Below, piece by piece: positions 1 to 64,000 of a stretch of 64,000 nt of DNA. Below the pieces are notes generated by a model. It was not told where the DNA came from. It saw nothing but the letters and a program-made list of their open reading frames with translations, and did not search any database. Where the stretch lies: positions 13,943 through 77,942 of the forward strand of contig JACPQZ010000048.1 of the NCBI GenBank assembly GCA_016190205.1, in the 5' to 3' direction. The translations under genes were made by a program, and so were the position numbers. How positions within the stretch are numbered: the first letter of the stretch is position 1; each line of letters starts with the position of its first letter. The DNA comes from Candidatus Omnitrophota bacterium. GTDB taxonomy: Bacteria; Omnitrophota; JACPQZ01.

Positions 1-4
1 AGGC

Positions 5-619
5 ATGCGGCGCCCTCAAATCGTCCCCGCGGGACTACAAAATGCGATCGAGGCCGTGTTTGACGGTCTGTCCGGATTTTTCAAGGGGATCTTGGGTGCC
101 GCCGGGGAGCGCTACACCGCCTTTCCGGTGACTCTTTTCCTATACATATGGGGGATGAACATCATCGGGCTCGTGCCCTTCATGAAGTCCTCCACGTCGG
201 TCGTGACCACCACGGCGGCGCTCGCGATCTGCGTCTTCCTTTATGTGCAGTCGATCGGCTTAAGCCGCCTGGGGCTTTTGGGCTACCTCGATCATATGGC
301 CGGCAACCCGCGCAATATCTTTCAGTTCTTGCTCGCCCCCCTCATGTTTGTGCTGCACGTGATCGGCGAATTGGCCAAACCCTTCAGTTTGGCGGCCCGG
401 CTTTTTGGGAATATTTCGGGCGAAGACATTATGATTGCCGTTTTTGTTGGATTCGGGGCGGCTTCTTTGAGTTTCCTCAAGGCCCCCATCGGGATCCCTT
501 TTCATTTCCCTTTTTTCTTCCTCGCCCTGCTTTTCAGTACCCTGCAGGCGCTCGTCTTTTCGCTTTTGTCAACCGTCTACATCGTACTCATGCTTCCGCA
601 TGAGGAGCATACTGAATGA
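5..619 (+). CDS. atpB: F0F1 ATP synthase subunit a. The N-terminus may lie upstream of the window start.
   Basis: The translation contains the conserved subunit-a motif LAARLFGN, including the essential Arg, and shows polytopic membrane character. It is followed by atpE and atpF. Confidence 0.85.
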   Translation: MRRPQIVPAGLQNAIEAVFDGLSGFFKGILGAAGERYTAFPVTLFLYIWGMNIIGLVPFMKSSTSVVTTTAALAICVFLYVQSIGLSRLGLLGYLDHMAGNPRNIFQFLLAPLMFVLHVIGELAKPFSLAARLFGNISGEDIMIAVFVGFGAASLSFLKAPIGIPFHFPFFFLALLFSTLQALVFSLLSTVYIVLMLPHEEHTE

Positions 620-623
620 CTGC

Positions 624-697
624 GTCATTGCGAGCCCCGGAGGGGCGAAGCAATCTCATGAGATTGCTTCGATCGCCTTCGGCGATCTCGCAATGAC
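624..697 (+). promoter_or_regulatory. Nested RNA hairpin cluster in the atpB-atpE intergenic region, upstream of the atpE RBS.
   Basis: Three perfect inverted repeats: GTCATTGCGAG(624-634)/CTCGCAATGAC(687-697); inner palindrome GAAGCAATCTCA/TGAGATTGCTTC (647-670); and GATCGCC-TTC-GGCGATC (671-687). The RBS AGGAGG follows at about 706. Confidence 0.5.
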
Positions 698-716
698 GGG
701 AAAATAGGAGGATGAG

Positions 717-950
717 ATGACGTATCAAACAGCATTAGCATTTGCACTGCCGATTGCGGTGGGGCTTGCGGCCATCGGTTCGGCCTTCGGACTGGGTAAG
801 GCGGTCACGGCTGCCATGGAGGCCACGGGCCGTCAGCCGGAGGCGGCGCAGAAGATCCTGGTCAACATGGTCGTGGGGTGCGCCCTTATCGAGGCGCTCA
901 CGATCTATGCGCTGGTCGTGGCGCTTCTCATGATGGGCAAGATCGCCTGA
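717..950 (+). CDS. atpE: F0F1 ATP synthase subunit c
   Basis: 77-aa two-helix hairpin proteolipid with the GRQPE loop and a conserved carboxylate in helix 2 (IEAL). Confidence 0.9.
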   Translation: MTYQTALAFALPIAVGLAAIGSAFGLGKAVTAAMEATGRQPEAAQKILVNMVVGCALIEALTIYALVVALLMMGKIA

Positions 951-968
951 TATTGATTCGGGTTTAAT

Positions 969-1457
969 ATGGATCCCTTAGTTCTACGCGAGATCGTCGT
1001 CCACGCCCTGGGGTTTATCCTTTTCTACCTCGTGCTCAAGCGCTATGCCTTTAAGCCGATCGGCCGCATTTTAGAAGAAAGGCGCAGCCGCATTGAAGGG
1101 GATCTGGGGTCCGCCCGGGAGAAACTGGGCGAGGCCGAGGCGCTCAAGACGCGCTATGAGAAGGAACTGGAGGGTATAGAGGCCGAGGCCAGGCGAAAGA
1201 TCCAGGAGGCCTTCAGCGAGGGCAGGCGCCTCGCGGCCGAGGTGCATGAGGAGGCCCGCTCACAGGCCCGCCAGATTATCGAAAAGGCGCGGCAGAACGT
1301 GGAGCTCGAGCTTGAAAAGGCGCGTATCCGCTTAAAGAACGAGGTCGTGACTTTAGCCGCTGACATGGCCGAGCGCGCGCTGCGCACCAAACTCACGGCC
1401 GAGGACCATGAGAGATTTGCCGTGGATTTCATCGAAGACGCCCGTGGAGAGGAGTGA
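969..1457 (+). CDS. atpF: F0F1 ATP synthase subunit b
   Basis: N-terminal TM helix followed by a long charged coiled coil; position between atpE and atpH. Confidence 0.85.
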   Translation: MDPLVLREIVVHALGFILFYLVLKRYAFKPIGRILEERRSRIEGDLGSAREKLGEAEALKTRYEKELEGIEAEARRKIQEAFSEGRRLAAEVHEEARSQARQIIEKARQNVELELEKARIRLKNEVVTLAADMAERALRTKLTAEDHERFAVDFIEDARGEE

Positions 1458-1467
1458 TATGAGGATC

Positions 1468-1490
1468 GGGAAGCGGGAAGCGGGAAGCGG
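1468..1490 (+). repeat. Heptamer tandem repeat (GGGAAGC)x3 in the atpF-atpH spacer.
   Basis: gggaagcgggaagcgggaagcgc, seen directly. Confidence 0.8.
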
Positions 1491-1514
1491 GAAGCGCAAG
1501 GCGGGAGGGCGCGG

Positions 1515-2060
1515 GTGAAAGACCTGCCGGTTATACGCCGTTATTCGGAGGCCCTGTACCAGCTCGCGCGGGATAGGAATGCGCTGGAGCGTCTGGGCGG
1601 GGATCTGGAGGAGCTTGCGGCGCTCTTCGCACAGGAAGAGGCCCTTTTTAAGTTTTTAACGAACCCCACCCTGGGCCGCGAGGAGCGAAGGCAGTGGTTC
1701 CGCAAAAATCTGGGGCCTCACTTGGCGCCGGTGACCCGGCGTTTTGTCGAGATCCTCGTTCTGAAAGGGCGCATGGATGCTTTTAGCGAGATCCACGAAG
1801 CCTTTTTAAAGCGCGTGCGGCTGGCCAAGGGCGAGATCGATGTGCGGGTCAAAAGCGCGGTCCCTCTGGCGAAGGGGCTTGTCAAAAAGCTCACGCAGGC
1901 GCTCGAGGAGCGCTTGAGGGGCACTGTGACGCTTGCCCTTGAGGTCGACCGGAGGCTCCTCGCGGGACTCGTGGTGGAATATGAAAATAAGGTGATTGAC
2001 GGTAGCGCGCGCAGTCGTCTTGAGGAGATGCGCAACCAATTGTTGACCGTGGAGGCCTGA
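1515..2060 (+). CDS. atpH: F0F1 ATP synthase subunit delta (OSCP)
   Basis: About 180 aa. GTG start. Position between atpF and atpA, with an OSCP-like sequence. Confidence 0.8.
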
Positions 2061-3610
2061 TGCTTAAGCCTGACGAAGTGACGCAGACGATACGCAAGGA
2101 GCTCGAGGCCTACGACACGCGGCTGGAAACCGAATCGGTGGGATATGTCCTCCAGGCGGGCGACGGAATCGCCCGGGTCTGGGGGCTGGATGACTGCATG
2201 GCGGGGGAGCTCGTGGAGTTTTCCGACGGCACGGTCGGCATGGCGTTTAATCTGGAGGAGACGAATGTGGGCGTGGTGGTCCTGGGTTCGGACCAGGCCA
2301 TTCATGAGGGCGACCGCGTCAAGCGCACGGGGCGCGTGGCCGAGGTCCCCACGGGCGAGGCCCTGCTGGGCCGGGTGGTGGATCCCTTGGGAAGGCCCAT
2401 GGACGGAAAGGGTCCCATCCCCGCCAAGGCGAGGCGTCCCATCGAGGCTTATCCTCCCAATGTCATCCAGCGCCAGCCGGTCAAGGAGCCCTTGCAGACG
2501 GGTATCAAGGCCATTGACTCCATGATCCCCATAGGCCGCGGCCAGCGCGAGCTCATCATCGGCGACCGGCAGACGGGAAAGACGGCCATCGCCGTAGATA
2601 CGATCATCAATCAAAAAAATTTCGACGTGCACTGTGTCTATGTCGCGGTCGGACAGAAGCTCTCGAGCATCGTGGCTGTTCAGCGCACGCTTGAAAAGTA
2701 CGGCGCCATGGAGCACACTACGATCGTAGCCGCCTCGTCGGAGTCTCCGGCCCCGCTTCAATATCTCGCCCCCTATGCAGGCTGCGCGATGGCGGAGCAC
2801 TTCCTTTATAATGGAAAGCACGCCCTGGTGGTCTACGACGACCTCTCCAAGCACGCCCAAAGCTACCGCCAGCTCTCGCTCCTTCTGCGCCGCCCGCCGG
2901 GCCGCGAGGCCTACCCGGGCGATGTCTTTTACCTTCACTCCCGGCTCCTCGAGCGCGCCGCGAAACTGCGCGAAGATTTGAAAGGGGGATCGCTCACCGC
3001 CTTACCCATCATTGAGACCCAGGCGGGCGATATTTCAAGTTACATCCCGACAAACGTGATCAGTATCACCGATGGGCAGATCTATCTGGAGACCGACCTT
3101 TTCTACGCGGGCGTCCGCCCGGCCATCAATGTAGGACTCTCCGTCTCACGGGTGGGCGGGAACGCCCAGACCAAGGTTATGAAGCAGGTGGCAGGGAAGC
3201 TCCGTCTCGACCTCGCGCAGTACCGCGAGATGGCGGCCTTCGCACAGTTTTCGGCGTCACTCGATGACGCCACCAAGGCACAGCTCGTGCGGGGCGAGCA
3301 CATGGTCGAGATCTTGAAGCAGGGCCAATATCAGCCGATCCCCCTGGCCCAGCAGGTGCTCGTGATCGCTGTGGGGACTGCGGGTCTTTTGGATGACCTT
3401 GCGGCCGAGTCGGTGAAAACTTTTGAAGAGGGGTTCGTTCAGTTTGTCGATCAAAAATACCCCGACATCATGCATGAAATCGACAAGAAAAAGGCGATGT
3501 CGGACGAGCTTAGGGATAAGATCCTGAAAGCGGGCGGGGAGTTTAAGAATTCAAACGCAGTACGCAGTACGCTGTACGCAGTACGTGGAAAGCTACCTGG
3601 TGATTTATGA
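2060..3610 (+). CDS. atpA: F0F1 ATP synthase subunit alpha
   Basis: Walker A GDRQTGKT and a conserved alpha-subunit sequence. The C-terminal 18 aa are encoded by a GCAGTAC heptamer repeat. The stop overlaps the atpG ATG (ATGA). Confidence 0.95.
3557..3585 (+). repeat. Heptamer tandem repeat (GCAGTAC)x4 embedded in the atpA 3' coding end.
   Basis: gcagtacgcagtacgctgtacgcagtacg, seen directly. Confidence 0.8.
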
Positions 3611-4464
3611 ATCTGCGTGACGTCCGAAGGCGCTTGAAAAGCGTCGAAAATACCCGCAAGATCACACGCGCCATGGAGATGGTGGCAGGGGCCAAGCTCA
3701 AGCAGCTTGAGTCCGCCTTAAGCCGCGCGCGCCCGTATATTGAGGGTCTCCAAAGCCTCTTGTCGCGGCTTTTGGCGGAATACCCGGGGCAGCACCATTC
3801 CTTGTTTGAGAAGCGAGAGGGGACCGGCCATACCGGACTTATCCTTATTACGTCCGATACGGGGCTGTGCGGTTCTTATAACTCGGATCTCGTCGCCGAG
3901 GCCGAGCGCTGGTTTGAAACAAAACCGGCGGATAAGGCGGAGCTTTTAACAGTGGGGCTTTTCGGACACAACTACTGCCTGGCGCGGGGCCTTAAGCCCC
4001 ACGCCTCATTTACGGATTTTAAATCTCGCGCGGATCAGGGGGCGGTGCAAAGACTCCTTGAATCGGTCGTGGGGCTTTTCACGGGCGGGGGCGCGGTGAG
4101 TATCGAAGTCATATCCTGTTATTTCCGTTCCGCGGCCTCCTGGGGCCCCCGGAGGATGCGTCTTCTCCCGCTCGAGGTGGGACGGGATGCCAAACCCAAC
4201 CCTTACCCCACGCTCCTTGAGCCCGGCGCGAAGGAGGTCTTCGAGGCCCTGGTGCCGCGTGTCCTGGAGGGGGTATTAAGACAAGCCCTGCTCGAGGCCT
4301 TTAGCGCGGAGCAGTCGGCCCGCATGATGGCGATGCGCAATGCCACCGACAATGCCGACGACATGGTCAAAGAGCTCACCTTGACGCGCAACAAGGTCCG
4401 CCAGGCGCAGATTACGAAAGAAATTATCGAAGTCGTTTCAGGAGCGGAGGGGCTGAAGAGTTGA
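3607..4464 (+). CDS. atpG: F0F1 ATP synthase subunit gamma
   Basis: 285 aa. N-terminal [25 protein letters not shown] and C-terminal coiled-coil signature. Confidence 0.9.
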
Positions 4465-6474
<2,010 letters not shown>

Positions 6475-6488
6475 GGGGGAACAGCCCA

Positions 6489-6755
6489 ATGGCCTCGTAC
6501 GTTTTAAAAATCCTAAACCGGGACCGCGCTTATTATGAGGGCGAGGTCGCGTCTACGGTCTTGCCGGGGGGTAAAGGCTCCTTCGGAGTGCTGGCCCGCC
6601 ATGCCCCGCTCGTCTCCACCCTGGAGGCGGGTCTCTGCAAGGCCAGAGATTCGGCCGGGACGCTTCACACCTGGCGCATCGGGCCGGGTCTCGTGGAAAC
6701 CGCCTTAAACCGCACGACACTTTTTCTGGATGACCCCCCACAGCTTGCCGAATAG
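6489..6755 (+). CDS. atpC: F0F1 ATP synthase subunit epsilon. It is short (88 aa), with only the N-terminal beta-sandwich domain.
   Basis: Its position after atpD; the N-terminal domain matches epsilon; the C-terminal helical hairpin is absent. Confidence 0.75.
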   Translation: MASYVLKILNRDRAYYEGEVASTVLPGGKGSFGVLARHAPLVSTLEAGLCKARDSAGTLHTWRIGPGLVETALNRTTLFLDDPPQLAE

Positions 6756-7442
6756 CGCGGCCGCGGGGAGGTTGTTTATCGTCAGCACCCCCATCGGAAA
6801 TCTGGACGACATCACCCTGCGGGCACTCAAGGTTTTAAAGTCGGTGGATTTGATCGCCTGCGAGGATACCCGCGAGACGCGAAAACTCACCGCCCATTTT
6901 GGAATAGATCGTCCGCTTACCAGTTTTTTTGTCGGCAATGAAAAGGGGAAGGCTCCCCGGCTCGTAGAGAGGCTTAAAGAGGGCCAGTCCATTGCCCTCG
7001 TCACGGAGAGCGGCACCCCGGGGTTAAGCGACCCCGGCTACTCCATTGTCCACGGCGCGCTCGAGGCGGGCATCACGGTGGAGGCGGTCCCCGGGCCTTC
7101 GGCGCTCCTCGCCGCCCTTGTTTCGTCCGGCGCTCCGATGGAGGAATTTATCTTCTTCGGGTTCCTTCCTCCCAAAGGGAAAAAGCGGGAGGATCGTATG
7201 CAAGAGGCGCTGGGCTGTGGCCGGACTGCCGTTCTTTACGAGTCATGTCATCGCTTTTTGAGGCTCCTCAAGGAGCTTTTGGAGTTGGGCGGCAATCGGT
7301 TTATAATGGTGTGCCGTGAGCTCACCAAACATTTTGAAGAGGTGCGGCGCGCACCCGTCGAAGATCATATCCGCCATTTTGAGGAGCACGAGCCCCGGGG
7401 TGAATTCGTGATCGTGATACCCAAGCCCGGAAAGGATACCGC

Positions 7443-7446
<4 letters not shown>
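6730..7446 (+). CDS. rsmI: 16S rRNA (cytidine1402-2'-O)-methyltransferase RsmI. The true start is possibly an internal TTG/GTG.
   Basis: Tetrapyrrole-methylase motifs STPIGNLDDITLRAL and ACEDTR. Confidence 0.85.
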
Positions 7447-9681
<2,235 letters not shown>

Positions 9682-9710
9682 ACGAATTTCGGGAGGTTTA
9701 AGAGAGGAGA

Positions 9711-10607
9711 TTGCCCATGGATACGTATATAGTTCAAATGATTGTGCTCGCTGCGTTGGTCATATTATTTATGGGCATCCGAATTGTGCGGCCGACCCAT
9801 CGGGGCCTCGTAGAGCGCCTGGGGAGGTACCACCATTTTGCCGAGCCCGGATTTCATTGGATCATCCCTGTGATAGACCGGATGTTTACGGAGAATATCA
9901 CGGAGCAGATGGTCGATGCCATGCCCCAGGAGATCATTACCTTTGACAACCTCAACGCGAGTGTGGATGCCCAAGTGTATTTCAAGGTGAAGCCGGACGA
10001 AGAAAGTGTAAAGAACTCACTCTACAACGTGAACAGCGTCCAGTACCAGATCGTGAACCTTGCCCGTACCACATTAAGAAATATTATTGGAACGCTGACT
10101 TTAAAATCGGCCAATAGCGAGCGCGGCAAAATCAACGACGAGCTCCATAAGATCCTGATCAAAGAAACGGCCAAGTGGGGCATCGAGATTGTCCGGACAG
10201 AGCTTAAGCAAATAGATCCCCCGAAAGATGTTCAGGAGACCATGAACAAGGTCGTGAAGGCCGAGAATGAAAAAATCTCGGCCATTGATTATGCGACCGC
10301 GGCGGAGACGGTAGCAGATGGGAAAAAACGGGCGGAGATCAAGCAGGCGGAGGGGATCAAGCAGGCGCGGATACTGCAGGCGGAAGGGGAGGCCGAGGCC
10401 ATCCGCCTCGTGAACGAGGCCGCAAATAAATATTTTATCGGCAATGCCCAAATCTTGAGAAAGCTCCAGGCAGTTGAAAACGCCCTGGAGGATAACACGA
10501 AGATCGTCGTCCCCTCCAACACAGAGCTCGTAAACGTCATCGGTGAAATGGCGGGCGTTCTCCCGCTCAAAGATGGGAGGAAACACGAGGGGGCCGCCGC
10601 ATCGTAG
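9711..10607 (+). CDS. SPFH/band-7 (stomatin/prohibitin-like) membrane protein
   Basis: N-terminal TM helix, an SPFH core and a C-terminal A/E-rich coiled coil. Confidence 0.8.
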   Translation: MPMDTYIVQMIVLAALVILFMGIRIVRPTHRGLVERLGRYHHFAEPGFHWIIPVIDRMFTENITEQMVDAMPQEIITFDNLNASVDAQVYFKVKPDEESVKNSLYNVNSVQYQIVNLARTTLRNIIGTLTLKSANSERGKINDELHKILIKETAKWGIEIVRTELKQIDPPKDVQETMNKVVKAENEKISAIDYATAAETVADGKKRAEIKQAEGIKQARILQAEGEAEAIRLVNEAANKYFIGNAQILRKLQAVENALEDNTKIVVPSNTELVNVIGEMAGVLPLKDGRKHEGAAAS

Positions 10608-10657
10608 GTTCCGGTGACGCAAACGTGAAGGAGGTTTTGTCACCAGCAAAGGGCGAG

Positions 10658-10693
10658 CATGGCACACGTGTACCACATGGCACACGTGTACCA
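10658..10693 (+). repeat. Two perfect tandem 18-bp repeats, CATGGCACACGTGTACCA, each a near-palindrome around CACGTG.
   Basis: Seen directly, downstream of the SPFH gene. Confidence 0.7.
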
Positions 10694-10782
10694 GGTACCG
10701 TCAATATAGATGAACAAAGGGACAATGGTTTCTTTAATCATTTTGTTGGCCGGATGTGCGGCGTTCAGGCGTAGGATGTAGT

Positions 10783-10815
10783 GCTTGACAGTACCACTTA
10801 AAAGTGGTAATATCT
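10783..10815 (+). promoter_or_regulatory. hicAB promoter with an overlapping palindromic operator
   Basis: TTGACA - 17 nt - TAATAT. The inverted repeat TACCACTT-AAA-AGTGGTA lies between the -35 and -10 elements. Confidence 0.55.
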
Positions 10816-10819
10816 AGGC

Positions 10820-11002
10820 GTGCCGAAAAGCGGTTTTGAGGTACTTAAGCTTTATCGTCAGGCGGGCTGGGTGGTGGTCAGACAACGAGGCTCCCATGTT
10901 AGGGTTAAGAAGGGCCCGCACTTTGAAACAATACCGATGCACCGGGAACTCAAGAAGGGTCTTGAAAGGGCTCTCCTGAAAAGACTAGAGGAAACCACGT
11001 GA
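10820..11002 (+). CDS. hicA: Type II toxin HicA (mRNA interferase)
   Basis: 60 aa. YcfA/HicA-like motif RQRGSHVRVKK. Overlaps hicB. Confidence 0.75.
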   Translation: MPKSGFEVLKLYRQAGWVVVRQRGSHVRVKKGPHFETIPMHRELKKGLERALLKRLEETT

Positions 11003-11427
11003 TATATTATTTCAAGGTCCGCAAGGCCGAGAAGGGCTATTGGGGAAATTTTCCTGATCTGGAAGGATCTACGACGCAAGGGGAAACCCTTGAGGAGATC
11101 TTGTCAAACGCCAGGGAAGTGCTGGACCTTGTTTTGGAAACCGACTTTGATTATAAATGCGAAATCCCTCTTCCCAAAAAGTACCACGGCAAAAGCTACC
11201 ACCCCGTCGCGTGCGATCCTACGATAGGTTTTCCCGTGCTCCTTAGAAAAACGCGTCTTGCAAGAAAATGGACACAGAAAGATATGGCCAAAAAACTCGG
11301 GGTGTCTCTATCCGCCTATCAAAGGCTCGAGACCCCCGGGAAGGCAAATCCTACAATAAAAACGTTAGATCGTTTAAACGAGCTCATGCACTTGCCGTTA
11401 TCCTTCCTCTTCGACCAAGCTGCGTAA
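10999..11427 (+). CDS. hicB: Antitoxin HicB with a C-terminal XRE-type HTH
   Basis: HicB/UPF0150 N-terminal domain plus HTH (RLARKWTQKDMAKKLGVSLSAYQRLE). Confidence 0.75.
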   Translation: MIYYFKVRKAEKGYWGNFPDLEGSTTQGETLEEILSNAREVLDLVLETDFDYKCEIPLPKKYHGKSYHPVACDPTIGFPVLLRKTRLARKWTQKDMAKKLGVSLSAYQRLETPGKANPTIKTLDRLNELMHLPLSFLFDQAA

Positions 11428-11460
11428 GTAAGAAGATCATACTCGTTGTTTTTCAGTTTT
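11398..11460 (+). repeat. Left copy of an about 58-bp imperfect direct repeat (the 3' end of hicB) bounding the AT-rich islet.
   Basis: TATCCTTCCTCTTCGACCAAGCTGCGTAAGTAAG...ATACTCGTTG matches 14051-14118. Confidence 0.7.
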
Positions 11461-11521
11461 GTGTTACTTCACATATAGGAGGCATTGGTTATGAGAAATC
11501 TCATGGACAAGGGAGGTTGCA

Positions 11522-11747
11522 TATGATGGTACGCTGGCTTATTGTTGGGGGTCTTGTAGTCATGATTGGGCTGGCCGGGACCGCGGAGGCCAAGACCGTG
11601 CGCGTCAAAGGCGGTATGACCAAGAGCGGCACCTATCGGATGCCCTCAAACCGCACCAGTCCTAACCGTTCGAAACTTGACAATTGGAGCACGAAGGGGA
11701 ACGTCAACCCGATGACGGGTAAAAAGGGAACTCGTAACCCCTGGTAG
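11522..11747 (+). CDS. Small Lys/Thr-rich secreted protein (hypothetical)
   Basis: GGAGG RBS, a signal-peptide-like N-terminus, 75 aa, inside the AT-rich islet. Confidence 0.45.
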
Positions 11748-11865
11748 CCCTGGCTATCGAGCAGCACGGGTTGCACTACATCTGTGGTTGCTACCTGCTC
11801 CAGTGGCGTCGGCTTCGCGAAGAGAATCGGACACGGCTGTGTAAAACTTCTATGAACACAAAGTT

Positions 11866-12414
11866 ATGCTAAATCCAGAGAGAGACCCAATTGTAAATGT
11901 AGTACATGATGGAATAAAAGAGGGTATACGCGTTACTCTAGACAATAAATGTTATCCCTCCACAATTAAATTAGTTCTTTCTGCTATCGATACAATGGCT
12001 TATTTAAAAATGCCAAAGGACAAGGTAGATGTTGAAGCACGCGATTTTGTGGAATGGGTGGACAAATACATCCAGTTTCCTTGTAAAGAGCGTCTAACGG
12101 GTTTGGATTTATATGGGGCTAGATGTGGGATGTTACATAGCCACAAAGCTATTTCGAAAGCGAGCAGGAAAGGCAAATGTCGTATAATTGGATACATGGA
12201 CCACTCAGTTTCTGAGATTAGATGCAACAGAAACGTTGATGCCAACTTTGTTCTTGTCTCCGTAAAAGCACTTGTTGAGGCATTTTTCACAGGGATAGAC
12301 CGGTCTTTAGTTGATATCTATTCCAACAAAAAGAAAGGTGATATTGCAAACGAGCGGTTTAAGGAGATGGTTCACTCATTACCATACAAAACAAGTAAGT
12401 TTACTACCTGCTGA
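11866..12414 (+). CDS. Hypothetical protein (182 aa), low-GC islet cargo
   Basis: Intact ORF in an approximately 38% GC region. No recognizable motif. Confidence 0.5.
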   Translation: MLNPERDPIVNVVHDGIKEGIRVTLDNKCYPSTIKLVLSAIDTMAYLKMPKDKVDVEARDFVEWVDKYIQFPCKERLTGLDLYGARCGMLHSHKAISKASRKGKCRIIGYMDHSVSEIRCNRNVDANFVLVSVKALVEAFFTGIDRSLVDIYSNKKKGDIANERFKEMVHSLPYKTSKFTTC

Positions 12415-12572
12415 AGTTTTTAATGAACTGCTGCACCAACAACGTATATATACCCTGTTCAAAAAGTGCCAGCTTCGCCAAGTAGACCTGGCGTGCACCT
12501 GCCTGATAGCATAAAGAATAAACTATGTATAATAGTATGTACAATAATACGTAAAAGTGGTATACTTTTAAC

Positions 12573-12860
12573 GTGGAGAGACGAGTTGGGAGCTTCGTGT
12601 GGAATGTTCGTAAGGAAGAGGCAAACATTCTCAAACATGGGGTGGATTTTGTCACGGCGTCCCGGGTTTTTCAGGATCCTCGCGCGGTGGTGGCCAAAGA
12701 TGCCAAGCATAGTGTCAAGGAAGAGCGGTACTTTTGTATTGGGGAGGTGGGCGGCAGGATTATAACGGTGCGGTTTACCTATCGCGCTCGGTGCATTCGC
12801 ATTTATGGGGCTGGTTTCTGGCGGAAGGGGGAAAGGTTATATGAGAACGAAAACCGTTGA
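12573..12860 (+). CDS. brnT: Type II toxin BrnT (DUF497 RNase)
   Basis: BrnT-like N-terminus (W-x-x-x-K-x-x-x-N-x-x-KHGV-F). Confidence 0.7.
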   Translation: MERRVGSFVWNVRKEEANILKHGVDFVTASRVFQDPRAVVAKDAKHSVKEERYFCIGEVGGRIITVRFTYRARCIRIYGAGFWRKGERLYENENR

Positions 12861-13080
12861 TCCCAATATGCCCGTAGGAAAGTTAACCAAAATCAAGAAT
12901 TTTCTGCCTCCGCCCGACAAGTTGATCTTCCCGGACGAGCCGGTTAAAGTGACCATGTCTTTAAGCCGGTCCAGCGTCGAGTTTTTCAAATCGCAGGCCA
13001 AACGGAACCGCACCAAATACCAAAAAATGATCCGGGCCCTCTTGGATCTTTATGTACAGCAGCACCTAGCGAGAAGATAG
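12841..13080 (+). CDS. brnA: Antitoxin BrnA (RHH)
   Basis: Overlaps brnT. C-terminal RHH-like region VKVTMSLSRSSVEFFKSQ. Confidence 0.65.
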   Translation: MRTKTVDPNMPVGKLTKIKNFLPPPDKLIFPDEPVKVTMSLSRSSVEFFKSQAKRNRTKYQKMIRALLDLYVQQHLARR

Positions 13081-13192
13081 CGTACTTACCTCTCTATACA
13101 CTCTGCTCTCATAGCGTTATCTTCTGAAAGCGGTTGTGACACGCTTACACGCCAAACTGTAGCCCAATATTTTCACACCGGAGGCCATTGTA

Positions 13193-13593
13193 ATGAAGAA
13201 TGTTATATTTCTAGCTCTAGTATTGTTTTCTCTCAACTTATCCTTGCGGCCTGCCGAATCGGCTGAAGTCGTCACCTTGTGGCGTGGACCTATGATAACC
13301 AGTTCAACAAGATTTATGTCGATGGCGCCCTCGTATTAAACGAGCCCTACACGATACCGTGGACAGGTAACAACCTGGATTTTCAGATCGGCCAGCATCA
13401 ACAGCTCCCTTCCAGCGCCAATTTACGCGGTTTACTGGACGAGGTGCGCGTCTATAGCGGCGCCCAGACGCAGGAAGAGGTTATAGCCGACATGAACCGG
13501 TCTATTTCAGACCAGCTCGTCCCGGAGCCTGCCACCGCGCTTCTTTTCGGAATGGGTCTCGCCGGCTGGGCGGCATTGCGTCGAAGGAAGTAG
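13193..13593 (+). pseudogene. Frameshifted remnant of a PEP-CTERM-anchored secreted protein.
   Basis: The signal peptide (MKNVIFLALVLFSLNLSL) is in one frame and stops at about 13338. The LamG-like fragment ends in a PEP-CTERM signal (VPEPATALLFGMGLAGWAALRRRK) in another frame (13279..13593). Confidence 0.5.
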
Positions 13594-21670: not shown

Positions 21671-23103
21671 AGCCGGTAGAGCGTCTCGTCAACCAGGAGT
21701 ATCAGTACGGGTTCGTTACGAACGTCGAGGCGGAGACTGCGCCCCGGGGCTTAAGCGAAGATATCATCCGTTTTATTTCCGACAAAAAGCACGAACCCTC
21801 CTTCATGCTCGAATGGCGCTTGAGGGCCTACCGGCAGTGGCTCAAGATGAGCGAGCCCGCCTGGCCGAACGTGCTTTATCCCAAGATCGATTATAAGGAC
21901 ATTATTTATTATTCCGCTCCTAAGAAGAGATCGGATGGCCCTAAGAGCTTGGAGGAGGTGGATCAGGAGATACTGGCCACCTACGAGAAGTTAGGCATTC
22001 CGCTCGAGGAGCAGAAGCGACTGGCGGGCGTTGCGGTGGACGCGGTCTTTGACAGCGTATCCGTGGCGACTACTTTTAAGGAAACGCTCGCGAAGGCAGG
22101 AGTCATCTTTTGCTCGTTCAGCGAGGCGGTGGAAAAACACCCGGATTTGGTCAAGAAATACTTGGGTACGGTTGTCCCCCACACGGATAATTTTTATGCC
22201 TCCTTAAATTCCGCCGTCTTTAGCGACGGGTCGTTTGTGTACGTTCCCAACGGCGTGCGCTGTCCGATGGAGCTCTCCACGTATTTTAGGATCAATGCGG
22301 CCGACACGGGCCAGTTTGAGCGCACCCTTATCATTGCCGATGAGGGTGCCTACGTGAGCTACCTGGAGGGTTGCACAGCCCCCTTGCGCGATAAGAATCA
22401 GCTGCATGCCGCGGTGGTCGAGCTCGTGGCGCTCGAGGGCGCGGAGATCAAGTATTCCACCGTGCAGAACTGGTATCCGGGGGATAAGGAAGGAAAGGGC
22501 GGCATCTATAATTTCGTAACCAAGCGCGGCAAGTGCGCGGGCGCCAGTTCAAAGATCAGCTGGACGCAGGTCGAGACGGGCTCGGCCATTACCTGGAAAT
22601 ACCCGAGCGTGATCCTACAGGGCGATAACTCCGTGGGGGAATTTTACTCGGCGGCCTTGACCAATAACTATCAGCAGGCGGATACCGGCACCAAGATGAT
22701 CCACATCGGGAAGAATACGCGCAGTACCATCATTTCCAAGGGGATCGCGGCCGGGCACGGGCGCAACACGTACCGGGGGCTCGTCAAGGTCATGCCGGGT
22801 GCCACGGGGGCCCGCAACTACACGCAGTGCGATTCGCTCCTGATGGGTTCCCGGGCGAGCGCCAACACCTTTCCTTACATTGAAGTCAAGAACCGGACGG
22901 CGCAGGTCGAGCACGAGGCGACCACGTCCAAGATTGGGGAGGATCAGCTTTTCTACTGCATGGCCCGCGGCCTCTCGGGCGAGGACGCCGTGTCCATGAT
23001 CGTGAACGGTTTTTGCAAGGAGGTATTTGGGCATCTGCCCATGGAATTTGCGGTGGAGGCTACGAAACTTTTGAACGTGAGTTTGGAGGGAAGCGTCGGA
23101 TAA
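21667..23103 (+). CDS. sufB: Fe-S cluster assembly protein SufB
   Basis: Full-length SufB-like sequence. Confidence 0.9.
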
Positions 23104-23885
23104 TGTTAGACATTCGCGATCTACACGTCCGCGTGGGCGGAGCGGAAATATTGAAAGGCATTGATCTAAAGATTGGTGCAGGGGAGGTCCACGCCATCAT
23201 GGGGCCTAACGGATCGGGCAAGAGCACCCTCACGCAGGTTTTGGCCGGAAATCCCCAATACGAAGTGACCCGGGGAGAGGTGCTTTATGAAGGAAAGGAA
23301 CTCTTGAAGATGGAGCCCGAGAATCGCGCGCGGGAGGGAGTTTTTCTCGCGTTTCAGTATCCGGTAGAGATCCCTGGTGTCAATAATGCCTATTTCCTTA
23401 AAGCCGCCTTAAATGAGATCCGGGCTCACCGAGGAAAGCCTCCCCTAGACGCCATGGAGTTTTTGGAGCTTCTTAGAGAAAAGCTCAAGCTCGTAGGCAT
23501 GGATGAAGGATTTAAAAACCGGCCCGTAAACCAGGGCTTTTCGGGCGGTGAAAAGAAACGCAATGAGATGCTCCAGCTCGCCGTCCTGGAGCCCAAGCTC
23601 GCCATACTGGACGAAACGGACTCGGGCCTCGACATCGACGCCCTCAAGGCCGTGGCCCAGGGTGTAAACGCCATGCGTAGTCCCCAACGGGCCATGCTCA
23701 TCGTGACGCATTATCAAAGGCTTCTCAATTACATCACACCGGACAGGGTGCATGTCCTGGCTGAGGGGAGGATTGCCCTAACCGGCGGGCCGAAGCTTGC
23801 CCATGAGCTTGAGGCAAAAGGGTATGATTGGGTCCGGAAGCAGGCCCTCGCGGGCCGGGCCCTGGCAGGAAAGGAAAAGACGTGA
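23103..23885 (+). CDS. sufC: Fe-S cluster assembly ATPase SufC
   Basis: ABC ATPase motifs GPNGSGKST and LSGGEKKR; position after sufB. Confidence 0.9.
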   Translation: MLDIRDLHVRVGGAEILKGIDLKIGAGEVHAIMGPNGSGKSTLTQVLAGNPQYEVTRGEVLYEGKELLKMEPENRAREGVFLAFQYPVEIPGVNNAYFLKAALNEIRAHRGKPPLDAMEFLELLREKLKLVGMDEGFKNRPVNQGFSGGEKKRNEMLQLAVLEPKLAILDETDSGLDIDALKAVAQGVNAMRSPQRAMLIVTHYQRLLNYITPDRVHVLAEGRIALTGGPKLAHELEAKGYDWVRKQALAGRALAGKEKT

Positions 23886-23886
23886 T

Positions 23887-25219
23887 GACCCCTGAAAGCT
23901 GTGTGGCGCTCTTTGAGCGATTTGCGGGCGCGAGAAAGGAGCCTGAAGGACTCATGACGCTGCGCCGCGAGGCCATCGCGCGCTTTTCCGAGCTGGGGTT
24001 TCCCACGCAAAAGCTCGAGGACTGGAAGTATACGGGGCTCAAGCCTGTTGTGGAGCATGCGTTCGAGCTCGCCCCCGAATCCCAGGCCCTGCCCGCAGTC
24101 CGCCAGTTGGCCGAACGGGTCATCTTTAAAGAGGCGCTAAAATCGCATGTGGTCTTTATCGATGGTGTGTATTCCAAAGAACTCTCCACTCTTCCGCGAG
24201 TTGGCCCCGGCGCGGGGGTAGGCAGTTTGTGGAACGCCCTGCGGATCGAGCCCGAGCGCGTGCTCAAGCACCTCGGCCGTTACGGCCTGTGCGGGGCCGA
24301 CGCCTTTACGGCCCTCAACACGGCCTTCTACCGGGACGGGGCCTTCATTTATCTCCCCGCGGGGACCTCTCTGGAAGAACTGGTCCAAATCGTCTATATT
24401 TCCCTTGCCTCAAGTCCCGGCACGATGACCCAGCCGCGCACCCTGGTGGTGGCGGAGGACGAAAGCCGGGCCCGGCTCGTCGAAACCTATGTCACTTTGG
24501 GGGACGGCCCCTCACTCACCAACGCCGTGACCGAGATCTACTTGGGCCCCGGTGCCGGGGTTGTGCATTACCGCGTTCAAGAGGAGTCCCTGACCGGGTA
24601 TCACATCGGCTCGACCCATGTCTGGCAGGGGGCGGACAGTACGTTTAGTTCTTTTTCGGTGGCCACCGGAGCTCTCCTGGCCAAGACAAGCACACGGGTG
24701 ATATTGGGCGAGGAACACAGCGGCGCGCGTCTCATGGGGCTGTATCTCGCCCACGGCGGCCAGCACCTCGACAATCAGACGTTCATCAGTCACGCCAAGC
24801 CACACACGACCAGCCGCCAGCTCTACAAAGGGATTTTAGACGGAAACTCGACCGCGGTGTTTAACGGAAAGATCATTGTGGAGCGCGAGGCCCAGAAGAC
24901 CGATGCGCTTCAGAAAAATAAAACCTTGTTGCTTTCCGATCGCGCTTCTTGCGACACGCGGCCGCAGCTGGAGATTTTTGCAGATGACGTCAAGTGCGCG
25001 CACGGCGCAGCAGTGGGTGAGCTCGACGCGCAGGCCCTCTTTTATTTAAAGAGCCGGGGCATGGGGGACGACTCCGCCAGAGGGCTGCTCACCGAAGGCT
25101 TTGCGCATGAAGTGATCGATGACATCCTGATAGAAGGACTGAAGGCCAGGGTCAGTTCAATGTTAAGGCAAAAGTTTTTTAATGGAGGCCGCGCGCGTCA
25201 TGGTGAAGTTGATGGCTGA
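23887..25219 (+). CDS. sufD: Fe-S cluster assembly protein SufD
   Basis: SufB/D-family C-terminal beta-helix region; position between sufC and sufS. Confidence 0.8.
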
Positions 25220-26435
25220 TTTTGACGTGGAGCGCATCCGGAGAGATTTCCCGGCCCTCGCGCAAAAGGTGCGGGGGCACGGCTTGGTCTACCTCGACAA
25301 CGCCGCCACGACCCAGAAGCCGAAACCTGTGATCGATACCCTTGTCGAATTTTACACGACGCACAACGCCAATATCCACCGCGGGGTGCACGCCTTGAGC
25401 GAGCGCTCCACCCAGGCCTACGAAGAGGCCCGGAAAAAGATCCAGCGTTTCATCAACGCTGAAAGTCATGAGGAGATCGTCTTTGTGCGGGGTACCACCG
25501 AGGGCATCAATCTCGTCGCCCATTCCTTCGGCCGCCCGCGCATTCACAAAGGGGATGAGATCGTCGTCTCGGCCATGGAACACCACTCCAATATCGTGCC
25601 CTGGCAGATCCTGCGCGACGAGACGGGGGCGAATCTGAAAGTCATCCCCGTGAGCGATGAGGGGGAGTTGGACCTCGCGGCCTACGAAAGACTCCTGACG
25701 GAGCGGACGCGGCTTGTGAGCGTTGTCTACGTCTCCAACTCCATCGGCACCGTCAATCCCATGAGTCTCATCATTCAAAAGGCGCATGCGCGGGGGATTC
25801 CGGTCTTGGTGGACGGGGCGCAGGCTGTCTCTCATCTCATGGTGGACGTGCAGGCCCTCGACTGTGACTTTTTTGCCTTTAGCGGGCACAAGCTCTTCGG
25901 GCCGACCGGAGTGGGTGTCCTGTACGCGAAGAAAGCGCATCTTGCGGCCATGCCTCCTTACCAGGGGGGCGGCGACATGATTAGCTCCGTGACTTTTGAA
26001 AAGACGCGCTACAACACCCTCCCTTATAAATTTGAGGCGGGGACGCCGCATATCTCTGGGGGGATCGGGCTGGGGAGCGCGGTGGATTATCTGGAGCGGG
26101 CGGGGATGGAAAAAATCGCGGCATATGAATCCGAGCTTTTGGATTATGCCACCGAGGCCTTGGGGCGCGTGGAGGACCTTCGCATCATCGGAACGTCCCG
26201 GCATAAGGCCAGCATCGTCTCCTTTGTCCTGGGCGACATCCATGCGCATGACGTCGGGACTATCTTGGATAGATATGGTGTCGCTGTTCGGACGGGCCAC
26301 CACTGCACTATGCCGCTTATGGAGCGCTTCGGGGTGGCGGCCACGGTCCGCGCCTCTTTCGCGTTTTATAATACCCGGAGGGATGTGGACAGCCTGGTAG
26401 AAGCCCTGAATCAAGTGCGCAAGGTGTTTCGCTGA
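25200..26435 (+). CDS. sufS: Cysteine desulfurase SufS
   Basis: PLP lysine (SGHKLFGP) and active-site Cys (GHHCTMP). Confidence 0.9.
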   Translation: MVKLMADFDVERIRRDFPALAQKVRGHGLVYLDNAATTQKPKPVIDTLVEFYTTHNANIHRGVHALSERSTQAYEEARKKIQRFINAESHEEIVFVRGTTEGINLVAHSFGRPRIHKGDEIVVSAMEHHSNIVPWQILRDETGANLKVIPVSDEGELDLAAYERLLTERTRLVSVVYVSNSIGTVNPMSLIIQKAHARGIPVLVDGAQAVSHLMVDVQALDCDFFAFSGHKLFGPTGVGVLYAKKAHLAAMPPYQGGGDMISSVTFEKTRYNTLPYKFEAGTPHISGGIGLGSAVDYLERAGMEKIAAYESELLDYATEALGRVEDLRIIGTSRHKASIVSFVLGDIHAHDVGTILDRYGVAVRTGHHCTMPLMERFGVAATVRASFAFYNTRRDVDSLVEALNQVRKVFR

Positions 26436-26890
26436 TGTCCGACCTGCGCGAGCTTTACCAGGAGATGATCCTCGAGCACAACAAACAGCCCCGGAATTTC
26501 CGGGAGATACAGGACGCGACGGCGCGGACGGAGGGTTTTAATCCCCTGTGCGGAGACCGGCTGACGGTGTATCTAAAGATCGCTGGAGGCAGGGTGAAGG
26601 ACGTGAGTTTCAAGGGTTCCGGCTGCGCGATTTCCAAGTCGTCGGCGTCCATGATGACGGCTGCGGTCATGGGCCGGACGGTCAAAGAGGCGGAACACCT
26701 CTTTCAAGCCTTTCGCGACATGCTCTCATCTAAAAAAGGGGCCCCGTTCGACGCGGAGAGACTTGGGAAACTGGCCGTTTTTTCTGGGGTGAATGAGTAC
26801 CCGGCGCGCATTAAATGCGCGACCTTGGCCTGGCACACACTGCGTGCCGCGCTGGATGGCGGGACGGATGGTTCGGTGTCGACCGAGTGA
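26435..26890 (+). CDS. sufU: SufU/IscU-like sulfur acceptor
   Basis: Cys motifs NPLCGD and GSGCAISKSSASMM. Confidence 0.8.
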   Translation: MSDLRELYQEMILEHNKQPRNFREIQDATARTEGFNPLCGDRLTVYLKIAGGRVKDVSFKGSGCAISKSSASMMTAAVMGRTVKEAEHLFQAFRDMLSSKKGAPFDAERLGKLAVFSGVNEYPARIKCATLAWHTLRAALDGGTDGSVSTE

Positions 26891-26950
26891 TGCGTTGTGC
26901 GTGGAGCGTTGTGCGTTGTGCGTGGAGCGTTGTGCGTTGTGCGTGGAGCG
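26891..26950 (+). repeat. Tandem repeat, 3 x 21 nt (GTGCGTTGTGCGTGGAGCGTT), built from related heptamers
   Basis: Seen directly between sufU and sufT. Confidence 0.8.
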
Positions 26951-26956
26951 GAATAA

Positions 26957-27493
26957 ATGTTTGAAACGGTAAAGACCACTCGCGACTGCGAAGCGACTGA
27001 AATTCCGAGCGGGCATAAGATCACCCTCCCCGCGGGGACGGAGGTGCGCATTACCCAGGTTGCTGGAAATTCCTATACGGTCATGTCCGACTTGGGATTC
27101 ATGGCGAGCGTTGCCGGAAAAGATGCCGATGCAATTGGCAAAGAGCCGCTCGTGTCCGAGGATTCGAACCAGGCGGGCGGCACTCTCGAGGAGCAAGTCG
27201 AGGCCCAGCTTAAGACTTGCTTCGACCCCGAGATCCCCATCAACATCGTGGACTTAGGACTCATCTACGATCGGAAATTTTTGGATACGCAAGGCGGCGG
27301 AAGACGCGTGGAGATCAAGATGACCCTGACCGCCCCCGGCTGCGGCATGGGGGAATGGCTCAAGCAGGACATCGAGGCGAAACTCCTTAGGCTCGCCGGC
27401 ATCAAAGAAGTCGGGGTCGAGCTCGTCTGGGACCCTCCCTGGGACCGGAGCCGCATGTCCGAGGCCGCCAAGCTGCAGCTGGGAATGATGTAA
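26957..27493 (+). CDS. sufT: DUF59/SufT-family Fe-S assembly protein with an approximately 80-aa N-terminal extension
   Basis: Motifs FDPEIPINIVDLGLIY and TAPGCG. Confidence 0.7.
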   Translation: MFETVKTTRDCEATEIPSGHKITLPAGTEVRITQVAGNSYTVMSDLGFMASVAGKDADAIGKEPLVSEDSNQAGGTLEEQVEAQLKTCFDPEIPINIVDLGLIYDRKFLDTQGGGRRVEIKMTLTAPGCGMGEWLKQDIEAKLLRLAGIKEVGVELVWDPPWDRSRMSEAAKLQLGMM

Positions 27494-27512
27494 CCCATTC
27501 TCCATCCCGATC

Positions 27513-29150
27513 GTGCAATCCCAATCCTCGACCGAAACCGTTTTTTCCTACCACCAACAGACGAAGCACCATTTTGACCGATATGCCAGCTCATTGGGTT
27601 ATCTCGACTGGGCCACGCAGCCCAATCCCTTCCGGATGTGGGAGGGCTCCGAGGTCATCCCGCTCCCCCTTCTAAAAAAGGATCCAGGCACGGCGTATGA
27701 CGACCTCTATCACCGGGATCGCAACCCGCAGCAAGCCCTGTGCTGGGATACCCTCGGGGCCTATTTCGAGCTCTCTCTTGGGATATCCGCCTGGAAATCG
27801 ACCGGAGTCACGCACTGGGCTCTGCGCGTAAATCCCTCAAGTGGCAACCTGCATCCTACCGAGGGTTACGTCATCCTGCCTGACATGAGCGAAGTCCGGG
27901 GCGGCGTCTTTCATTACAATCCATTGTTGCATGCCCTGGAGCGCCGGGCGACTCTGCCTGGAGAGGCAGGCAACGGACTTGAGACCCATTTCGGGGCCCC
28001 GGGCTTTCTCGTTGTTTTAACGAGCGTTTACTGGAGGGAATCCTGGAAATACGGAGAGCGGGGATTTCGCTACTCGATGCACGATGCGGGGCATGCGCTG
28101 GGAGCGCTTGTTTTTTCGGGCGCCCTCCTGGGGTGGCGGCACACGTTTCTTAAGGAGGTCTTGGACGAAGAGGCGGAGGCCCTAGTCGGTTTTGACCGCG
28201 TCCGCTGGACCCGCCACGAGGAGGAGTTTGTAGACGCGGTTGCTTTTGTGTGTACCGGTGCCGGTCGCAACATTCCTAAGCGGCTTCCTCCAGAACTAGT
28301 CCGGGAGGCATCCCGGTGCGAGTTCAAGGGAAGTCCAAACCGCTTGAGCGGCGGACATGCGGATTGGGAAGCGATTGAGCGTGTGGCTCTAACCACGCGG
28401 AAGGAGCATGGGCTGACGGATGTCTGGCAGGCGCCCTCAAGGCCCTATCTGGACCGGGTCCGGTATGGATTCAGCGCCTCCGAGGTCATCCGCAAAAGGC
28501 GCAGTGCGGTGGCCATGGACGGAGCGACCGGTCTCACGCGGGACGAATTCCTGGCCATTCTGGACCGGACCCTCCCGCGCGCAGGGTGCGCGCCCTTCGA
28601 TATCGAGCTGGGGTCCCCTCACGCACATCTTTTTCTCTTTGTCCACCGCGTGGACGGCCTAGATCCCGGTCTTTATTTCCTTATCAGGAATGAGGCCGAC
28701 GCGGATGATTTAAAAAGGGCCTGTCACGAGGAATTTCTCTGGCAGCCGGTGGAAGCCGGTTTTCCCCTAGCTCTTCTCAAGAAAGGGGATTACCGCGCCC
28801 AAGCAGCCGAGGTCAGTTGTCACCAAGACATTGCCGGGGACAGCGCCTTTTCGCTGGGCCAGATCGCGCGGTTTCGGGATATCGTTGAGGAAAATCCCTG
28901 GTGCTATCGGCGGCTATTCTGGGAGACCGGACTGGTGGGCCAGGTGCTCTATTTGGAAGCGGAGGCGTTGGGAAAGAGCGCGACGGGGATCGGCTGTTAT
29001 TTCGACGATCCCGTGCATGAGCTTTTAGGATTGACGGACGACAGTTTTCAAAGTCTCTACCATTTTACGGTGGGCGGCGCGGTGGTGGATGAACGCCTCA
29101 CCACATATTCGGCCTATCACCATCTAAAAGACGTGAATCGTGATTCGTGA
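27513..29150 (+). CDS. Nitroreductase-superfamily protein with probable tandem domains (SagB/ThcOx-like dehydrogenase)
   Basis: N-terminal YHQQTKHHFDRYA resembles the SagB-type dehydrogenase start. 545 aa, about twice a single nitroreductase domain. The C-terminal 6 aa are encoded by a CGTGAAT heptamer repeat. Confidence 0.55.
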   Translation: MQSQSSTETVFSYHQQTKHHFDRYASSLGYLDWATQPNPFRMWEGSEVIPLPLLKKDPGTAYDDLYHRDRNPQQALCWDTLGAYFELSLGISAWKSTGVTHWALRVNPSSGNLHPTEGYVILPDMSEVRGGVFHYNPLLHALERRATLPGEAGNGLETHFGAPGFLVVLTSVYWRESWKYGERGFRYSMHDAGHALGALVFSGALLGWRHTFLKEVLDEEAEALVGFDRVRWTRHEEEFVDAVAFVCTGAGRNIPKRLPPELVREASRCEFKGSPNRLSGGHADWEAIERVALTTRKEHGLTDVWQAPSRPYLDRVRYGFSASEVIRKRRSAVAMDGATGLTRDEFLAILDRTLPRAGCAPFDIELGSPHAHLFLFVHRVDGLDPGLYFLIRNEADADDLKRACHEEFLWQPVEAGFPLALLKKGDYRAQAAEVSCHQDIAGDSAFSLGQIARFRDIVEENPWCYRRLFWETGLVGQVLYLEAEALGKSATGIGCYFDDPVHELLGLTDDSFQSLYHFTVGGAVVDERLTTYSAYHHLKDVNRDS

Positions 29151-29160
29151 ATCGTGAATC
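29132..29160 (+). repeat. Heptamer tandem repeat (CGTGAAT-type) spanning the stop of the preceding CDS
   Basis: acgtgaatcgtgattcgtgaatcgtgaatc. Confidence 0.8.
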
Positions 29161-29185
29161 TCCGCCTGAAGCGGGGTGAAGCGGC

Positions 29186-29686
29186 ATGGAGAAAGCGCCA
29201 ATGAAAAATACCATCCTGACCACACTCTGTTATGTTAAAAAAGGCGGGAAGACGCTTATGCTCCACAAGAATAAGAAGCCCGGCGATGTCCATCAGGGAA
29301 AATGGAACGGGCTGGGAGGAAAGTTTTTTCCGGGAGAGACGCCCGAGGAATGTGCCAAAAGAGAGGTCTGGGAGGAGTCCGGGCTCACGATCCGCAATCC
29401 CATTCTAAGAGGGGTGCTCACGTATCCCATGTTCTTGCATGGGTCTGACGAATACGTTTTTATTTTTACAGCGACGAAATTTTCCGGCCGCTTGATCGAT
29501 TCGCCGGAGGGAGACTTGAAGTGGGTTCAGGATAGTCGTCTCATGGAGCTTTCGCTCTGGGAAGGCGATCCACTTTTTTGGGAGTGGATGAAGGACGGCA
29601 GATTTTTCTCCGGAAAGATGGTTTACCGGGGCGAGAGACTCTTGCGCCATGAGGTCACCTTTTACGGAACCCGGCGGAGGGCGTGA
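29186..29686 (+). CDS. NUDIX hydrolase (MutT-like)
   Basis: Nudix box GGKFFPGETPEECAKREVWEESGL. Confidence 0.8.
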   Translation: MEKAPMKNTILTTLCYVKKGGKTLMLHKNKKPGDVHQGKWNGLGGKFFPGETPEECAKREVWEESGLTIRNPILRGVLTYPMFLHGSDEYVFIFTATKFSGRLIDSPEGDLKWVQDSRLMELSLWEGDPLFWEWMKDGRFFSGKMVYRGERLLRHEVTFYGTRRRA

Positions 29687-29725
29687 TATAATAGCTTCAC
29701 AAAAGCCATCATCAGGAGGTGACAC

Positions 29726-30001
29726 ATGGGTGGAACAGCGTTTTTACTCTTGGCAATTGTAGCCGGGTATTGGCTGCTCGAGCGCGCCGAACAGCAGAAG
29801 GGCGGCATGAAGCGGCTGGGCCGCATCCTGGGTCTTGTGGTGATCGCGATCGCGCTCATCGGAACCGCGTGCAAGGTCTATTGCATCTCCAGCGGAAACT
29901 ATGCCTCCTGCCCGGTTGGCTTCAGCGGGAAAGGCAAGGGGATGTACTGTCCCATGTCCATGCGCCCGTCCGCCACTACAACGCCAGCGGACGGGCGCTG
30001 A
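29726..30001 (+). CDS. Small Cys-rich membrane protein (hypothetical)
   Basis: AGGAGG RBS. Two TM segments and six Cys. Confidence 0.4.
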   Translation: MGGTAFLLLAIVAGYWLLERAEQQKGGMKRLGRILGLVVIAIALIGTACKVYCISSGNYASCPVGFSGKGKGMYCPMSMRPSATTTPADGR

Positions 30002-30190
30002 TGCATGGGTGGCGCCCGCCCGCCTTCGATGGCGCCCTCCAGCACCGAATAAACCCCTGGCGGCGTAGCTTCCGCCTCCGCCTCCGCCCAAGGCGGATCA
30101 GCCTTTGGCTGACGAGGCGGACCCGCTGTTGCGGGCAGTTGGCAGCCTCTGGCCCGCAGGGAGCAGTGAACTCGTACATAGATTGAGCGA

Positions 30191-30263
30191 GGCGGCGTAG
30201 CTCAGTTGGTAGAGCAGCGGACTCATAAGCCGCGCGTCAGTGGTTCGATTCCACTCGCCGCCA
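30191..30263 (+). tRNA. tRNA with a CAU anticodon. It is either elongator Met or the tRNA-Ile2 lysidine substrate.
   Basis: GGCGGCGTAGCTCAGTTGGTAGAGCAGCGGACTCATAAGCCGCGCGTCAGTGGTTCGATTCCACTCGCCGCCA. Standard cloverleaf with a G1:C72 pair. Confidence 0.8.
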
Positions 30264-30290
30264 CCTCTTCCTCCGTGCGAGCCCCTTCGG

Positions 30291-30490
30291 GAATCGTGAA
30301 TCGTGAATCGTTTATCGGTCATCGGTAATCGCAAGCGCCGTTGGCTATCAGACTTCAGCCAAAGGTGGAGCATACAACCGGCGGCTGCAAGTTGAGGGCG
30401 CATGATATTTCTCTTTCTTGCGATAACCGATCACCGCTCACCGATAAACGAATTAGCGATGACCGATCACCGAGCACCGATCACCGGAGC
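30291..30490 (+). repeat. Heptamer-array hairpin downstream of the tRNA
   Basis: A (CGTGAAT)x3 run, then arm cgtttatcggtcatcggtaatcgc (30310-30332). Its reverse complement gcgataaccgatcaccgctcaccgataaacg lies at 30420-30450. Further ACCGATC-type heptamers extend to 30490. Confidence 0.7.
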
Positions 30491-30646
30491 AGTAGATTGA
30501 GGAATTATATTTCTCACCTTTTACACTTTTACCCAACTCCTACCAAATCTTAACAATTTCTGGCAATAATCCCGTCGCAAAAGTGTTTCTATAATCGGGG
30601 AAACACCTGCTTCACGGTGTGATTCATTGACTGCGGGAGGTGTCAT

Positions 30647-31189
30647 ATGAATCTAAAACCTTCGGTCATAGTTTATGCCGCTCTTTTAGCGTGCCTCGCG
30701 GCCAACACGCTAGGCATAGCTTATGCTGAAGAAAAGCGCGTTTCGGCCGCGCTTACGTTTCAGTACGACCCCCAAGTAAAAGAGCTCAACCTCACCCAAC
30801 AGAAGGTCGTGCCTCGGGAGACTCCTAAAAATAGAAGCCGCGTTCTCCAGCCCGGCACATGGCGCGTGGACATGCTGGATGCAAGCGGCCATATATTATC
30901 CAAAACGCACATCGCAGACCCCACTCTCATTTATGCCGATTGGCCGGTTGATCCGGAGTCGTCCGAGCCGGGGCTTCTCACAGGAACGCAGGTTCAATTG
31001 GAGGAAGCCGAGTTTTCGGTTGTCGTGCCATTTGAAATGGGTCTTTCGCGCGCGGTCATCAGAAAACCCAGGTTTAATGCCGAGCGCCGCTTTAAGCGCT
31101 TCGAGCGGATCGGTTCCCTGGGGGTGGACCGGTCGGCGTTGATCCAGCAATACCAGGAGGTCATGGGTCATGACTCGGCCAAGCCTTGA
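30647..31189 (+). CDS. Secreted hypothetical protein (180 aa)
   Basis: Signal peptide. GGAGG RBS. Confidence 0.55.
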   Translation: MNLKPSVIVYAALLACLAANTLGIAYAEEKRVSAALTFQYDPQVKELNLTQQKVVPRETPKNRSRVLQPGTWRVDMLDASGHILSKTHIADPTLIYADWPVDPESSEPGLLTGTQVQLEEAEFSVVVPFEMGLSRAVIRKPRFNAERRFKRFERIGSLGVDRSALIQQYQEVMGHDSAKP

Positions 31190-32687
31190 GAAACGAGGCG
31201 GTCTTTGCCATGCCCATACGGCAGGCTTCCTGGCCATTCTGTACATTCTGACCGCCGCACCTGTTGCCTTTGCGTGGGAAGCGACGACCTTGATCAGTCA
31301 TGGCGATCCGGCCAACCGGATTGATCTCGTCATCGTGGGCGACGGTTATAGGACTCAAGATCTGGCGAAATATACGAGCGATGTCAACATGATTGTCGGG
31401 CGCTTTTTTAACCAGACTCCTTTATCCAATTATCAGAGCCATTTTAATGTCCATCGGGTGGATGTGTTCAGCAGAGAATCCGGCGTAGATCATCCTGAAT
31501 ACGGTATCTATAAAAATACCGCATTGGACTGCACCTTTAATTACCGTGGGATCAAACGGCTGGTTTACTGCAATAGCTCAAAGGCCTACACGGTGGCCCA
31601 GGACGCTCCCGCGGTGCCGGACATTACGCTTGTAATCGTCAATGACGCCGAGTACGGGGGAAGCGGGGGCTGGATACCCGTGAGCTCCATGCACGCAAGC
31701 GCAGTGGAAATTATTTTGCACGAGCTGGGCCACAGCTTTGCTCTATTGGCCGATGAGTACACCGATGCCTACATCGCCCGGAATCACCCTTTCCCAACCA
31801 CGGAGCCTTCGCGGGCAAATATCACGATTGAGACCGAGCGCACACGCATTAAGTGGAGGGCCTGGATCGCCCCCGAGACCCCGGTGCCGACAACCACGTG
31901 GCAGCCTGCGAGTACGCCGGGACTCTATGAGGGAGCCTGCTATCTTGCCCACGACATCTTCCGGCCGACGCCCAATTCAAAAATGAGATCGCTCGGCCGG
32001 CCCTACGAAGCGATCAATACGGAGCAGTTTATTAAGCAGGTATACAATAAAGTGGATCCTATTGACTGGGTCATGCCGCTCAAAACAGAACTTTCTACCG
32101 ATAGGGGGAGTTATCTCACATTTCGGGCGGGCGTCGTGCATCCGACATCGCATAGGTTGATCGTGTGGTGGTTTCTGGACAATAGGTTTGTGAGCTCTTA
32201 TCCATCCTATACGCTGCGGGCAAGTTCGGTCGCACCGGGAACGCACACGATACGGCTTATGGTGAAAGACCCGACGGGGCTCGTCCGAAACGACCCGGAA
32301 CGCTTGCTAAAAAGCGAGCGGGTTTGGACGGTTGATGTTGCGGCGGATACGGATATGTTGCCACCGCTCGGAGATTTGGCGCTTTCTGTGCAGGGCGTTT
32401 CGGCCCATCAAGTGAGCTTGAGCTGGCCCGACGTCACCGGAGAATCTTCCTATGAGCTTGAGCATAGCGTAAGTCCCGATTTTACAAAAGGCTTGGTACG
32501 CATGACAATTGGCGGTGATACCACATCTTTTCAGGATGATAACCTTACCGTTGGCACAACTTATTACTATCGTCTGCGGGCCTGTAATTCGGCGGGGTGC
32601 ACGGATTTTTCTCCGGCTGTTTCTGCCTCCACGCCTGTCGCGGCGCCTTTCTTTGTCGAACCTACCGTAATCCAAGTGTTTTGGTGA
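31170..32687 (+). CDS. Secreted M64-family (IgA-peptidase-like) zinc metallopeptidase with a C-terminal fibronectin type III domain
   Basis: Signal peptide, HELGHSF (HExxH) and an M64-like core. The C-terminal FN3 has the YYYRLRACNSAGCTDFS signature. Confidence 0.7.
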   Translation: MTRPSLEKRGGLCHAHTAGFLAILYILTAAPVAFAWEATTLISHGDPANRIDLVIVGDGYRTQDLAKYTSDVNMIVGRFFNQTPLSNYQSHFNVHRVDVFSRESGVDHPEYGIYKNTALDCTFNYRGIKRLVYCNSSKAYTVAQDAPAVPDITLVIVNDAEYGGSGGWIPVSSMHASAVEIILHELGHSFALLADEYTDAYIARNHPFPTTEPSRANITIETERTRIKWRAWIAPETPVPTTTWQPASTPGLYEGACYLAHDIFRPTPNSKMRSLGRPYEAINTEQFIKQVYNKVDPIDWVMPLKTELSTDRGSYLTFRAGVVHPTSHRLIVWWFLDNRFVSSYPSYTLRASSVAPGTHTIRLMVKDPTGLVRNDPERLLKSERVWTVDVAADTDMLPPLGDLALSVQGVSAHQVSLSWPDVTGESSYELEHSVSPDFTKGLVRMTIGGDTTSFQDDNLTVGTTYYYRLRACNSAGCTDFSPAVSASTPVAAPFFVEPTVIQVFW

Positions 32688-32835
32688 TGCGCGTCCACCC
32701 TTTTTCATGACACAATTGTAATGAAAATGTCACGCTCTCATCATAGGCGGTCTGCTAACCTTGTCTTAAGCAGAAAGTACACCTGGGCCCTGCGCGTGAT
32801 GATGCGCGGGCCTGAACGGAAAATGGAGGTGGAAA

Positions 32836-33195
32836 ATGAGCAGACTAAAAGAGATATGGTTAATGACCGCCCTGTTTGTCACAGGCACTTGCCTGACAAT
32901 TGTGAGCGGCGCGCTTGCTCAGGCAGACCTTCTGAGTATGTCGGGCGAGATCGTTGCGATTGACATTGCCTCGAAAACACTCTCTCTAAAAGGAGAGTCT
33001 TTTAACCAGGAGGAGTTTGTGTTCGAGGACAACGTCAAGGTCTTGCAAGGCGGAGATTCAGCCGCCTTGGAGGAACTCGCGCAAGGCGACCAGGTGACGG
33101 TCTGGTACCGCGAGGAGACAGATGGTCAGAAGGTGAGCGAGGCCATCGAAATCCAAGCGGCGGAAGGAGCCAGCCCGGAAGGCGGCAACTACTAA
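32836..33195 (+). CDS. Small secreted hypothetical protein
   Basis: Signal peptide. 119 aa. Confidence 0.5.
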   Translation: MSRLKEIWLMTALFVTGTCLTIVSGALAQADLLSMSGEIVAIDIASKTLSLKGESFNQEEFVFEDNVKVLQGGDSAALEELAQGDQVTVWYREETDGQKVSEAIEIQAAEGASPEGGNY

Positions 33196-33244
33196 AACAT
33201 ATGATTGGGTAGGCGTAGTCCCACAATAAAAGCAATGAAGAAAT

Positions 33245-33286
33245 GATGGCCTAGGGTTCGAAAATTCCCTAGGCCATCGTTTTTTA
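33245..33286 (+). terminator. Rho-independent terminator
   Basis: GATGGCCTAGGG-TTCGAAAATT-CCCTAGGCCATC followed by GTTTTTTAT. Confidence 0.75.
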
Positions 33287-33314
33287 TGTCGTAACTAGTC
33301 TGTATATTTGTAGT

Positions 33315-33362
33315 TATAGAAAAATAAAGTTATTGTCATTCTCCACTATTGTATGCTACAAT
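33315..33362 (+). promoter_or_regulatory. AT-rich candidate promoter of the giant ORF
   Basis: TTGTCA...TACAAT-like elements in an AT-rich tract, immediately upstream of 33388. Confidence 0.35.
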
Positions 33363-33387
33363 ATAGGCTATCTATAAACTCACCTAA

Positions 33388-36300
33388 ATGAATGTAAATA
33401 GCACCTATCTAGGACATTCAAAAAAGCGCCTTCGAGCGGTAGCCTGCCTTGTGCTGCAGGTTTTTATAACAACGGCCCTGCTTCCAGACTCTTACGCCCA
33501 AGATTACCTTGCCCCCTCCACGGTTTTTGGTCATCGAGGGTCCGCGGTGGACCAGCTTAAAACGCTCGCGGATATGTCGCGGGAAGAAGGTCGTGTTTCA
33601 GGCAAGCTTGAAAAGGCTGCAAATGGCCTCATGCTGGAGGCGGCTTACAAGTATGAGGGTGAAGAGCTCACGCGCGAGGAATTGGATAAGGCGCGTGGGG
33701 CACATGCTTTTATTTCTCGTCATGTAAAGGATGAAGCGGCGGAGGCGGAACGTGACGATTCCGAAGGAGTTGCCTCATCGGGCGACGGCCTTTCGGACCC
33801 TTCCCAGACGCCCGACTATCACTTGTCGGGGCCGGGAACCTATTTCGGCAAGGGGGATGTCCGCGAGCAGTTGGTCGATCCCTATCTGGACCGCGTCGTG
33901 AAAGATCCCGCCACGATCGTTATCCGGGAGGGGCAAGTAGTGCATGGACCTCTGGGGAAGGTTGAGCGCGGCCGGTATGAAGCAAAGTTCCGTGACCTGG
34001 AGAAGTTCCTGGGCTCGTCGCTGAAAGGTGTAGATTTCATCATCGTGGACAGCGAGAAGGCGAAGGGAGATTATGTGCGCAGTTCGGGAAAGGGCAGAAG
34101 ATACGTTCCGGCCAACGATGGAGATCGCGGCGCGATTCCGGTGACAAGGGATTATTACCACCTCCTTGAAAAGCCGGAAGACGGCTACGGCGAGCATGAC
34201 TTTCTCATTACGCAGGCCAGGCGCCATGCGCAGACGGGGAGGGAGCAGGTTTTCCTGAGCCGGCGGCTTTTTGAGGATATCCCGGCCTTTAGCCTGGTTC
34301 GCCACATCATCCGCAGTGCTTATCATCACGCCTTGATCCGCAGACCTGTCCCCAGTTATCGCACAGAATCTGTGGTTCGCCTCTTGGACGGTTGGACCCA
34401 GTTTCGGATGGATGAGCGCCGGCGCCGTCCCAATGTGATCCGGGCGATTGAAAATGAGATCGACCGGTTTGAGGATATCATTTTCGTTTTTCTGGGTGAG
34501 CGACCTAGGACTCAAGCGGAGCGCAGGGAGATCATCGCCCGAAATGAGGACCGCATTGCCGAGGCGCGCGCCTTTGCGGGCCGCCTCATGACAACCAACA
34601 CCTGGGTAGGAGAACTTAATGAGCCTCTGGGGCATTTGGGTACGCCTCTTATAGATGTCGACACAGGCAAAGAGACGGGGGAGGTCGTCTATCTGGTTGA
34701 AAACCGTGAGCCGGGCAAGGCCACACGCACCCAGCTCTTATACCGCCGCGGGGGAGAGGGCCCCCTCATTCAGATTATGCGGGACAACTGGTTTTTGCAC
34801 GGGGGCGAGTTCGATCCCCAGAAAAGGTATGGGTATTCCCAGCCTGAAATTTATGCCTTAAAAGAGCGCATCCTGGCTTCACCGCTCTTTATGCCCCGTC
34901 CCGAGCAGAAAGGCACGCCGGCGCACCAGCGCATCTTAAGAAGAAGGGTCGCCCGGGCGGATTGGTGGGGGGATGTCAGCGAATCCTTGAGCGGCGAGAT
35001 CAGCCGCTTGGATAAGAAAATCGAAGGCGAGCGGTTCGGCGCTCACGCCGTCTACGTGTTTGGCGAACGACTCACACGGAGGACGACCAGCGGTGTTCAG
35101 GGCCTCGGATTTGTTGAGGTGGATCTGGCGAAGGGCTCGCGCGAGCTCGTACTCTTTGACGCGGCAAGATTGGATACGATCGAGCAGACCTCTTTTCCCA
35201 TCAGGGCGCTGGATTACGTGCTGGACCAGTTCAAGGCGGCAGAGACCCTGGTCGTGCGACCTAGACGCGGTCTTGAGGTTCTGCAAGGTGCTGTGGATGA
35301 GCTCGTTCGTTCCGGAAGGCTCGCTCCAGAGTATGAAAAACGGGAAGCAAAGGCCAAGCTGGTCCGTTATAAAATCGTTAAGGAGGTGCCTGTCCCGGCA
35401 GCCATTTTTACACGCATCGCCAGACGCATTGAGACCATGATCGGCCGGTACGTTATCCTCGTGGGTGGCGGGACAGGGGCGGGCAAGACCCGGGGAACGA
35501 GCGAGATCGAGGCGATCGAGGAGGAGCTTAAGAATCGTCATCTGCCCCGCGCGCACAATGTCACGAAGGTGGATATAACGGATTATATAAGAAAGAAGGC
35601 GGAGAGGGATGGTCTCTATTTCAGGGGAAGACCCGACAATGGCTCCCCCCGAGCCTTTTACATCGATCTGCTCGTCGAGCAGATCCAGACGCTTCTTGAA
35701 GGGCGCGCCGTTCATCTTCCCGCGCGGGGGCAGGGCATCGTCAATACAAGCGGCGAGAACAGGGCCAGCTTCGGCCAGGATGACATCCTGGTCATCCTGG
35801 GCATTTATTCCATGTTGGAGGATGTGTTGTGGGCCATCAATGAGGTAAATGAGGCGCCGAAAGATCTGGAGTTCGAAAGCCTTGCCCCGCAGCTCATCGA
35901 GGCCCCCTATATCGATGAAAAGCCCCTGGATGACGGGCGCTTTTTGAATGTGCTCCGGGTGTTTCTGGATGTCGATCCGGACATCCGGCTCCTGCGCAAG
36001 ATAGGGCGCGATTACCGTGAGCGTGAGGCGAGCCCGCTGGACAGCATACGGCGCTGGGGCTATATCCGCCTCATTGAGGACGACCACATTCTGCCGCAGG
36101 CGCGGCACGCCGAATTTATCATCGAAAACGTGCGCGAAAATGAGCTGGAAATTTTAGCGCAAGACAGCGAAGAAGGAGCGCTCCGGTACCTGCGTGTGGC
36201 CTACGAGGAGGCCCTGGAGGAAGCCGGCGGGAATCCCGACCGGGTCGACGCCTGGGATATCGGGAACATCCGCCGTCTTTATGACGTCTTGGGGGTAAAT

Positions 36301-39300
36301 TTTGAGGGGGATATCGGGGAGCCGTCCAAACTGCCCCGACATTTACGCGACGGGCTCGCGCGGGGAGATGGCATCCAAACTGCGCTTCCGGACTTAGGGC
36401 ACCCGTCTCCGAAGGAACTGGCCGCGCGGACCAAGTCGGTGCGCAGGCTTCTTGACGAGACGGGGATTAAGCTGGATCAGGCCGTGCGTGAGAAGCTCGA
36501 ATCGAGTCTCGCGCAACGCTACCTGGGCGTTGTTGTCGGTGAAGACATTTTGCGGGAATTTTTGGCCGAGTTTAAAACAAGGGCCGATAGAGAGAAATGG
36601 GTTGTGAACCTTTTTTCCATAGAATCCTTTCTTCAGAACCGCATCCTATCTTATTACCTTGAACACGCGGACGAGATCCTCCGAGGGCAAGGTGATAGGG
36701 GGATCGTGGCTTCGATTGACGTTTATCTGCTGCCCAAAACATACACCGCCAACCGCCGCTTGGATCGCAAGAAACTGATCCGCCGCATGGTTTTTCTAAA
36801 CGTGATGAGTATGGCGTCGACCGGAGACAAGCGGCTCGGCAGCATATCGTGTCAGGGGCTTGCCCAACTGGTTTTTCCCAGTACGAACGAGCACGTTTAC
36901 GGACCGGCGCTTGAAGTGATGGTCGAGATGCTGGCGGCCTTTAATAATACGCAGAGGGTTCAGTTTTGGGAGGGATTCAAGCCCCTCCTTCAGGATGCCG
37001 CCGAGCTTCCCCGCTTTGGCCGCGCCCTCATGAGACTTGCCCCACGCATCGTGCGCGGTGAGATCGAGAGGGTCAGCCGCACGATGCTCTCTCAAGCCGA
37101 CTTTTTGGAGGGATATAGACACACGCTGGAGTACGTCGCGGCACTTTCCACCCCCGTCCGGGACGAGATGATCGAGCATGCCGTAACGCTTGCCCAATCG
37201 AAAGATCAGGATCAGGCGGTCATCGAATTCTTAAGGCAGACGGTTAAGGATTTGGAAAAAATCGGCCCGGTTACTCCGAAACTTCTTCAGCAGATGAAGC
37301 GGCGGGGCGAAAGGATAACAGCGGTCACCGTGAGCGGCGAACGGGACGGCCGCTCGGTGGATGAAAAGGGTATGCCGGTGGCCCTCGTGGCTGATTCGGA
37401 GGTCGCCTTTGAAGAACAGCTCACCTCTTCAAAGGACGTGACGATTCGTATGATGCTGCCCCGTGTAAAGGAGTCGAGCCGCGGTATAAAGCGCGCGCTC
37501 CTCGTAGCCGACATGCCGTACGGCACTTATCAGACCGGGCCTCAGGCGCTCAAAAACGCGCAGCTTTTCATAGAGAACGGCGCGCGGGCTGTAGAGATCG
37601 AAGGAGGCCGTGAGGCGGTTTCTGCCATCGGGGCCGTGGTCGAGGCTGGAATTCCCGTTATGGGTCACATCGGTTTTACTCCGCACACGAAGAGCGAGGC
37701 AAGAATCTACGGGGCGACGCCCCAGGAGCGGAGCGAGCTCTTGCTGGATGCCCTCGCGCTTGAGAAGGCAGGAGCTTTTGCGCTCGTCCTTGAGCGCGTA
37801 CATCCTGATACTGTGAGGGCCATCAGGGGCGCGGTTTCGGTTCCCCTCCTAGGTGTTGCCTCTGGAAATTATATAGACGGCCAGGTGATACGGTTGCTGG
37901 ATCTTCAGGCGGTACGGGGAGACGGGGTCGAAGAGCCGGGCCAAGGGATTCAGGAAGCTGAATTTTTCGAGAGGCTTGCCAAAAGCCGCGGGTCCTGGCT
38001 TCCGGAACCTGTCAAGCGCCAGGATGGCACGGTCGAGCGCGTGGATGATCGCCACCGCGTCATCTGGGCGACCGTTCCTCACCGTGAGGGCCCCCTGGAG
38101 GTCATTTTTGTGAGAGAGGAGAAGGACCCGGACGGGCGCACGGTTCTTGTTTATGAGGTCTGGCAGGGCGGCCGGAGGATTGATCTTTTAAGCGAGGAAG
38201 GCCTGCGCCGCGAGTTCCGGTGGGGGGTTGTCAGGAGTGAATTCGGAGAGGCCCAGGAAGTGTTTATGCATCCAATCAAGCTCGAAGAGGACGCCCGTCA
38301 CATGGGCATCGGGTTCGCGCTCGTGCAGTGGTCGTCGAACCGCGCCTTCGAGATCGGGGCGCCGCGCTTCACGGCTTCCGCGCTTTTCAATCCCAATATG
38401 CAGCCGCTCCTTGCCCGTGTGCTGGAACCGGGCAGTGTGAATATCACGGTCGTACGCGAGGACTGGAAGAAGCCGCTTACGGTCGCGACGCCGGAAGAGT
38501 TTTGGATTGCAGTGGGAGAGGTTCGTGTAGAGGGGGGTTATGGGGTACATTTTGAAGTGGACAAGGCCAGCCCGGGAGGGCTTAAAGTTACTACCAACGT
38601 GCCCGGGTTACACGATGCCGAAAACCGTCCTATCTCATTCATGGACGGGGAGCGATTGCGAAGTACTGTGGAGGTAGACGGTTATGCCTTGCGGGTGTTG
38701 GATCCCGTTGAAAAAGATGAGAGTGGACGACCCCGCTATCATTCCACCCGTTATTCGGAGGGTGTTTTAGTCTATTTTTCAGGACGGCCGGTGAGGGTGA
38801 TCCGGCAGAGGATCTTCAACGCGGCCTCCAACAAAATTTGGACCCCCGTGGCCGCGGCCGCTATTAAGTGGGTTGCGGGCCGCACGGAGCTTGGGGCCGT
38901 ACCCCTCGTCCCGCCCTGGGCAAGCGCCCGCCAGGCCAAACTCATCCTGCGGGAGGAGGTCATTCATTTTCAGGAGGCCATGGATCAGGTGGTCGCGCGC
39001 ATCAAAGACCACCGCCATGAAGGGGAGCCTTTCCACTGGTTGAGGGAACTCGCTCGAGATGCGATGTCCAGAATCAGATCTGACTCTCAAGAGAGGGTGC
39101 TTAGAATGCTGGATGAACTAAGAGACGCCACCACCCGCCAGCTTCAGATTGCGCGCGTCCCTGCCCACTGGATTTTCAGGTCTTTGGTCCGCAGGAGGCT
39201 GGAAGGAGGACTTAGGGCGCAGGATCCCGAGGTGGCGCAGGCACTCGAGGAGATAGCCAACGAAGTGACGGAGCGGATCCTCCACCGTTTTGACTTGGCC

Positions 39301-42300
39301 GAACCGGGGGCTTCGGAGAAAGAAGTGGGGGAAGCCGTCACAACCGAAATCAGGCGGGCAGAGAGGGTTTTTGCCGAGATGCGCCGTCGGAGCGAAAAGG
39401 CCGCGGAGGAAGCAAAGATAAGGGGGGATTCTACGGAGGCTTTCTACATCGGGATGACGGGCAACTATCTCGACGATATCGAGAAAGTGCTTAAGACACT
39501 CGTTAGAACAGAGAAAAAGCGAGCGAACTACTTGTTGGACGTTTTCTTTGAACCCTCCAGGCTGGTTCAGGTTCCCGAGGCAGAGGTAAAAACTCTTAGC
39601 GAGACGCAACAAGTGCTGCGCGATTTCCATATCAAGAAGCAGGCTTCGGCTATGAGCCAGGCGGCACCGGACATCGAGTTTCTTTTAACGACTCTTGTCA
39701 TGAGAATGGCCGGGAGCACATCCTTGAGTTATAAGGGAATCTCCAAGGACGAGCTTAAGATAAGCGTCGAAGACGAGGTGGTTCGTTTTGAGGAGGCCTA
39801 CCAGCCGATCCAAAAGATTGTGTCAGAGGGCTTGGCCGGGCGGGAGTGGGCCGATTTCGAAGGCAGCATCGCCTCGGAGTGGAAGGCGCTTTTGGGACCC
39901 GATCTTGAGAAGATTTTTGCGCAAGTGTCCCGGGGCGAGGAGGGCAGTGTCGTGAAGTTTGCCCTGGAGGCCCCCGGCAGGATTCTGGAGCGCATACGCG
40001 GCACGGACAGCTCCACGGCCGAGCAGGCCATGTACGACGTCGTGGAGGAATGGCTGGGCGGGGGCAGTCGTAATGCCGAGGAGGTCGCTGCGGTGGAGAC
40101 CATCGCCCGCTTTCTCATGTATCAGATGGAGGCAATACCCTCGCGGGATCCGGCATGGCTGCGTGAACCCAGGATCATGGTGGTAGACGGGTTGTTTGAC
40201 GTACGCGCGGCTGACGAGAAGATCGGAGCGTACAACGTGGTGGGATTCGCGTTCACGGAAGGGACCTCCAAATCCCATGTCTCCGATGTGTTGGCAGGCA
40301 GGAATATCCCGGTCATGACCGGTATTCCAAAAGAGTTGGTGGCCTTGATTCAGGGGGGCGAGAGAGTGATCCTGGATCCCATCCGCGGTGAGATAGTTCT
40401 CAATCCGGATGATGAAGGGGGGGAAATGAAGCGCCGGTCAAACCCAGAGCTTTTGAGGCGTGCCTGGGAAACCCGTTTCGACCCCGTCGTCACGCAGGAT
40501 GGAAAGACATTTAGAGTGTATGCCAATGTGAACGGGCTGGAAAACATCCAGGACCTCAAAGAGTGCGGCGCGGAGGGCGTGGGCCTGGTGCGTACCGAGT
40601 ATTGGTATCAGAATCCCGTGAAAAGGCGTACGGAAGAAGAGCTTGAGAAAGGGTTCCTGGAGCTTGCGGATGCCGTTCCGGGACCGGTCACGATCCGACT
40701 TTTGGACCGTGCTACCGACAAGGCTACGCCTGCGCTTAAGTCAGAAAAGGCGCTCTACGGCCTGCGTTACTTATTGGATGATCCGGAAGGACAGGAGGTT
40801 GCCCGGGAAGAGATGCGGGCTGCGGTGCGGGCGAATCTTAGGTCCGCCCGGAAAAATATCCGGATCATGGTTCCCATGGTCGCTACCCAGGAGGATGGAG
40901 AGCGCATCCAGTCGGTGTGGAAATCGGTGATAGTAGGGCTTCGTGATAAGGGTGCTTTGAGCGAGGACGACGTGGTTCCTCCGTTCGGTTACATGATCGA
41001 GCTTAGGAGCGCAGTGGCACTCGTTAAGACCCTCGCCCGGCAGGCGGATTTTTTCAGCATCGGACAGAATGACCTCGTCAAGTCATGGTTTAACGTGAGC
41101 CGTGACGAACCCCTGCACCGGCGCTACTTCGATCTCCTGCATCCGGAGATCTTGGAGGCCGATTCCGAAATTGCGGGTTCGAAGGAGGATTGTTCCTTGT
41201 GCGGCGCGAGCGCCCGCGACCCCGAGTTTTCGCTCTTCCAGGCTGTGCTGAAGTCTCAAGGCGTGAACCTGGATTCGAGCGTGGCTGTGCCAGGAGTTCC
41301 GATTACTAAGTTCGCGCTTCGGTCCATGCATACAGGCGAAGCCGCGCGGCTTTTTGAGCGTTGGCTCTCCGAGGAAAAGGATCCGGCCGAGCTCACCCGG
41401 CTCGCGCGGGAAGCGGCCGACCGTTTCATTGCCGCGGCCCTGGGAAAAGAGCCTGCCGGCGAGGGCGCGCCGGAGGGAGAGGGGGACGGAGTCGCGGGTG
41501 ATGGCGTAGCGGAGTGGAGCGGCAAGGCCAGGGGGGACGCGGTTTATGATCCTGTTCGTAATAGCGTCCGTTTTGAGCGGACGGGCGATAAGACGTGGAT
41601 TGAAACAGACCGCTCCGAGCTTATCGGAAAGACCTTTGTAACGGTAGGAATGGAGCATCTTAATCCGCATTTTAAGTATATCGATGCCGTTACTGCGAAT
41701 GCGAAAGGAGGTTTAGCTGCCCACGCGCTTGCCAAGCTTCAGGGGTGGAGCGAAATTGGTCTTTCGAAGAATGGGTCCTACGGAATATTTCCTCTTTATG
41801 CGTCTCCTGATCTGCGTCAGGAAGACAGAAAACCTCTCATTCACACTGTGTCCTATGTGGGAGAACCTGTCGAACAGGTCATCGATGTCAATGGCAAGCC
41901 TCTTTTCATCAAGGTCTATGGAGCTGGGGTTGGCGGGAACTTTAGGGAGAATATCCCCTATAATGTGGGGGTGATGTACACCCGGATCGCGGGAACCGAC
42001 GTGTTTTACTTGTACAACGGATCCGTTTTCAATTACCTCTACGATGCACCGCTGCTCAAAGTTCACCAGAACAGGCAGAATCGCTTTAACCAAGAGGCCA
42101 TCTTTGCCAAGGCGGCCCACCTTTTAATGAAAATATTGGCTAAAGAGGATCCCCACATCGTAGATCCCAAATTCAAAAGGTCCCTTCCGGCGCTATTGCA
42201 TTTTAACGAGGCGCACACGGCGCCCCTGGCCGAGATGGTGAGCCAAGATCCTGAAATGAGCGGTGTGGCCCTCGTGGGCACCAACCACACCATCGTAGAC

Positions 42301-45300
42301 GCCGGGCTTGAGCGGTATGAATTGGACAAACTTTGGTGGGGCTTTAAGCGAGCGTTCTTTGTATTGGGTACGGCCGAGGAGCATCACTACAAATATATCG
42401 TGGGAGACCGCATAGATTTCTCGAAGCCTTTTACGACGCTGTTGCACAAGATTAACGGTGTTTCTGAAGAGCACGGGGGTTTAACGCGCGAGCTTTACCG
42501 GAGGGCGTTGGGAGTAGATGTGGACGTAGCATCCGTCCTAAATGGTGTGAGTGATTTTAGGCGTATCCCCCAGCTCGTGCAGATGGAGCGTGAAGGCAAA
42601 GAGATTACCCCGCAAGTGTTGCTGAATCTCCACAAACAGGCGAAGCGGGAGGCGGTCGAGGATATTTTCCGAAGGACTGGTGTCAGGCTTGATGTTAACG
42701 AGCCCATTGTGGGTCTGGTGCGTCGCATCACTCCCTACAAGGGTCAGTACGATATACTTCGTTGGCTCGTGGATGTGATGACCGCACCGCGCGACCAGAC
42801 GTTTACTCCTGATAGCCTGTGGAGGGTATGGTCAGAAAAAACGATTGGACGTGAATTGGATAATCCTTCGAGCAATCTCCACGCAATTGGCAAGACCGTG
42901 CAACATCATCTTTTCAAAGATCGCCAGGAGATTCGCGGCCTGGGGTTACAGGTTGTGGTAGGGGGACCCGAGTATGAGGAGAGCTGGGTGCGGATCTTTA
43001 AGTCCTGGTCGCGTGAGGGTTCGCACCTTTATGGGAGATTCGTGTATGTACCCCAAGCTGATCACAAGCTCCTGGTCACCCAGGCCACAGGCTTTGAAGT
43101 TACGGCGGAAACCCCCTGGCCCAAACAGGAGGCTGCGGGGACGTCCGGCGACGATTCGAGTGGAAACGGTCATATCAGCGTGGCCTCTGCGCCCGGCACC
43201 GTGGAGCGCGCGATCAACGAGCTGGAATATCCTGGCGAGGGTACAGCTTACACCCTGGACGGCGCCAGGCTCTATGAAACCCCTGCCGATTTTTTAAGTA
43301 AGGCGCCGGCCGATTTTTTTGGGGTCTTTGAGGACACCTCGAACAAATGGTACGGGCACCTCGAGGTGGCGGCCCAGGGCGTTTCCGAAACGGAGACGGA
43401 TTATGCGATGCTCGTATGGAGGTCGTACCTGGGGTTCCATGGACTTTTGGAGGGAACAAAGGCGGCGACAGCCGAGAGGATGGAACGGGATTACGTGGAC
43501 CGGGTCTACCTCCCGGCGCTTAAGGAAGTGGAGCGATTGAAAGGGGTCCCCGGCTCGCAGGGCGATGGGGTTCAGGAAGACGGGATCAAGTCCGCATTGA
43601 CAGTCCCGCTCCACGAACTCAATGAGCGATTGACCCGGGAGATTGAGGGCGTGAAGGGCGACGGAGTAGACTCTATCCTCGCGGAACCTCTGCACGATCT
43701 GCGGGCGCGGCTTGAGCAGGAGTTGCAAGGAGTACCTGATGCATCGCCGGCGGCCGAGCAGAATGATAATGTTGCGCGTCAGAAGCTGGGATCCTGGTTA
43801 CGGAGAATCTGGCTCCGCGAATCCCGATGGATCTGGAGGCAAAATTCCCATCTGCCCATCCGTGTGCGCATGGCGCTCGCTACGGAGCTTTTGGATCGCC
43901 TCTTTGGCGCCATTTATGAGGCGACGCAGAAGCGGTTTGGAGAAAAGGCCAGCGAGATGGCCATTGTGGCCAGAGGAAGTTATGCGCGTTCCGAAATCAT
44001 GCCGGGCTCCGACATAGACGTCAGATTGCTGGTTCCCCACATCGATGTCGAAGATTTGAAGCGGGTGGAAGAGGAAGGCGGGCTGCCTGAAAAACATCTG
44101 GATTGTCACTTTTTTGCCGGGGTGATGAACAGTTCTTTCCCGAAAGCCGCGCTGCTCTTCAGTACTGTGGACGACGTAGTCCCTTGGGCGGGCGACGATG
44201 CGAAACAACAAGACAACGGTTATCTGGAAGCCTGTCTGGTGACAGGGAGCAGGGCGCTCTGGCAGAGGTGGCGCTCCGGCACAGTCGAGGCGCTTCAGTC
44301 TAGAGATACTTGGAAACTCCATGTGAGAGGAGTTCGGTCATCGTGGGATGAGCGGTACCGAAAGGCGCGGTTTTTAGAAGGGCTGCACCTGCGTCAGCCT
44401 GACCTCAAGGATGGTCTCGGCGGGCTTCGTGATTACCACTACGCTTACTGGCTGGGCTTGGGCGCTCTTGTCTTCCATGCGAATGACTTGGGATCGCTGG
44501 CAGAGAAGGAAGTCATTCGTGATGAGGAGGTGTGGCGGTTCTTAATCGATAGGAGTGTGGTCCGGTCCAGTGAAGTCGACAAGGTAAAAGAGGCTTACCT
44601 TGTGCTTCTTCGCATTCGGGCAGTCTTAAATCAGATCCATCCCGATTCGACCATCATGAATGTGGTGGACTACGAATGGGTCGCGCGCCAGCTCGGATAC
44701 CGGGATGGTCCTCGGGTGGATGTGGAACGGTTCTTAAGGGATTTCAGGAAAAGTCAGGAAACCGTATTTCATTTCGCCTATCGCGTGGTAAGACTGATCG
44801 GGGAGATGGCGGATCCTCCCCATGTGGTGACCGAAAACCGGGTGGGAGTTCCCAAGGGCATAAAATCCGTGCAGGTCGATGGATCGCTTTTGTCCTTCGG
44901 ACATGGCGTGCGTACCATGCGTCAAACGGTCCTCGAGATCGACGAGAAGATTGAAGGCCCTCGGGACATTGCGGTGACCCTCTTCGATGCCTTGCGCTAC
45001 GTATCGCGGCACCCTACCGCAGTTTTAAATGGGGCGTTCGTCGACGCCCTGGAATCACAGATCGCCGCGGGCGGTCCCGATAAGGCACGCCTTCAGCGCG
45101 AGTTTGGGAAATTTCTGGATTTCACCGAGGGGCCTATTTCCTATGGACTGCGTAATCTGCGGTTTTTAAGGATATCTGAAGACCCGGGCGGCATGCTTGC
45201 CGATATTCTTCCCTTTAATCATGACCTCGTTTATCCCATGCGGCTTGAGCCCCCCCATCGCTTGACGCTGGATATGTACCTTTTGAGAAACCTGGACGTA

Positions 45301-47361
45301 GCAGAAGCGCTTCTCTTTGAGAGGCCTGATCTTGCCATGGGGTCAGAAGGCGCGCAGATGGAGGGGTTCGGCGATCTCCAAAGCAGCCTGTGGCCTGTGC
45401 TGGACTATATTTGGGATCGTGAACTTGTGCGCGCGCTGCGCGCTGCTCTGCTCCTCCAGGCGTTAAACCCCCCTGAATCGGAGCGCAGGCGCCGGGGCCT
45501 TCGGGAAGAGGACATCGAAAAAAGCGTTGTGGAATCTTTGAAGAACTGGGGAATCATCGAGGACAACCAGAGCCCTATGAGCCGTGAGGCCGAGCTTGCT
45601 CTTTGGCTTATTAAGAATCAGTTTAGTCTGATCGAATCACTGCGGAGAGGGGTGCAGTATGTCCCCTCCGAAATGGCGTCAGTACTGGAAAAGGAACTTG
45701 AGGGTGACCCGGACCGCTTCTCATTGCTCGTGGCCTTTACACTCATAAAACTGGCTGTGCTTCAGCCCACGAACCTGGAACAGCGCCTGCGCGACATGGC
45801 GCCCATCTTTAATATCGATCCGGTTCAGATTGCCGACCGCGAGCAGGTGAAACAGTTCATCGAGGAAGCCAACGAAAAAATCATTGCACAGCATCGGGCT
45901 GAGCTCAAGCAGTTTGAAAAGAGTGAGGAGACGGTTTGGGTTAAGGGTATGGGCGATATGCGAAAAGTGGACAGGGAGCACACGGTAGAAATTCTCATTT
46001 CCTATAAGCTCCCAGGCGGTCAGGACAGGCCGGGGATTCTGGCTGATATCGCGGCAGCGTTTCTTTCCGCGGGACTGAATGTCGAGGGCGGAACGGCGGG
46101 GCTCGGGCCGGGCGGGAAGATCTTGGACCGGTTTGTCGTAAGACCTGTTTGGGGCTTTCGTGGTCGTACCTGGCAGGGCATTCTGAATGAACTCAAGACG
46201 GCTTTGAGCAGTCTCTTAAACGGCGAGGTCAATCGGGAGGAGCTCATCAAGTCCATTAGGGCTGACGATAAAACGGCAAAGCTCATCGCGTCGGGGAGAC
46301 TGCCTCGACCCAGAAGCGATATCCCGACGGATGTTCGCATCGAAGGGGTGAAAGAGGGCGAGCGGGCGCTCACGGAGCTCCGCAGCGAGACCGCCGATTC
46401 GATGGGCCTCTTTTTCATGTCAGCAGACCTCCTCGACCTGCATAAGATCAATGTACACTGCATGGTTATCGACAATGAAGGCGATGATCCGCAGTTGCAG
46501 AAGGCAATCCAGCATTTTGAAATGACGAAGGGCGACTACCCTCTCGATCGGAAAGAGAGATCGAACATCCATGACATTTTGGAGCATGTTTTAGCCCAAA
46601 AAGACTATATTGATATCTGGATGTGGCAGTCGCCTGAGAGTGAGGCTGAAGAGCTCGCCGCAGAGGGGCCGCTCACGCCCGAGGGGGACGGTGTGGGTGT
46701 GGATGCCGAAAAGGTGCTGGGGGACCTCCGGGATGAATTAAACTTTCCCGAGGGCGATGGCTACGCGGTGGTTCAACCCATGGCGTCTGTTTTAGACGCG
46801 CGTCCTGCGCGTTTTGCAGATTCCAGGCATGTATCTCGGCTGACCATCGAGAGGGTCATGGACGCGGCGAGCGCACAAGCCCAGTCGGACCGTCACTTTG
46901 ATATCTTGATCGACGCCGTGGATGAAGACGGGGTTGAGGCCGCTAACGAGTTTGCGCCATTCCTCGAACAGCTCTCCCAGAAAATAGCGACGGTCGGGGG
47001 GCCGGAGAGCGGATTGCGTATTATCTTGGCAACAGGGGATAATGTGGAGGGCAGGCTCGATCCTATTTTTGACCGGTTGGATGTCATGAGATTCCCTGCC
47101 CGTTATCGGCCGGGGGACATGATCTCGGTTCGCGCAGTCGAGGTTTACCTGGAGCAAAAGTACAACGTCCGGATTGCCATCGATCACTTGCTGCTGCGTT
47201 TAAAGGAGCACCAGGCCCGTTGGGATGCTCCTGGCATTGTGCCCACGGTCCTCGAGATCATCCGGGATCTTAAGGACCTTGAGAATCCCGAGCTCTGGCA
47301 GGACCCGCACAAATTACCAACCCTCTACTTCGCCATGCGAAGCCATGAAGAGGCGGCTTAA
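33388..47361 (+). CDS. Giant multidomain protein (4,657 aa). Domain order, in approximate aa positions:
- N-terminal signal-anchor-like segment.
- Uridine-kinase/PRK-like P-loop kinase (about 686-910).
- PanB-like ketopantoate-hydroxymethyltransferase / PEP-mutase-superfamily domain (about 1300-1510).
- Possible GNAT-like domain (about 1540-1700).
- PEP-utilizing phosphohistidine 'mobile' domain plus PEP-binding TIM barrel (about 2260-2600).
- Tentative GT35 glucan-phosphorylase-like region (about 2850-3250).
- GlnE/GlnD-type nucleotidyltransferase (about 3480-3800).
- Two C-terminal ACT domains (about 4260-4450).
   Basis: An uninterrupted 13,974-nt ORF in a 60% GC genome. Motifs read directly from the translation:
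- VILVGGGTGAGKT and RKIGRDYRERE (uridine-kinase-like).
- ALLVADMPYGTYQTGPQ...AVEIEGG...IPVMGHIGFTPHT (PanB-like).
- GFAFTEGTSKSHVSDVLAGRNIPVMTG, GLVRTEYWY, IMVPMVATQED and FFSIGQNDL (PEP-utilizing, PtsI/PPDK-like).
- IVARGSYARSEIMPGSDIDVRLLVP and LKDGLGGLRDYHY (GlnE/GlnD nucleotidyltransferase).
- RPGILADIAAAFLSAGLNV (ACT). Confidence 0.9.
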   Translation: MNVNSTYLGHSKKRLRAVACLVLQVFITTALLPDSYAQDYLAPSTVFGHRGSAVDQLKTLADMSREEGRVSGKLEKAANGLMLEAAYKYEGEELTREELDKARGAHAFISRHVKDEAAEAERDDSEGVASSGDGLSDPSQTPDYHLSGPGTYFGKGDVREQLVDPYLDRVVKDPATIVIREGQVVHGPLGKVERGRYEAKFRDLEKFLGSSLKGVDFIIVDSEKAKGDYVRSSGKGRRYVPANDGDRGAIPVTRDYYHLLEKPEDGYGEHDFLITQARRHAQTGREQVFLSRRLFEDIPAFSLVRHIIRSAYHHALIRRPVPSYRTESVVRLLDGWTQFRMDERRRRPNVIRAIENEIDRFEDIIFVFLGERPRTQAERREIIARNEDRIAEARAFAGRLMTTNTWVGELNEPLGHLGTPLIDVDTGKETGEVVYLVENREPGKATRTQLLYRRGGEGPLIQIMRDNWFLHGGEFDPQKRYGYSQPEIYALKERILASPLFMPRPEQKGTPAHQRILRRRVARADWWGDVSESLSGEISRLDKKIEGERFGAHAVYVFGERLTRRTTSGVQGLGFVEVDLAKGSRELVLFDAARLDTIEQTSFPIRALDYVLDQFKAAETLVVRPRRGLEVLQGAVDELVRSGRLAPEYEKREAKAKLVRYKIVKEVPVPAAIFTRIARRIETMIGRYVILVGGGTGAGKTRGTSEIEAIEEELKNRHLPRAHNVTKVDITDYIRKKAERDGLYFRGRPDNGSPRAFYIDLLVEQIQTLLEGRAVHLPARGQGIVNTSGENRASFGQDDILVILGIYSMLEDVLWAINEVNEAPKDLEFESLAPQLIEAPYIDEKPLDDGRFLNVLRVFLDVDPDIRLLRKIGRDYREREASPLDSIRRWGYIRLIEDDHILPQARHAEFIIENVRENELEILAQDSEEGALRYLRVAYEEALEEAGGNPDRVDAWDIGNIRRLYDVLGVNFEGDIGEPSKLPRHLRDGLARGDGIQTALPDLGHPSPKELAARTKSVRRLLDETGIKLDQAVREKLESSLAQRYLGVVVGEDILREFLAEFKTRADREKWVVNLFSIESFLQNRILSYYLEHADEILRGQGDRGIVASIDVYLLPKTYTANRRLDRKKLIRRMVFLNVMSMASTGDKRLGSISCQGLAQLVFPSTNEHVYGPALEVMVEMLAAFNNTQRVQFWEGFKPLLQDAAELPRFGRALMRLAPRIVRGEIERVSRTMLSQADFLEGYRHTLEYVAALSTPVRDEMIEHAVTLAQSKDQDQAVIEFLRQTVKDLEKIGPVTPKLLQQMKRRGERITAVTVSGERDGRSVDEKGMPVALVADSEVAFEEQLTSSKDVTIRMMLPRVKESSRGIKRALLVADMPYGTYQTGPQALKNAQLFIENGARAVEIEGGREAVSAIGAVVEAGIPVMGHIGFTPHTKSEARIYGATPQERSELLLDALALEKAGAFALVLERVHPDTVRAIRGAVSVPLLGVASGNYIDGQVIRLLDLQAVRGDGVEEPGQGIQEAEFFERLAKSRGSWLPEPVKRQDGTVERVDDRHRVIWATVPHREGPLEVIFVREEKDPDGRTVLVYEVWQGGRRIDLLSEEGLRREFRWGVVRSEFGEAQEVFMHPIKLEEDARHMGIGFALVQWSSNRAFEIGAPRFTASALFNPNMQPLLARVLEPGSVNITVVREDWKKPLTVATPEEFWIAVGEVRVEGGYGVHFEVDKASPGGLKVTTNVPGLHDAENRPISFMDGERLRSTVEVDGYALRVLDPVEKDESGRPRYHSTRYSEGVLVYFSGRPVRVIRQRIFNAASNKIWTPVAAAAIKWVAGRTELGAVPLVPPWASARQAKLILREEVIHFQEAMDQVVARIKDHRHEGEPFHWLRELARDAMSRIRSDSQERVLRMLDELRDATTRQLQIARVPAHWIFRSLVRRRLEGGLRAQDPEVAQALEEIANEVTERILHRFDLAEPGASEKEVGEAVTTEIRRAERVFAEMRRRSEKAAEEAKIRGDSTEAFYIGMTGNYLDDIEKVLKTLVRTEKKRANYLLDVFFEPSRLVQVPEAEVKTLSETQQVLRDFHIKKQASAMSQAAPDIEFLLTTLVMRMAGSTSLSYKGISKDELKISVEDEVVRFEEAYQPIQKIVSEGLAGREWADFEGSIASEWKALLGPDLEKIFAQVSRGEEGSVVKFALEAPGRILERIRGTDSSTAEQAMYDVVEEWLGGGSRNAEEVAAVETIARFLMYQMEAIPSRDPAWLREPRIMVVDGLFDVRAADEKIGAYNVVGFAFTEGTSKSHVSDVLAGRNIPVMTGIPKELVALIQGGERVILDPIRGEIVLNPDDEGGEMKRRSNPELLRRAWETRFDPVVTQDGKTFRVYANVNGLENIQDLKECGAEGVGLVRTEYWYQNPVKRRTEEELEKGFLELADAVPGPVTIRLLDRATDKATPALKSEKALYGLRYLLDDPEGQEVAREEMRAAVRANLRSARKNIRIMVPMVATQEDGERIQSVWKSVIVGLRDKGALSEDDVVPPFGYMIELRSAVALVKTLARQADFFSIGQNDLVKSWFNVSRDEPLHRRYFDLLHPEILEADSEIAGSKEDCSLCGASARDPEFSLFQAVLKSQGVNLDSSVAVPGVPITKFALRSMHTGEAARLFERWLSEEKDPAELTRLAREAADRFIAAALGKEPAGEGAPEGEGDGVAGDGVAEWSGKARGDAVYDPVRNSVRFERTGDKTWIETDRSELIGKTFVTVGMEHLNPHFKYIDAVTANAKGGLAAHALAKLQGWSEIGLSKNGSYGIFPLYASPDLRQEDRKPLIHTVSYVGEPVEQVIDVNGKPLFIKVYGAGVGGNFRENIPYNVGVMYTRIAGTDVFYLYNGSVFNYLYDAPLLKVHQNRQNRFNQEAIFAKAAHLLMKILAKEDPHIVDPKFKRSLPALLHFNEAHTAPLAEMVSQDPEMSGVALVGTNHTIVDAGLERYELDKLWWGFKRAFFVLGTAEEHHYKYIVGDRIDFSKPFTTLLHKINGVSEEHGGLTRELYRRALGVDVDVASVLNGVSDFRRIPQLVQMEREGKEITPQVLLNLHKQAKREAVEDIFRRTGVRLDVNEPIVGLVRRITPYKGQYDILRWLVDVMTAPRDQTFTPDSLWRVWSEKTIGRELDNPSSNLHAIGKTVQHHLFKDRQEIRGLGLQVVVGGPEYEESWVRIFKSWSREGSHLYGRFVYVPQADHKLLVTQATGFEVTAETPWPKQEAAGTSGDDSSGNGHISVASAPGTVERAINELEYPGEGTAYTLDGARLYETPADFLSKAPADFFGVFEDTSNKWYGHLEVAAQGVSETETDYAMLVWRSYLGFHGLLEGTKAATAERMERDYVDRVYLPALKEVERLKGVPGSQGDGVQEDGIKSALTVPLHELNERLTREIEGVKGDGVDSILAEPLHDLRARLEQELQGVPDASPAAEQNDNVARQKLGSWLRRIWLRESRWIWRQNSHLPIRVRMALATELLDRLFGAIYEATQKRFGEKASEMAIVARGSYARSEIMPGSDIDVRLLVPHIDVEDLKRVEEEGGLPEKHLDCHFFAGVMNSSFPKAALLFSTVDDVVPWAGDDAKQQDNGYLEACLVTGSRALWQRWRSGTVEALQSRDTWKLHVRGVRSSWDERYRKARFLEGLHLRQPDLKDGLGGLRDYHYAYWLGLGALVFHANDLGSLAEKEVIRDEEVWRFLIDRSVVRSSEVDKVKEAYLVLLRIRAVLNQIHPDSTIMNVVDYEWVARQLGYRDGPRVDVERFLRDFRKSQETVFHFAYRVVRLIGEMADPPHVVTENRVGVPKGIKSVQVDGSLLSFGHGVRTMRQTVLEIDEKIEGPRDIAVTLFDALRYVSRHPTAVLNGAFVDALESQIAAGGPDKARLQREFGKFLDFTEGPISYGLRNLRFLRISEDPGGMLADILPFNHDLVYPMRLEPPHRLTLDMYLLRNLDVAEALLFERPDLAMGSEGAQMEGFGDLQSSLWPVLDYIWDRELVRALRAALLLQALNPPESERRRRGLREEDIEKSVVESLKNWGIIEDNQSPMSREAELALWLIKNQFSLIESLRRGVQYVPSEMASVLEKELEGDPDRFSLLVAFTLIKLAVLQPTNLEQRLRDMAPIFNIDPVQIADREQVKQFIEEANEKIIAQHRAELKQFEKSEETVWVKGMGDMRKVDREHTVEILISYKLPGGQDRPGILADIAAAFLSAGLNVEGGTAGLGPGGKILDRFVVRPVWGFRGRTWQGILNELKTALSSLLNGEVNREELIKSIRADDKTAKLIASGRLPRPRSDIPTDVRIEGVKEGERALTELRSETADSMGLFFMSADLLDLHKINVHCMVIDNEGDDPQLQKAIQHFEMTKGDYPLDRKERSNIHDILEHVLAQKDYIDIWMWQSPESEAEELAAEGPLTPEGDGVGVDAEKVLGDLRDELNFPEGDGYAVVQPMASVLDARPARFADSRHVSRLTIERVMDAASAQAQSDRHFDILIDAVDEDGVEAANEFAPFLEQLSQKIATVGGPESGLRIILATGDNVEGRLDPIFDRLDVMRFPARYRPGDMISVRAVEVYLEQKYNVRIAIDHLLLRLKEHQARWDAPGIVPTVLEIIRDLKDLENPELWQDPHKLPTLYFAMRSHEEAA

Positions 47362-47372
47362 CGTGTTAGAAG

Positions 47373-47774
47373 CTAGCGTTTAAATAACTTGAGCGGTGCA
47401 TGGCGGGCGATCAAGTCGAAATGGCGGTCGTAGTGAAGGAGCGCGCAGTGGTAGTGCATAGCTACGGCTGCGATAACGACATCCGTCGTGGGTATCGTAA
47501 ATCCCCTGCGTCTTAGATTAAACGACAGTTGCGAGGTTTCTTCCCACAAGGACTCCTTTATGGGAAGGTTGTGCACTCGGTCCAAATCCAGTTGGAGAGT
47601 CGTGTATTGCTCGGCATCGTGAGCTCCTTGCAAAAGTTCCAGTCGTATGATCCCACAGGTCGCGGCCAGATTTTTGGTGAGGGCATCTGCGAGAGCGGTC
47701 TGAACAATGGGGTTGCCGCTCGATGGAAAGGACTCGATCCAGGCTGACGTGTCTATGAGAAGATACGAAAACAT
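47373..47774 (-). CDS. vapC: Type II toxin VapC (PIN-domain RNase)
   Basis: PIN acidic residues (LIDTSAWIE...). Adjacent vapB. Confidence 0.85.
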   Translation of the reverse strand: MFSYLLIDTSAWIESFPSSGNPIVQTALADALTKNLAATCGIIRLELLQGAHDAEQYTTLQLDLDRVHNLPIKESLWEETSQLSFNLRRRGFTIPTTDVVIAAVAMHYHCALLHYDRHFDLIARHAPLKLFKR

Positions 47775-47977
47775 TAATCCATCGCTCGCAATTTTTCCAG
47801 ATCTTTCTGGGTCATTCCAAAACGAGTGTGTCCAATCATGTTTCGGAGTCTCTGCCGGCTTTTCATACCGACATAGGCGCGCAAGGCCTCGAGCACCGCT
47901 TCACGTTTTGTACGCGCGTTCCCCAGCTTCATAGCTTGCTGCAAAAGCTTTTCATCCAGATCGATCAGTGTTTTCAT
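47774..47977 (-). CDS. vapB: Antitoxin VapB
   Basis: 67 aa. N-terminus MKTLIDLDEKLLQQAMKL. Abuts vapC. Confidence 0.75.
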   Translation of the reverse strand: MKTLIDLDEKLLQQAMKLGNARTKREAVLEALRAYVGMKSRQRLRNMIGHTRFGMTQKDLEKLRAMD

Positions 47978-47989
47978 TGAGCCCTCCTG

Positions 47990-48048
47990 CTCTCTGTATA
48001 TAAAATATACACGGTTTTGTATATACTGTCAAGGGCAGTGTTATAATA
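47990..48048. promoter_or_regulatory. Divergent vapBC / tilS promoter region with palindromic operators
   Basis: GTATAT-AAA-ATATAC (47996-48010) and TTGTATATAC (48017-48026). TATAAT-like -10 at about 48042 for tilS. Confidence 0.5.
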
Positions 48049-48052
48049 CCCG

Positions 48053-49465
48053 ATGATGACTGCTCAAGACCCTCTTAGCTCGCACGTGCTTCAGGAAATC
48101 AAGACCCGCAAGCTTTTGCTCCCGGGGGAGAAGATTGTCCTGGCTGTCTCGGGCGGTCCTGATTCCATGGCCCTCTTGCATGCTTTTTGCACATTCCGGA
48201 CAGCGCTTCACCTCAATCTTACCGTTGCTCATCTCGATCACTGTTTGAGGAAGGGTTCAAAACAAGACGCGGAGTTTGTGAAGTCCGCATGCCGGGTTCT
48301 CAACGTCCCTTTTGTGTCTGGGCGCGCGGATGTGAGACGGTTCGCCCGTACCAGGAAGTTGTCCATTGAAGATGCCGCGCGCAGGCTTCGTTACCGGTTC
48401 CTCGTCAAGGCGGCGAAGAAAGCGGGGGCGCGAAAAATCGTAACGGCGCACACGCAGGATGATCAGGCCGAAACTGTAGTCTTGCAGCTCGTTCGCGGGG
48501 CGGGGCTGTCTGGGGCAAGTGGGATGGACTGGAGCGGTCCGGTGGGCACTGGTCAGTCGCGCGCAGTACGGCTTGTCAGGCCTTTTTTGAGCACCCCGCG
48601 CGCGGAGATCCTAAAATTTTTGCGGCGTTGCCGCATCAGGTTTAGAGAAGACCCCACCAATTCGAGCAGGCGTTTTAAGCGCAACCGCCTTCGGCACGAT
48701 GTGATGCCGCTGCTTAAGCGTTTGAACCCGAGGGCAGTGAAGCATCTGGCGACCTTTGCAGAAATCCTCTCGACTGGAAAAGAATATATCGACCGTGTGA
48801 CCGAAGGAGTTTTTACTCGGTTGGCTCATGAGCGCCCGGGACGCTGTCAATTCCAGCGGTCTGAGTTCATAAAATTGCCGCGGGCCATCCAGCAGGGTCT
48901 TTTCCGGCAGGCTGTCGCCCGGCTCGGAGGAGAAGAGGCCAGTCTGAATTTCCGTCATTGGCAGCTGTTCCACCAAGCTCTGTACAAAGAGGGCGTGCCA
49001 GCCCTCCTTCACTTCCCGCGTTCCATCGAGGTCGGGCTCGACGACCGAGTGGTCAGTTTTTCAAAAACCCGCCCTGCCAAGAAGATTCGTAGCGTGAGCA
49101 TTCCTAAAGTGAGGTCGGGTGAGGTTGCTTTCGCTGACCGGACGATCACGTTTAACATGTTTCCACGGACTAGGAGGCTTTTTCCGAGAGGACGAGCCGG
49201 TGAGGCGTGGCTTGACGCTGAAAGGGTCTGGTTTCCCATTCAGGTGCGCACACGGCGGCCGGGCGACCGGTTTATTCCCCTCGGAATGAGGCAATCAAAA
49301 AAGCTCCAGGATTTTTTAGTGGATGAAAAAGTCCCGCGCTCGGAGCGCGATTCCCTGCCCATTTTTCAGGACCGGAGGCAGATTGTCTGGGTGGGGGGGA
49401 AACGCCTCGCAGACTCCGTCAAGATCACCCCTCAAACCCGCCAGGTGCTTAGGATTTCCCTCTGA
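48053..49465 (+). CDS. tilS: tRNA(Ile)-lysidine synthetase
   Basis: PP-loop motif SGGPDSMAL. Full length with a C-terminal substrate-binding domain. Confidence 0.85.
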   Translation: MMTAQDPLSSHVLQEIKTRKLLLPGEKIVLAVSGGPDSMALLHAFCTFRTALHLNLTVAHLDHCLRKGSKQDAEFVKSACRVLNVPFVSGRADVRRFARTRKLSIEDAARRLRYRFLVKAAKKAGARKIVTAHTQDDQAETVVLQLVRGAGLSGASGMDWSGPVGTGQSRAVRLVRPFLSTPRAEILKFLRRCRIRFREDPTNSSRRFKRNRLRHDVMPLLKRLNPRAVKHLATFAEILSTGKEYIDRVTEGVFTRLAHERPGRCQFQRSEFIKLPRAIQQGLFRQAVARLGGEEASLNFRHWQLFHQALYKEGVPALLHFPRSIEVGLDDRVVSFSKTRPAKKIRSVSIPKVRSGEVAFADRTITFNMFPRTRRLFPRGRAGEAWLDAERVWFPIQVRTRRPGDRFIPLGMRQSKKLQDFLVDEKVPRSERDSLPIFQDRRQIVWVGGKRLADSVKITPQTRQVLRISL

Positions 49466-49470
49466 TAGCG

Positions 49471-49493
49471 GCAGACACACCAGGGTGTCTGGC
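49471..49493 (+). repeat. CAGACAC-N6-GTGTCTG hairpin, a third copy of the motif found at 20039-20082
   Basis: GCAGACACACCAGGGTGTCTGGC, immediately after the tilS stop. Confidence 0.6.
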
Positions 49494-49639
49494 TCTTGCG
49501 AACCTACAAGTTTTGCCTCTCTTCACGGGTTGAATGAAACAATCACTCAATGATATACTAAATAGGTTTAATCTATTGTATGGTCACACTATACAAATCA
49601 ATTTAACCGATATGCTATTTGTAACTCTACTTGGTTATA

Positions 49640-51073
49640 ATGAGCGAGCCCGAGGAGCGACGACGTAAGTTAGAAGAAATAAAGAAGTTAGGGATCGATC
49701 CCTATGGCCACAGGTGGCAGGATAAAGAAGATGTGGTGTCGCTCCTTGAAAATTTCGATGAAGCGAGGGTCGTTCGGTCGGCAGGGCGCATTACCGCCTT
49801 GCGCTCGCACGGGAAAACTCTCTTCGCAGACATGTGCGACGCTCGCGCAAAGATTCAGCTTTATTTTAAAAAAGCGGAGCTTGGGGAAAAGGCCCCGCTC
49901 GTGGATCTCTTGGACATGGGGGATTTTTTGGGTGTTCAGGGAAGGCTTTTTAAGACACGCATGGGAGAGAAATCGATTCATGTGGATTCCTTTTCCATTC
50001 TCTCCAAAAGCCTGCACCCCCTGCCCGAAAAGTGGCACGGCCTGAAGGACCCCGAGACCCGGCTTCGGCAGAGGTACCTGGATCTCGCATCCAGCGAAGA
50101 GAGCCGTCGGGTCTTTGAGATACGCTCGGAAATCTTGCGCCAGACGCGCGGTTATCTGAATTCGCTTGGGTTTCAGGAGGTCGAGACCCCCATTGTCCAG
50201 CCCCTGGCGGGCGGGGCAGCGGGTGAGCCACTGGTGACTCACCTGGATGTCTATGACCTGGATCTTTACTTGCGCATCGCCCCGGAGCTTTATCTTAAAC
50301 GGCTGCTCGTGGGCGGAATGGAAAAGATCTATGAGATTGGAAAGAGTTTCCGGAACGAGGGGATTTCGACGCGGCACAACCCGGAATTTACGATGCTGGA
50401 GGCCTATCAGGCGTACGCAGACTACACCGATATGATGGGGCTCGTGAAGGGACTCATTCAGCACTGCGCGAAAGAAGTGAGAGGTGCCTTGGAGATCGAA
50501 TACGGCGGCCGAACGCTTGATTTCTCAAGTTTCGAGACGGTTTCTTTCGCCGAGCTCATGCAGGAGCATTTTGACATCACCCCCTCGGATCCGCTCGACA
50601 CGTGGGTTAAGAGGCTTCGCAAGAAGGGGGTGGAGGTGCCCGGGGAAACGCCCAGCCGCACCGCCCTAATCAATCTCGTCGCGGAACTGATCGAGCCGAA
50701 GGCCCGTTCGTCGCCCACCTTCGTGGTGGACTTTTTTACGGAGCTTTCTCCGCTCGCGCGCTCCAAGAAGGAGAATCCCCACGTGGCGGAGCGGTTTGAA
50801 CTTTACATCGGAGGCCTGGAAGTGGCGAACGCGTATACGGAGCAAAATGACCCGGAGATTCAGCGCGAGCGCTTTCTGGAACAGAAGAGGCTCGCCGGAG
50901 CCAGGCAGATCGATGAAGACTATATTCTTGCATTGGAATACGGCATGCCTCCTGCCGGGGGACTGGGGGTCGGCATGGACCGGCTCGCGATGCTCTTGAG
51001 CAACTCTTCGACGATACGGGACGTGATCTTATTCCCGCAATTGCGTCCGGCAACGACGGGGGCGAAGCCGTGA
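49640..51073 (+). CDS. lysS: Lysyl-tRNA synthetase (class II)
   Basis: Class II motifs FRNEG and GGLGVGMDRL. OB-fold N-terminus. Confidence 0.9.
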   Translation: MSEPEERRRKLEEIKKLGIDPYGHRWQDKEDVVSLLENFDEARVVRSAGRITALRSHGKTLFADMCDARAKIQLYFKKAELGEKAPLVDLLDMGDFLGVQGRLFKTRMGEKSIHVDSFSILSKSLHPLPEKWHGLKDPETRLRQRYLDLASSEESRRVFEIRSEILRQTRGYLNSLGFQEVETPIVQPLAGGAAGEPLVTHLDVYDLDLYLRIAPELYLKRLLVGGMEKIYEIGKSFRNEGISTRHNPEFTMLEAYQAYADYTDMMGLVKGLIQHCAKEVRGALEIEYGGRTLDFSSFETVSFAELMQEHFDITPSDPLDTWVKRLRKKGVEVPGETPSRTALINLVAELIEPKARSSPTFVVDFFTELSPLARSKKENPHVAERFELYIGGLEVANAYTEQNDPEIQRERFLEQKRLAGARQIDEDYILALEYGMPPAGGLGVGMDRLAMLLSNSSTIRDVILFPQLRPATTGAKP

Positions 51074-52284
51074 TGCCTTGTACGCTTTGGTTAAGTTGGA
51101 GATACCTCACGGCGCGGCGCAAAGAGGCGCTCATCTCGGTGCATTCCCTTTTTGCGGTGCTGGGGGTGGCCGTCGGGGTGGCGGCCCTCATTGCGGTGAT
51201 CGCCGTCATGACCGGTTTCGACCGGGATCTACGCGAAAAAGTGATGGGGGTCAATGCCCACCTCATGATTGAAAGCGCGGGCGGGGTAAGCAGGCCGGAT
51301 GATCTGGTGCGCCGGCTGGAGCGGGCGGACGGCATTCGGGCCGCGTCTCCCTATGTGGCCGGGCAGGCGATCATGAAGGCCCGTGAGGTCGTGTTCGGCG
51401 TCGCCTTCCGGGGGGTAGATCCGCTGGGTGAGGCACGCGCGGACGGGGCAGCCCGTTACGTCCGCGAAGGGTCTTCCGATTTTGGCTCTGGAAACGGTAT
51501 CTGGATTGGAACGGAGCTCGCGCGTACCCTCGGGCTTAAAGTGGGCAGCGACTGCGCCCTCATATCCCCGGTGGACGGAAAGGAGCGCGATTTCCGTGTC
51601 AGCGCCATCTTTGATTCGGGGATGTATGAGTACGATGCGACCCTGGTTTTCATCGCCGTTCATACGGCGCAGGAGCTGCTGCGTCTGACTGACCAAAGGG
51701 TGACGGGCATCTCTGTGTGGCTCGATTCGCCGGGCAAGCTTAAGCTGGTTCAGGGCCGGCTGGCAAGCGAGCTGGGGCCATTTTACTGGGTGCGCAGTTG
51801 GTTGGACTTAAATGAAAACTTATTTAGCGCGATCCGCATCGAAAAGATCGTCATGTTCGTGATTCTCACGCTTATCATCATGGTCGCGGCCTTTAATATC
51901 GCCTCGAGTCTTACCATGATGGTGATGCAGAAGACGCGGGAGATCGGGGTGTTGCGCGCCCTGGGGGCAACGGCGGCTGGGATCCATCAGATCTTTTTTC
52001 TACAGGGGCTGTGGATCGGAGGGCTGGGACTCGCCCTGGGGGTGGCCGGCGGGATGGCCATCACCCTGAATTTGAACCGTATGGCGGACGTCCTGGAACA
52101 CCTGACCGGCTTTGAGATCTTTCCGAAGAACATCTACTACTTTGACCGGATCCCCACGGTCATTGAAGTACACGACATTGTCTGGGTTGCCGCCTGTGCG
52201 GTGTTAGTCACTCTCATTGCCAGTCTCTATCCTGCACGGCATGCCTCGAGGCTTGAGCCGGTGGAGGCGCTCCGGTATGAATAG
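51070..52284 (+). CDS. lolE: Lipoprotein-releasing system permease (LolC/LolE, FtsX-like)
   Basis: Four TM helices with a large periplasmic loop. Position next to lolD. Confidence 0.8.
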   Translation: MMPCTLWLSWRYLTARRKEALISVHSLFAVLGVAVGVAALIAVIAVMTGFDRDLREKVMGVNAHLMIESAGGVSRPDDLVRRLERADGIRAASPYVAGQAIMKAREVVFGVAFRGVDPLGEARADGAARYVREGSSDFGSGNGIWIGTELARTLGLKVGSDCALISPVDGKERDFRVSAIFDSGMYEYDATLVFIAVHTAQELLRLTDQRVTGISVWLDSPGKLKLVQGRLASELGPFYWVRSWLDLNENLFSAIRIEKIVMFVILTLIIMVAAFNIASSLTMMVMQKTREIGVLRALGATAAGIHQIFFLQGLWIGGLGLALGVAGGMAITLNLNRMADVLEHLTGFEIFPKNIYYFDRIPTVIEVHDIVWVAACAVLVTLIASLYPARHASRLEPVEALRYE

Positions 52285-53011
52285 ACCCGAGACCCGAGAC
52301 CAGAGACCCGAGACTGAAGGAGACGGGCTAGAGAGGCAGTCTCAAGCGGCGCTGATCGAGGTGCAGGGACTCACGAGGGAGTTTAAGAGCGGGGCGGGCG
52401 TCGTACGGGTTCTGCGGGGCGTGGATCTCACCGTCCGGCGTGGGGAGGCGGTGGTCATTACCGGGCCTTCGGGTTCTGGAAAGAGCACGCTCCTTCACTG
52501 CATAGGGGCGCTCCTAAAACCCACCTCGGGAAGGGTGCTGGTAGGGGGTCAGGATCCCTGGACCTGGTCGGATCGTGAGCGATCCGAGTTAAGGGCGCGG
52601 CGCGTCGGATTTATTTTCCAGGCCCATGAGCTGCTTCCCGATCTTACGGTGCTTGAAAATTGCATGCTTGCCGGACGCATAGCGGGAATGCGCTCGGTCA
52701 AGAAGGCGGCCAAGGACCTCCTGGACGGCCTCGGGCTCGGAGATTGTCTCTACAAATATCCGAGTCAGATATCTGGGGGCGAGTCGCAGCGGGTGGCTAT
52801 TGCGCGGGCCCTAGTCAAGGGACCCGAGCTTTTGCTGTGTGATGAGCCGACGGGCAACCTGGATCCGGAAAACGCGCAGCAGGTCTTGAATCTCATGTCC
52901 GGTCTTAAGCGCGAGGCGGGTCACGGTCTCATTGTCGTCACACACAACCCCGAGCTCGTGCGCATTGCCGACCGGGTGTACAGATTAGAGAACGGGGTTT
53001 TAAGCAATTGA
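52277..53011 (+). CDS. lolD: Lipoprotein-releasing system ATP-binding protein
   Basis: Motifs GPSGSGKST and ISGGESQRVAIARAL. The N-terminal roughly 15 aa are encoded by a GACCCGA heptamer repeat. The ATG overlaps the lolE stop. Confidence 0.85.
   Translation: MNRPETRDQRPETEGDGLERQSQAALIEVQGLTREFKSGAGVVRVLRGVDLTVRRGEAVVITGPSGSGKSTLLHCIGALLKPTSGRVLVGGQDPWTWSDRERSELRARRVGFIFQAHELLPDLTVLENCMLAGRIAGMRSVKKAAKDLLDGLGLGDCLYKYPSQISGGESQRVAIARALVKGPELLLCDEPTGNLDPENAQQVLNLMSGLKREAGHGLIVVTHNPELVRIADRVYRLENGVLSN
52287..52315 (+). repeat. Heptamer tandem repeat (GACCCGA)x4 inside the lolD 5' coding end
   Basis: gacccgagacccgagaccagagacccgag. Confidence 0.8.
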
Positions 53012-53012
53012 A

Positions 53013-53257
53013 GATACCAGAAACCAGTAACCAGTTACCAGATAGATACCAGAAACCAGATGCCAGAGAGAAAGGATAAAATTCGAAATACGAAATTCGA
53101 AGCACGAACAAATTCAAAATCCGAAATCCGAAATGTTGAACCCCCGTTTTTGAATTTCTAATTTCGAATTTCGATATTGTTCGGATTTTGGTATTTGAAT
53201 TTCGGATTTTTCTGGTATCTGGTATCTTCTGGTTTCTGGCAACTGGTATCTGGTCAC
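53013..53257 (+). repeat. About 245-bp nested inverted-repeat element: an ACCAGA-heptamer outer arm, an AAATTCG/AAATCCG-heptamer inner arm, a loop, and the reverse complements of both arms.
   Basis: The outer arm 53017-53068 is nearly identical to 16970-17020. The right side, ctggtatctggtatcttctggtttctggcaactggtatctggtcac, is its reverse complement. Confidence 0.8.
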
Positions 53258-53270
53258 TAAAGGAATAATT

Positions 53271-54140
53271 ATGAAAGTTTACATCGACGGCAAATGGGTT
53301 CCCGAGAAAGACGCCCGCGTTTCTGTCTTTGACCATGGGCTCCTGTACGGGGACGGTGTCTTCGAGGGCATCCGGTCCTATAACAGCCACGTCTTTAAGC
53401 TCAATGAGCACATCGACCGCCTGTATGAGTCGGCCAACTCAATCATGCTCAAGATCCCGTTGTCCAAGCCTGCCATGAGGAGGGCCGTGATCCAGACGCT
53501 TAAAATCAACCATCTTGAAAATGCGTACATCCGGCTCGTGGTCACGCGGGGGAAGGGCGATCTGGGTCTCGACCCGCGCAAGTGCCGGCGCGCCACGACC
53601 ATTATCATCACGGATCGGATCAAGCTTTACCCCAAGGCGCTCTATGAAAACGGATTATCCCTTATCACGGTGCCGACCCAGCGCAATATCCCGGAGGCCT
53701 TGAACCCCCAGATCAAGTCCCTGAATTACTTGAACAATATCCTGGCCAAGATCGAGGCCAATCTGGCGGGTGCGGTAGAGGCAATCATGCTCACGGCGCA
53801 GGGATATGTCGCGGAGTGCACGGGAGAGAATATTTTTATCATCAAGAAGGGAGAGCTCTACACTCCCCCTTGCTGGCTCGGGGCCTTGAGGGGGATCACG
53901 CGGGAGGCCATCATCCTGATTGCGCGGCGCTTGCGCATTCCCTGCGCGGAGCAGGTGCTCACGCGGCACGACCTGTTTAATGCCCATGAAATGTTTTTGA
54001 CCGGCACGGCGGCAGAGGTGGTGCCTGTCGTTCAGGTGGACGGGCGCAGCATCGGGACGGGCCGGCCGGGGCCGGTCACCGGGCTTTTGCGCCGCGAATT
54101 CCGGAGAATGACGCAGACGGAGGGTGTACCCATCAAGTGA
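53271..54140 (+). CDS. ilvE: Branched-chain amino acid aminotransferase (fold-type IV)
   Basis: Class IV aminotransferase motifs (GDGVFEGIR, ENIF). Confidence 0.85.
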   Translation: MKVYIDGKWVPEKDARVSVFDHGLLYGDGVFEGIRSYNSHVFKLNEHIDRLYESANSIMLKIPLSKPAMRRAVIQTLKINHLENAYIRLVVTRGKGDLGLDPRKCRRATTIIITDRIKLYPKALYENGLSLITVPTQRNIPEALNPQIKSLNYLNNILAKIEANLAGAVEAIMLTAQGYVAECTGENIFIIKKGELYTPPCWLGALRGITREAIILIARRLRIPCAEQVLTRHDLFNAHEMFLTGTAAEVVPVVQVDGRSIGTGRPGPVTGLLRREFRRMTQTEGVPIK

Positions 54141-54152
54141 GAGCGAGCGCGC

Positions 54153-54223
54153 GTCGTGCATCGTGCAGCGTTCATCGTGCATCGTATTTTTCCCGCGCAC
54201 GAAGCACGAAGCACGAAGCACGA
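54153..54223 (+). repeat. Heptamer-array hairpin (CGTGCAT-type arm / GCACGAA-type arm)
   Basis: cgtgcatcgtgcagcgttcatcgtgcatcg ... cacgaagcacgaagcacgaagcacga. Confidence 0.75.
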
Positions 54224-54245
54224 AGCACGAGAGGATGCTTTATCA

Positions 54246-54770
54246 ATGGTATGTGAAAATTGCGGCAAAAAGCAGGCAACGGTCCACCTGACCGAGATCA
54301 TCAACGGCAAGATGTCGGAGCTCCATCTCTGCGACACCTGTGCGCAGGAAAAGGGGGCATCCATGAAGCAGCACTTTTCCCTGGCCGATCTTTTGGCCGG
54401 GCTTACGGATGTGGGGATGGCCGGCGCGACATCCCAGGAGACCCCCGTCTGTCCGAACTGCGGCCTGTCTTACGCTGATTTCAAGAAGGTCGGCCGACTG
54501 GGATGCAGCGAGTGCTATGAAGCATTCAGGGAAAGCCTCGCCCCGCTTCTAAAGCGCATTCACGGTTCGACGCGCCATGTCGGGCGCATGCCGGAGCGTT
54601 CCGGAAAGACGACGGAGAAAGGGAACCAGTTCCAGGACCTGGCCAAGAGGCTCGAACACGCCATTGCGACGGAAGAATACGAGGAGGCCGCGCGCCTCCG
54701 GGATGAGATGCGCAAAATGGAAACAGCGGAGCGCCGGGTGAAAGACCGGCCCAAGAAAGAGGAAGCATGA
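54246..54770 (+). CDS. mcsA: McsA (zinc-finger / UVR-motif activator of McsB)
   Basis: Two CxxC pairs (CENCGKK...CDTC; CPNCG...CSEC) plus the UVR motif EEYEEAARLRDEMRKME. Confidence 0.75.
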   Translation: MVCENCGKKQATVHLTEIINGKMSELHLCDTCAQEKGASMKQHFSLADLLAGLTDVGMAGATSQETPVCPNCGLSYADFKKVGRLGCSECYEAFRESLAPLLKRIHGSTRHVGRMPERSGKTTEKGNQFQDLAKRLEHAIATEEYEEAARLRDEMRKMETAERRVKDRPKKEEA

Positions 54771-55828
54771 AACTGGATGATTTGGTGCATGAAGTCAGCG
54801 AATGGTTGAAGGGGAGCGGGCCCGATCCGGACATCGTCATTTCCTCCCGCGTGCGTCTCGCCCGCAACATCCAGTCGAGCCCCTTTGTCCACTGGGCGAA
54901 TCGCCGGAAGGGGAAGTCCATTCTTTCAAAGCTCGAGGAGGCCGTAGGCGCGATCCCGCACATGAAAAGCGCGCTCTTTTTGCGTATCGACGAATTGACG
55001 GAGACCGACAAGCAGTTTCTCCTGGAGCGGCACCTCATCAGCCACGAACATGCGCAGGGCGGCGGCTTCAGGGGCGTGGCGATCAGCGATCGGGAGGTCA
55101 TCAGCATTATGCTGAACGAAGAGGATCACCTGCGCATCCAGGTGCTTCAGTCCGGCTTTAATTTGTCCGAGGCCTGGCGGCTGGCTTCTTCTGTGGACCG
55201 GGAACTCGAGCAGCGTCTGGAGTTAGCGTATAGCCCGTCCTGGGGATATCTCACGGCCTGCCCGACCAATACGGGCACTGGATTGCGCGCCTCGGTCATG
55301 GTGCATCTACCCTGCCTTATGATGACCAAGCAGATCGGAAAGGTCCTGCAGGCCCTCAACAAACTGTCCCTCGCGGCGCGGGGACTCTTCGGAGAAGGGA
55401 CCGAGGCGGCCGGAAACTTTTTCCAGTTTTCGAATCAGGTCACCCTGGGGCAGTCTGAAGAAGATATCATCGACAATCTGGAGCGCGTGATCCGGCAGAT
55501 CATCGATCATGAGAAGGAGGCGCGCAAGGTGCTCCTCGGGCAAAACAAGGAAAAGCTCTTCGATCAGATCTGGCGCTCCTACGGGACGTTACGGAATTCC
55601 TACATTATTAATTCCCAGGAGACCATCAACCTGATGTCTCTGGTGCGTCTCGGGGTGGACATGGGCATCGTGTCCAACATCGACCGCAAGGTGGTCAATG
55701 AACTTTTTATCCTAACGCAGCCGGCCCATCTCCAGAAACTGGAGGGGAAGGATCTCACCCCGCAGGAGCGGGATGTCAAGCGGGCAGAACTCATACGGGG
55801 AAAGTTGAATCATGAAGGGAGAAAATAA
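54767..55828 (+). CDS. mcsB: Protein-arginine kinase McsB
   Basis: Guanidino-kinase motif CPTNTGTGLRAS. Confidence 0.85.
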   Translation: MKLDDLVHEVSEWLKGSGPDPDIVISSRVRLARNIQSSPFVHWANRRKGKSILSKLEEAVGAIPHMKSALFLRIDELTETDKQFLLERHLISHEHAQGGGFRGVAISDREVISIMLNEEDHLRIQVLQSGFNLSEAWRLASSVDRELEQRLELAYSPSWGYLTACPTNTGTGLRASVMVHLPCLMMTKQIGKVLQALNKLSLAARGLFGEGTEAAGNFFQFSNQVTLGQSEEDIIDNLERVIRQIIDHEKEARKVLLGQNKEKLFDQIWRSYGTLRNSYIINSQETINLMSLVRLGVDMGIVSNIDRKVVNELFILTQPAHLQKLEGKDLTPQERDVKRAELIRGKLNHEGRK

Positions 55829-58296
55829 TGTTTGACCGTTTTACGGAGCGGGCGCGTAAAGTCGTCATTCTGGCGAAGGAAGAGGCGCGCAGGTTTAACC
55901 ACGATTATATGGGCACCGAGCATATTCTTTTGGGTCTCATCAAGGAGGGGGAGGGCGTGGCGGCCGCCGTGCTCCAAAATCTGGGTTTGAGCTTGGACAC
56001 GATCCGCCTTGAGGTGGAGAAGCTGGTTCAGCCGGGGCCCGCCACGATGGTGAGCGGGGATGTCCCCTTTACCCCGAAGGCGAAGAAGGCCATAGAACTC
56101 GCGATGGATGAGGCGCGCAAGCTGGGGCACAACTACATCGGGACGGAACACCTGCTCCTGGGTCTCATCCGGGAAGGGGAGGGCGTGGCGAGCCACGTGC
56201 TTTTGAACCAGGGCCTCGACCTGTCGCGGGTGCGCACGGAGGTCATGAAGCTCTTGGGCTCCGCGAGCCCCCAGATGTCTGCGGGGGAGGGCGGTGTGCC
56301 GGGCGGCTCCCAGAGCCGGGGCGCGGGCGCAGCGCGGGGCACGCGCACCAAGACGCCGGCCCTGGATGCCTTTGGAAGGGATTTGACGCAGCTCGCCCGC
56401 GAGGGGAAGCTGGACCCTGTGGTGAACCGCCAGGATGAGATTGAACGGGTCACGCAGATCCTTTCCCGGCGCACTAAAAATAACCCCGTTCTCCTGGGAG
56501 AAGCCGGGGTCGGGAAGACCGCCATCGTGGAAGGCTTGGCACAGCGCATCGTGGACGGCAATGTGCCGGAGATCCTTCGCGAAAGGCGGGTGATCGTGCT
56601 GGACCTGGCCCTCATGGTTGCGGGTACCAAGTACCGCGGACAATTCGAGGAGAGGATCAAGTCCGCCATGGACGAGATCCGGCGCAGCGAGAACATCATC
56701 ATCTTTATCGACGAGCTCCATACCCTCGTGGGCGCGGGCGGGGCGGAGGGGGCGATAGACGCCTCCAATATCCTCAAGCCTGCGCTCTCGCGCGGGGAGC
56801 TTCAGTGCATCGGGGCCACGACGCTGGATGAATACCGGAAATATATCGAGAAGGACGCTGCCCTCGAGCGGCGCTTCCAGACCATTATGGTCGACCCGCC
56901 GACGGTGGAGGAAACCGTGGAGATCCTGAAGGGCTTAAGGGATCGGTACGAGGCCCACCACCGGGCCAAGTACACGGATGAGGCCCTTGCGGAGGCCGCG
57001 AAGCTTTCGGATCGTTACATCACGGGCCGTTTTCTCCCGGACAAGGCTATAGACGTCATCGATGAGGCGGGTGCCCGGGCGCGGCTTTCGGTCACCACGG
57101 CGCCGCCGGACGTCAAGAAGCTCGAAAAGGAGATCGAGGTGACTCGCAAGGAAAAGGAAGAGGCCATACGCGGGCAGGACTTTGAAAAGGCGGCTAAGAT
57201 GCGCGATATCGAGCGCAGGCAGCGGGAAAAGCTGGAAGAGGTCAAGCGCAGTTGGAGAAAGGACAAGGCCGATGCGGTCGTCGAGATCTCCGCTGACGAT
57301 ATTGCCACCGTGGTGGCCAAGTGGACGGGTGTCCCCATTTCCCGCCTGGGGGAGGAGGAAACGGGGCGGCTTTTAAAGATGGAAGAGGAGATTTACAAGC
57401 GGGTGGTGGGACAGGAAGAGGCTGTAAAAGGCATTGCCGAGGCCATCCGGCGCGCCCGGGCGGGACTCAAGGACCCGAAACGCCCCATCGGTTCTTTTCT
57501 CTTTCTGGGTCCTACGGGCGTTGGGAAGACGCTCCTGGCCAAGACACTGGCCGAATTTCTCTTCGGAAATGAGGAGGCCCTGATTACCATTGACATGTCC
57601 GAGTACATGGAGAAATTCAATGTGTCCCGGCTGGTAGGGGCGCCTCCGGGCTATGTGGGTTATGAAGAGGGCGGCCAGCTCACCGAAAAGGTGCGGCGCA
57701 GGCCTTATTCCGTCGTCCTCCTCGATGAGATTGAGAAGGCCCATCCGGACGTCTTCAATGTCCTTCTGCAGGTCATGGAAGACGGGCGGCTGACAGACAG
57801 CTTCGGGCGCAGGGTCGATTTCAGGAACACGATTCTCATCATGACCTCTAACATCGGCGCGGAGTTTGTGCGCAAACAGGCGAGCATGGGTTTTCAGCCG
57901 CAAGCGGAGGACGTGACGTACGACAAACTCAAACAGATGCTCATGGATGAGTCCAAGAAGATCTTCCGGCCCGAGTTTTTGAACCGCGTGGATGAAACCA
58001 TTGTCTTCCGGCCGCTCCATAAAGACGATTTGAAAAAGATAGTTGATATCGAGGTCTGGGGGGTAAAGGAGCGCCTCAAGCAGCGCGACATCAACATTGA
58101 TCTTGAGAAGAGCGCCAAGGATTTTCTCATCGAGAAGGGTTATGACCCCGTCTTCGGCGCCCGTCCCTTGCGCAGGACCATACAGAGGTATCTTGAGAAC
58201 CCGCTGGCAGAGGAACTCTTGAAGGGCAGATTCAAGGGTAAAAACAAAATAAAAGTCACCGCGGCAAAAGAGGAGCTGGTTTTTGAGGAGGCTTAG
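55828..58296 (+). CDS. clpC: ATP-dependent Clp protease ATP-binding subunit ClpC
   Basis: Double Clp_N repeats, two AAA+ modules ([16 protein letters not shown]) and a UVR motif. Confidence 0.95.
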
Positions 58297-59932
58297 ACGC
58301 GCCCTTTTGGTTGTGGTTTTCGTGGTCTCCGCCACGACGGCCCTGGCCTACTGGATGGTTCGCGGCATCCCCCTGACGGGACGGCTTGAAGGGTGGGTGA
58401 AGACGCGGCTTTCCCGCGCGCTCGGGGTTGAAGTAAGTTTCGACCAGGTCCTATACCATCCGCCCGGCGTCCTCACCCTGGCGAACCTTTCCGTAACCCA
58501 CGCGGGGGAACCCGGGCTCGCTTTCAGTGCGGAGGCTGCGCGCTTGAGCGCGCAGCCGTTGGACATGCAGAAGGGCATTCAGTTTGACCTGCGGGGCGTC
58601 ACGGTAGGAATGGGTGAGGTCACAAGCCCCCGCGTCCCCCGGGCGAGGGCGCGCATCGTCCCGCAGGGCGGCGGGGTGAGCTGGCAGAATGCCGAGGCGT
58701 TTTTTCCGATGTTCGGACAGCCGGCGAGGTTTGCTTCACCATCGGGTTTTGTAAAACTGGCCGCTGAAGCCCAGGGGGCCTGGCTGTTTGAGTATCAAAC
58801 GGAGTGCGAACTTCAAGTTCGCTCGCTGGCCCTCTGGACGAAGGTCATGGGCAATGAGCGTGCGGCGGAGCTCGTGGGGCGTCTGGGCAGCGGGCCGGGA
58901 GATGCCCGGGAACTTGCCGCCACCCTGGAGTTCGGTGACGGCAAGGCGTGGATTGATCCGTTGCGGCTTGGGGATTGGCAGGGGCTCGAGTGCGAGCTCG
59001 ATTTTCGCAGCTCCACCCTTACGTTTTCTAAGGCGGATGGGGGGTTGCGTGTCTCCACGCGGTTTCATCTCGCGGAGGACAAACTCGACGGTGAAATCCA
59101 CTTGAATCACTGGATGCTGGCCCGCCTGGATATCGTCAGCAGGAGCGAGTTTTCGCTGGACTGGAGCCCGGCCACCAACCCTCACCACTCAATCCGGGGC
59201 GAGATGCGAAGCCCCTCCCTCGTCGTCAACCTCAAACCCGTGGACCCCTTAAGTTGTGATTTCGTGTGGGGCCCCGAGGGCCTTGTGATCAGCCGCGCGT
59301 CTTGGGGGGATGAGTTCGGGGCGCAGGGCAGGGTGGATGTCGAAAAACAAGAATTGGACTTCTCCATTGCCCTGCTGGATGCAGACCTCGACCACCTCAC
59401 GTTCGGACTGGAGGAGTTTGAGGGCGAACGCCAGGGCCGGGCCACCGGCACAGTCACTGTCAAGGGGCCCGCGCGCCTGCCGGAGGTTGAAGGAGACATT
59501 GTAGTCAAGGACGGTAAAAGGACCGATCTGGGGCCGTTCGATTCCATCAATCTCCATATGCGAGGCCGGGGAGCCCGATGGGATCTCTATGATTCCACCA
59601 TTTACAAGGAAACGGGCTCATTTCTCCTGACGGGTTGGATGGGGTTTGATTCCAGCGGCCTCGTCAAACACCTGGACGTCCACGGCCATGAAGGGGTCAT
59701 GGTTTTGAGCGGCTGGGATGTTACGGGTGACGACCGCATGGTCGAGGCGGGGAAGGAGATCGGCGATCGGTTCAAGGTCGGTCTTAAGGCGTATCTGGAT
59801 GAGGATTCCATGGCACGCGACGAACGCGACGAATTCGCGGTGGAGTACGGGCTTTCGGACCGTTCCAGCGTCGAGATGCGCCTGAGGGGTGAGGACCAGG
59901 TGCTGGGCGTCAAGCAAAAGAAGAGGTTTTAG
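58283..59932 (+). CDS. Membrane-anchored hypothetical protein (possibly AsmA/TamB-like)
   Basis: N-terminal TM helix. 549 aa. No strong motif. Confidence 0.45.
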   Translation: MRRLRRALLVVVFVVSATTALAYWMVRGIPLTGRLEGWVKTRLSRALGVEVSFDQVLYHPPGVLTLANLSVTHAGEPGLAFSAEAARLSAQPLDMQKGIQFDLRGVTVGMGEVTSPRVPRARARIVPQGGGVSWQNAEAFFPMFGQPARFASPSGFVKLAAEAQGAWLFEYQTECELQVRSLALWTKVMGNERAAELVGRLGSGPGDARELAATLEFGDGKAWIDPLRLGDWQGLECELDFRSSTLTFSKADGGLRVSTRFHLAEDKLDGEIHLNHWMLARLDIVSRSEFSLDWSPATNPHHSIRGEMRSPSLVVNLKPVDPLSCDFVWGPEGLVISRASWGDEFGAQGRVDVEKQELDFSIALLDADLDHLTFGLEEFEGERQGRATGTVTVKGPARLPEVEGDIVVKDGKRTDLGPFDSINLHMRGRGARWDLYDSTIYKETGSFLLTGWMGFDSSGLVKHLDVHGHEGVMVLSGWDVTGDDRMVEAGKEIGDRFKVGLKAYLDEDSMARDERDEFAVEYGLSDRSSVEMRLRGEDQVLGVKQKKRF

Positions 59933-59943
59933 CGCGCGGGCAT

Positions 59944-60735
59944 ATGCATACGTCGCTGGTTGAGCGCTTCGGCGGTTTTGGCACGCGGTTCATGTCCCTC
60001 CTTCGTTATGTGGGCGGGGCCGTGCTCCTCTTTGTTGAGACAGTGCTGTGGTGCTTTGTTCCGCCTTTCCGGTGGCGGCACGTGCTCCATCAGATGATGC
60101 AGATCGGGGTGGCGAGTCTTCCCATCGTGTTTCTGACCTCTATCTTCACCGGTATCGTGCTTGCCCTCCAGAGCGCGTACCAGCTTCAGCAGATCTCGGC
60201 CCGGCTTTATATAGCGAATTTAGTGGCGCTTTCCATGACCCGGGAGCTCGGGCCGGTACTGACGGCCCTCGTGGTCGCGGGCCGCTGCGGGGCCTCCATT
60301 ACGGCTGAAATCGGCACGATGAAGGTGACTGAGCAGATCGATGCCCTTCAGACCCTGGCCACCAATCCGGTGCGGTACCTCGTGGTCCCGCGCTTTCTGG
60401 CCACCTTGATCATGCTGCCCCTCCTCACGGTCTATGCAGACGTGATCGGGATGTTTGGGGGCTACATGGTGGGTGTTTGGAAGCTTGGCATCGGGCACGG
60501 TGTATATATCAATATGACGGAGTCGAGCCTCATGCTCAAGGATGTCACCACAGGCCTTATTAAGTCCGTCGCCTTTTCCGTCATTATTTCCATCATCGGG
60601 TGCTATCAGGGATTCGTCACGGGGGGCGGGGCGGAGGGGGTCGGACGCGCCACCACGGTGAGCGTCGTGACGAGCTTCATCCTCATTATATCGGCTGACT
60701 GTTTGTTTACGGCGCTCTTTTATTTTGCGTTTTAA
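59944..60735 (+). CDS. mlaE: Phospholipid ABC transporter permease
   Basis: MlaE/Ttg2B-like polytopic permease. Confidence 0.85.
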   Translation: MHTSLVERFGGFGTRFMSLLRYVGGAVLLFVETVLWCFVPPFRWRHVLHQMMQIGVASLPIVFLTSIFTGIVLALQSAYQLQQISARLYIANLVALSMTRELGPVLTALVVAGRCGASITAEIGTMKVTEQIDALQTLATNPVRYLVVPRFLATLIMLPLLTVYADVIGMFGGYMVGVWKLGIGHGVYINMTESSLMLKDVTTGLIKSVAFSVIISIIGCYQGFVTGGGAEGVGRATTVSVVTSFILIISADCLFTALFYFAF

Positions 60736-60744
60736 TGAATTTGT

Positions 60745-60815
60745 TCGTCCGTTGTACGTCGTCCCGCGTAAGGGTGGCGACGGACGCAGGACGCAGGACG
60801 CGGGACGCAGGATGC
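60745..60815 (+). repeat. Heptamer array (GACGCAG)x4-5 with a partially complementary upstream arm
   Basis: cgtccgttgtacgtcgtcccgcg ... ggacgcaggacgcaggacgcgggacgcaggatgcg. Confidence 0.75.
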
Positions 60816-60819
60816 GAAC

Positions 60820-61629
60820 ATGATCGAAATTATTAACCTAACGAAATCCTTCAGCGGCCGCAAGGTGCTGGACAACCTGAACCTGACCATCCGGACCGGC
60901 GAGACGATGGTCATCATCGGAGGCTCCGGCTGTGGAAAGAGCGTGCTTTTAAAGCATATGATGGGAATCCTCAAACCTGAATCGGGCCAGGTCATGATTG
61001 ACAATCAGGATATCGCGCGCCTTCAGGGAGAGCGCCTGGATGAAATCCGGGTGAAGTTCGGGATGTTGTTTCAGGGCGCCGCGCTCTTTGATTCTCTGAC
61101 CGTGTTCGAAAACGTGGCCTTTACGGCCTTGGAGCACGGGATGCATGATGAAGCGAAGGTCCATGCGAAGGTGCGCGAAAAACTGGCCCTGGTGGGTTTG
61201 CGGGGCATCGAGCGCATGAAGCCCGCGGAGCTCTCCGGGGGCATGAGAAAGCGCGTGGGGCTTGCCCGGGCGCTCTTTACGGATCCCGAGACCGTGCTGT
61301 ACGACGAGCCCACGACGGGTCTGGACCCCATCATGGCGGACGTCATCAACGATCTCATCATCCAGATGCACGAGCGGTTTTCGGTCACCTCGGTGGCCGT
61401 GACCCATGACATGACCAGCGCCTACAAGATTGCAGATCGCATTGCCATGCTGTATGAGGGCAAGATCATCGAGGTGGGGACGCCCGATGAGATTAAGAAG
61501 ACATCCAACCCTGTCGTGGCTCAATTTATCCGGGGCGAGGCAGAGGGTCCCATCACCCGCACTAGCCGGTTAAGAGACATGCAAGATCATCACGAGGAGG
61601 CACCGTATGAAAGAGCAGATCGGGCTTGA
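60820..61629 (+). CDS. mlaF: Phospholipid ABC transporter ATP-binding protein
   Basis: Motifs GGSGCGKS, LSGGMRKRVGLARAL and DEPTTGLD. Confidence 0.85.
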   Translation: MIEIINLTKSFSGRKVLDNLNLTIRTGETMVIIGGSGCGKSVLLKHMMGILKPESGQVMIDNQDIARLQGERLDEIRVKFGMLFQGAALFDSLTVFENVAFTALEHGMHDEAKVHAKVREKLALVGLRGIERMKPAELSGGMRKRVGLARALFTDPETVLYDEPTTGLDPIMADVINDLIIQMHERFSVTSVAVTHDMTSAYKIADRIAMLYEGKIIEVGTPDEIKKTSNPVVAQFIRGEAEGPITRTSRLRDMQDHHEEAPYERADRA

Positions 61630-62377
61630 AATTAAGGTAGGCCTTATGGCCTTGATCGGACTTATCGTTTTGGCGATTCTCGTGTTTTCCATCGGTGACT
61701 ATAACTTTTTCCAAAAGCGAAAGCAGATAAACCTTGTTTTTAATTACGCGGGCGGCGTGGAGGAAAGCGCCCCCGTGCGCCTGGCCGGCGTCAAGATCGG
61801 CGAGGTACACAGCGTAGCCCTGGTTCCCGTTTACGACCAGATGGAACAGAAGACGGGCGTCCAGGTGCGCGTGTGGCTCGACCGGAGCATTGATATCTAC
61901 GAGAATGCCGATGTCTACGTCAACACCCTGGGTCTATTGGGCGAAAAATACATCGAGATCCTAACCCCCGGAACGACTGACCAACCGCTGGTCAAGCATG
62001 GCGGCATCCTGCGGGGTCACGATCCCGTGCCCATTGAGAAAATCACCCAAAGCACGCATGAGATCGTCGGCGACCTCCGGACCCTCTTGGGGGGGCTCAA
62101 TGATGTCGTCGGGGACGAGGAGTTTCGAGAGTCGCTCAAGACCACGGTCTACCATTTTGAGACAACGGCCGACAATTTGAGAGACGCGACTTCCAAGATG
62201 CGCGCGGGGGAGGGGTCTTTGGGCAATTTTGTTTATAACGACTCTCTCTACAATGAGCTCGATGGATTTGCGCGTGAGATCAGAAAGAATCCGTGGAAGC
62301 TTTTGAAGAAACCCAAGACGGATGAGAAGGAAGCCGAGCAAAAAGGCGGAGATTCCAATCGCGGATTTTTAAATTAG
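61607..62377 (+). CDS. mlaD: MCE-domain protein
   Basis: N-terminal TM helix plus an MCE domain. Follows mlaEF. Confidence 0.8.
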   Translation: MKEQIGLEIKVGLMALIGLIVLAILVFSIGDYNFFQKRKQINLVFNYAGGVEESAPVRLAGVKIGEVHSVALVPVYDQMEQKTGVQVRVWLDRSIDIYENADVYVNTLGLLGEKYIEILTPGTTDQPLVKHGGILRGHDPVPIEKITQSTHEIVGDLRTLLGGLNDVVGDEEFRESLKTTVYHFETTADNLRDATSKMRAGEGSLGNFVYNDSLYNELDGFAREIRKNPWKLLKKPKTDEKEAEQKGGDSNRGFLN

Positions 62378-62426
62378 TGGATGGTCGGTATATGTTGCTT
62401 TATAAGTCTAAAAAGAGAGGTGTGAA

Positions 62427-63428
62427 ATGCTTTGGTTGGTAAGAGGTTTGTTTTTGATATTGTTGGCGGGCTTGGGGTTTGAGTTCGGTCCCTATTTACT
62501 GCCGGCCCAGCCCATGGCCCCGTGGATCGGAGTCGGCATCGGGGCGGGGGTAGCGCTCCTTTTCGTTCTCCTGGAGACTTTGCTCAAAACGCTCGCGCTC
62601 CGGACGATGGTGGCGGTAGTCATCGGGCTGGGCGTCGGCCTTGCCGTCTCGTTCCTGGCTTTTTGGTTTTTGGGTCAGATGCACTGGGTCTTGGTGGAGG
62701 AATCGTGGGCCAAAGGCGTCGTCACCCTGATTCTTTGCTACCTCTCCGTGATTTTAACGCTAAAGGGCCAGGAGGAAATCAGTTTTCTCATTCCCTACGT
62801 GAAGCTCTCGCACCAGGAAGGCCGGGACAACTGGATCATCCTGGATACGAGCGTGATTATTGACGGCCGTATCGCGGATATCTGCGATACGAATTTCATC
62901 AACGGGCGCTTTCTCATACCGCGCTTCGTGCTCAAGGAACTCCAGGTCATTGCCGACAGCTCCGATTCCCTGAAGCGCAACCGGGGCCGCCGGGGTCTGG
63001 ATGTCTTGAACCGGATCCGCAGGAATAACCGGGTGGAGGTCAGGATCCACGATGCCGACTTCCCGGAGGTGAGCGAGGTGGATTCCAAGCTTGTAAAGCT
63101 CGCCCTCCTGGTCAACGGCAAGATCTTCACCAACGACTTTAACTTAAACAAGGTGGCCGAGCTCCAGGGGGTCCCCGTTCTCAATATCAACGAACTGGCC
63201 AACGCCTTGAAGCCGGTAGTTCTGCCGGGCGAGATGATGGACGTGCGCGTCATTAAGGAAGGCAAGGAATATGGGCAGGGCGTGGCTTACCTGGATGACG
63301 GCACAATGATTGTCGTGGATAATGCCAGAGAGCGGATCGGGCAGAATCTAAAAGTTTCTGTCACGAGCGTTCTTCAGACCCAGGCCGGACGCATGATCTT
63401 CGCCAAGATCGTGGAGGGGGCCCGGTAA
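62427..63428 (+). CDS. yacL: Membrane PIN + TRAM domain protein (YacL-like)
   Basis: TM helices, then a PIN domain (IILDTSVIIDGRI), then a C-terminal TRAM domain. Lies upstream of ispD, as in Bacillus. Confidence 0.7.
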   Translation: MLWLVRGLFLILLAGLGFEFGPYLLPAQPMAPWIGVGIGAGVALLFVLLETLLKTLALRTMVAVVIGLGVGLAVSFLAFWFLGQMHWVLVEESWAKGVVTLILCYLSVILTLKGQEEISFLIPYVKLSHQEGRDNWIILDTSVIIDGRIADICDTNFINGRFLIPRFVLKELQVIADSSDSLKRNRGRRGLDVLNRIRRNNRVEVRIHDADFPEVSEVDSKLVKLALLVNGKIFTNDFNLNKVAELQGVPVLNINELANALKPVVLPGEMMDVRVIKEGKEYGQGVAYLDDGTMIVVDNARERIGQNLKVSVTSVLQTQAGRMIFAKIVEGAR

Positions 63429-63434
63429 GAAGTA

Positions 63435-63465
63435 GGACGTTGGACGTGGGACGTGGGACGTGGGA
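63435..63465 (+). repeat. Heptamer tandem repeat (GGACGTG)x4
   Basis: ggacgttggacgtgggacgtgggacgtggga. Confidence 0.8.
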
Positions 63466-63499
63466 GGAAGGAAGAGGGGGCCGGAGCGAGAATATTGTT

Positions 63500-64000
63500 A
63501 TGGAGCCACTTCAAGCTATTGTTGTGGCGGCCGGACACGGCAAGCGGTTCCGGAGTCAGGCGACCGAGCCGGGGTACCCGCTGAAAGCGGGTCGGCGAGG
63601 AAGTCCCGTTGGCGTAGCCAACGGGGATAAACCCTATGTCCTTTTGGGATCCAAGCCCATCCTGGCGCATACCCTTGAGCAGATCTCCCGGATCGCTGAC
63701 GTAGAGCACATCACCGTGGTGGTCGCCCCTGACAGGGTGGATTACTGCCGCGAGGAGGTGGTCCGCCGGTATGCTATCTGCAAAATTTCCCGTGTTATTG
63801 CGGGGGGGGATGAGAGGCCGCAATCGGTATGGAAGGGATTGGAGGCGCTTGAGGAGCGTTCCGGGTGGGTGCTCATCCACGATGGGGTCCGCCCCTTTGT
63901 CCCCCTTTCGCGTATCGGGACGCTGGTCGAGAAGGCAAAAGAAACAGGGGCCGCTGTTCTGGGCGTGAGCGTAAAGCCAACCCTCAAGGAAGTGGACGCC
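63500..64000 (+). CDS. ispD: 2-C-methyl-D-erythritol 4-phosphate cytidylyltransferase (partial; runs off the window)
   Basis: AIVVAAGHGKRF ... GGDERPQSV motifs. Contains an about 20-aa in-frame insertion after the GKRF loop. Confidence 0.75.
   Translation, partial: MEPLQAIVVAAGHGKRFRSQATEPGYPLKAGRRGSPVGVANGDKPYVLLGSKPILAHTLEQISRIADVEHITVVVAPDRVDYCREEVVRRYAICKISRVIAGGDERPQSVWKGLEALEERSGWVLIHDGVRPFVPLSRIGTLVEKAKETGAAVLGVSVKPTLKEVDA
63576..63625 (+). other. In-frame insertion within ispD, made of two perfect hairpins
   Basis: ACCCGCT-GAA-AGCGGGT (63576-63592) and CCCGTTGGC-GTA-GCCAACGGG (63605-63625). Confidence 0.6.

Follow-up and report, generated by a model that had tools for sequence, protein, structure and literature searches.

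A giant Omnitrophota protein with a shared leader and tail, five enzyme modules and a peptide motif at every module junction

The bacteria of the widespread phylum Omnitrophota are ultra-small and probably depend on hosts, and giant proteins combining many enzymes are one of the phylum's hallmarks. Here we describe such a protein, of 4,657 residues and about 0.5 MDa, encoded in a 64-kb stretch of DNA from this phylum (the window). The reading towards which we lean, by a modest balance of probability, is that a chassis destined for export carries enzyme cargo that can be interchanged and may be cleaved at the junctions, and that the modules are separate enzymes and not parts of one relay. Proteins of this kind are already on record; what looks new is the organisation, i.e. 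a leader and a tail shared with other proteins, motifs at the junctions and depletion of cysteine.

Results

The reading frame and its surroundings

The open reading frame occupies positions 33388..47361 of the window, on the plus strand as are all features located below. It spans 4,657 codons (13,974 nt) from ATG to stop and is coding throughout, exactly as originally predicted. The protein matches GenBank MBI2871091.1 with 100% identity; that entry, which stems from a Candidatus Omnitrophota metagenome-assembled genome, carries an annotation shorter by 21 codons. Compared with the housekeeping genes of the window, codon usage is host-like in frame 0 in every 500-codon block (RSCU r 0.61-0.79, against -0.32 to 0.48 off frame), and GC content is even along all such blocks. 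Uniform codon usage and even GC thus give no sign of a chimera or hidden frameshift. The name given in GenBank, 3-methyl-2-oxobutanoate hydroxymethyltransferase, is misleading and not justified for a protein of this size, and our finding corrects it.

It is most improbable that this frame results from ordinary genes which were mis-assembled or whose frameshifts were masked. Such an artefact would fit the source, a single contig of a metagenome-assembled genome, and the fact that no close ortholog was recovered. Against it stand 4,657 sense codons without a stop in a genome of 57% GC, the host-like codon usage and uniform GC, and the junctions between modules, which are not gene-like (they lack stops as well as starts having ribosome-binding sites) and in which a peptide motif is conserved. 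Moreover, the protein P0017, from an independent assembly of another sample, encodes the same leader, motif and tail, and the GlnD-like unit described below is embedded in other giants from independent assemblies of other samples.

The upstream gene ends in a rho-independent terminator hairpin followed by a U-run (33238..33285; dG -30.8 kcal/mol, z -8.0), and none of 200 shuffled sequences folded into an equally stable RNA. A sigma-70-like promoter, TTGTCA-18-TACAAT with TG extension, follows at 33333..33362 (10/12 matches, a consensus match only). The upstream terminator, the gene's own promoter and the convergent vapBC downstream, all proposed earlier, were therefore found, the last as a PIN gene in convergent orientation together with a VapB-like ORF. 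Neighbours of the giant gene in the window are housekeeping genes. No secretion system genes, including those of type I secretion (T1SS), and no pilZ were found near it in the 64-kb window. A PII gene was found neither in the window nor beside standalone homologs of the GlnD-like unit, and HPr, EIIA, ATP-grasp or PII-like elements were not detected in the giant protein or the window. A gene for an M64 metallopeptidase adjoins the giant gene; the P0017 locus has no counterpart alongside.

Leader, tail and signs of export

The N-terminal leader (aa 1-131, 33388..33780) comprises a Sec-type signal peptide, the motif LAPST (aa 41-45) and a helical segment. As assessed by hydropathy and visual inspection, the signal peptide is built of KKRLR, a hydrophobic core and, by the AXA rule applied by eye, a cleavage site SYA/Q at aa 37/38; this N-terminal segment is the only hydrophobic one in the whole protein. 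The leader is homologous to the N-terminus of P0017 (aa 18-111, 29% identity, E 4e-7), and all three proteins aligned over the leader (the giant protein, P0017 and P0002) share the AXA-type site. At the other end, a C-terminal domain of alpha/beta fold ending in ...HEEAA (aa 4457-4657, 46756..47358) is common to P0017 (E 4e-27) and P0015. The cargo of P0017 (2,834 aa) is unrelated to that of the giant protein and consists of ROK, Fe-ADH, SIS, class-II aldolase and APH domains.

Cysteine makes up 0.17% of the giant protein, compared with 1.02% of the neighbouring housekeeping proteins (p 1.7e-12), a six-fold depletion; in related giants the content is 0.00-0.10%. Signal peptide and cysteine depletion together suggest that the protein is exported, and they are not expected for a cytoplasmic regulator.

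Five enzyme modules

As far as profile searches and alignments tell, the cargo modules number five. Profile and PDB searches recovered all six domains that had been called from the sequence, in the same order; the nucleotidyltransferase and the twin ACT domains, however, listed as separate elements, belong to one full-length GlnD homolog (aa ~3460-4424). About 40% of the giant protein is without fold assignment. No internal repeats were found in it, in agreement with the earlier opinion that this is not an adhesin-type giant.

Module 1 (aa 133-992, 33784..36363) starts with about 550 residues to which segment scans assigned no family, followed by a uridine-cytidine-kinase-like P-loop kinase (aa 688-922, 35449-36153; Pfam PRK 5e-8, NCBIfam uridine kinase 9e-14). 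Aligned with UCK1 (PDB 2jeo, E 1.4e-6), this predicted kinase keeps an intact Walker A P-loop (GGGTGAGKT), the catalytic Asp (ITD, aligned with SQD of UCK1) and the lid Arg motif (DVDPDIRLLRKIGRD, aligned with DTDSDVRLSRRVLRD). It scores under the family cut-offs (51 vs 180 bits) and contains an insertion of about 70 residues.

Module 2 (aa 994-1510, 36367..37917) consists of a helical region and the PanB-like barrel of the PEP-mutase superfamily that had been predicted (aa 1294-1510, 37267-37917; Pfam Pantoate_transf 1e-49; PDB 1oy0 4e-35, 1m3u 3.5e-31). In alignment to 1m3u and 1oy0, the metal ligands Asp/Asp/Glu and the equivalent of Glu181 are kept, the conserved residues being the Asp of GDS, the Asp of ADxP, the Glu of IEGG, the His of GH and the Glu of LE. 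Lys112 of E. coli PanB, which contacts the substrate carboxylate and is Lys in both solved PanBs, is replaced by Glu, so that VK[IL]EGG reads VEIEGG (aa 1402-1407). The module remains under the cut-offs of NCBIfam panB (136 vs 207.6 bits) and PRK00311 (166 vs 272), and the PanB profile finds no match for its last ~40 positions.

Module 3 (aa 1512-2698, 37921..41481) begins with a beta-rich region, showing a weak GNAT hint at aa ~1622-1675 (E 0.039), and about 440 residues predicted to be helical; an AF2 model of aa 1512-2340 gave no usable fold. Then follows an Enzyme-I-like part of a phosphohistidine swivel and a PEP-binding TIM barrel (aa 2207-2664, 40006-41379; PEP-utilizers_C 4.5e-42, TIGR01417 3.4e-41; E. 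coli Enzyme I (EI) 2hwg 7e-34), the PtsI/PPDK-type unit foreseen in the original prediction. Like PtsI, PtsP, PPDK and PEP synthase (PEPS) it possesses swivel and barrel, and every residue of E. coli EI that serves catalysis or binds PEP/Mg has its equivalent in the 2hwg alignment: His189 (His2297, in an intact TSKSH motif), Arg296, Arg332, Glu431, Asn454/Asp455 and Cys502, the last as Cys2605, retained despite the cysteine depletion of the protein. In contrast to EI, the HPr-binding alpha-subdomain is not detectable: EI residues 1-124 are unmatched, the alignment starting at 125, and TIGR01417 is matched from position 173 (141 bits vs a cut-off of 341.7). The module lacks the GAF domain of PtsP, and it lacks the ATP-grasp nucleotide domain of PPDK and PEPS (no PPDK_N match at E <= 1 or by segment scans), its resemblance to PPDK being a weak match confined to the barrel. 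Unlike in EI or PPDK, about 700 residues of unrelated sequence precede the EI-like part within the same module.

Module 4 (aa 2705-3391, 41500..43560) confirms the tentative call of a glucan-phosphorylase-like region by a GT35-like domain of GT-B type (aa 2736-3379). This domain is divergent (TIGR02094 6.9e-6, with 25 bits vs a cut-off of 191.7); it is 30% identical to P0002 over 687 aa, and a profile of these two sequences matches PDB 9l6i at 1e-6. The phosphate-site motifs RRxxxYK and HxNEAH are kept. The Lys that forms the pyridoxal-phosphate Schiff base in GT35 enzymes (E-A-S-G-T-S-x-x-K, Lys680 in muscle phosphorylase; EASGTSGEK in 9l6i) is Asp in the giant protein (EAAGTSGDD, aa 3248-3256) and Arg in P0002 (EACGTSDQR).

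Module 5 (aa 3425-4432, 43660..46683) is a complete GlnD-like unit, colinear with true GlnDs, in which a nucleotidyltransferase, a GlnD_UR_UTase helical domain, a degenerate HD domain and two ACT domains follow one another. It matches TIGR01693 at 1.8e-22, far under the NCBIfam cut-off (79.5 vs 519 bits), and PF08335 (GlnD_UR_UTase) at 1.5e-11. The GlnE/GlnD-type nucleotidyltransferase motif GSYARSEIMPGSDID (aa 3530-3544) has G-S...D-x-D intact. The ACT domains, weak in Pfam (7e-5), line up in order with the two ACTs of true GlnDs; single colinear HSPs with GlnDs of 850-950 aa extend through the ACT region. The unit differs from GlnD in having lost the HD dyad, LLLQALN at aa 4021 standing for the LLLHDxGK of eight true GlnDs. 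The HD Asp is lost in five other Omnitrophota-type copies as well, so that no copy of this type examined retains the dyad, and other conserved His/Asp columns of HD are lost too. Due to these losses, no removing activity is expected from the GlnD-like unit. Further differences from GlnD are the absence of a nearby PII gene, also for standalone copies, and the location within a giant bearing a signal peptide.

In each of modules 2 to 5, then, one family-defining feature is missing (PanB Lys replaced by Glu, the HPr-binding part of EI not detectable, the GT35 pyridoxal-phosphate Lys replaced by Asp, the GlnD HD dyad lost). Since residues for phosphoryl, nucleotidyl or metal chemistry are kept while such features, which link a family to its usual substrate or partner, are lost, the modules have probably been repurposed. 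Against export, each of the five enzymes depends on co-substrates found in the cytoplasm (ATP, UTP, PEP), so that a periplasmic or extracellular site hardly suits them unless they act inside another cell.

A peptide motif marks the junctions

Between the modules we found repeated copies of a tetrapeptide, GDG[VLIY]. GDGL stands at aa 132 (33781..33792), GDGI at aa 993 (36364..36375) and GDGV at aa 1511 (37918..37929); a double motif, GDGV-A-GDGV, occupies aa 2699 and 2704 (41482..41508), two GDGV copies at aa 3392 and 3424 enclose a helical spacer of 31 aa (43561..43668), and GDGV at aa 4433 is followed by GDGY at aa 4456 (46684..46764). These nine copies compare with 0.43 expected (0/1000 shuffles), and an unbiased screen of 4-mers in the giant protein ranked GDGV at the top (p 1e-8). 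P0017 contains four copies where 0.20 are expected.

All nine motifs lie outside the segments mapped by homology and at most 80 aa from a boundary, and none of the six gaps is without one (0/20,000 permutations). Their flanks are linker-like, with a fraction of disorder-promoting residues of 0.685 vs 0.534 (0/5000). Codons and DNA flanks vary among the copies, which points to selection at the peptide level. The ends of the standalone protein P0005 map to aa ~3420 and ~4419, about 15 aa or less from two GDG delimiters. The family bracketed by GDG motifs, as defined here, comprises three proteins: the giant protein, P0017 and P0015. Other Omnitrophota giants are punctuated by a different motif, [RA][SA]E[VMTLAS]R (RSExR), whose 4-11 copies (0.12-0.27 expected) enclose their Pfam domains. 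From placement and flanks we infer that GDG motifs are processing or hinge sites; instead of a cut site, the motif could also be a structural hinge or docking element.

Modules recur with other partners

The GlnD-like unit (~950 aa) recurs in P0004-P0009 and others; it stands alone in P0005 (976 aa) and is found inside more than ten other giants with different partners. The GT35-like unit of P0002 is accompanied by amylase, GT1 and GT5, and the EI-like unit of P0003 by HEAT repeats. Among the matches found, no protein shares more than one cargo module with the giant protein, and its exact domain combination was not found in any other protein.

Discussion

Multi-enzyme giants of Omnitrophota have been published as 'Archaeovorins' (West-Roberts et al. 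2023, bioRxiv 10.1101/2023.11.21.568195) and as 'Class 1 multi-enzyme metabolic clusters' (Nielsen & Lui 2026, bioRxiv 10.64898/2026.06.07.730766). Such giants with signal peptides are an established trait, and their cleavage was proposed without known sites; in the published analysis, the want of known cleavage points blocked further study. Since giants that combine many unrelated enzymes, pyruvate-phosphate-dikinase-type domains among them, are reported there, the giant protein is not unprecedented as a kind, contrary to the original prediction. It resembles the published proteins in its phylum of origin, in being one chain that tiles many unrelated enzymes with none dominating, in the N-terminal signal peptide and in the recurrence of PEP/pyruvate-dikinase-type and glycogen-synthase/phosphorylase-type domains; most members of these groups are sequence singletons, for which cleavage into smaller products has been proposed. 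On the other hand, its 4,657 aa are below the survey lengths (10 kAA in Nielsen & Lui; the largest examples of West-Roberts et al. at least 30 kAA), and secretion or pilZ genes do not flank it. Archaeovorins are defined by HEAT/TPR scaffolding and GT5/GT1/NUDIX content (bioRxiv 10.1101/2023.11.21.568195), whereas the giant protein is devoid of HEAT, TPR and dockerin repeats, of GT1 and NUDIX matches and of internal TM helices. Neither paper mentions GlnD-like, PanB-like or UCK-like modules, a shared leader and tail, or junction motifs. The giant protein is a small, atypical relative of these giants and not a catalogued member.

In organisation only, the nearest known analogue appears to be the MARTX toxins, known from Vibrio and its relatives. 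These are secreted and 3,500-5,300 aa long, and their conserved ends surround interchangeable effectors freed by cleavage at short sites. The likeness is limited to conserved ends bracketing interchangeable modules. The giant protein has no RTX repeats (no GGxGxD), no cysteine protease or other peptidase domain, and a Sec-type instead of a type I secretion signal, with no T1SS genes in the window; its cargo derives from housekeeping metabolic and regulatory enzymes, and there is no sequence relationship. Polymorphic toxins offer another parallel, a pre-toxin delimiter such as VENN in CdiA separating their conserved delivery part from swappable modules. Here, however, the short peptide stands between every module and not only ahead of one C-terminal toxin, and both an immunity gene and a toxin domain are lacking.

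The reading we favour is as follows. A chassis made of the Sec-type signal peptide with LAPxS leader at the N-terminus and of the C-terminal alpha/beta domain ending in EAA would carry five interchangeable enzymes, most likely acting separately: a UCK-like kinase, a PanB-like metal-dependent oxo-acid barrel, an Enzyme-I-like protein, a GT-B phosphorylase-like protein and a transferase-only GlnD-like protein with two ACT sensors. Each of these modules would have been recruited from a housekeeping family. The exported precursor would be divided at, or articulated by, GDG[V/L/I/Y] in flexible hydrophilic linkers, giving autonomous enzymes. Export, cleavage at GDG sites and any activity beyond the cell that makes the protein are the steps we infer from sequence. 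Weighing against them are the cytoplasmic co-substrates, the absence of secretion system genes from the neighbourhood and, for processing by the adjacent M64 metallopeptidase, its missing counterpart beside P0017. A bolder version, which we offer tentatively and judge possible though short of probable, takes both GDG[VLIY] and RSExR for protease recognition sites and Omnitrophota giants for secreted polyproteins cut into repurposed enzymes acting on or inside a host or prey. Leader and C-terminal domain would export the precursor, which would then be cut into kinase, PEP-phosphotransferase, GlnD-type nucleotidyltransferase and others; the ...AA-COOH terminus, frequent in this domain, might attract a C-terminal processing protease of the PDZ type, and the freed enzymes would act where ATP, UTP and PEP exist, that is, in the host or prey cell.

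Two other explanations keep the chain in one piece. That of an uncleaved, membrane-tethered scaffold or 'metabolon' assumes that the N-terminal segment anchors the chain at the inner membrane and that GDG linkers are hinges, with neither proteolysis nor delivery; we regard it as rather doubtful. It agrees with the single N-terminal hydrophobic segment, the linker-like flanks (which fit hinges equally well), the housekeeping neighbourhood without secretion genes, and the view of Nielsen & Lui that many Omnitrophota giants are membrane-anchored and of metabolic content (bioRxiv 10.64898/2026.06.07.730766). Yet a bare hinge needs no invariant G-D-G plus hydrophobic residue kept across paralogs of different cargo, the positive-inside rule (KKRLR ahead of the helix) would leave most of the chain outside the cytoplasm and remote from ATP and PEP, and the strong cysteine depletion and the AXA-type site conserved in three proteins speak for a non-cytoplasmic fate and against an anchor, respectively.

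The earlier view of a self-contained sensing-and-modification machine requires the single chain for function: PEP would phosphorylate His2297, a phosphoryl or conformational relay in cis would reach the kinase, PanB-like or glucan-phosphorylase-like modules, and the ACT domains would read an amino-acid signal for the GlnD-like unit to nucleotidylylate its target. The residues of transfer chemistry are all intact (His2297, Cys2605, P-loop, G-S...D-x-D), an EI-like unit without detectable HPr-binding part could have its acceptor in cis, another giant, P0003, also holds an EI-like unit, and EI-Ntr and GlnD are both part of nitrogen signalling in other bacteria. Nevertheless we consider such a machine unlikely and the claim unsupported. 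No two cargo modules occur together in any other protein found; they stand alone or recur independently in other combinations, and the same leader and tail carry unrelated cargo in P0017. The motifs at the junctions and the make-up of the linkers point to separable units, partners of HPr, EIIA, ATP-grasp or PII-like type were not detected in protein or window, and the signal-peptide-like N-terminus and exported-protein-like cysteine depletion are unexpected for a cytoplasmic regulator. Nothing we found requires an integrated relay.

For the question whether Omnitrophota giants work as single chains or are cut up, a protein of 4.6 kAA has the advantage of being short and clean enough for the rules to be seen: leader and tail in common with other proteins, modules that are autonomous and match standalone proteins end to end, and a short peptide at each junction. 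The GDG motifs are the first candidate cut points for this class. If they are cut sites, software could split any giant into units whose structures can be predicted one by one, proteomics would have candidate fragment ends to look for, and cargo such as the transferase-only GlnD relative would be candidates for enzymes that modify a host, in the manner of the GlnE-like AMPylase in DrrA of Legionella. If they are not, they still constitute a conserved linker code marking module boundaries. Should the polyprotein interpretation be true, Omnitrophota would have turned housekeeping metabolism into a bacterial equivalent of viral polyproteins and MARTX effectors.

The giant open reading frame

The ORF runs from ATG to stop through 4,657 codons, exactly at 33388-47361 (+), as the original prediction had it. 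In-frame codon usage correlates with that of housekeeping genes of the same window in each 500-codon block (r 0.61-0.79), the other two frames reaching only -0.32 to 0.48, and GC content is even (0.55-0.60). Since codon usage is host-like in every block and GC is even, there is no hint of chimeric assembly or of a masked frameshift, and it is very unlikely that the frame is an assembly artefact.

A 100% identical protein, MBI2871091.1, is deposited in GenBank from a MAG of 'Candidatus Omnitrophica/Omnitrophota bacterium' under the name '3-methyl-2-oxobutanoate hydroxymethyltransferase'. Its model starts at 33451, 21 codons past the first ATG (33388), which gives 4,636 instead of 4,657 residues and leaves the signal peptide without its positively charged n-region. 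With the ATG at 33388 the signal peptide is complete and can be aligned to those of two related Omnitrophota proteins, P0017 and P0002. No obvious Shine-Dalgarno sequence was seen at either start. An exact-sequence contig lookup with the ATG-start translation returned nothing, and scans of genome and metagenome contigs (whole protein; C-terminal alignment) found no orthologs.

Enzyme modules

Every domain named in the original prediction was recovered by family profiles and PDB matches. These are a uridine/cytidine-kinase-type P-loop kinase (aa 688-922; Pfam 5e-8, NCBIfam 9e-14, PDB UCK1 1.4e-6), PanB (aa 1294-1510; 1e-49), an Enzyme-I-type swivel with PEP barrel (aa 2207-2664; 4.5e-42, E. coli EI 7e-34), an alpha-glucan-phosphorylase-like region (aa 2736-3379; TIGR02094 7e-6, two-sequence profile against PDB 9l6i 1e-6) and a GlnD nucleotidyltransferase with ACT domains (aa ~3460-4424; TIGR01693 1.8e-22). 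The nucleotidyltransferase and the twin ACT domains had been listed as separate modules; both are present, but an exhaustive HMMER search with the last 1,198 residues joined them, together with the helical GlnD domain and ~400 further residues, into one ~950-aa unit, which also exists intact in other proteins and matches true GlnDs of 850-950 aa colinearly. The cargo modules therefore number five, not six. No assignable family was found for aa 133-687, 994-1293 and 1512-2206 (~40% of the chain), where a weak GNAT hint was all that segment-wise Pfam scans gave; AF2, run on the single sequence of aa 1512-2340, produced a model with mean pLDDT 37, which was discarded.

Inspection of catalytic residues revealed a recurrent pattern. 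The kinase keeps Walker A, the catalytic Asp and the lid arginines, and carries a ~70-aa insertion. The PanB-like module keeps the metal-ligand Asp/Asp/Glu and the catalytic Glu; the Lys of VK[IL]EGG is changed to Glu and the last ~40 profile positions are missing. Equivalents of His189, Cys502, Arg296, Arg332, Glu431 and Asn454/Asp455 are all conserved in the EI-like module, where EI residues 1-124 (the HPr-binding part) are unmatched and neither an ATP-grasp nor a GAF domain was detected. In the phosphorylase-like module RRxxxYK and HxNEAH are preserved, the position of the pyridoxal-phosphate Lys being occupied by Asp (Arg in its one homolog). The GlnD-like unit retains G-S...D-x-D and has lost the HD dyad (LLLQAL versus LLLHDxGK) along with other HD residues, a loss common to all five other Omnitrophota-type GlnD-like copies aligned. 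The P-loop, the catalytic His and the nucleotidyltransferase motif are thus intact, as anticipated. Each module retains transfer chemistry and is without one hallmark of its parent family. All score well under the curated NCBIfam cut-offs and, judged from their residues, they are probably repurposed relatives, not housekeeping enzymes proper.

Among the retrieved proteins these modules are shuffled and not inherited together. The GlnD-like unit makes up the standalone 976-aa P0005 and is also present in P0004 (1,421 aa). It is further embedded in giants of 2,000-5,300 aa, where its partners are quite different, among them metallophosphatases and methyltransferases. No PII or nitrogen genes were found in the neighbourhoods of the standalone GlnD-like genes. 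The phosphorylase-like unit stands beside alpha-amylase, GT1 and GT5 domains in P0002, and the EI-like unit beside HEAT repeats in P0003. In a BLAST comparison of the whole query with the 151 retrieved proteins, none shared more than one cargo module with it. All named relatives belong to Omnitrophota. Within what was searchable, the exact combination is unique, which counts against obligatory functional coupling of these particular modules.

Leader, tail and junction motifs

The two ends of the chain, outside the enzymes, are shared with P0017 (2,834 aa), which comes from an unrelated sequencing run and whose cargo is entirely different (ROK kinase, Fe-ADH-like, SIS, class-II aldolase and APH kinase). 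Homology covers the first ~110 residues (29% identity, E 4e-7), which hold the signal peptide and an AXA-type site followed by 'LAPxSVF' and a helical segment, and the last ~180 residues (35% identity, E 4e-27), ending ...EEAA in the giant and ...KEAA in P0017. The same tail is found in P0015 (436 aa). Its predicted fold is a domain in which beta and alpha elements alternate (core pLDDT 68-84), and its structural neighbours are all generic Rossmann-like ones.

A single universal C-terminal domain of giants was rejected, the query-tail profile scoring no better than reversed-sequence decoys against other giants' C-termini. Nine of the 13 retrieved proteins of at least 2,000 aa end in [AS]A, against four of 138 shorter ones (Fisher p 5e-9); the large proteins listed for this end are P0002, P0003, P0009, P0011, P0017, P0032, P0034, P0111, P0143 and the query. 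Their C-terminal domains have no detectable mutual homology. One speculation is that the [AS]A end is a signal recognised at the terminus, for example by a PDZ-type C-terminal protease. Four other giants with the GlnD-like unit (P0009, P0011, P0013, P0034) have another conserved domain, ~230 aa long, at the N-terminus (24-50% pairwise identity), which looks like a second chassis type; in P0009 and P0013 the GlnD-like unit is followed by a calcineurin-like phosphoesterase.

Borders between the modules are marked by a short peptide. GDG[VLIY] occurs nine times in the giant (aa 132, 993, 1511, 2699, 2704, 3392, 3424, 4433 and 4456), where 0.43 copies are expected; this count was reached in none of 1,000 shuffles, and GDGV ranks first in an unbiased 4-mer screen. 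All nine copies lie outside homology-mapped segments, at most 80 aa from a segment end, and none of the six inter-segment gaps lacks a copy (0/20,000 permutations). Their flanks are richer in disorder-promoting residues and poorer in hydrophobic ones (0/5,000 permutations). The ends of standalone P0005 project to aa ~3420 and ~4419 of the giant, adjoining the delimiters at 3424 and 4433. P0017 contains four copies (0.20 expected), one 16 aa past the leader and the others 21, 29 and 10 aa ahead of aldolase, APH and tail. Since codons and flanking DNA vary among copies, the peptide is conserved and not the DNA; a DNA-level repeat or recombination joint was rejected as the origin of GDGV on the same grounds.

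Ordinary proteins (0.064 per 1,000 aa) and most other giants show no enrichment of GDG[VLIY]. Another set (P0009, P0013, P0032, P0034, P0159, P0161) is 20- to 70-fold enriched in a second motif, [RA][SA]E[VMTLAS]R, in the forms RSEVR, RSEMR, RSETR and RAELR (4-11 copies per protein versus 0.12-0.27 expected). It frames the Pfam domains of those giants, including the GlnD-like unit of P0032. Given this second motif, lineage-specific junction peptides appear to be a general property of Omnitrophota giants.

The chain shows signs of export. Its sole hydrophobic stretch (aa 14-35) comes after KKRLR and before SYA|Q, a site read by eye. The giant has 0.17% cysteine, neighbouring housekeeping proteins 1.02% (8,657 residues; p 1.7e-12); eight cysteines are kept, one of them the EI catalytic Cys. 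Depletion of this kind is typical of exported bacterial proteins. Related giants of 3,000-5,300 residues have 0.00-0.10% cysteine, true GlnDs 0.90% on average. P0006 (5,309 aa), P0032 (3,999 aa) and P0034 (3,070 aa) have none at all, and P0008, P0009 and P0111 at most 0.10%.

Genomic surroundings

The predicted own promoter, upstream terminator and convergent vapBC found their counterparts in a promoter-like site at 33333-33362 (10/12 matches, TG extension), a strong terminator hairpin before it at 33238-33285 (dG -30.8, z -8), and a convergent PIN gene with a VapB-like ORF downstream of the giant gene. Elsewhere the window carries ordinary chromosomal genes (F-type ATP synthase, enolase, Suf system, TilS, class II aminoacyl-tRNA synthetase, McsB/ClpC), among them envelope proteins of FtsX/MacB type and TamB-like ones. 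The window contains no secretion-system or pilZ genes. A defence system was rejected, PADLOC giving no hit.

A zinc metallopeptidase of the M64 type (HELGH), which also has a fibronectin type III domain, is encoded just upstream of the giant (31170-32687, +). On either side of it is a small protein with a hydrophobic N-terminal segment (30647-31189 and 32836-33195). Position alone makes the peptidase a candidate processing enzyme; a dedicated role was rejected, because no peptidase adjoins P0017.

At 14139-14436 (+) a group I intron of 224 nt (Rfam RF00028, 52.1 bits versus gathering score 50) splits a tRNA gene. ARAGORN called it tRNA-Leu(CAA). Under the group I splice rule (5' exon ending in U, intron ending in G), exon 1 extends to 14172, the intron spans 14173-14396 and exon 2 begins CATAACCC; the CAU anticodon on a GGG/CCC stem, the C1xU72 mismatch and the lack of a long variable arm identify an initiator-type tRNA-Met, which replaces the ARAGORN identity. 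Introns of this type are known in cyanobacterial tRNA-fMet genes; we know of no report from Omnitrophota. A low-GC stretch (~10600-14500; 0.46-0.50 versus 0.57 for the window) with only short unannotated ORFs ends at this tRNA and may be an integrated element. At 3 kb before the giant gene is a second CAT-anticodon tRNA (30191-30265, +), which could be either elongator Met or tRNA-Ile2, the substrate of TilS (tRNA-Ile lysidine synthetase), encoded just downstream of the giant gene (48053-49465, +).

Discussion

Giant ORFs occur across Omnitrophota classes (Seymour et al. 2023, PMC10066038). Giants with glycosyltransferases, glycolytic enzymes, NUDIX and 'pyruvate-diphosphate kinase domains' were described by West-Roberts et al. 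2023 (bioRxiv 10.1101/2023.11.21.568195), and 'multi-enzyme metabolic clusters' form one of three architectural classes of Nielsen & Lui 2026 (bioRxiv 10.64898/2026.06.07.730766), in whose survey 94% of giants of at least 10 kAA have a signal peptide or TM helices and 80% are sequence singletons. With these publications the kind of object is already known. The domain combination, proposed to be unprecedented, is so in its exact composition, not seen elsewhere, but not in kind. At 4.6 kAA our protein is under the length cut-offs of both the West-Roberts and the Nielsen & Lui surveys, neither of which mentions such GlnD-like, PanB-like or kinase modules, the junction motifs, or a common leader and tail. 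The signal-like N-terminus and low cysteine fit the 'signal peptide only' class of Nielsen & Lui. In organisation the nearest known analogue is the MARTX toxin family, whose defining parts are all absent from the giant; RTX and LPXTG features were not found in it.

We hold with moderate confidence that the giant is a chassis-plus-cargo polyprotein, the best-supported reading. A conserved leader and tail would bracket autonomous, repurposed enzyme modules, and junction peptides would separate successive ones. That the junctions are proteolytic sites we infer only tentatively. The main rival, a scaffold that stays uncleaved and tethered to the membrane, seems to us rather unlikely. The original prediction saw a self-contained sensing-and-modification machine with an integrated PEP-to-His relay; this is possible, though improbable, as nothing was found specifically in its favour, the module combination is unique and its parts occur separately.

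For the polyprotein, signs of export conflict with the dependence of the five enzymes on ATP, UTP or PEP; West-Roberts et al. 2023 also noted this paradox of co-substrate and location. Hypothetically, enzymes acting inside another cell would resolve it. What is added here to the known giants is the junction code together with the common leader and tail, which make it directly testable whether Omnitrophota giants are processed, a long-standing question.
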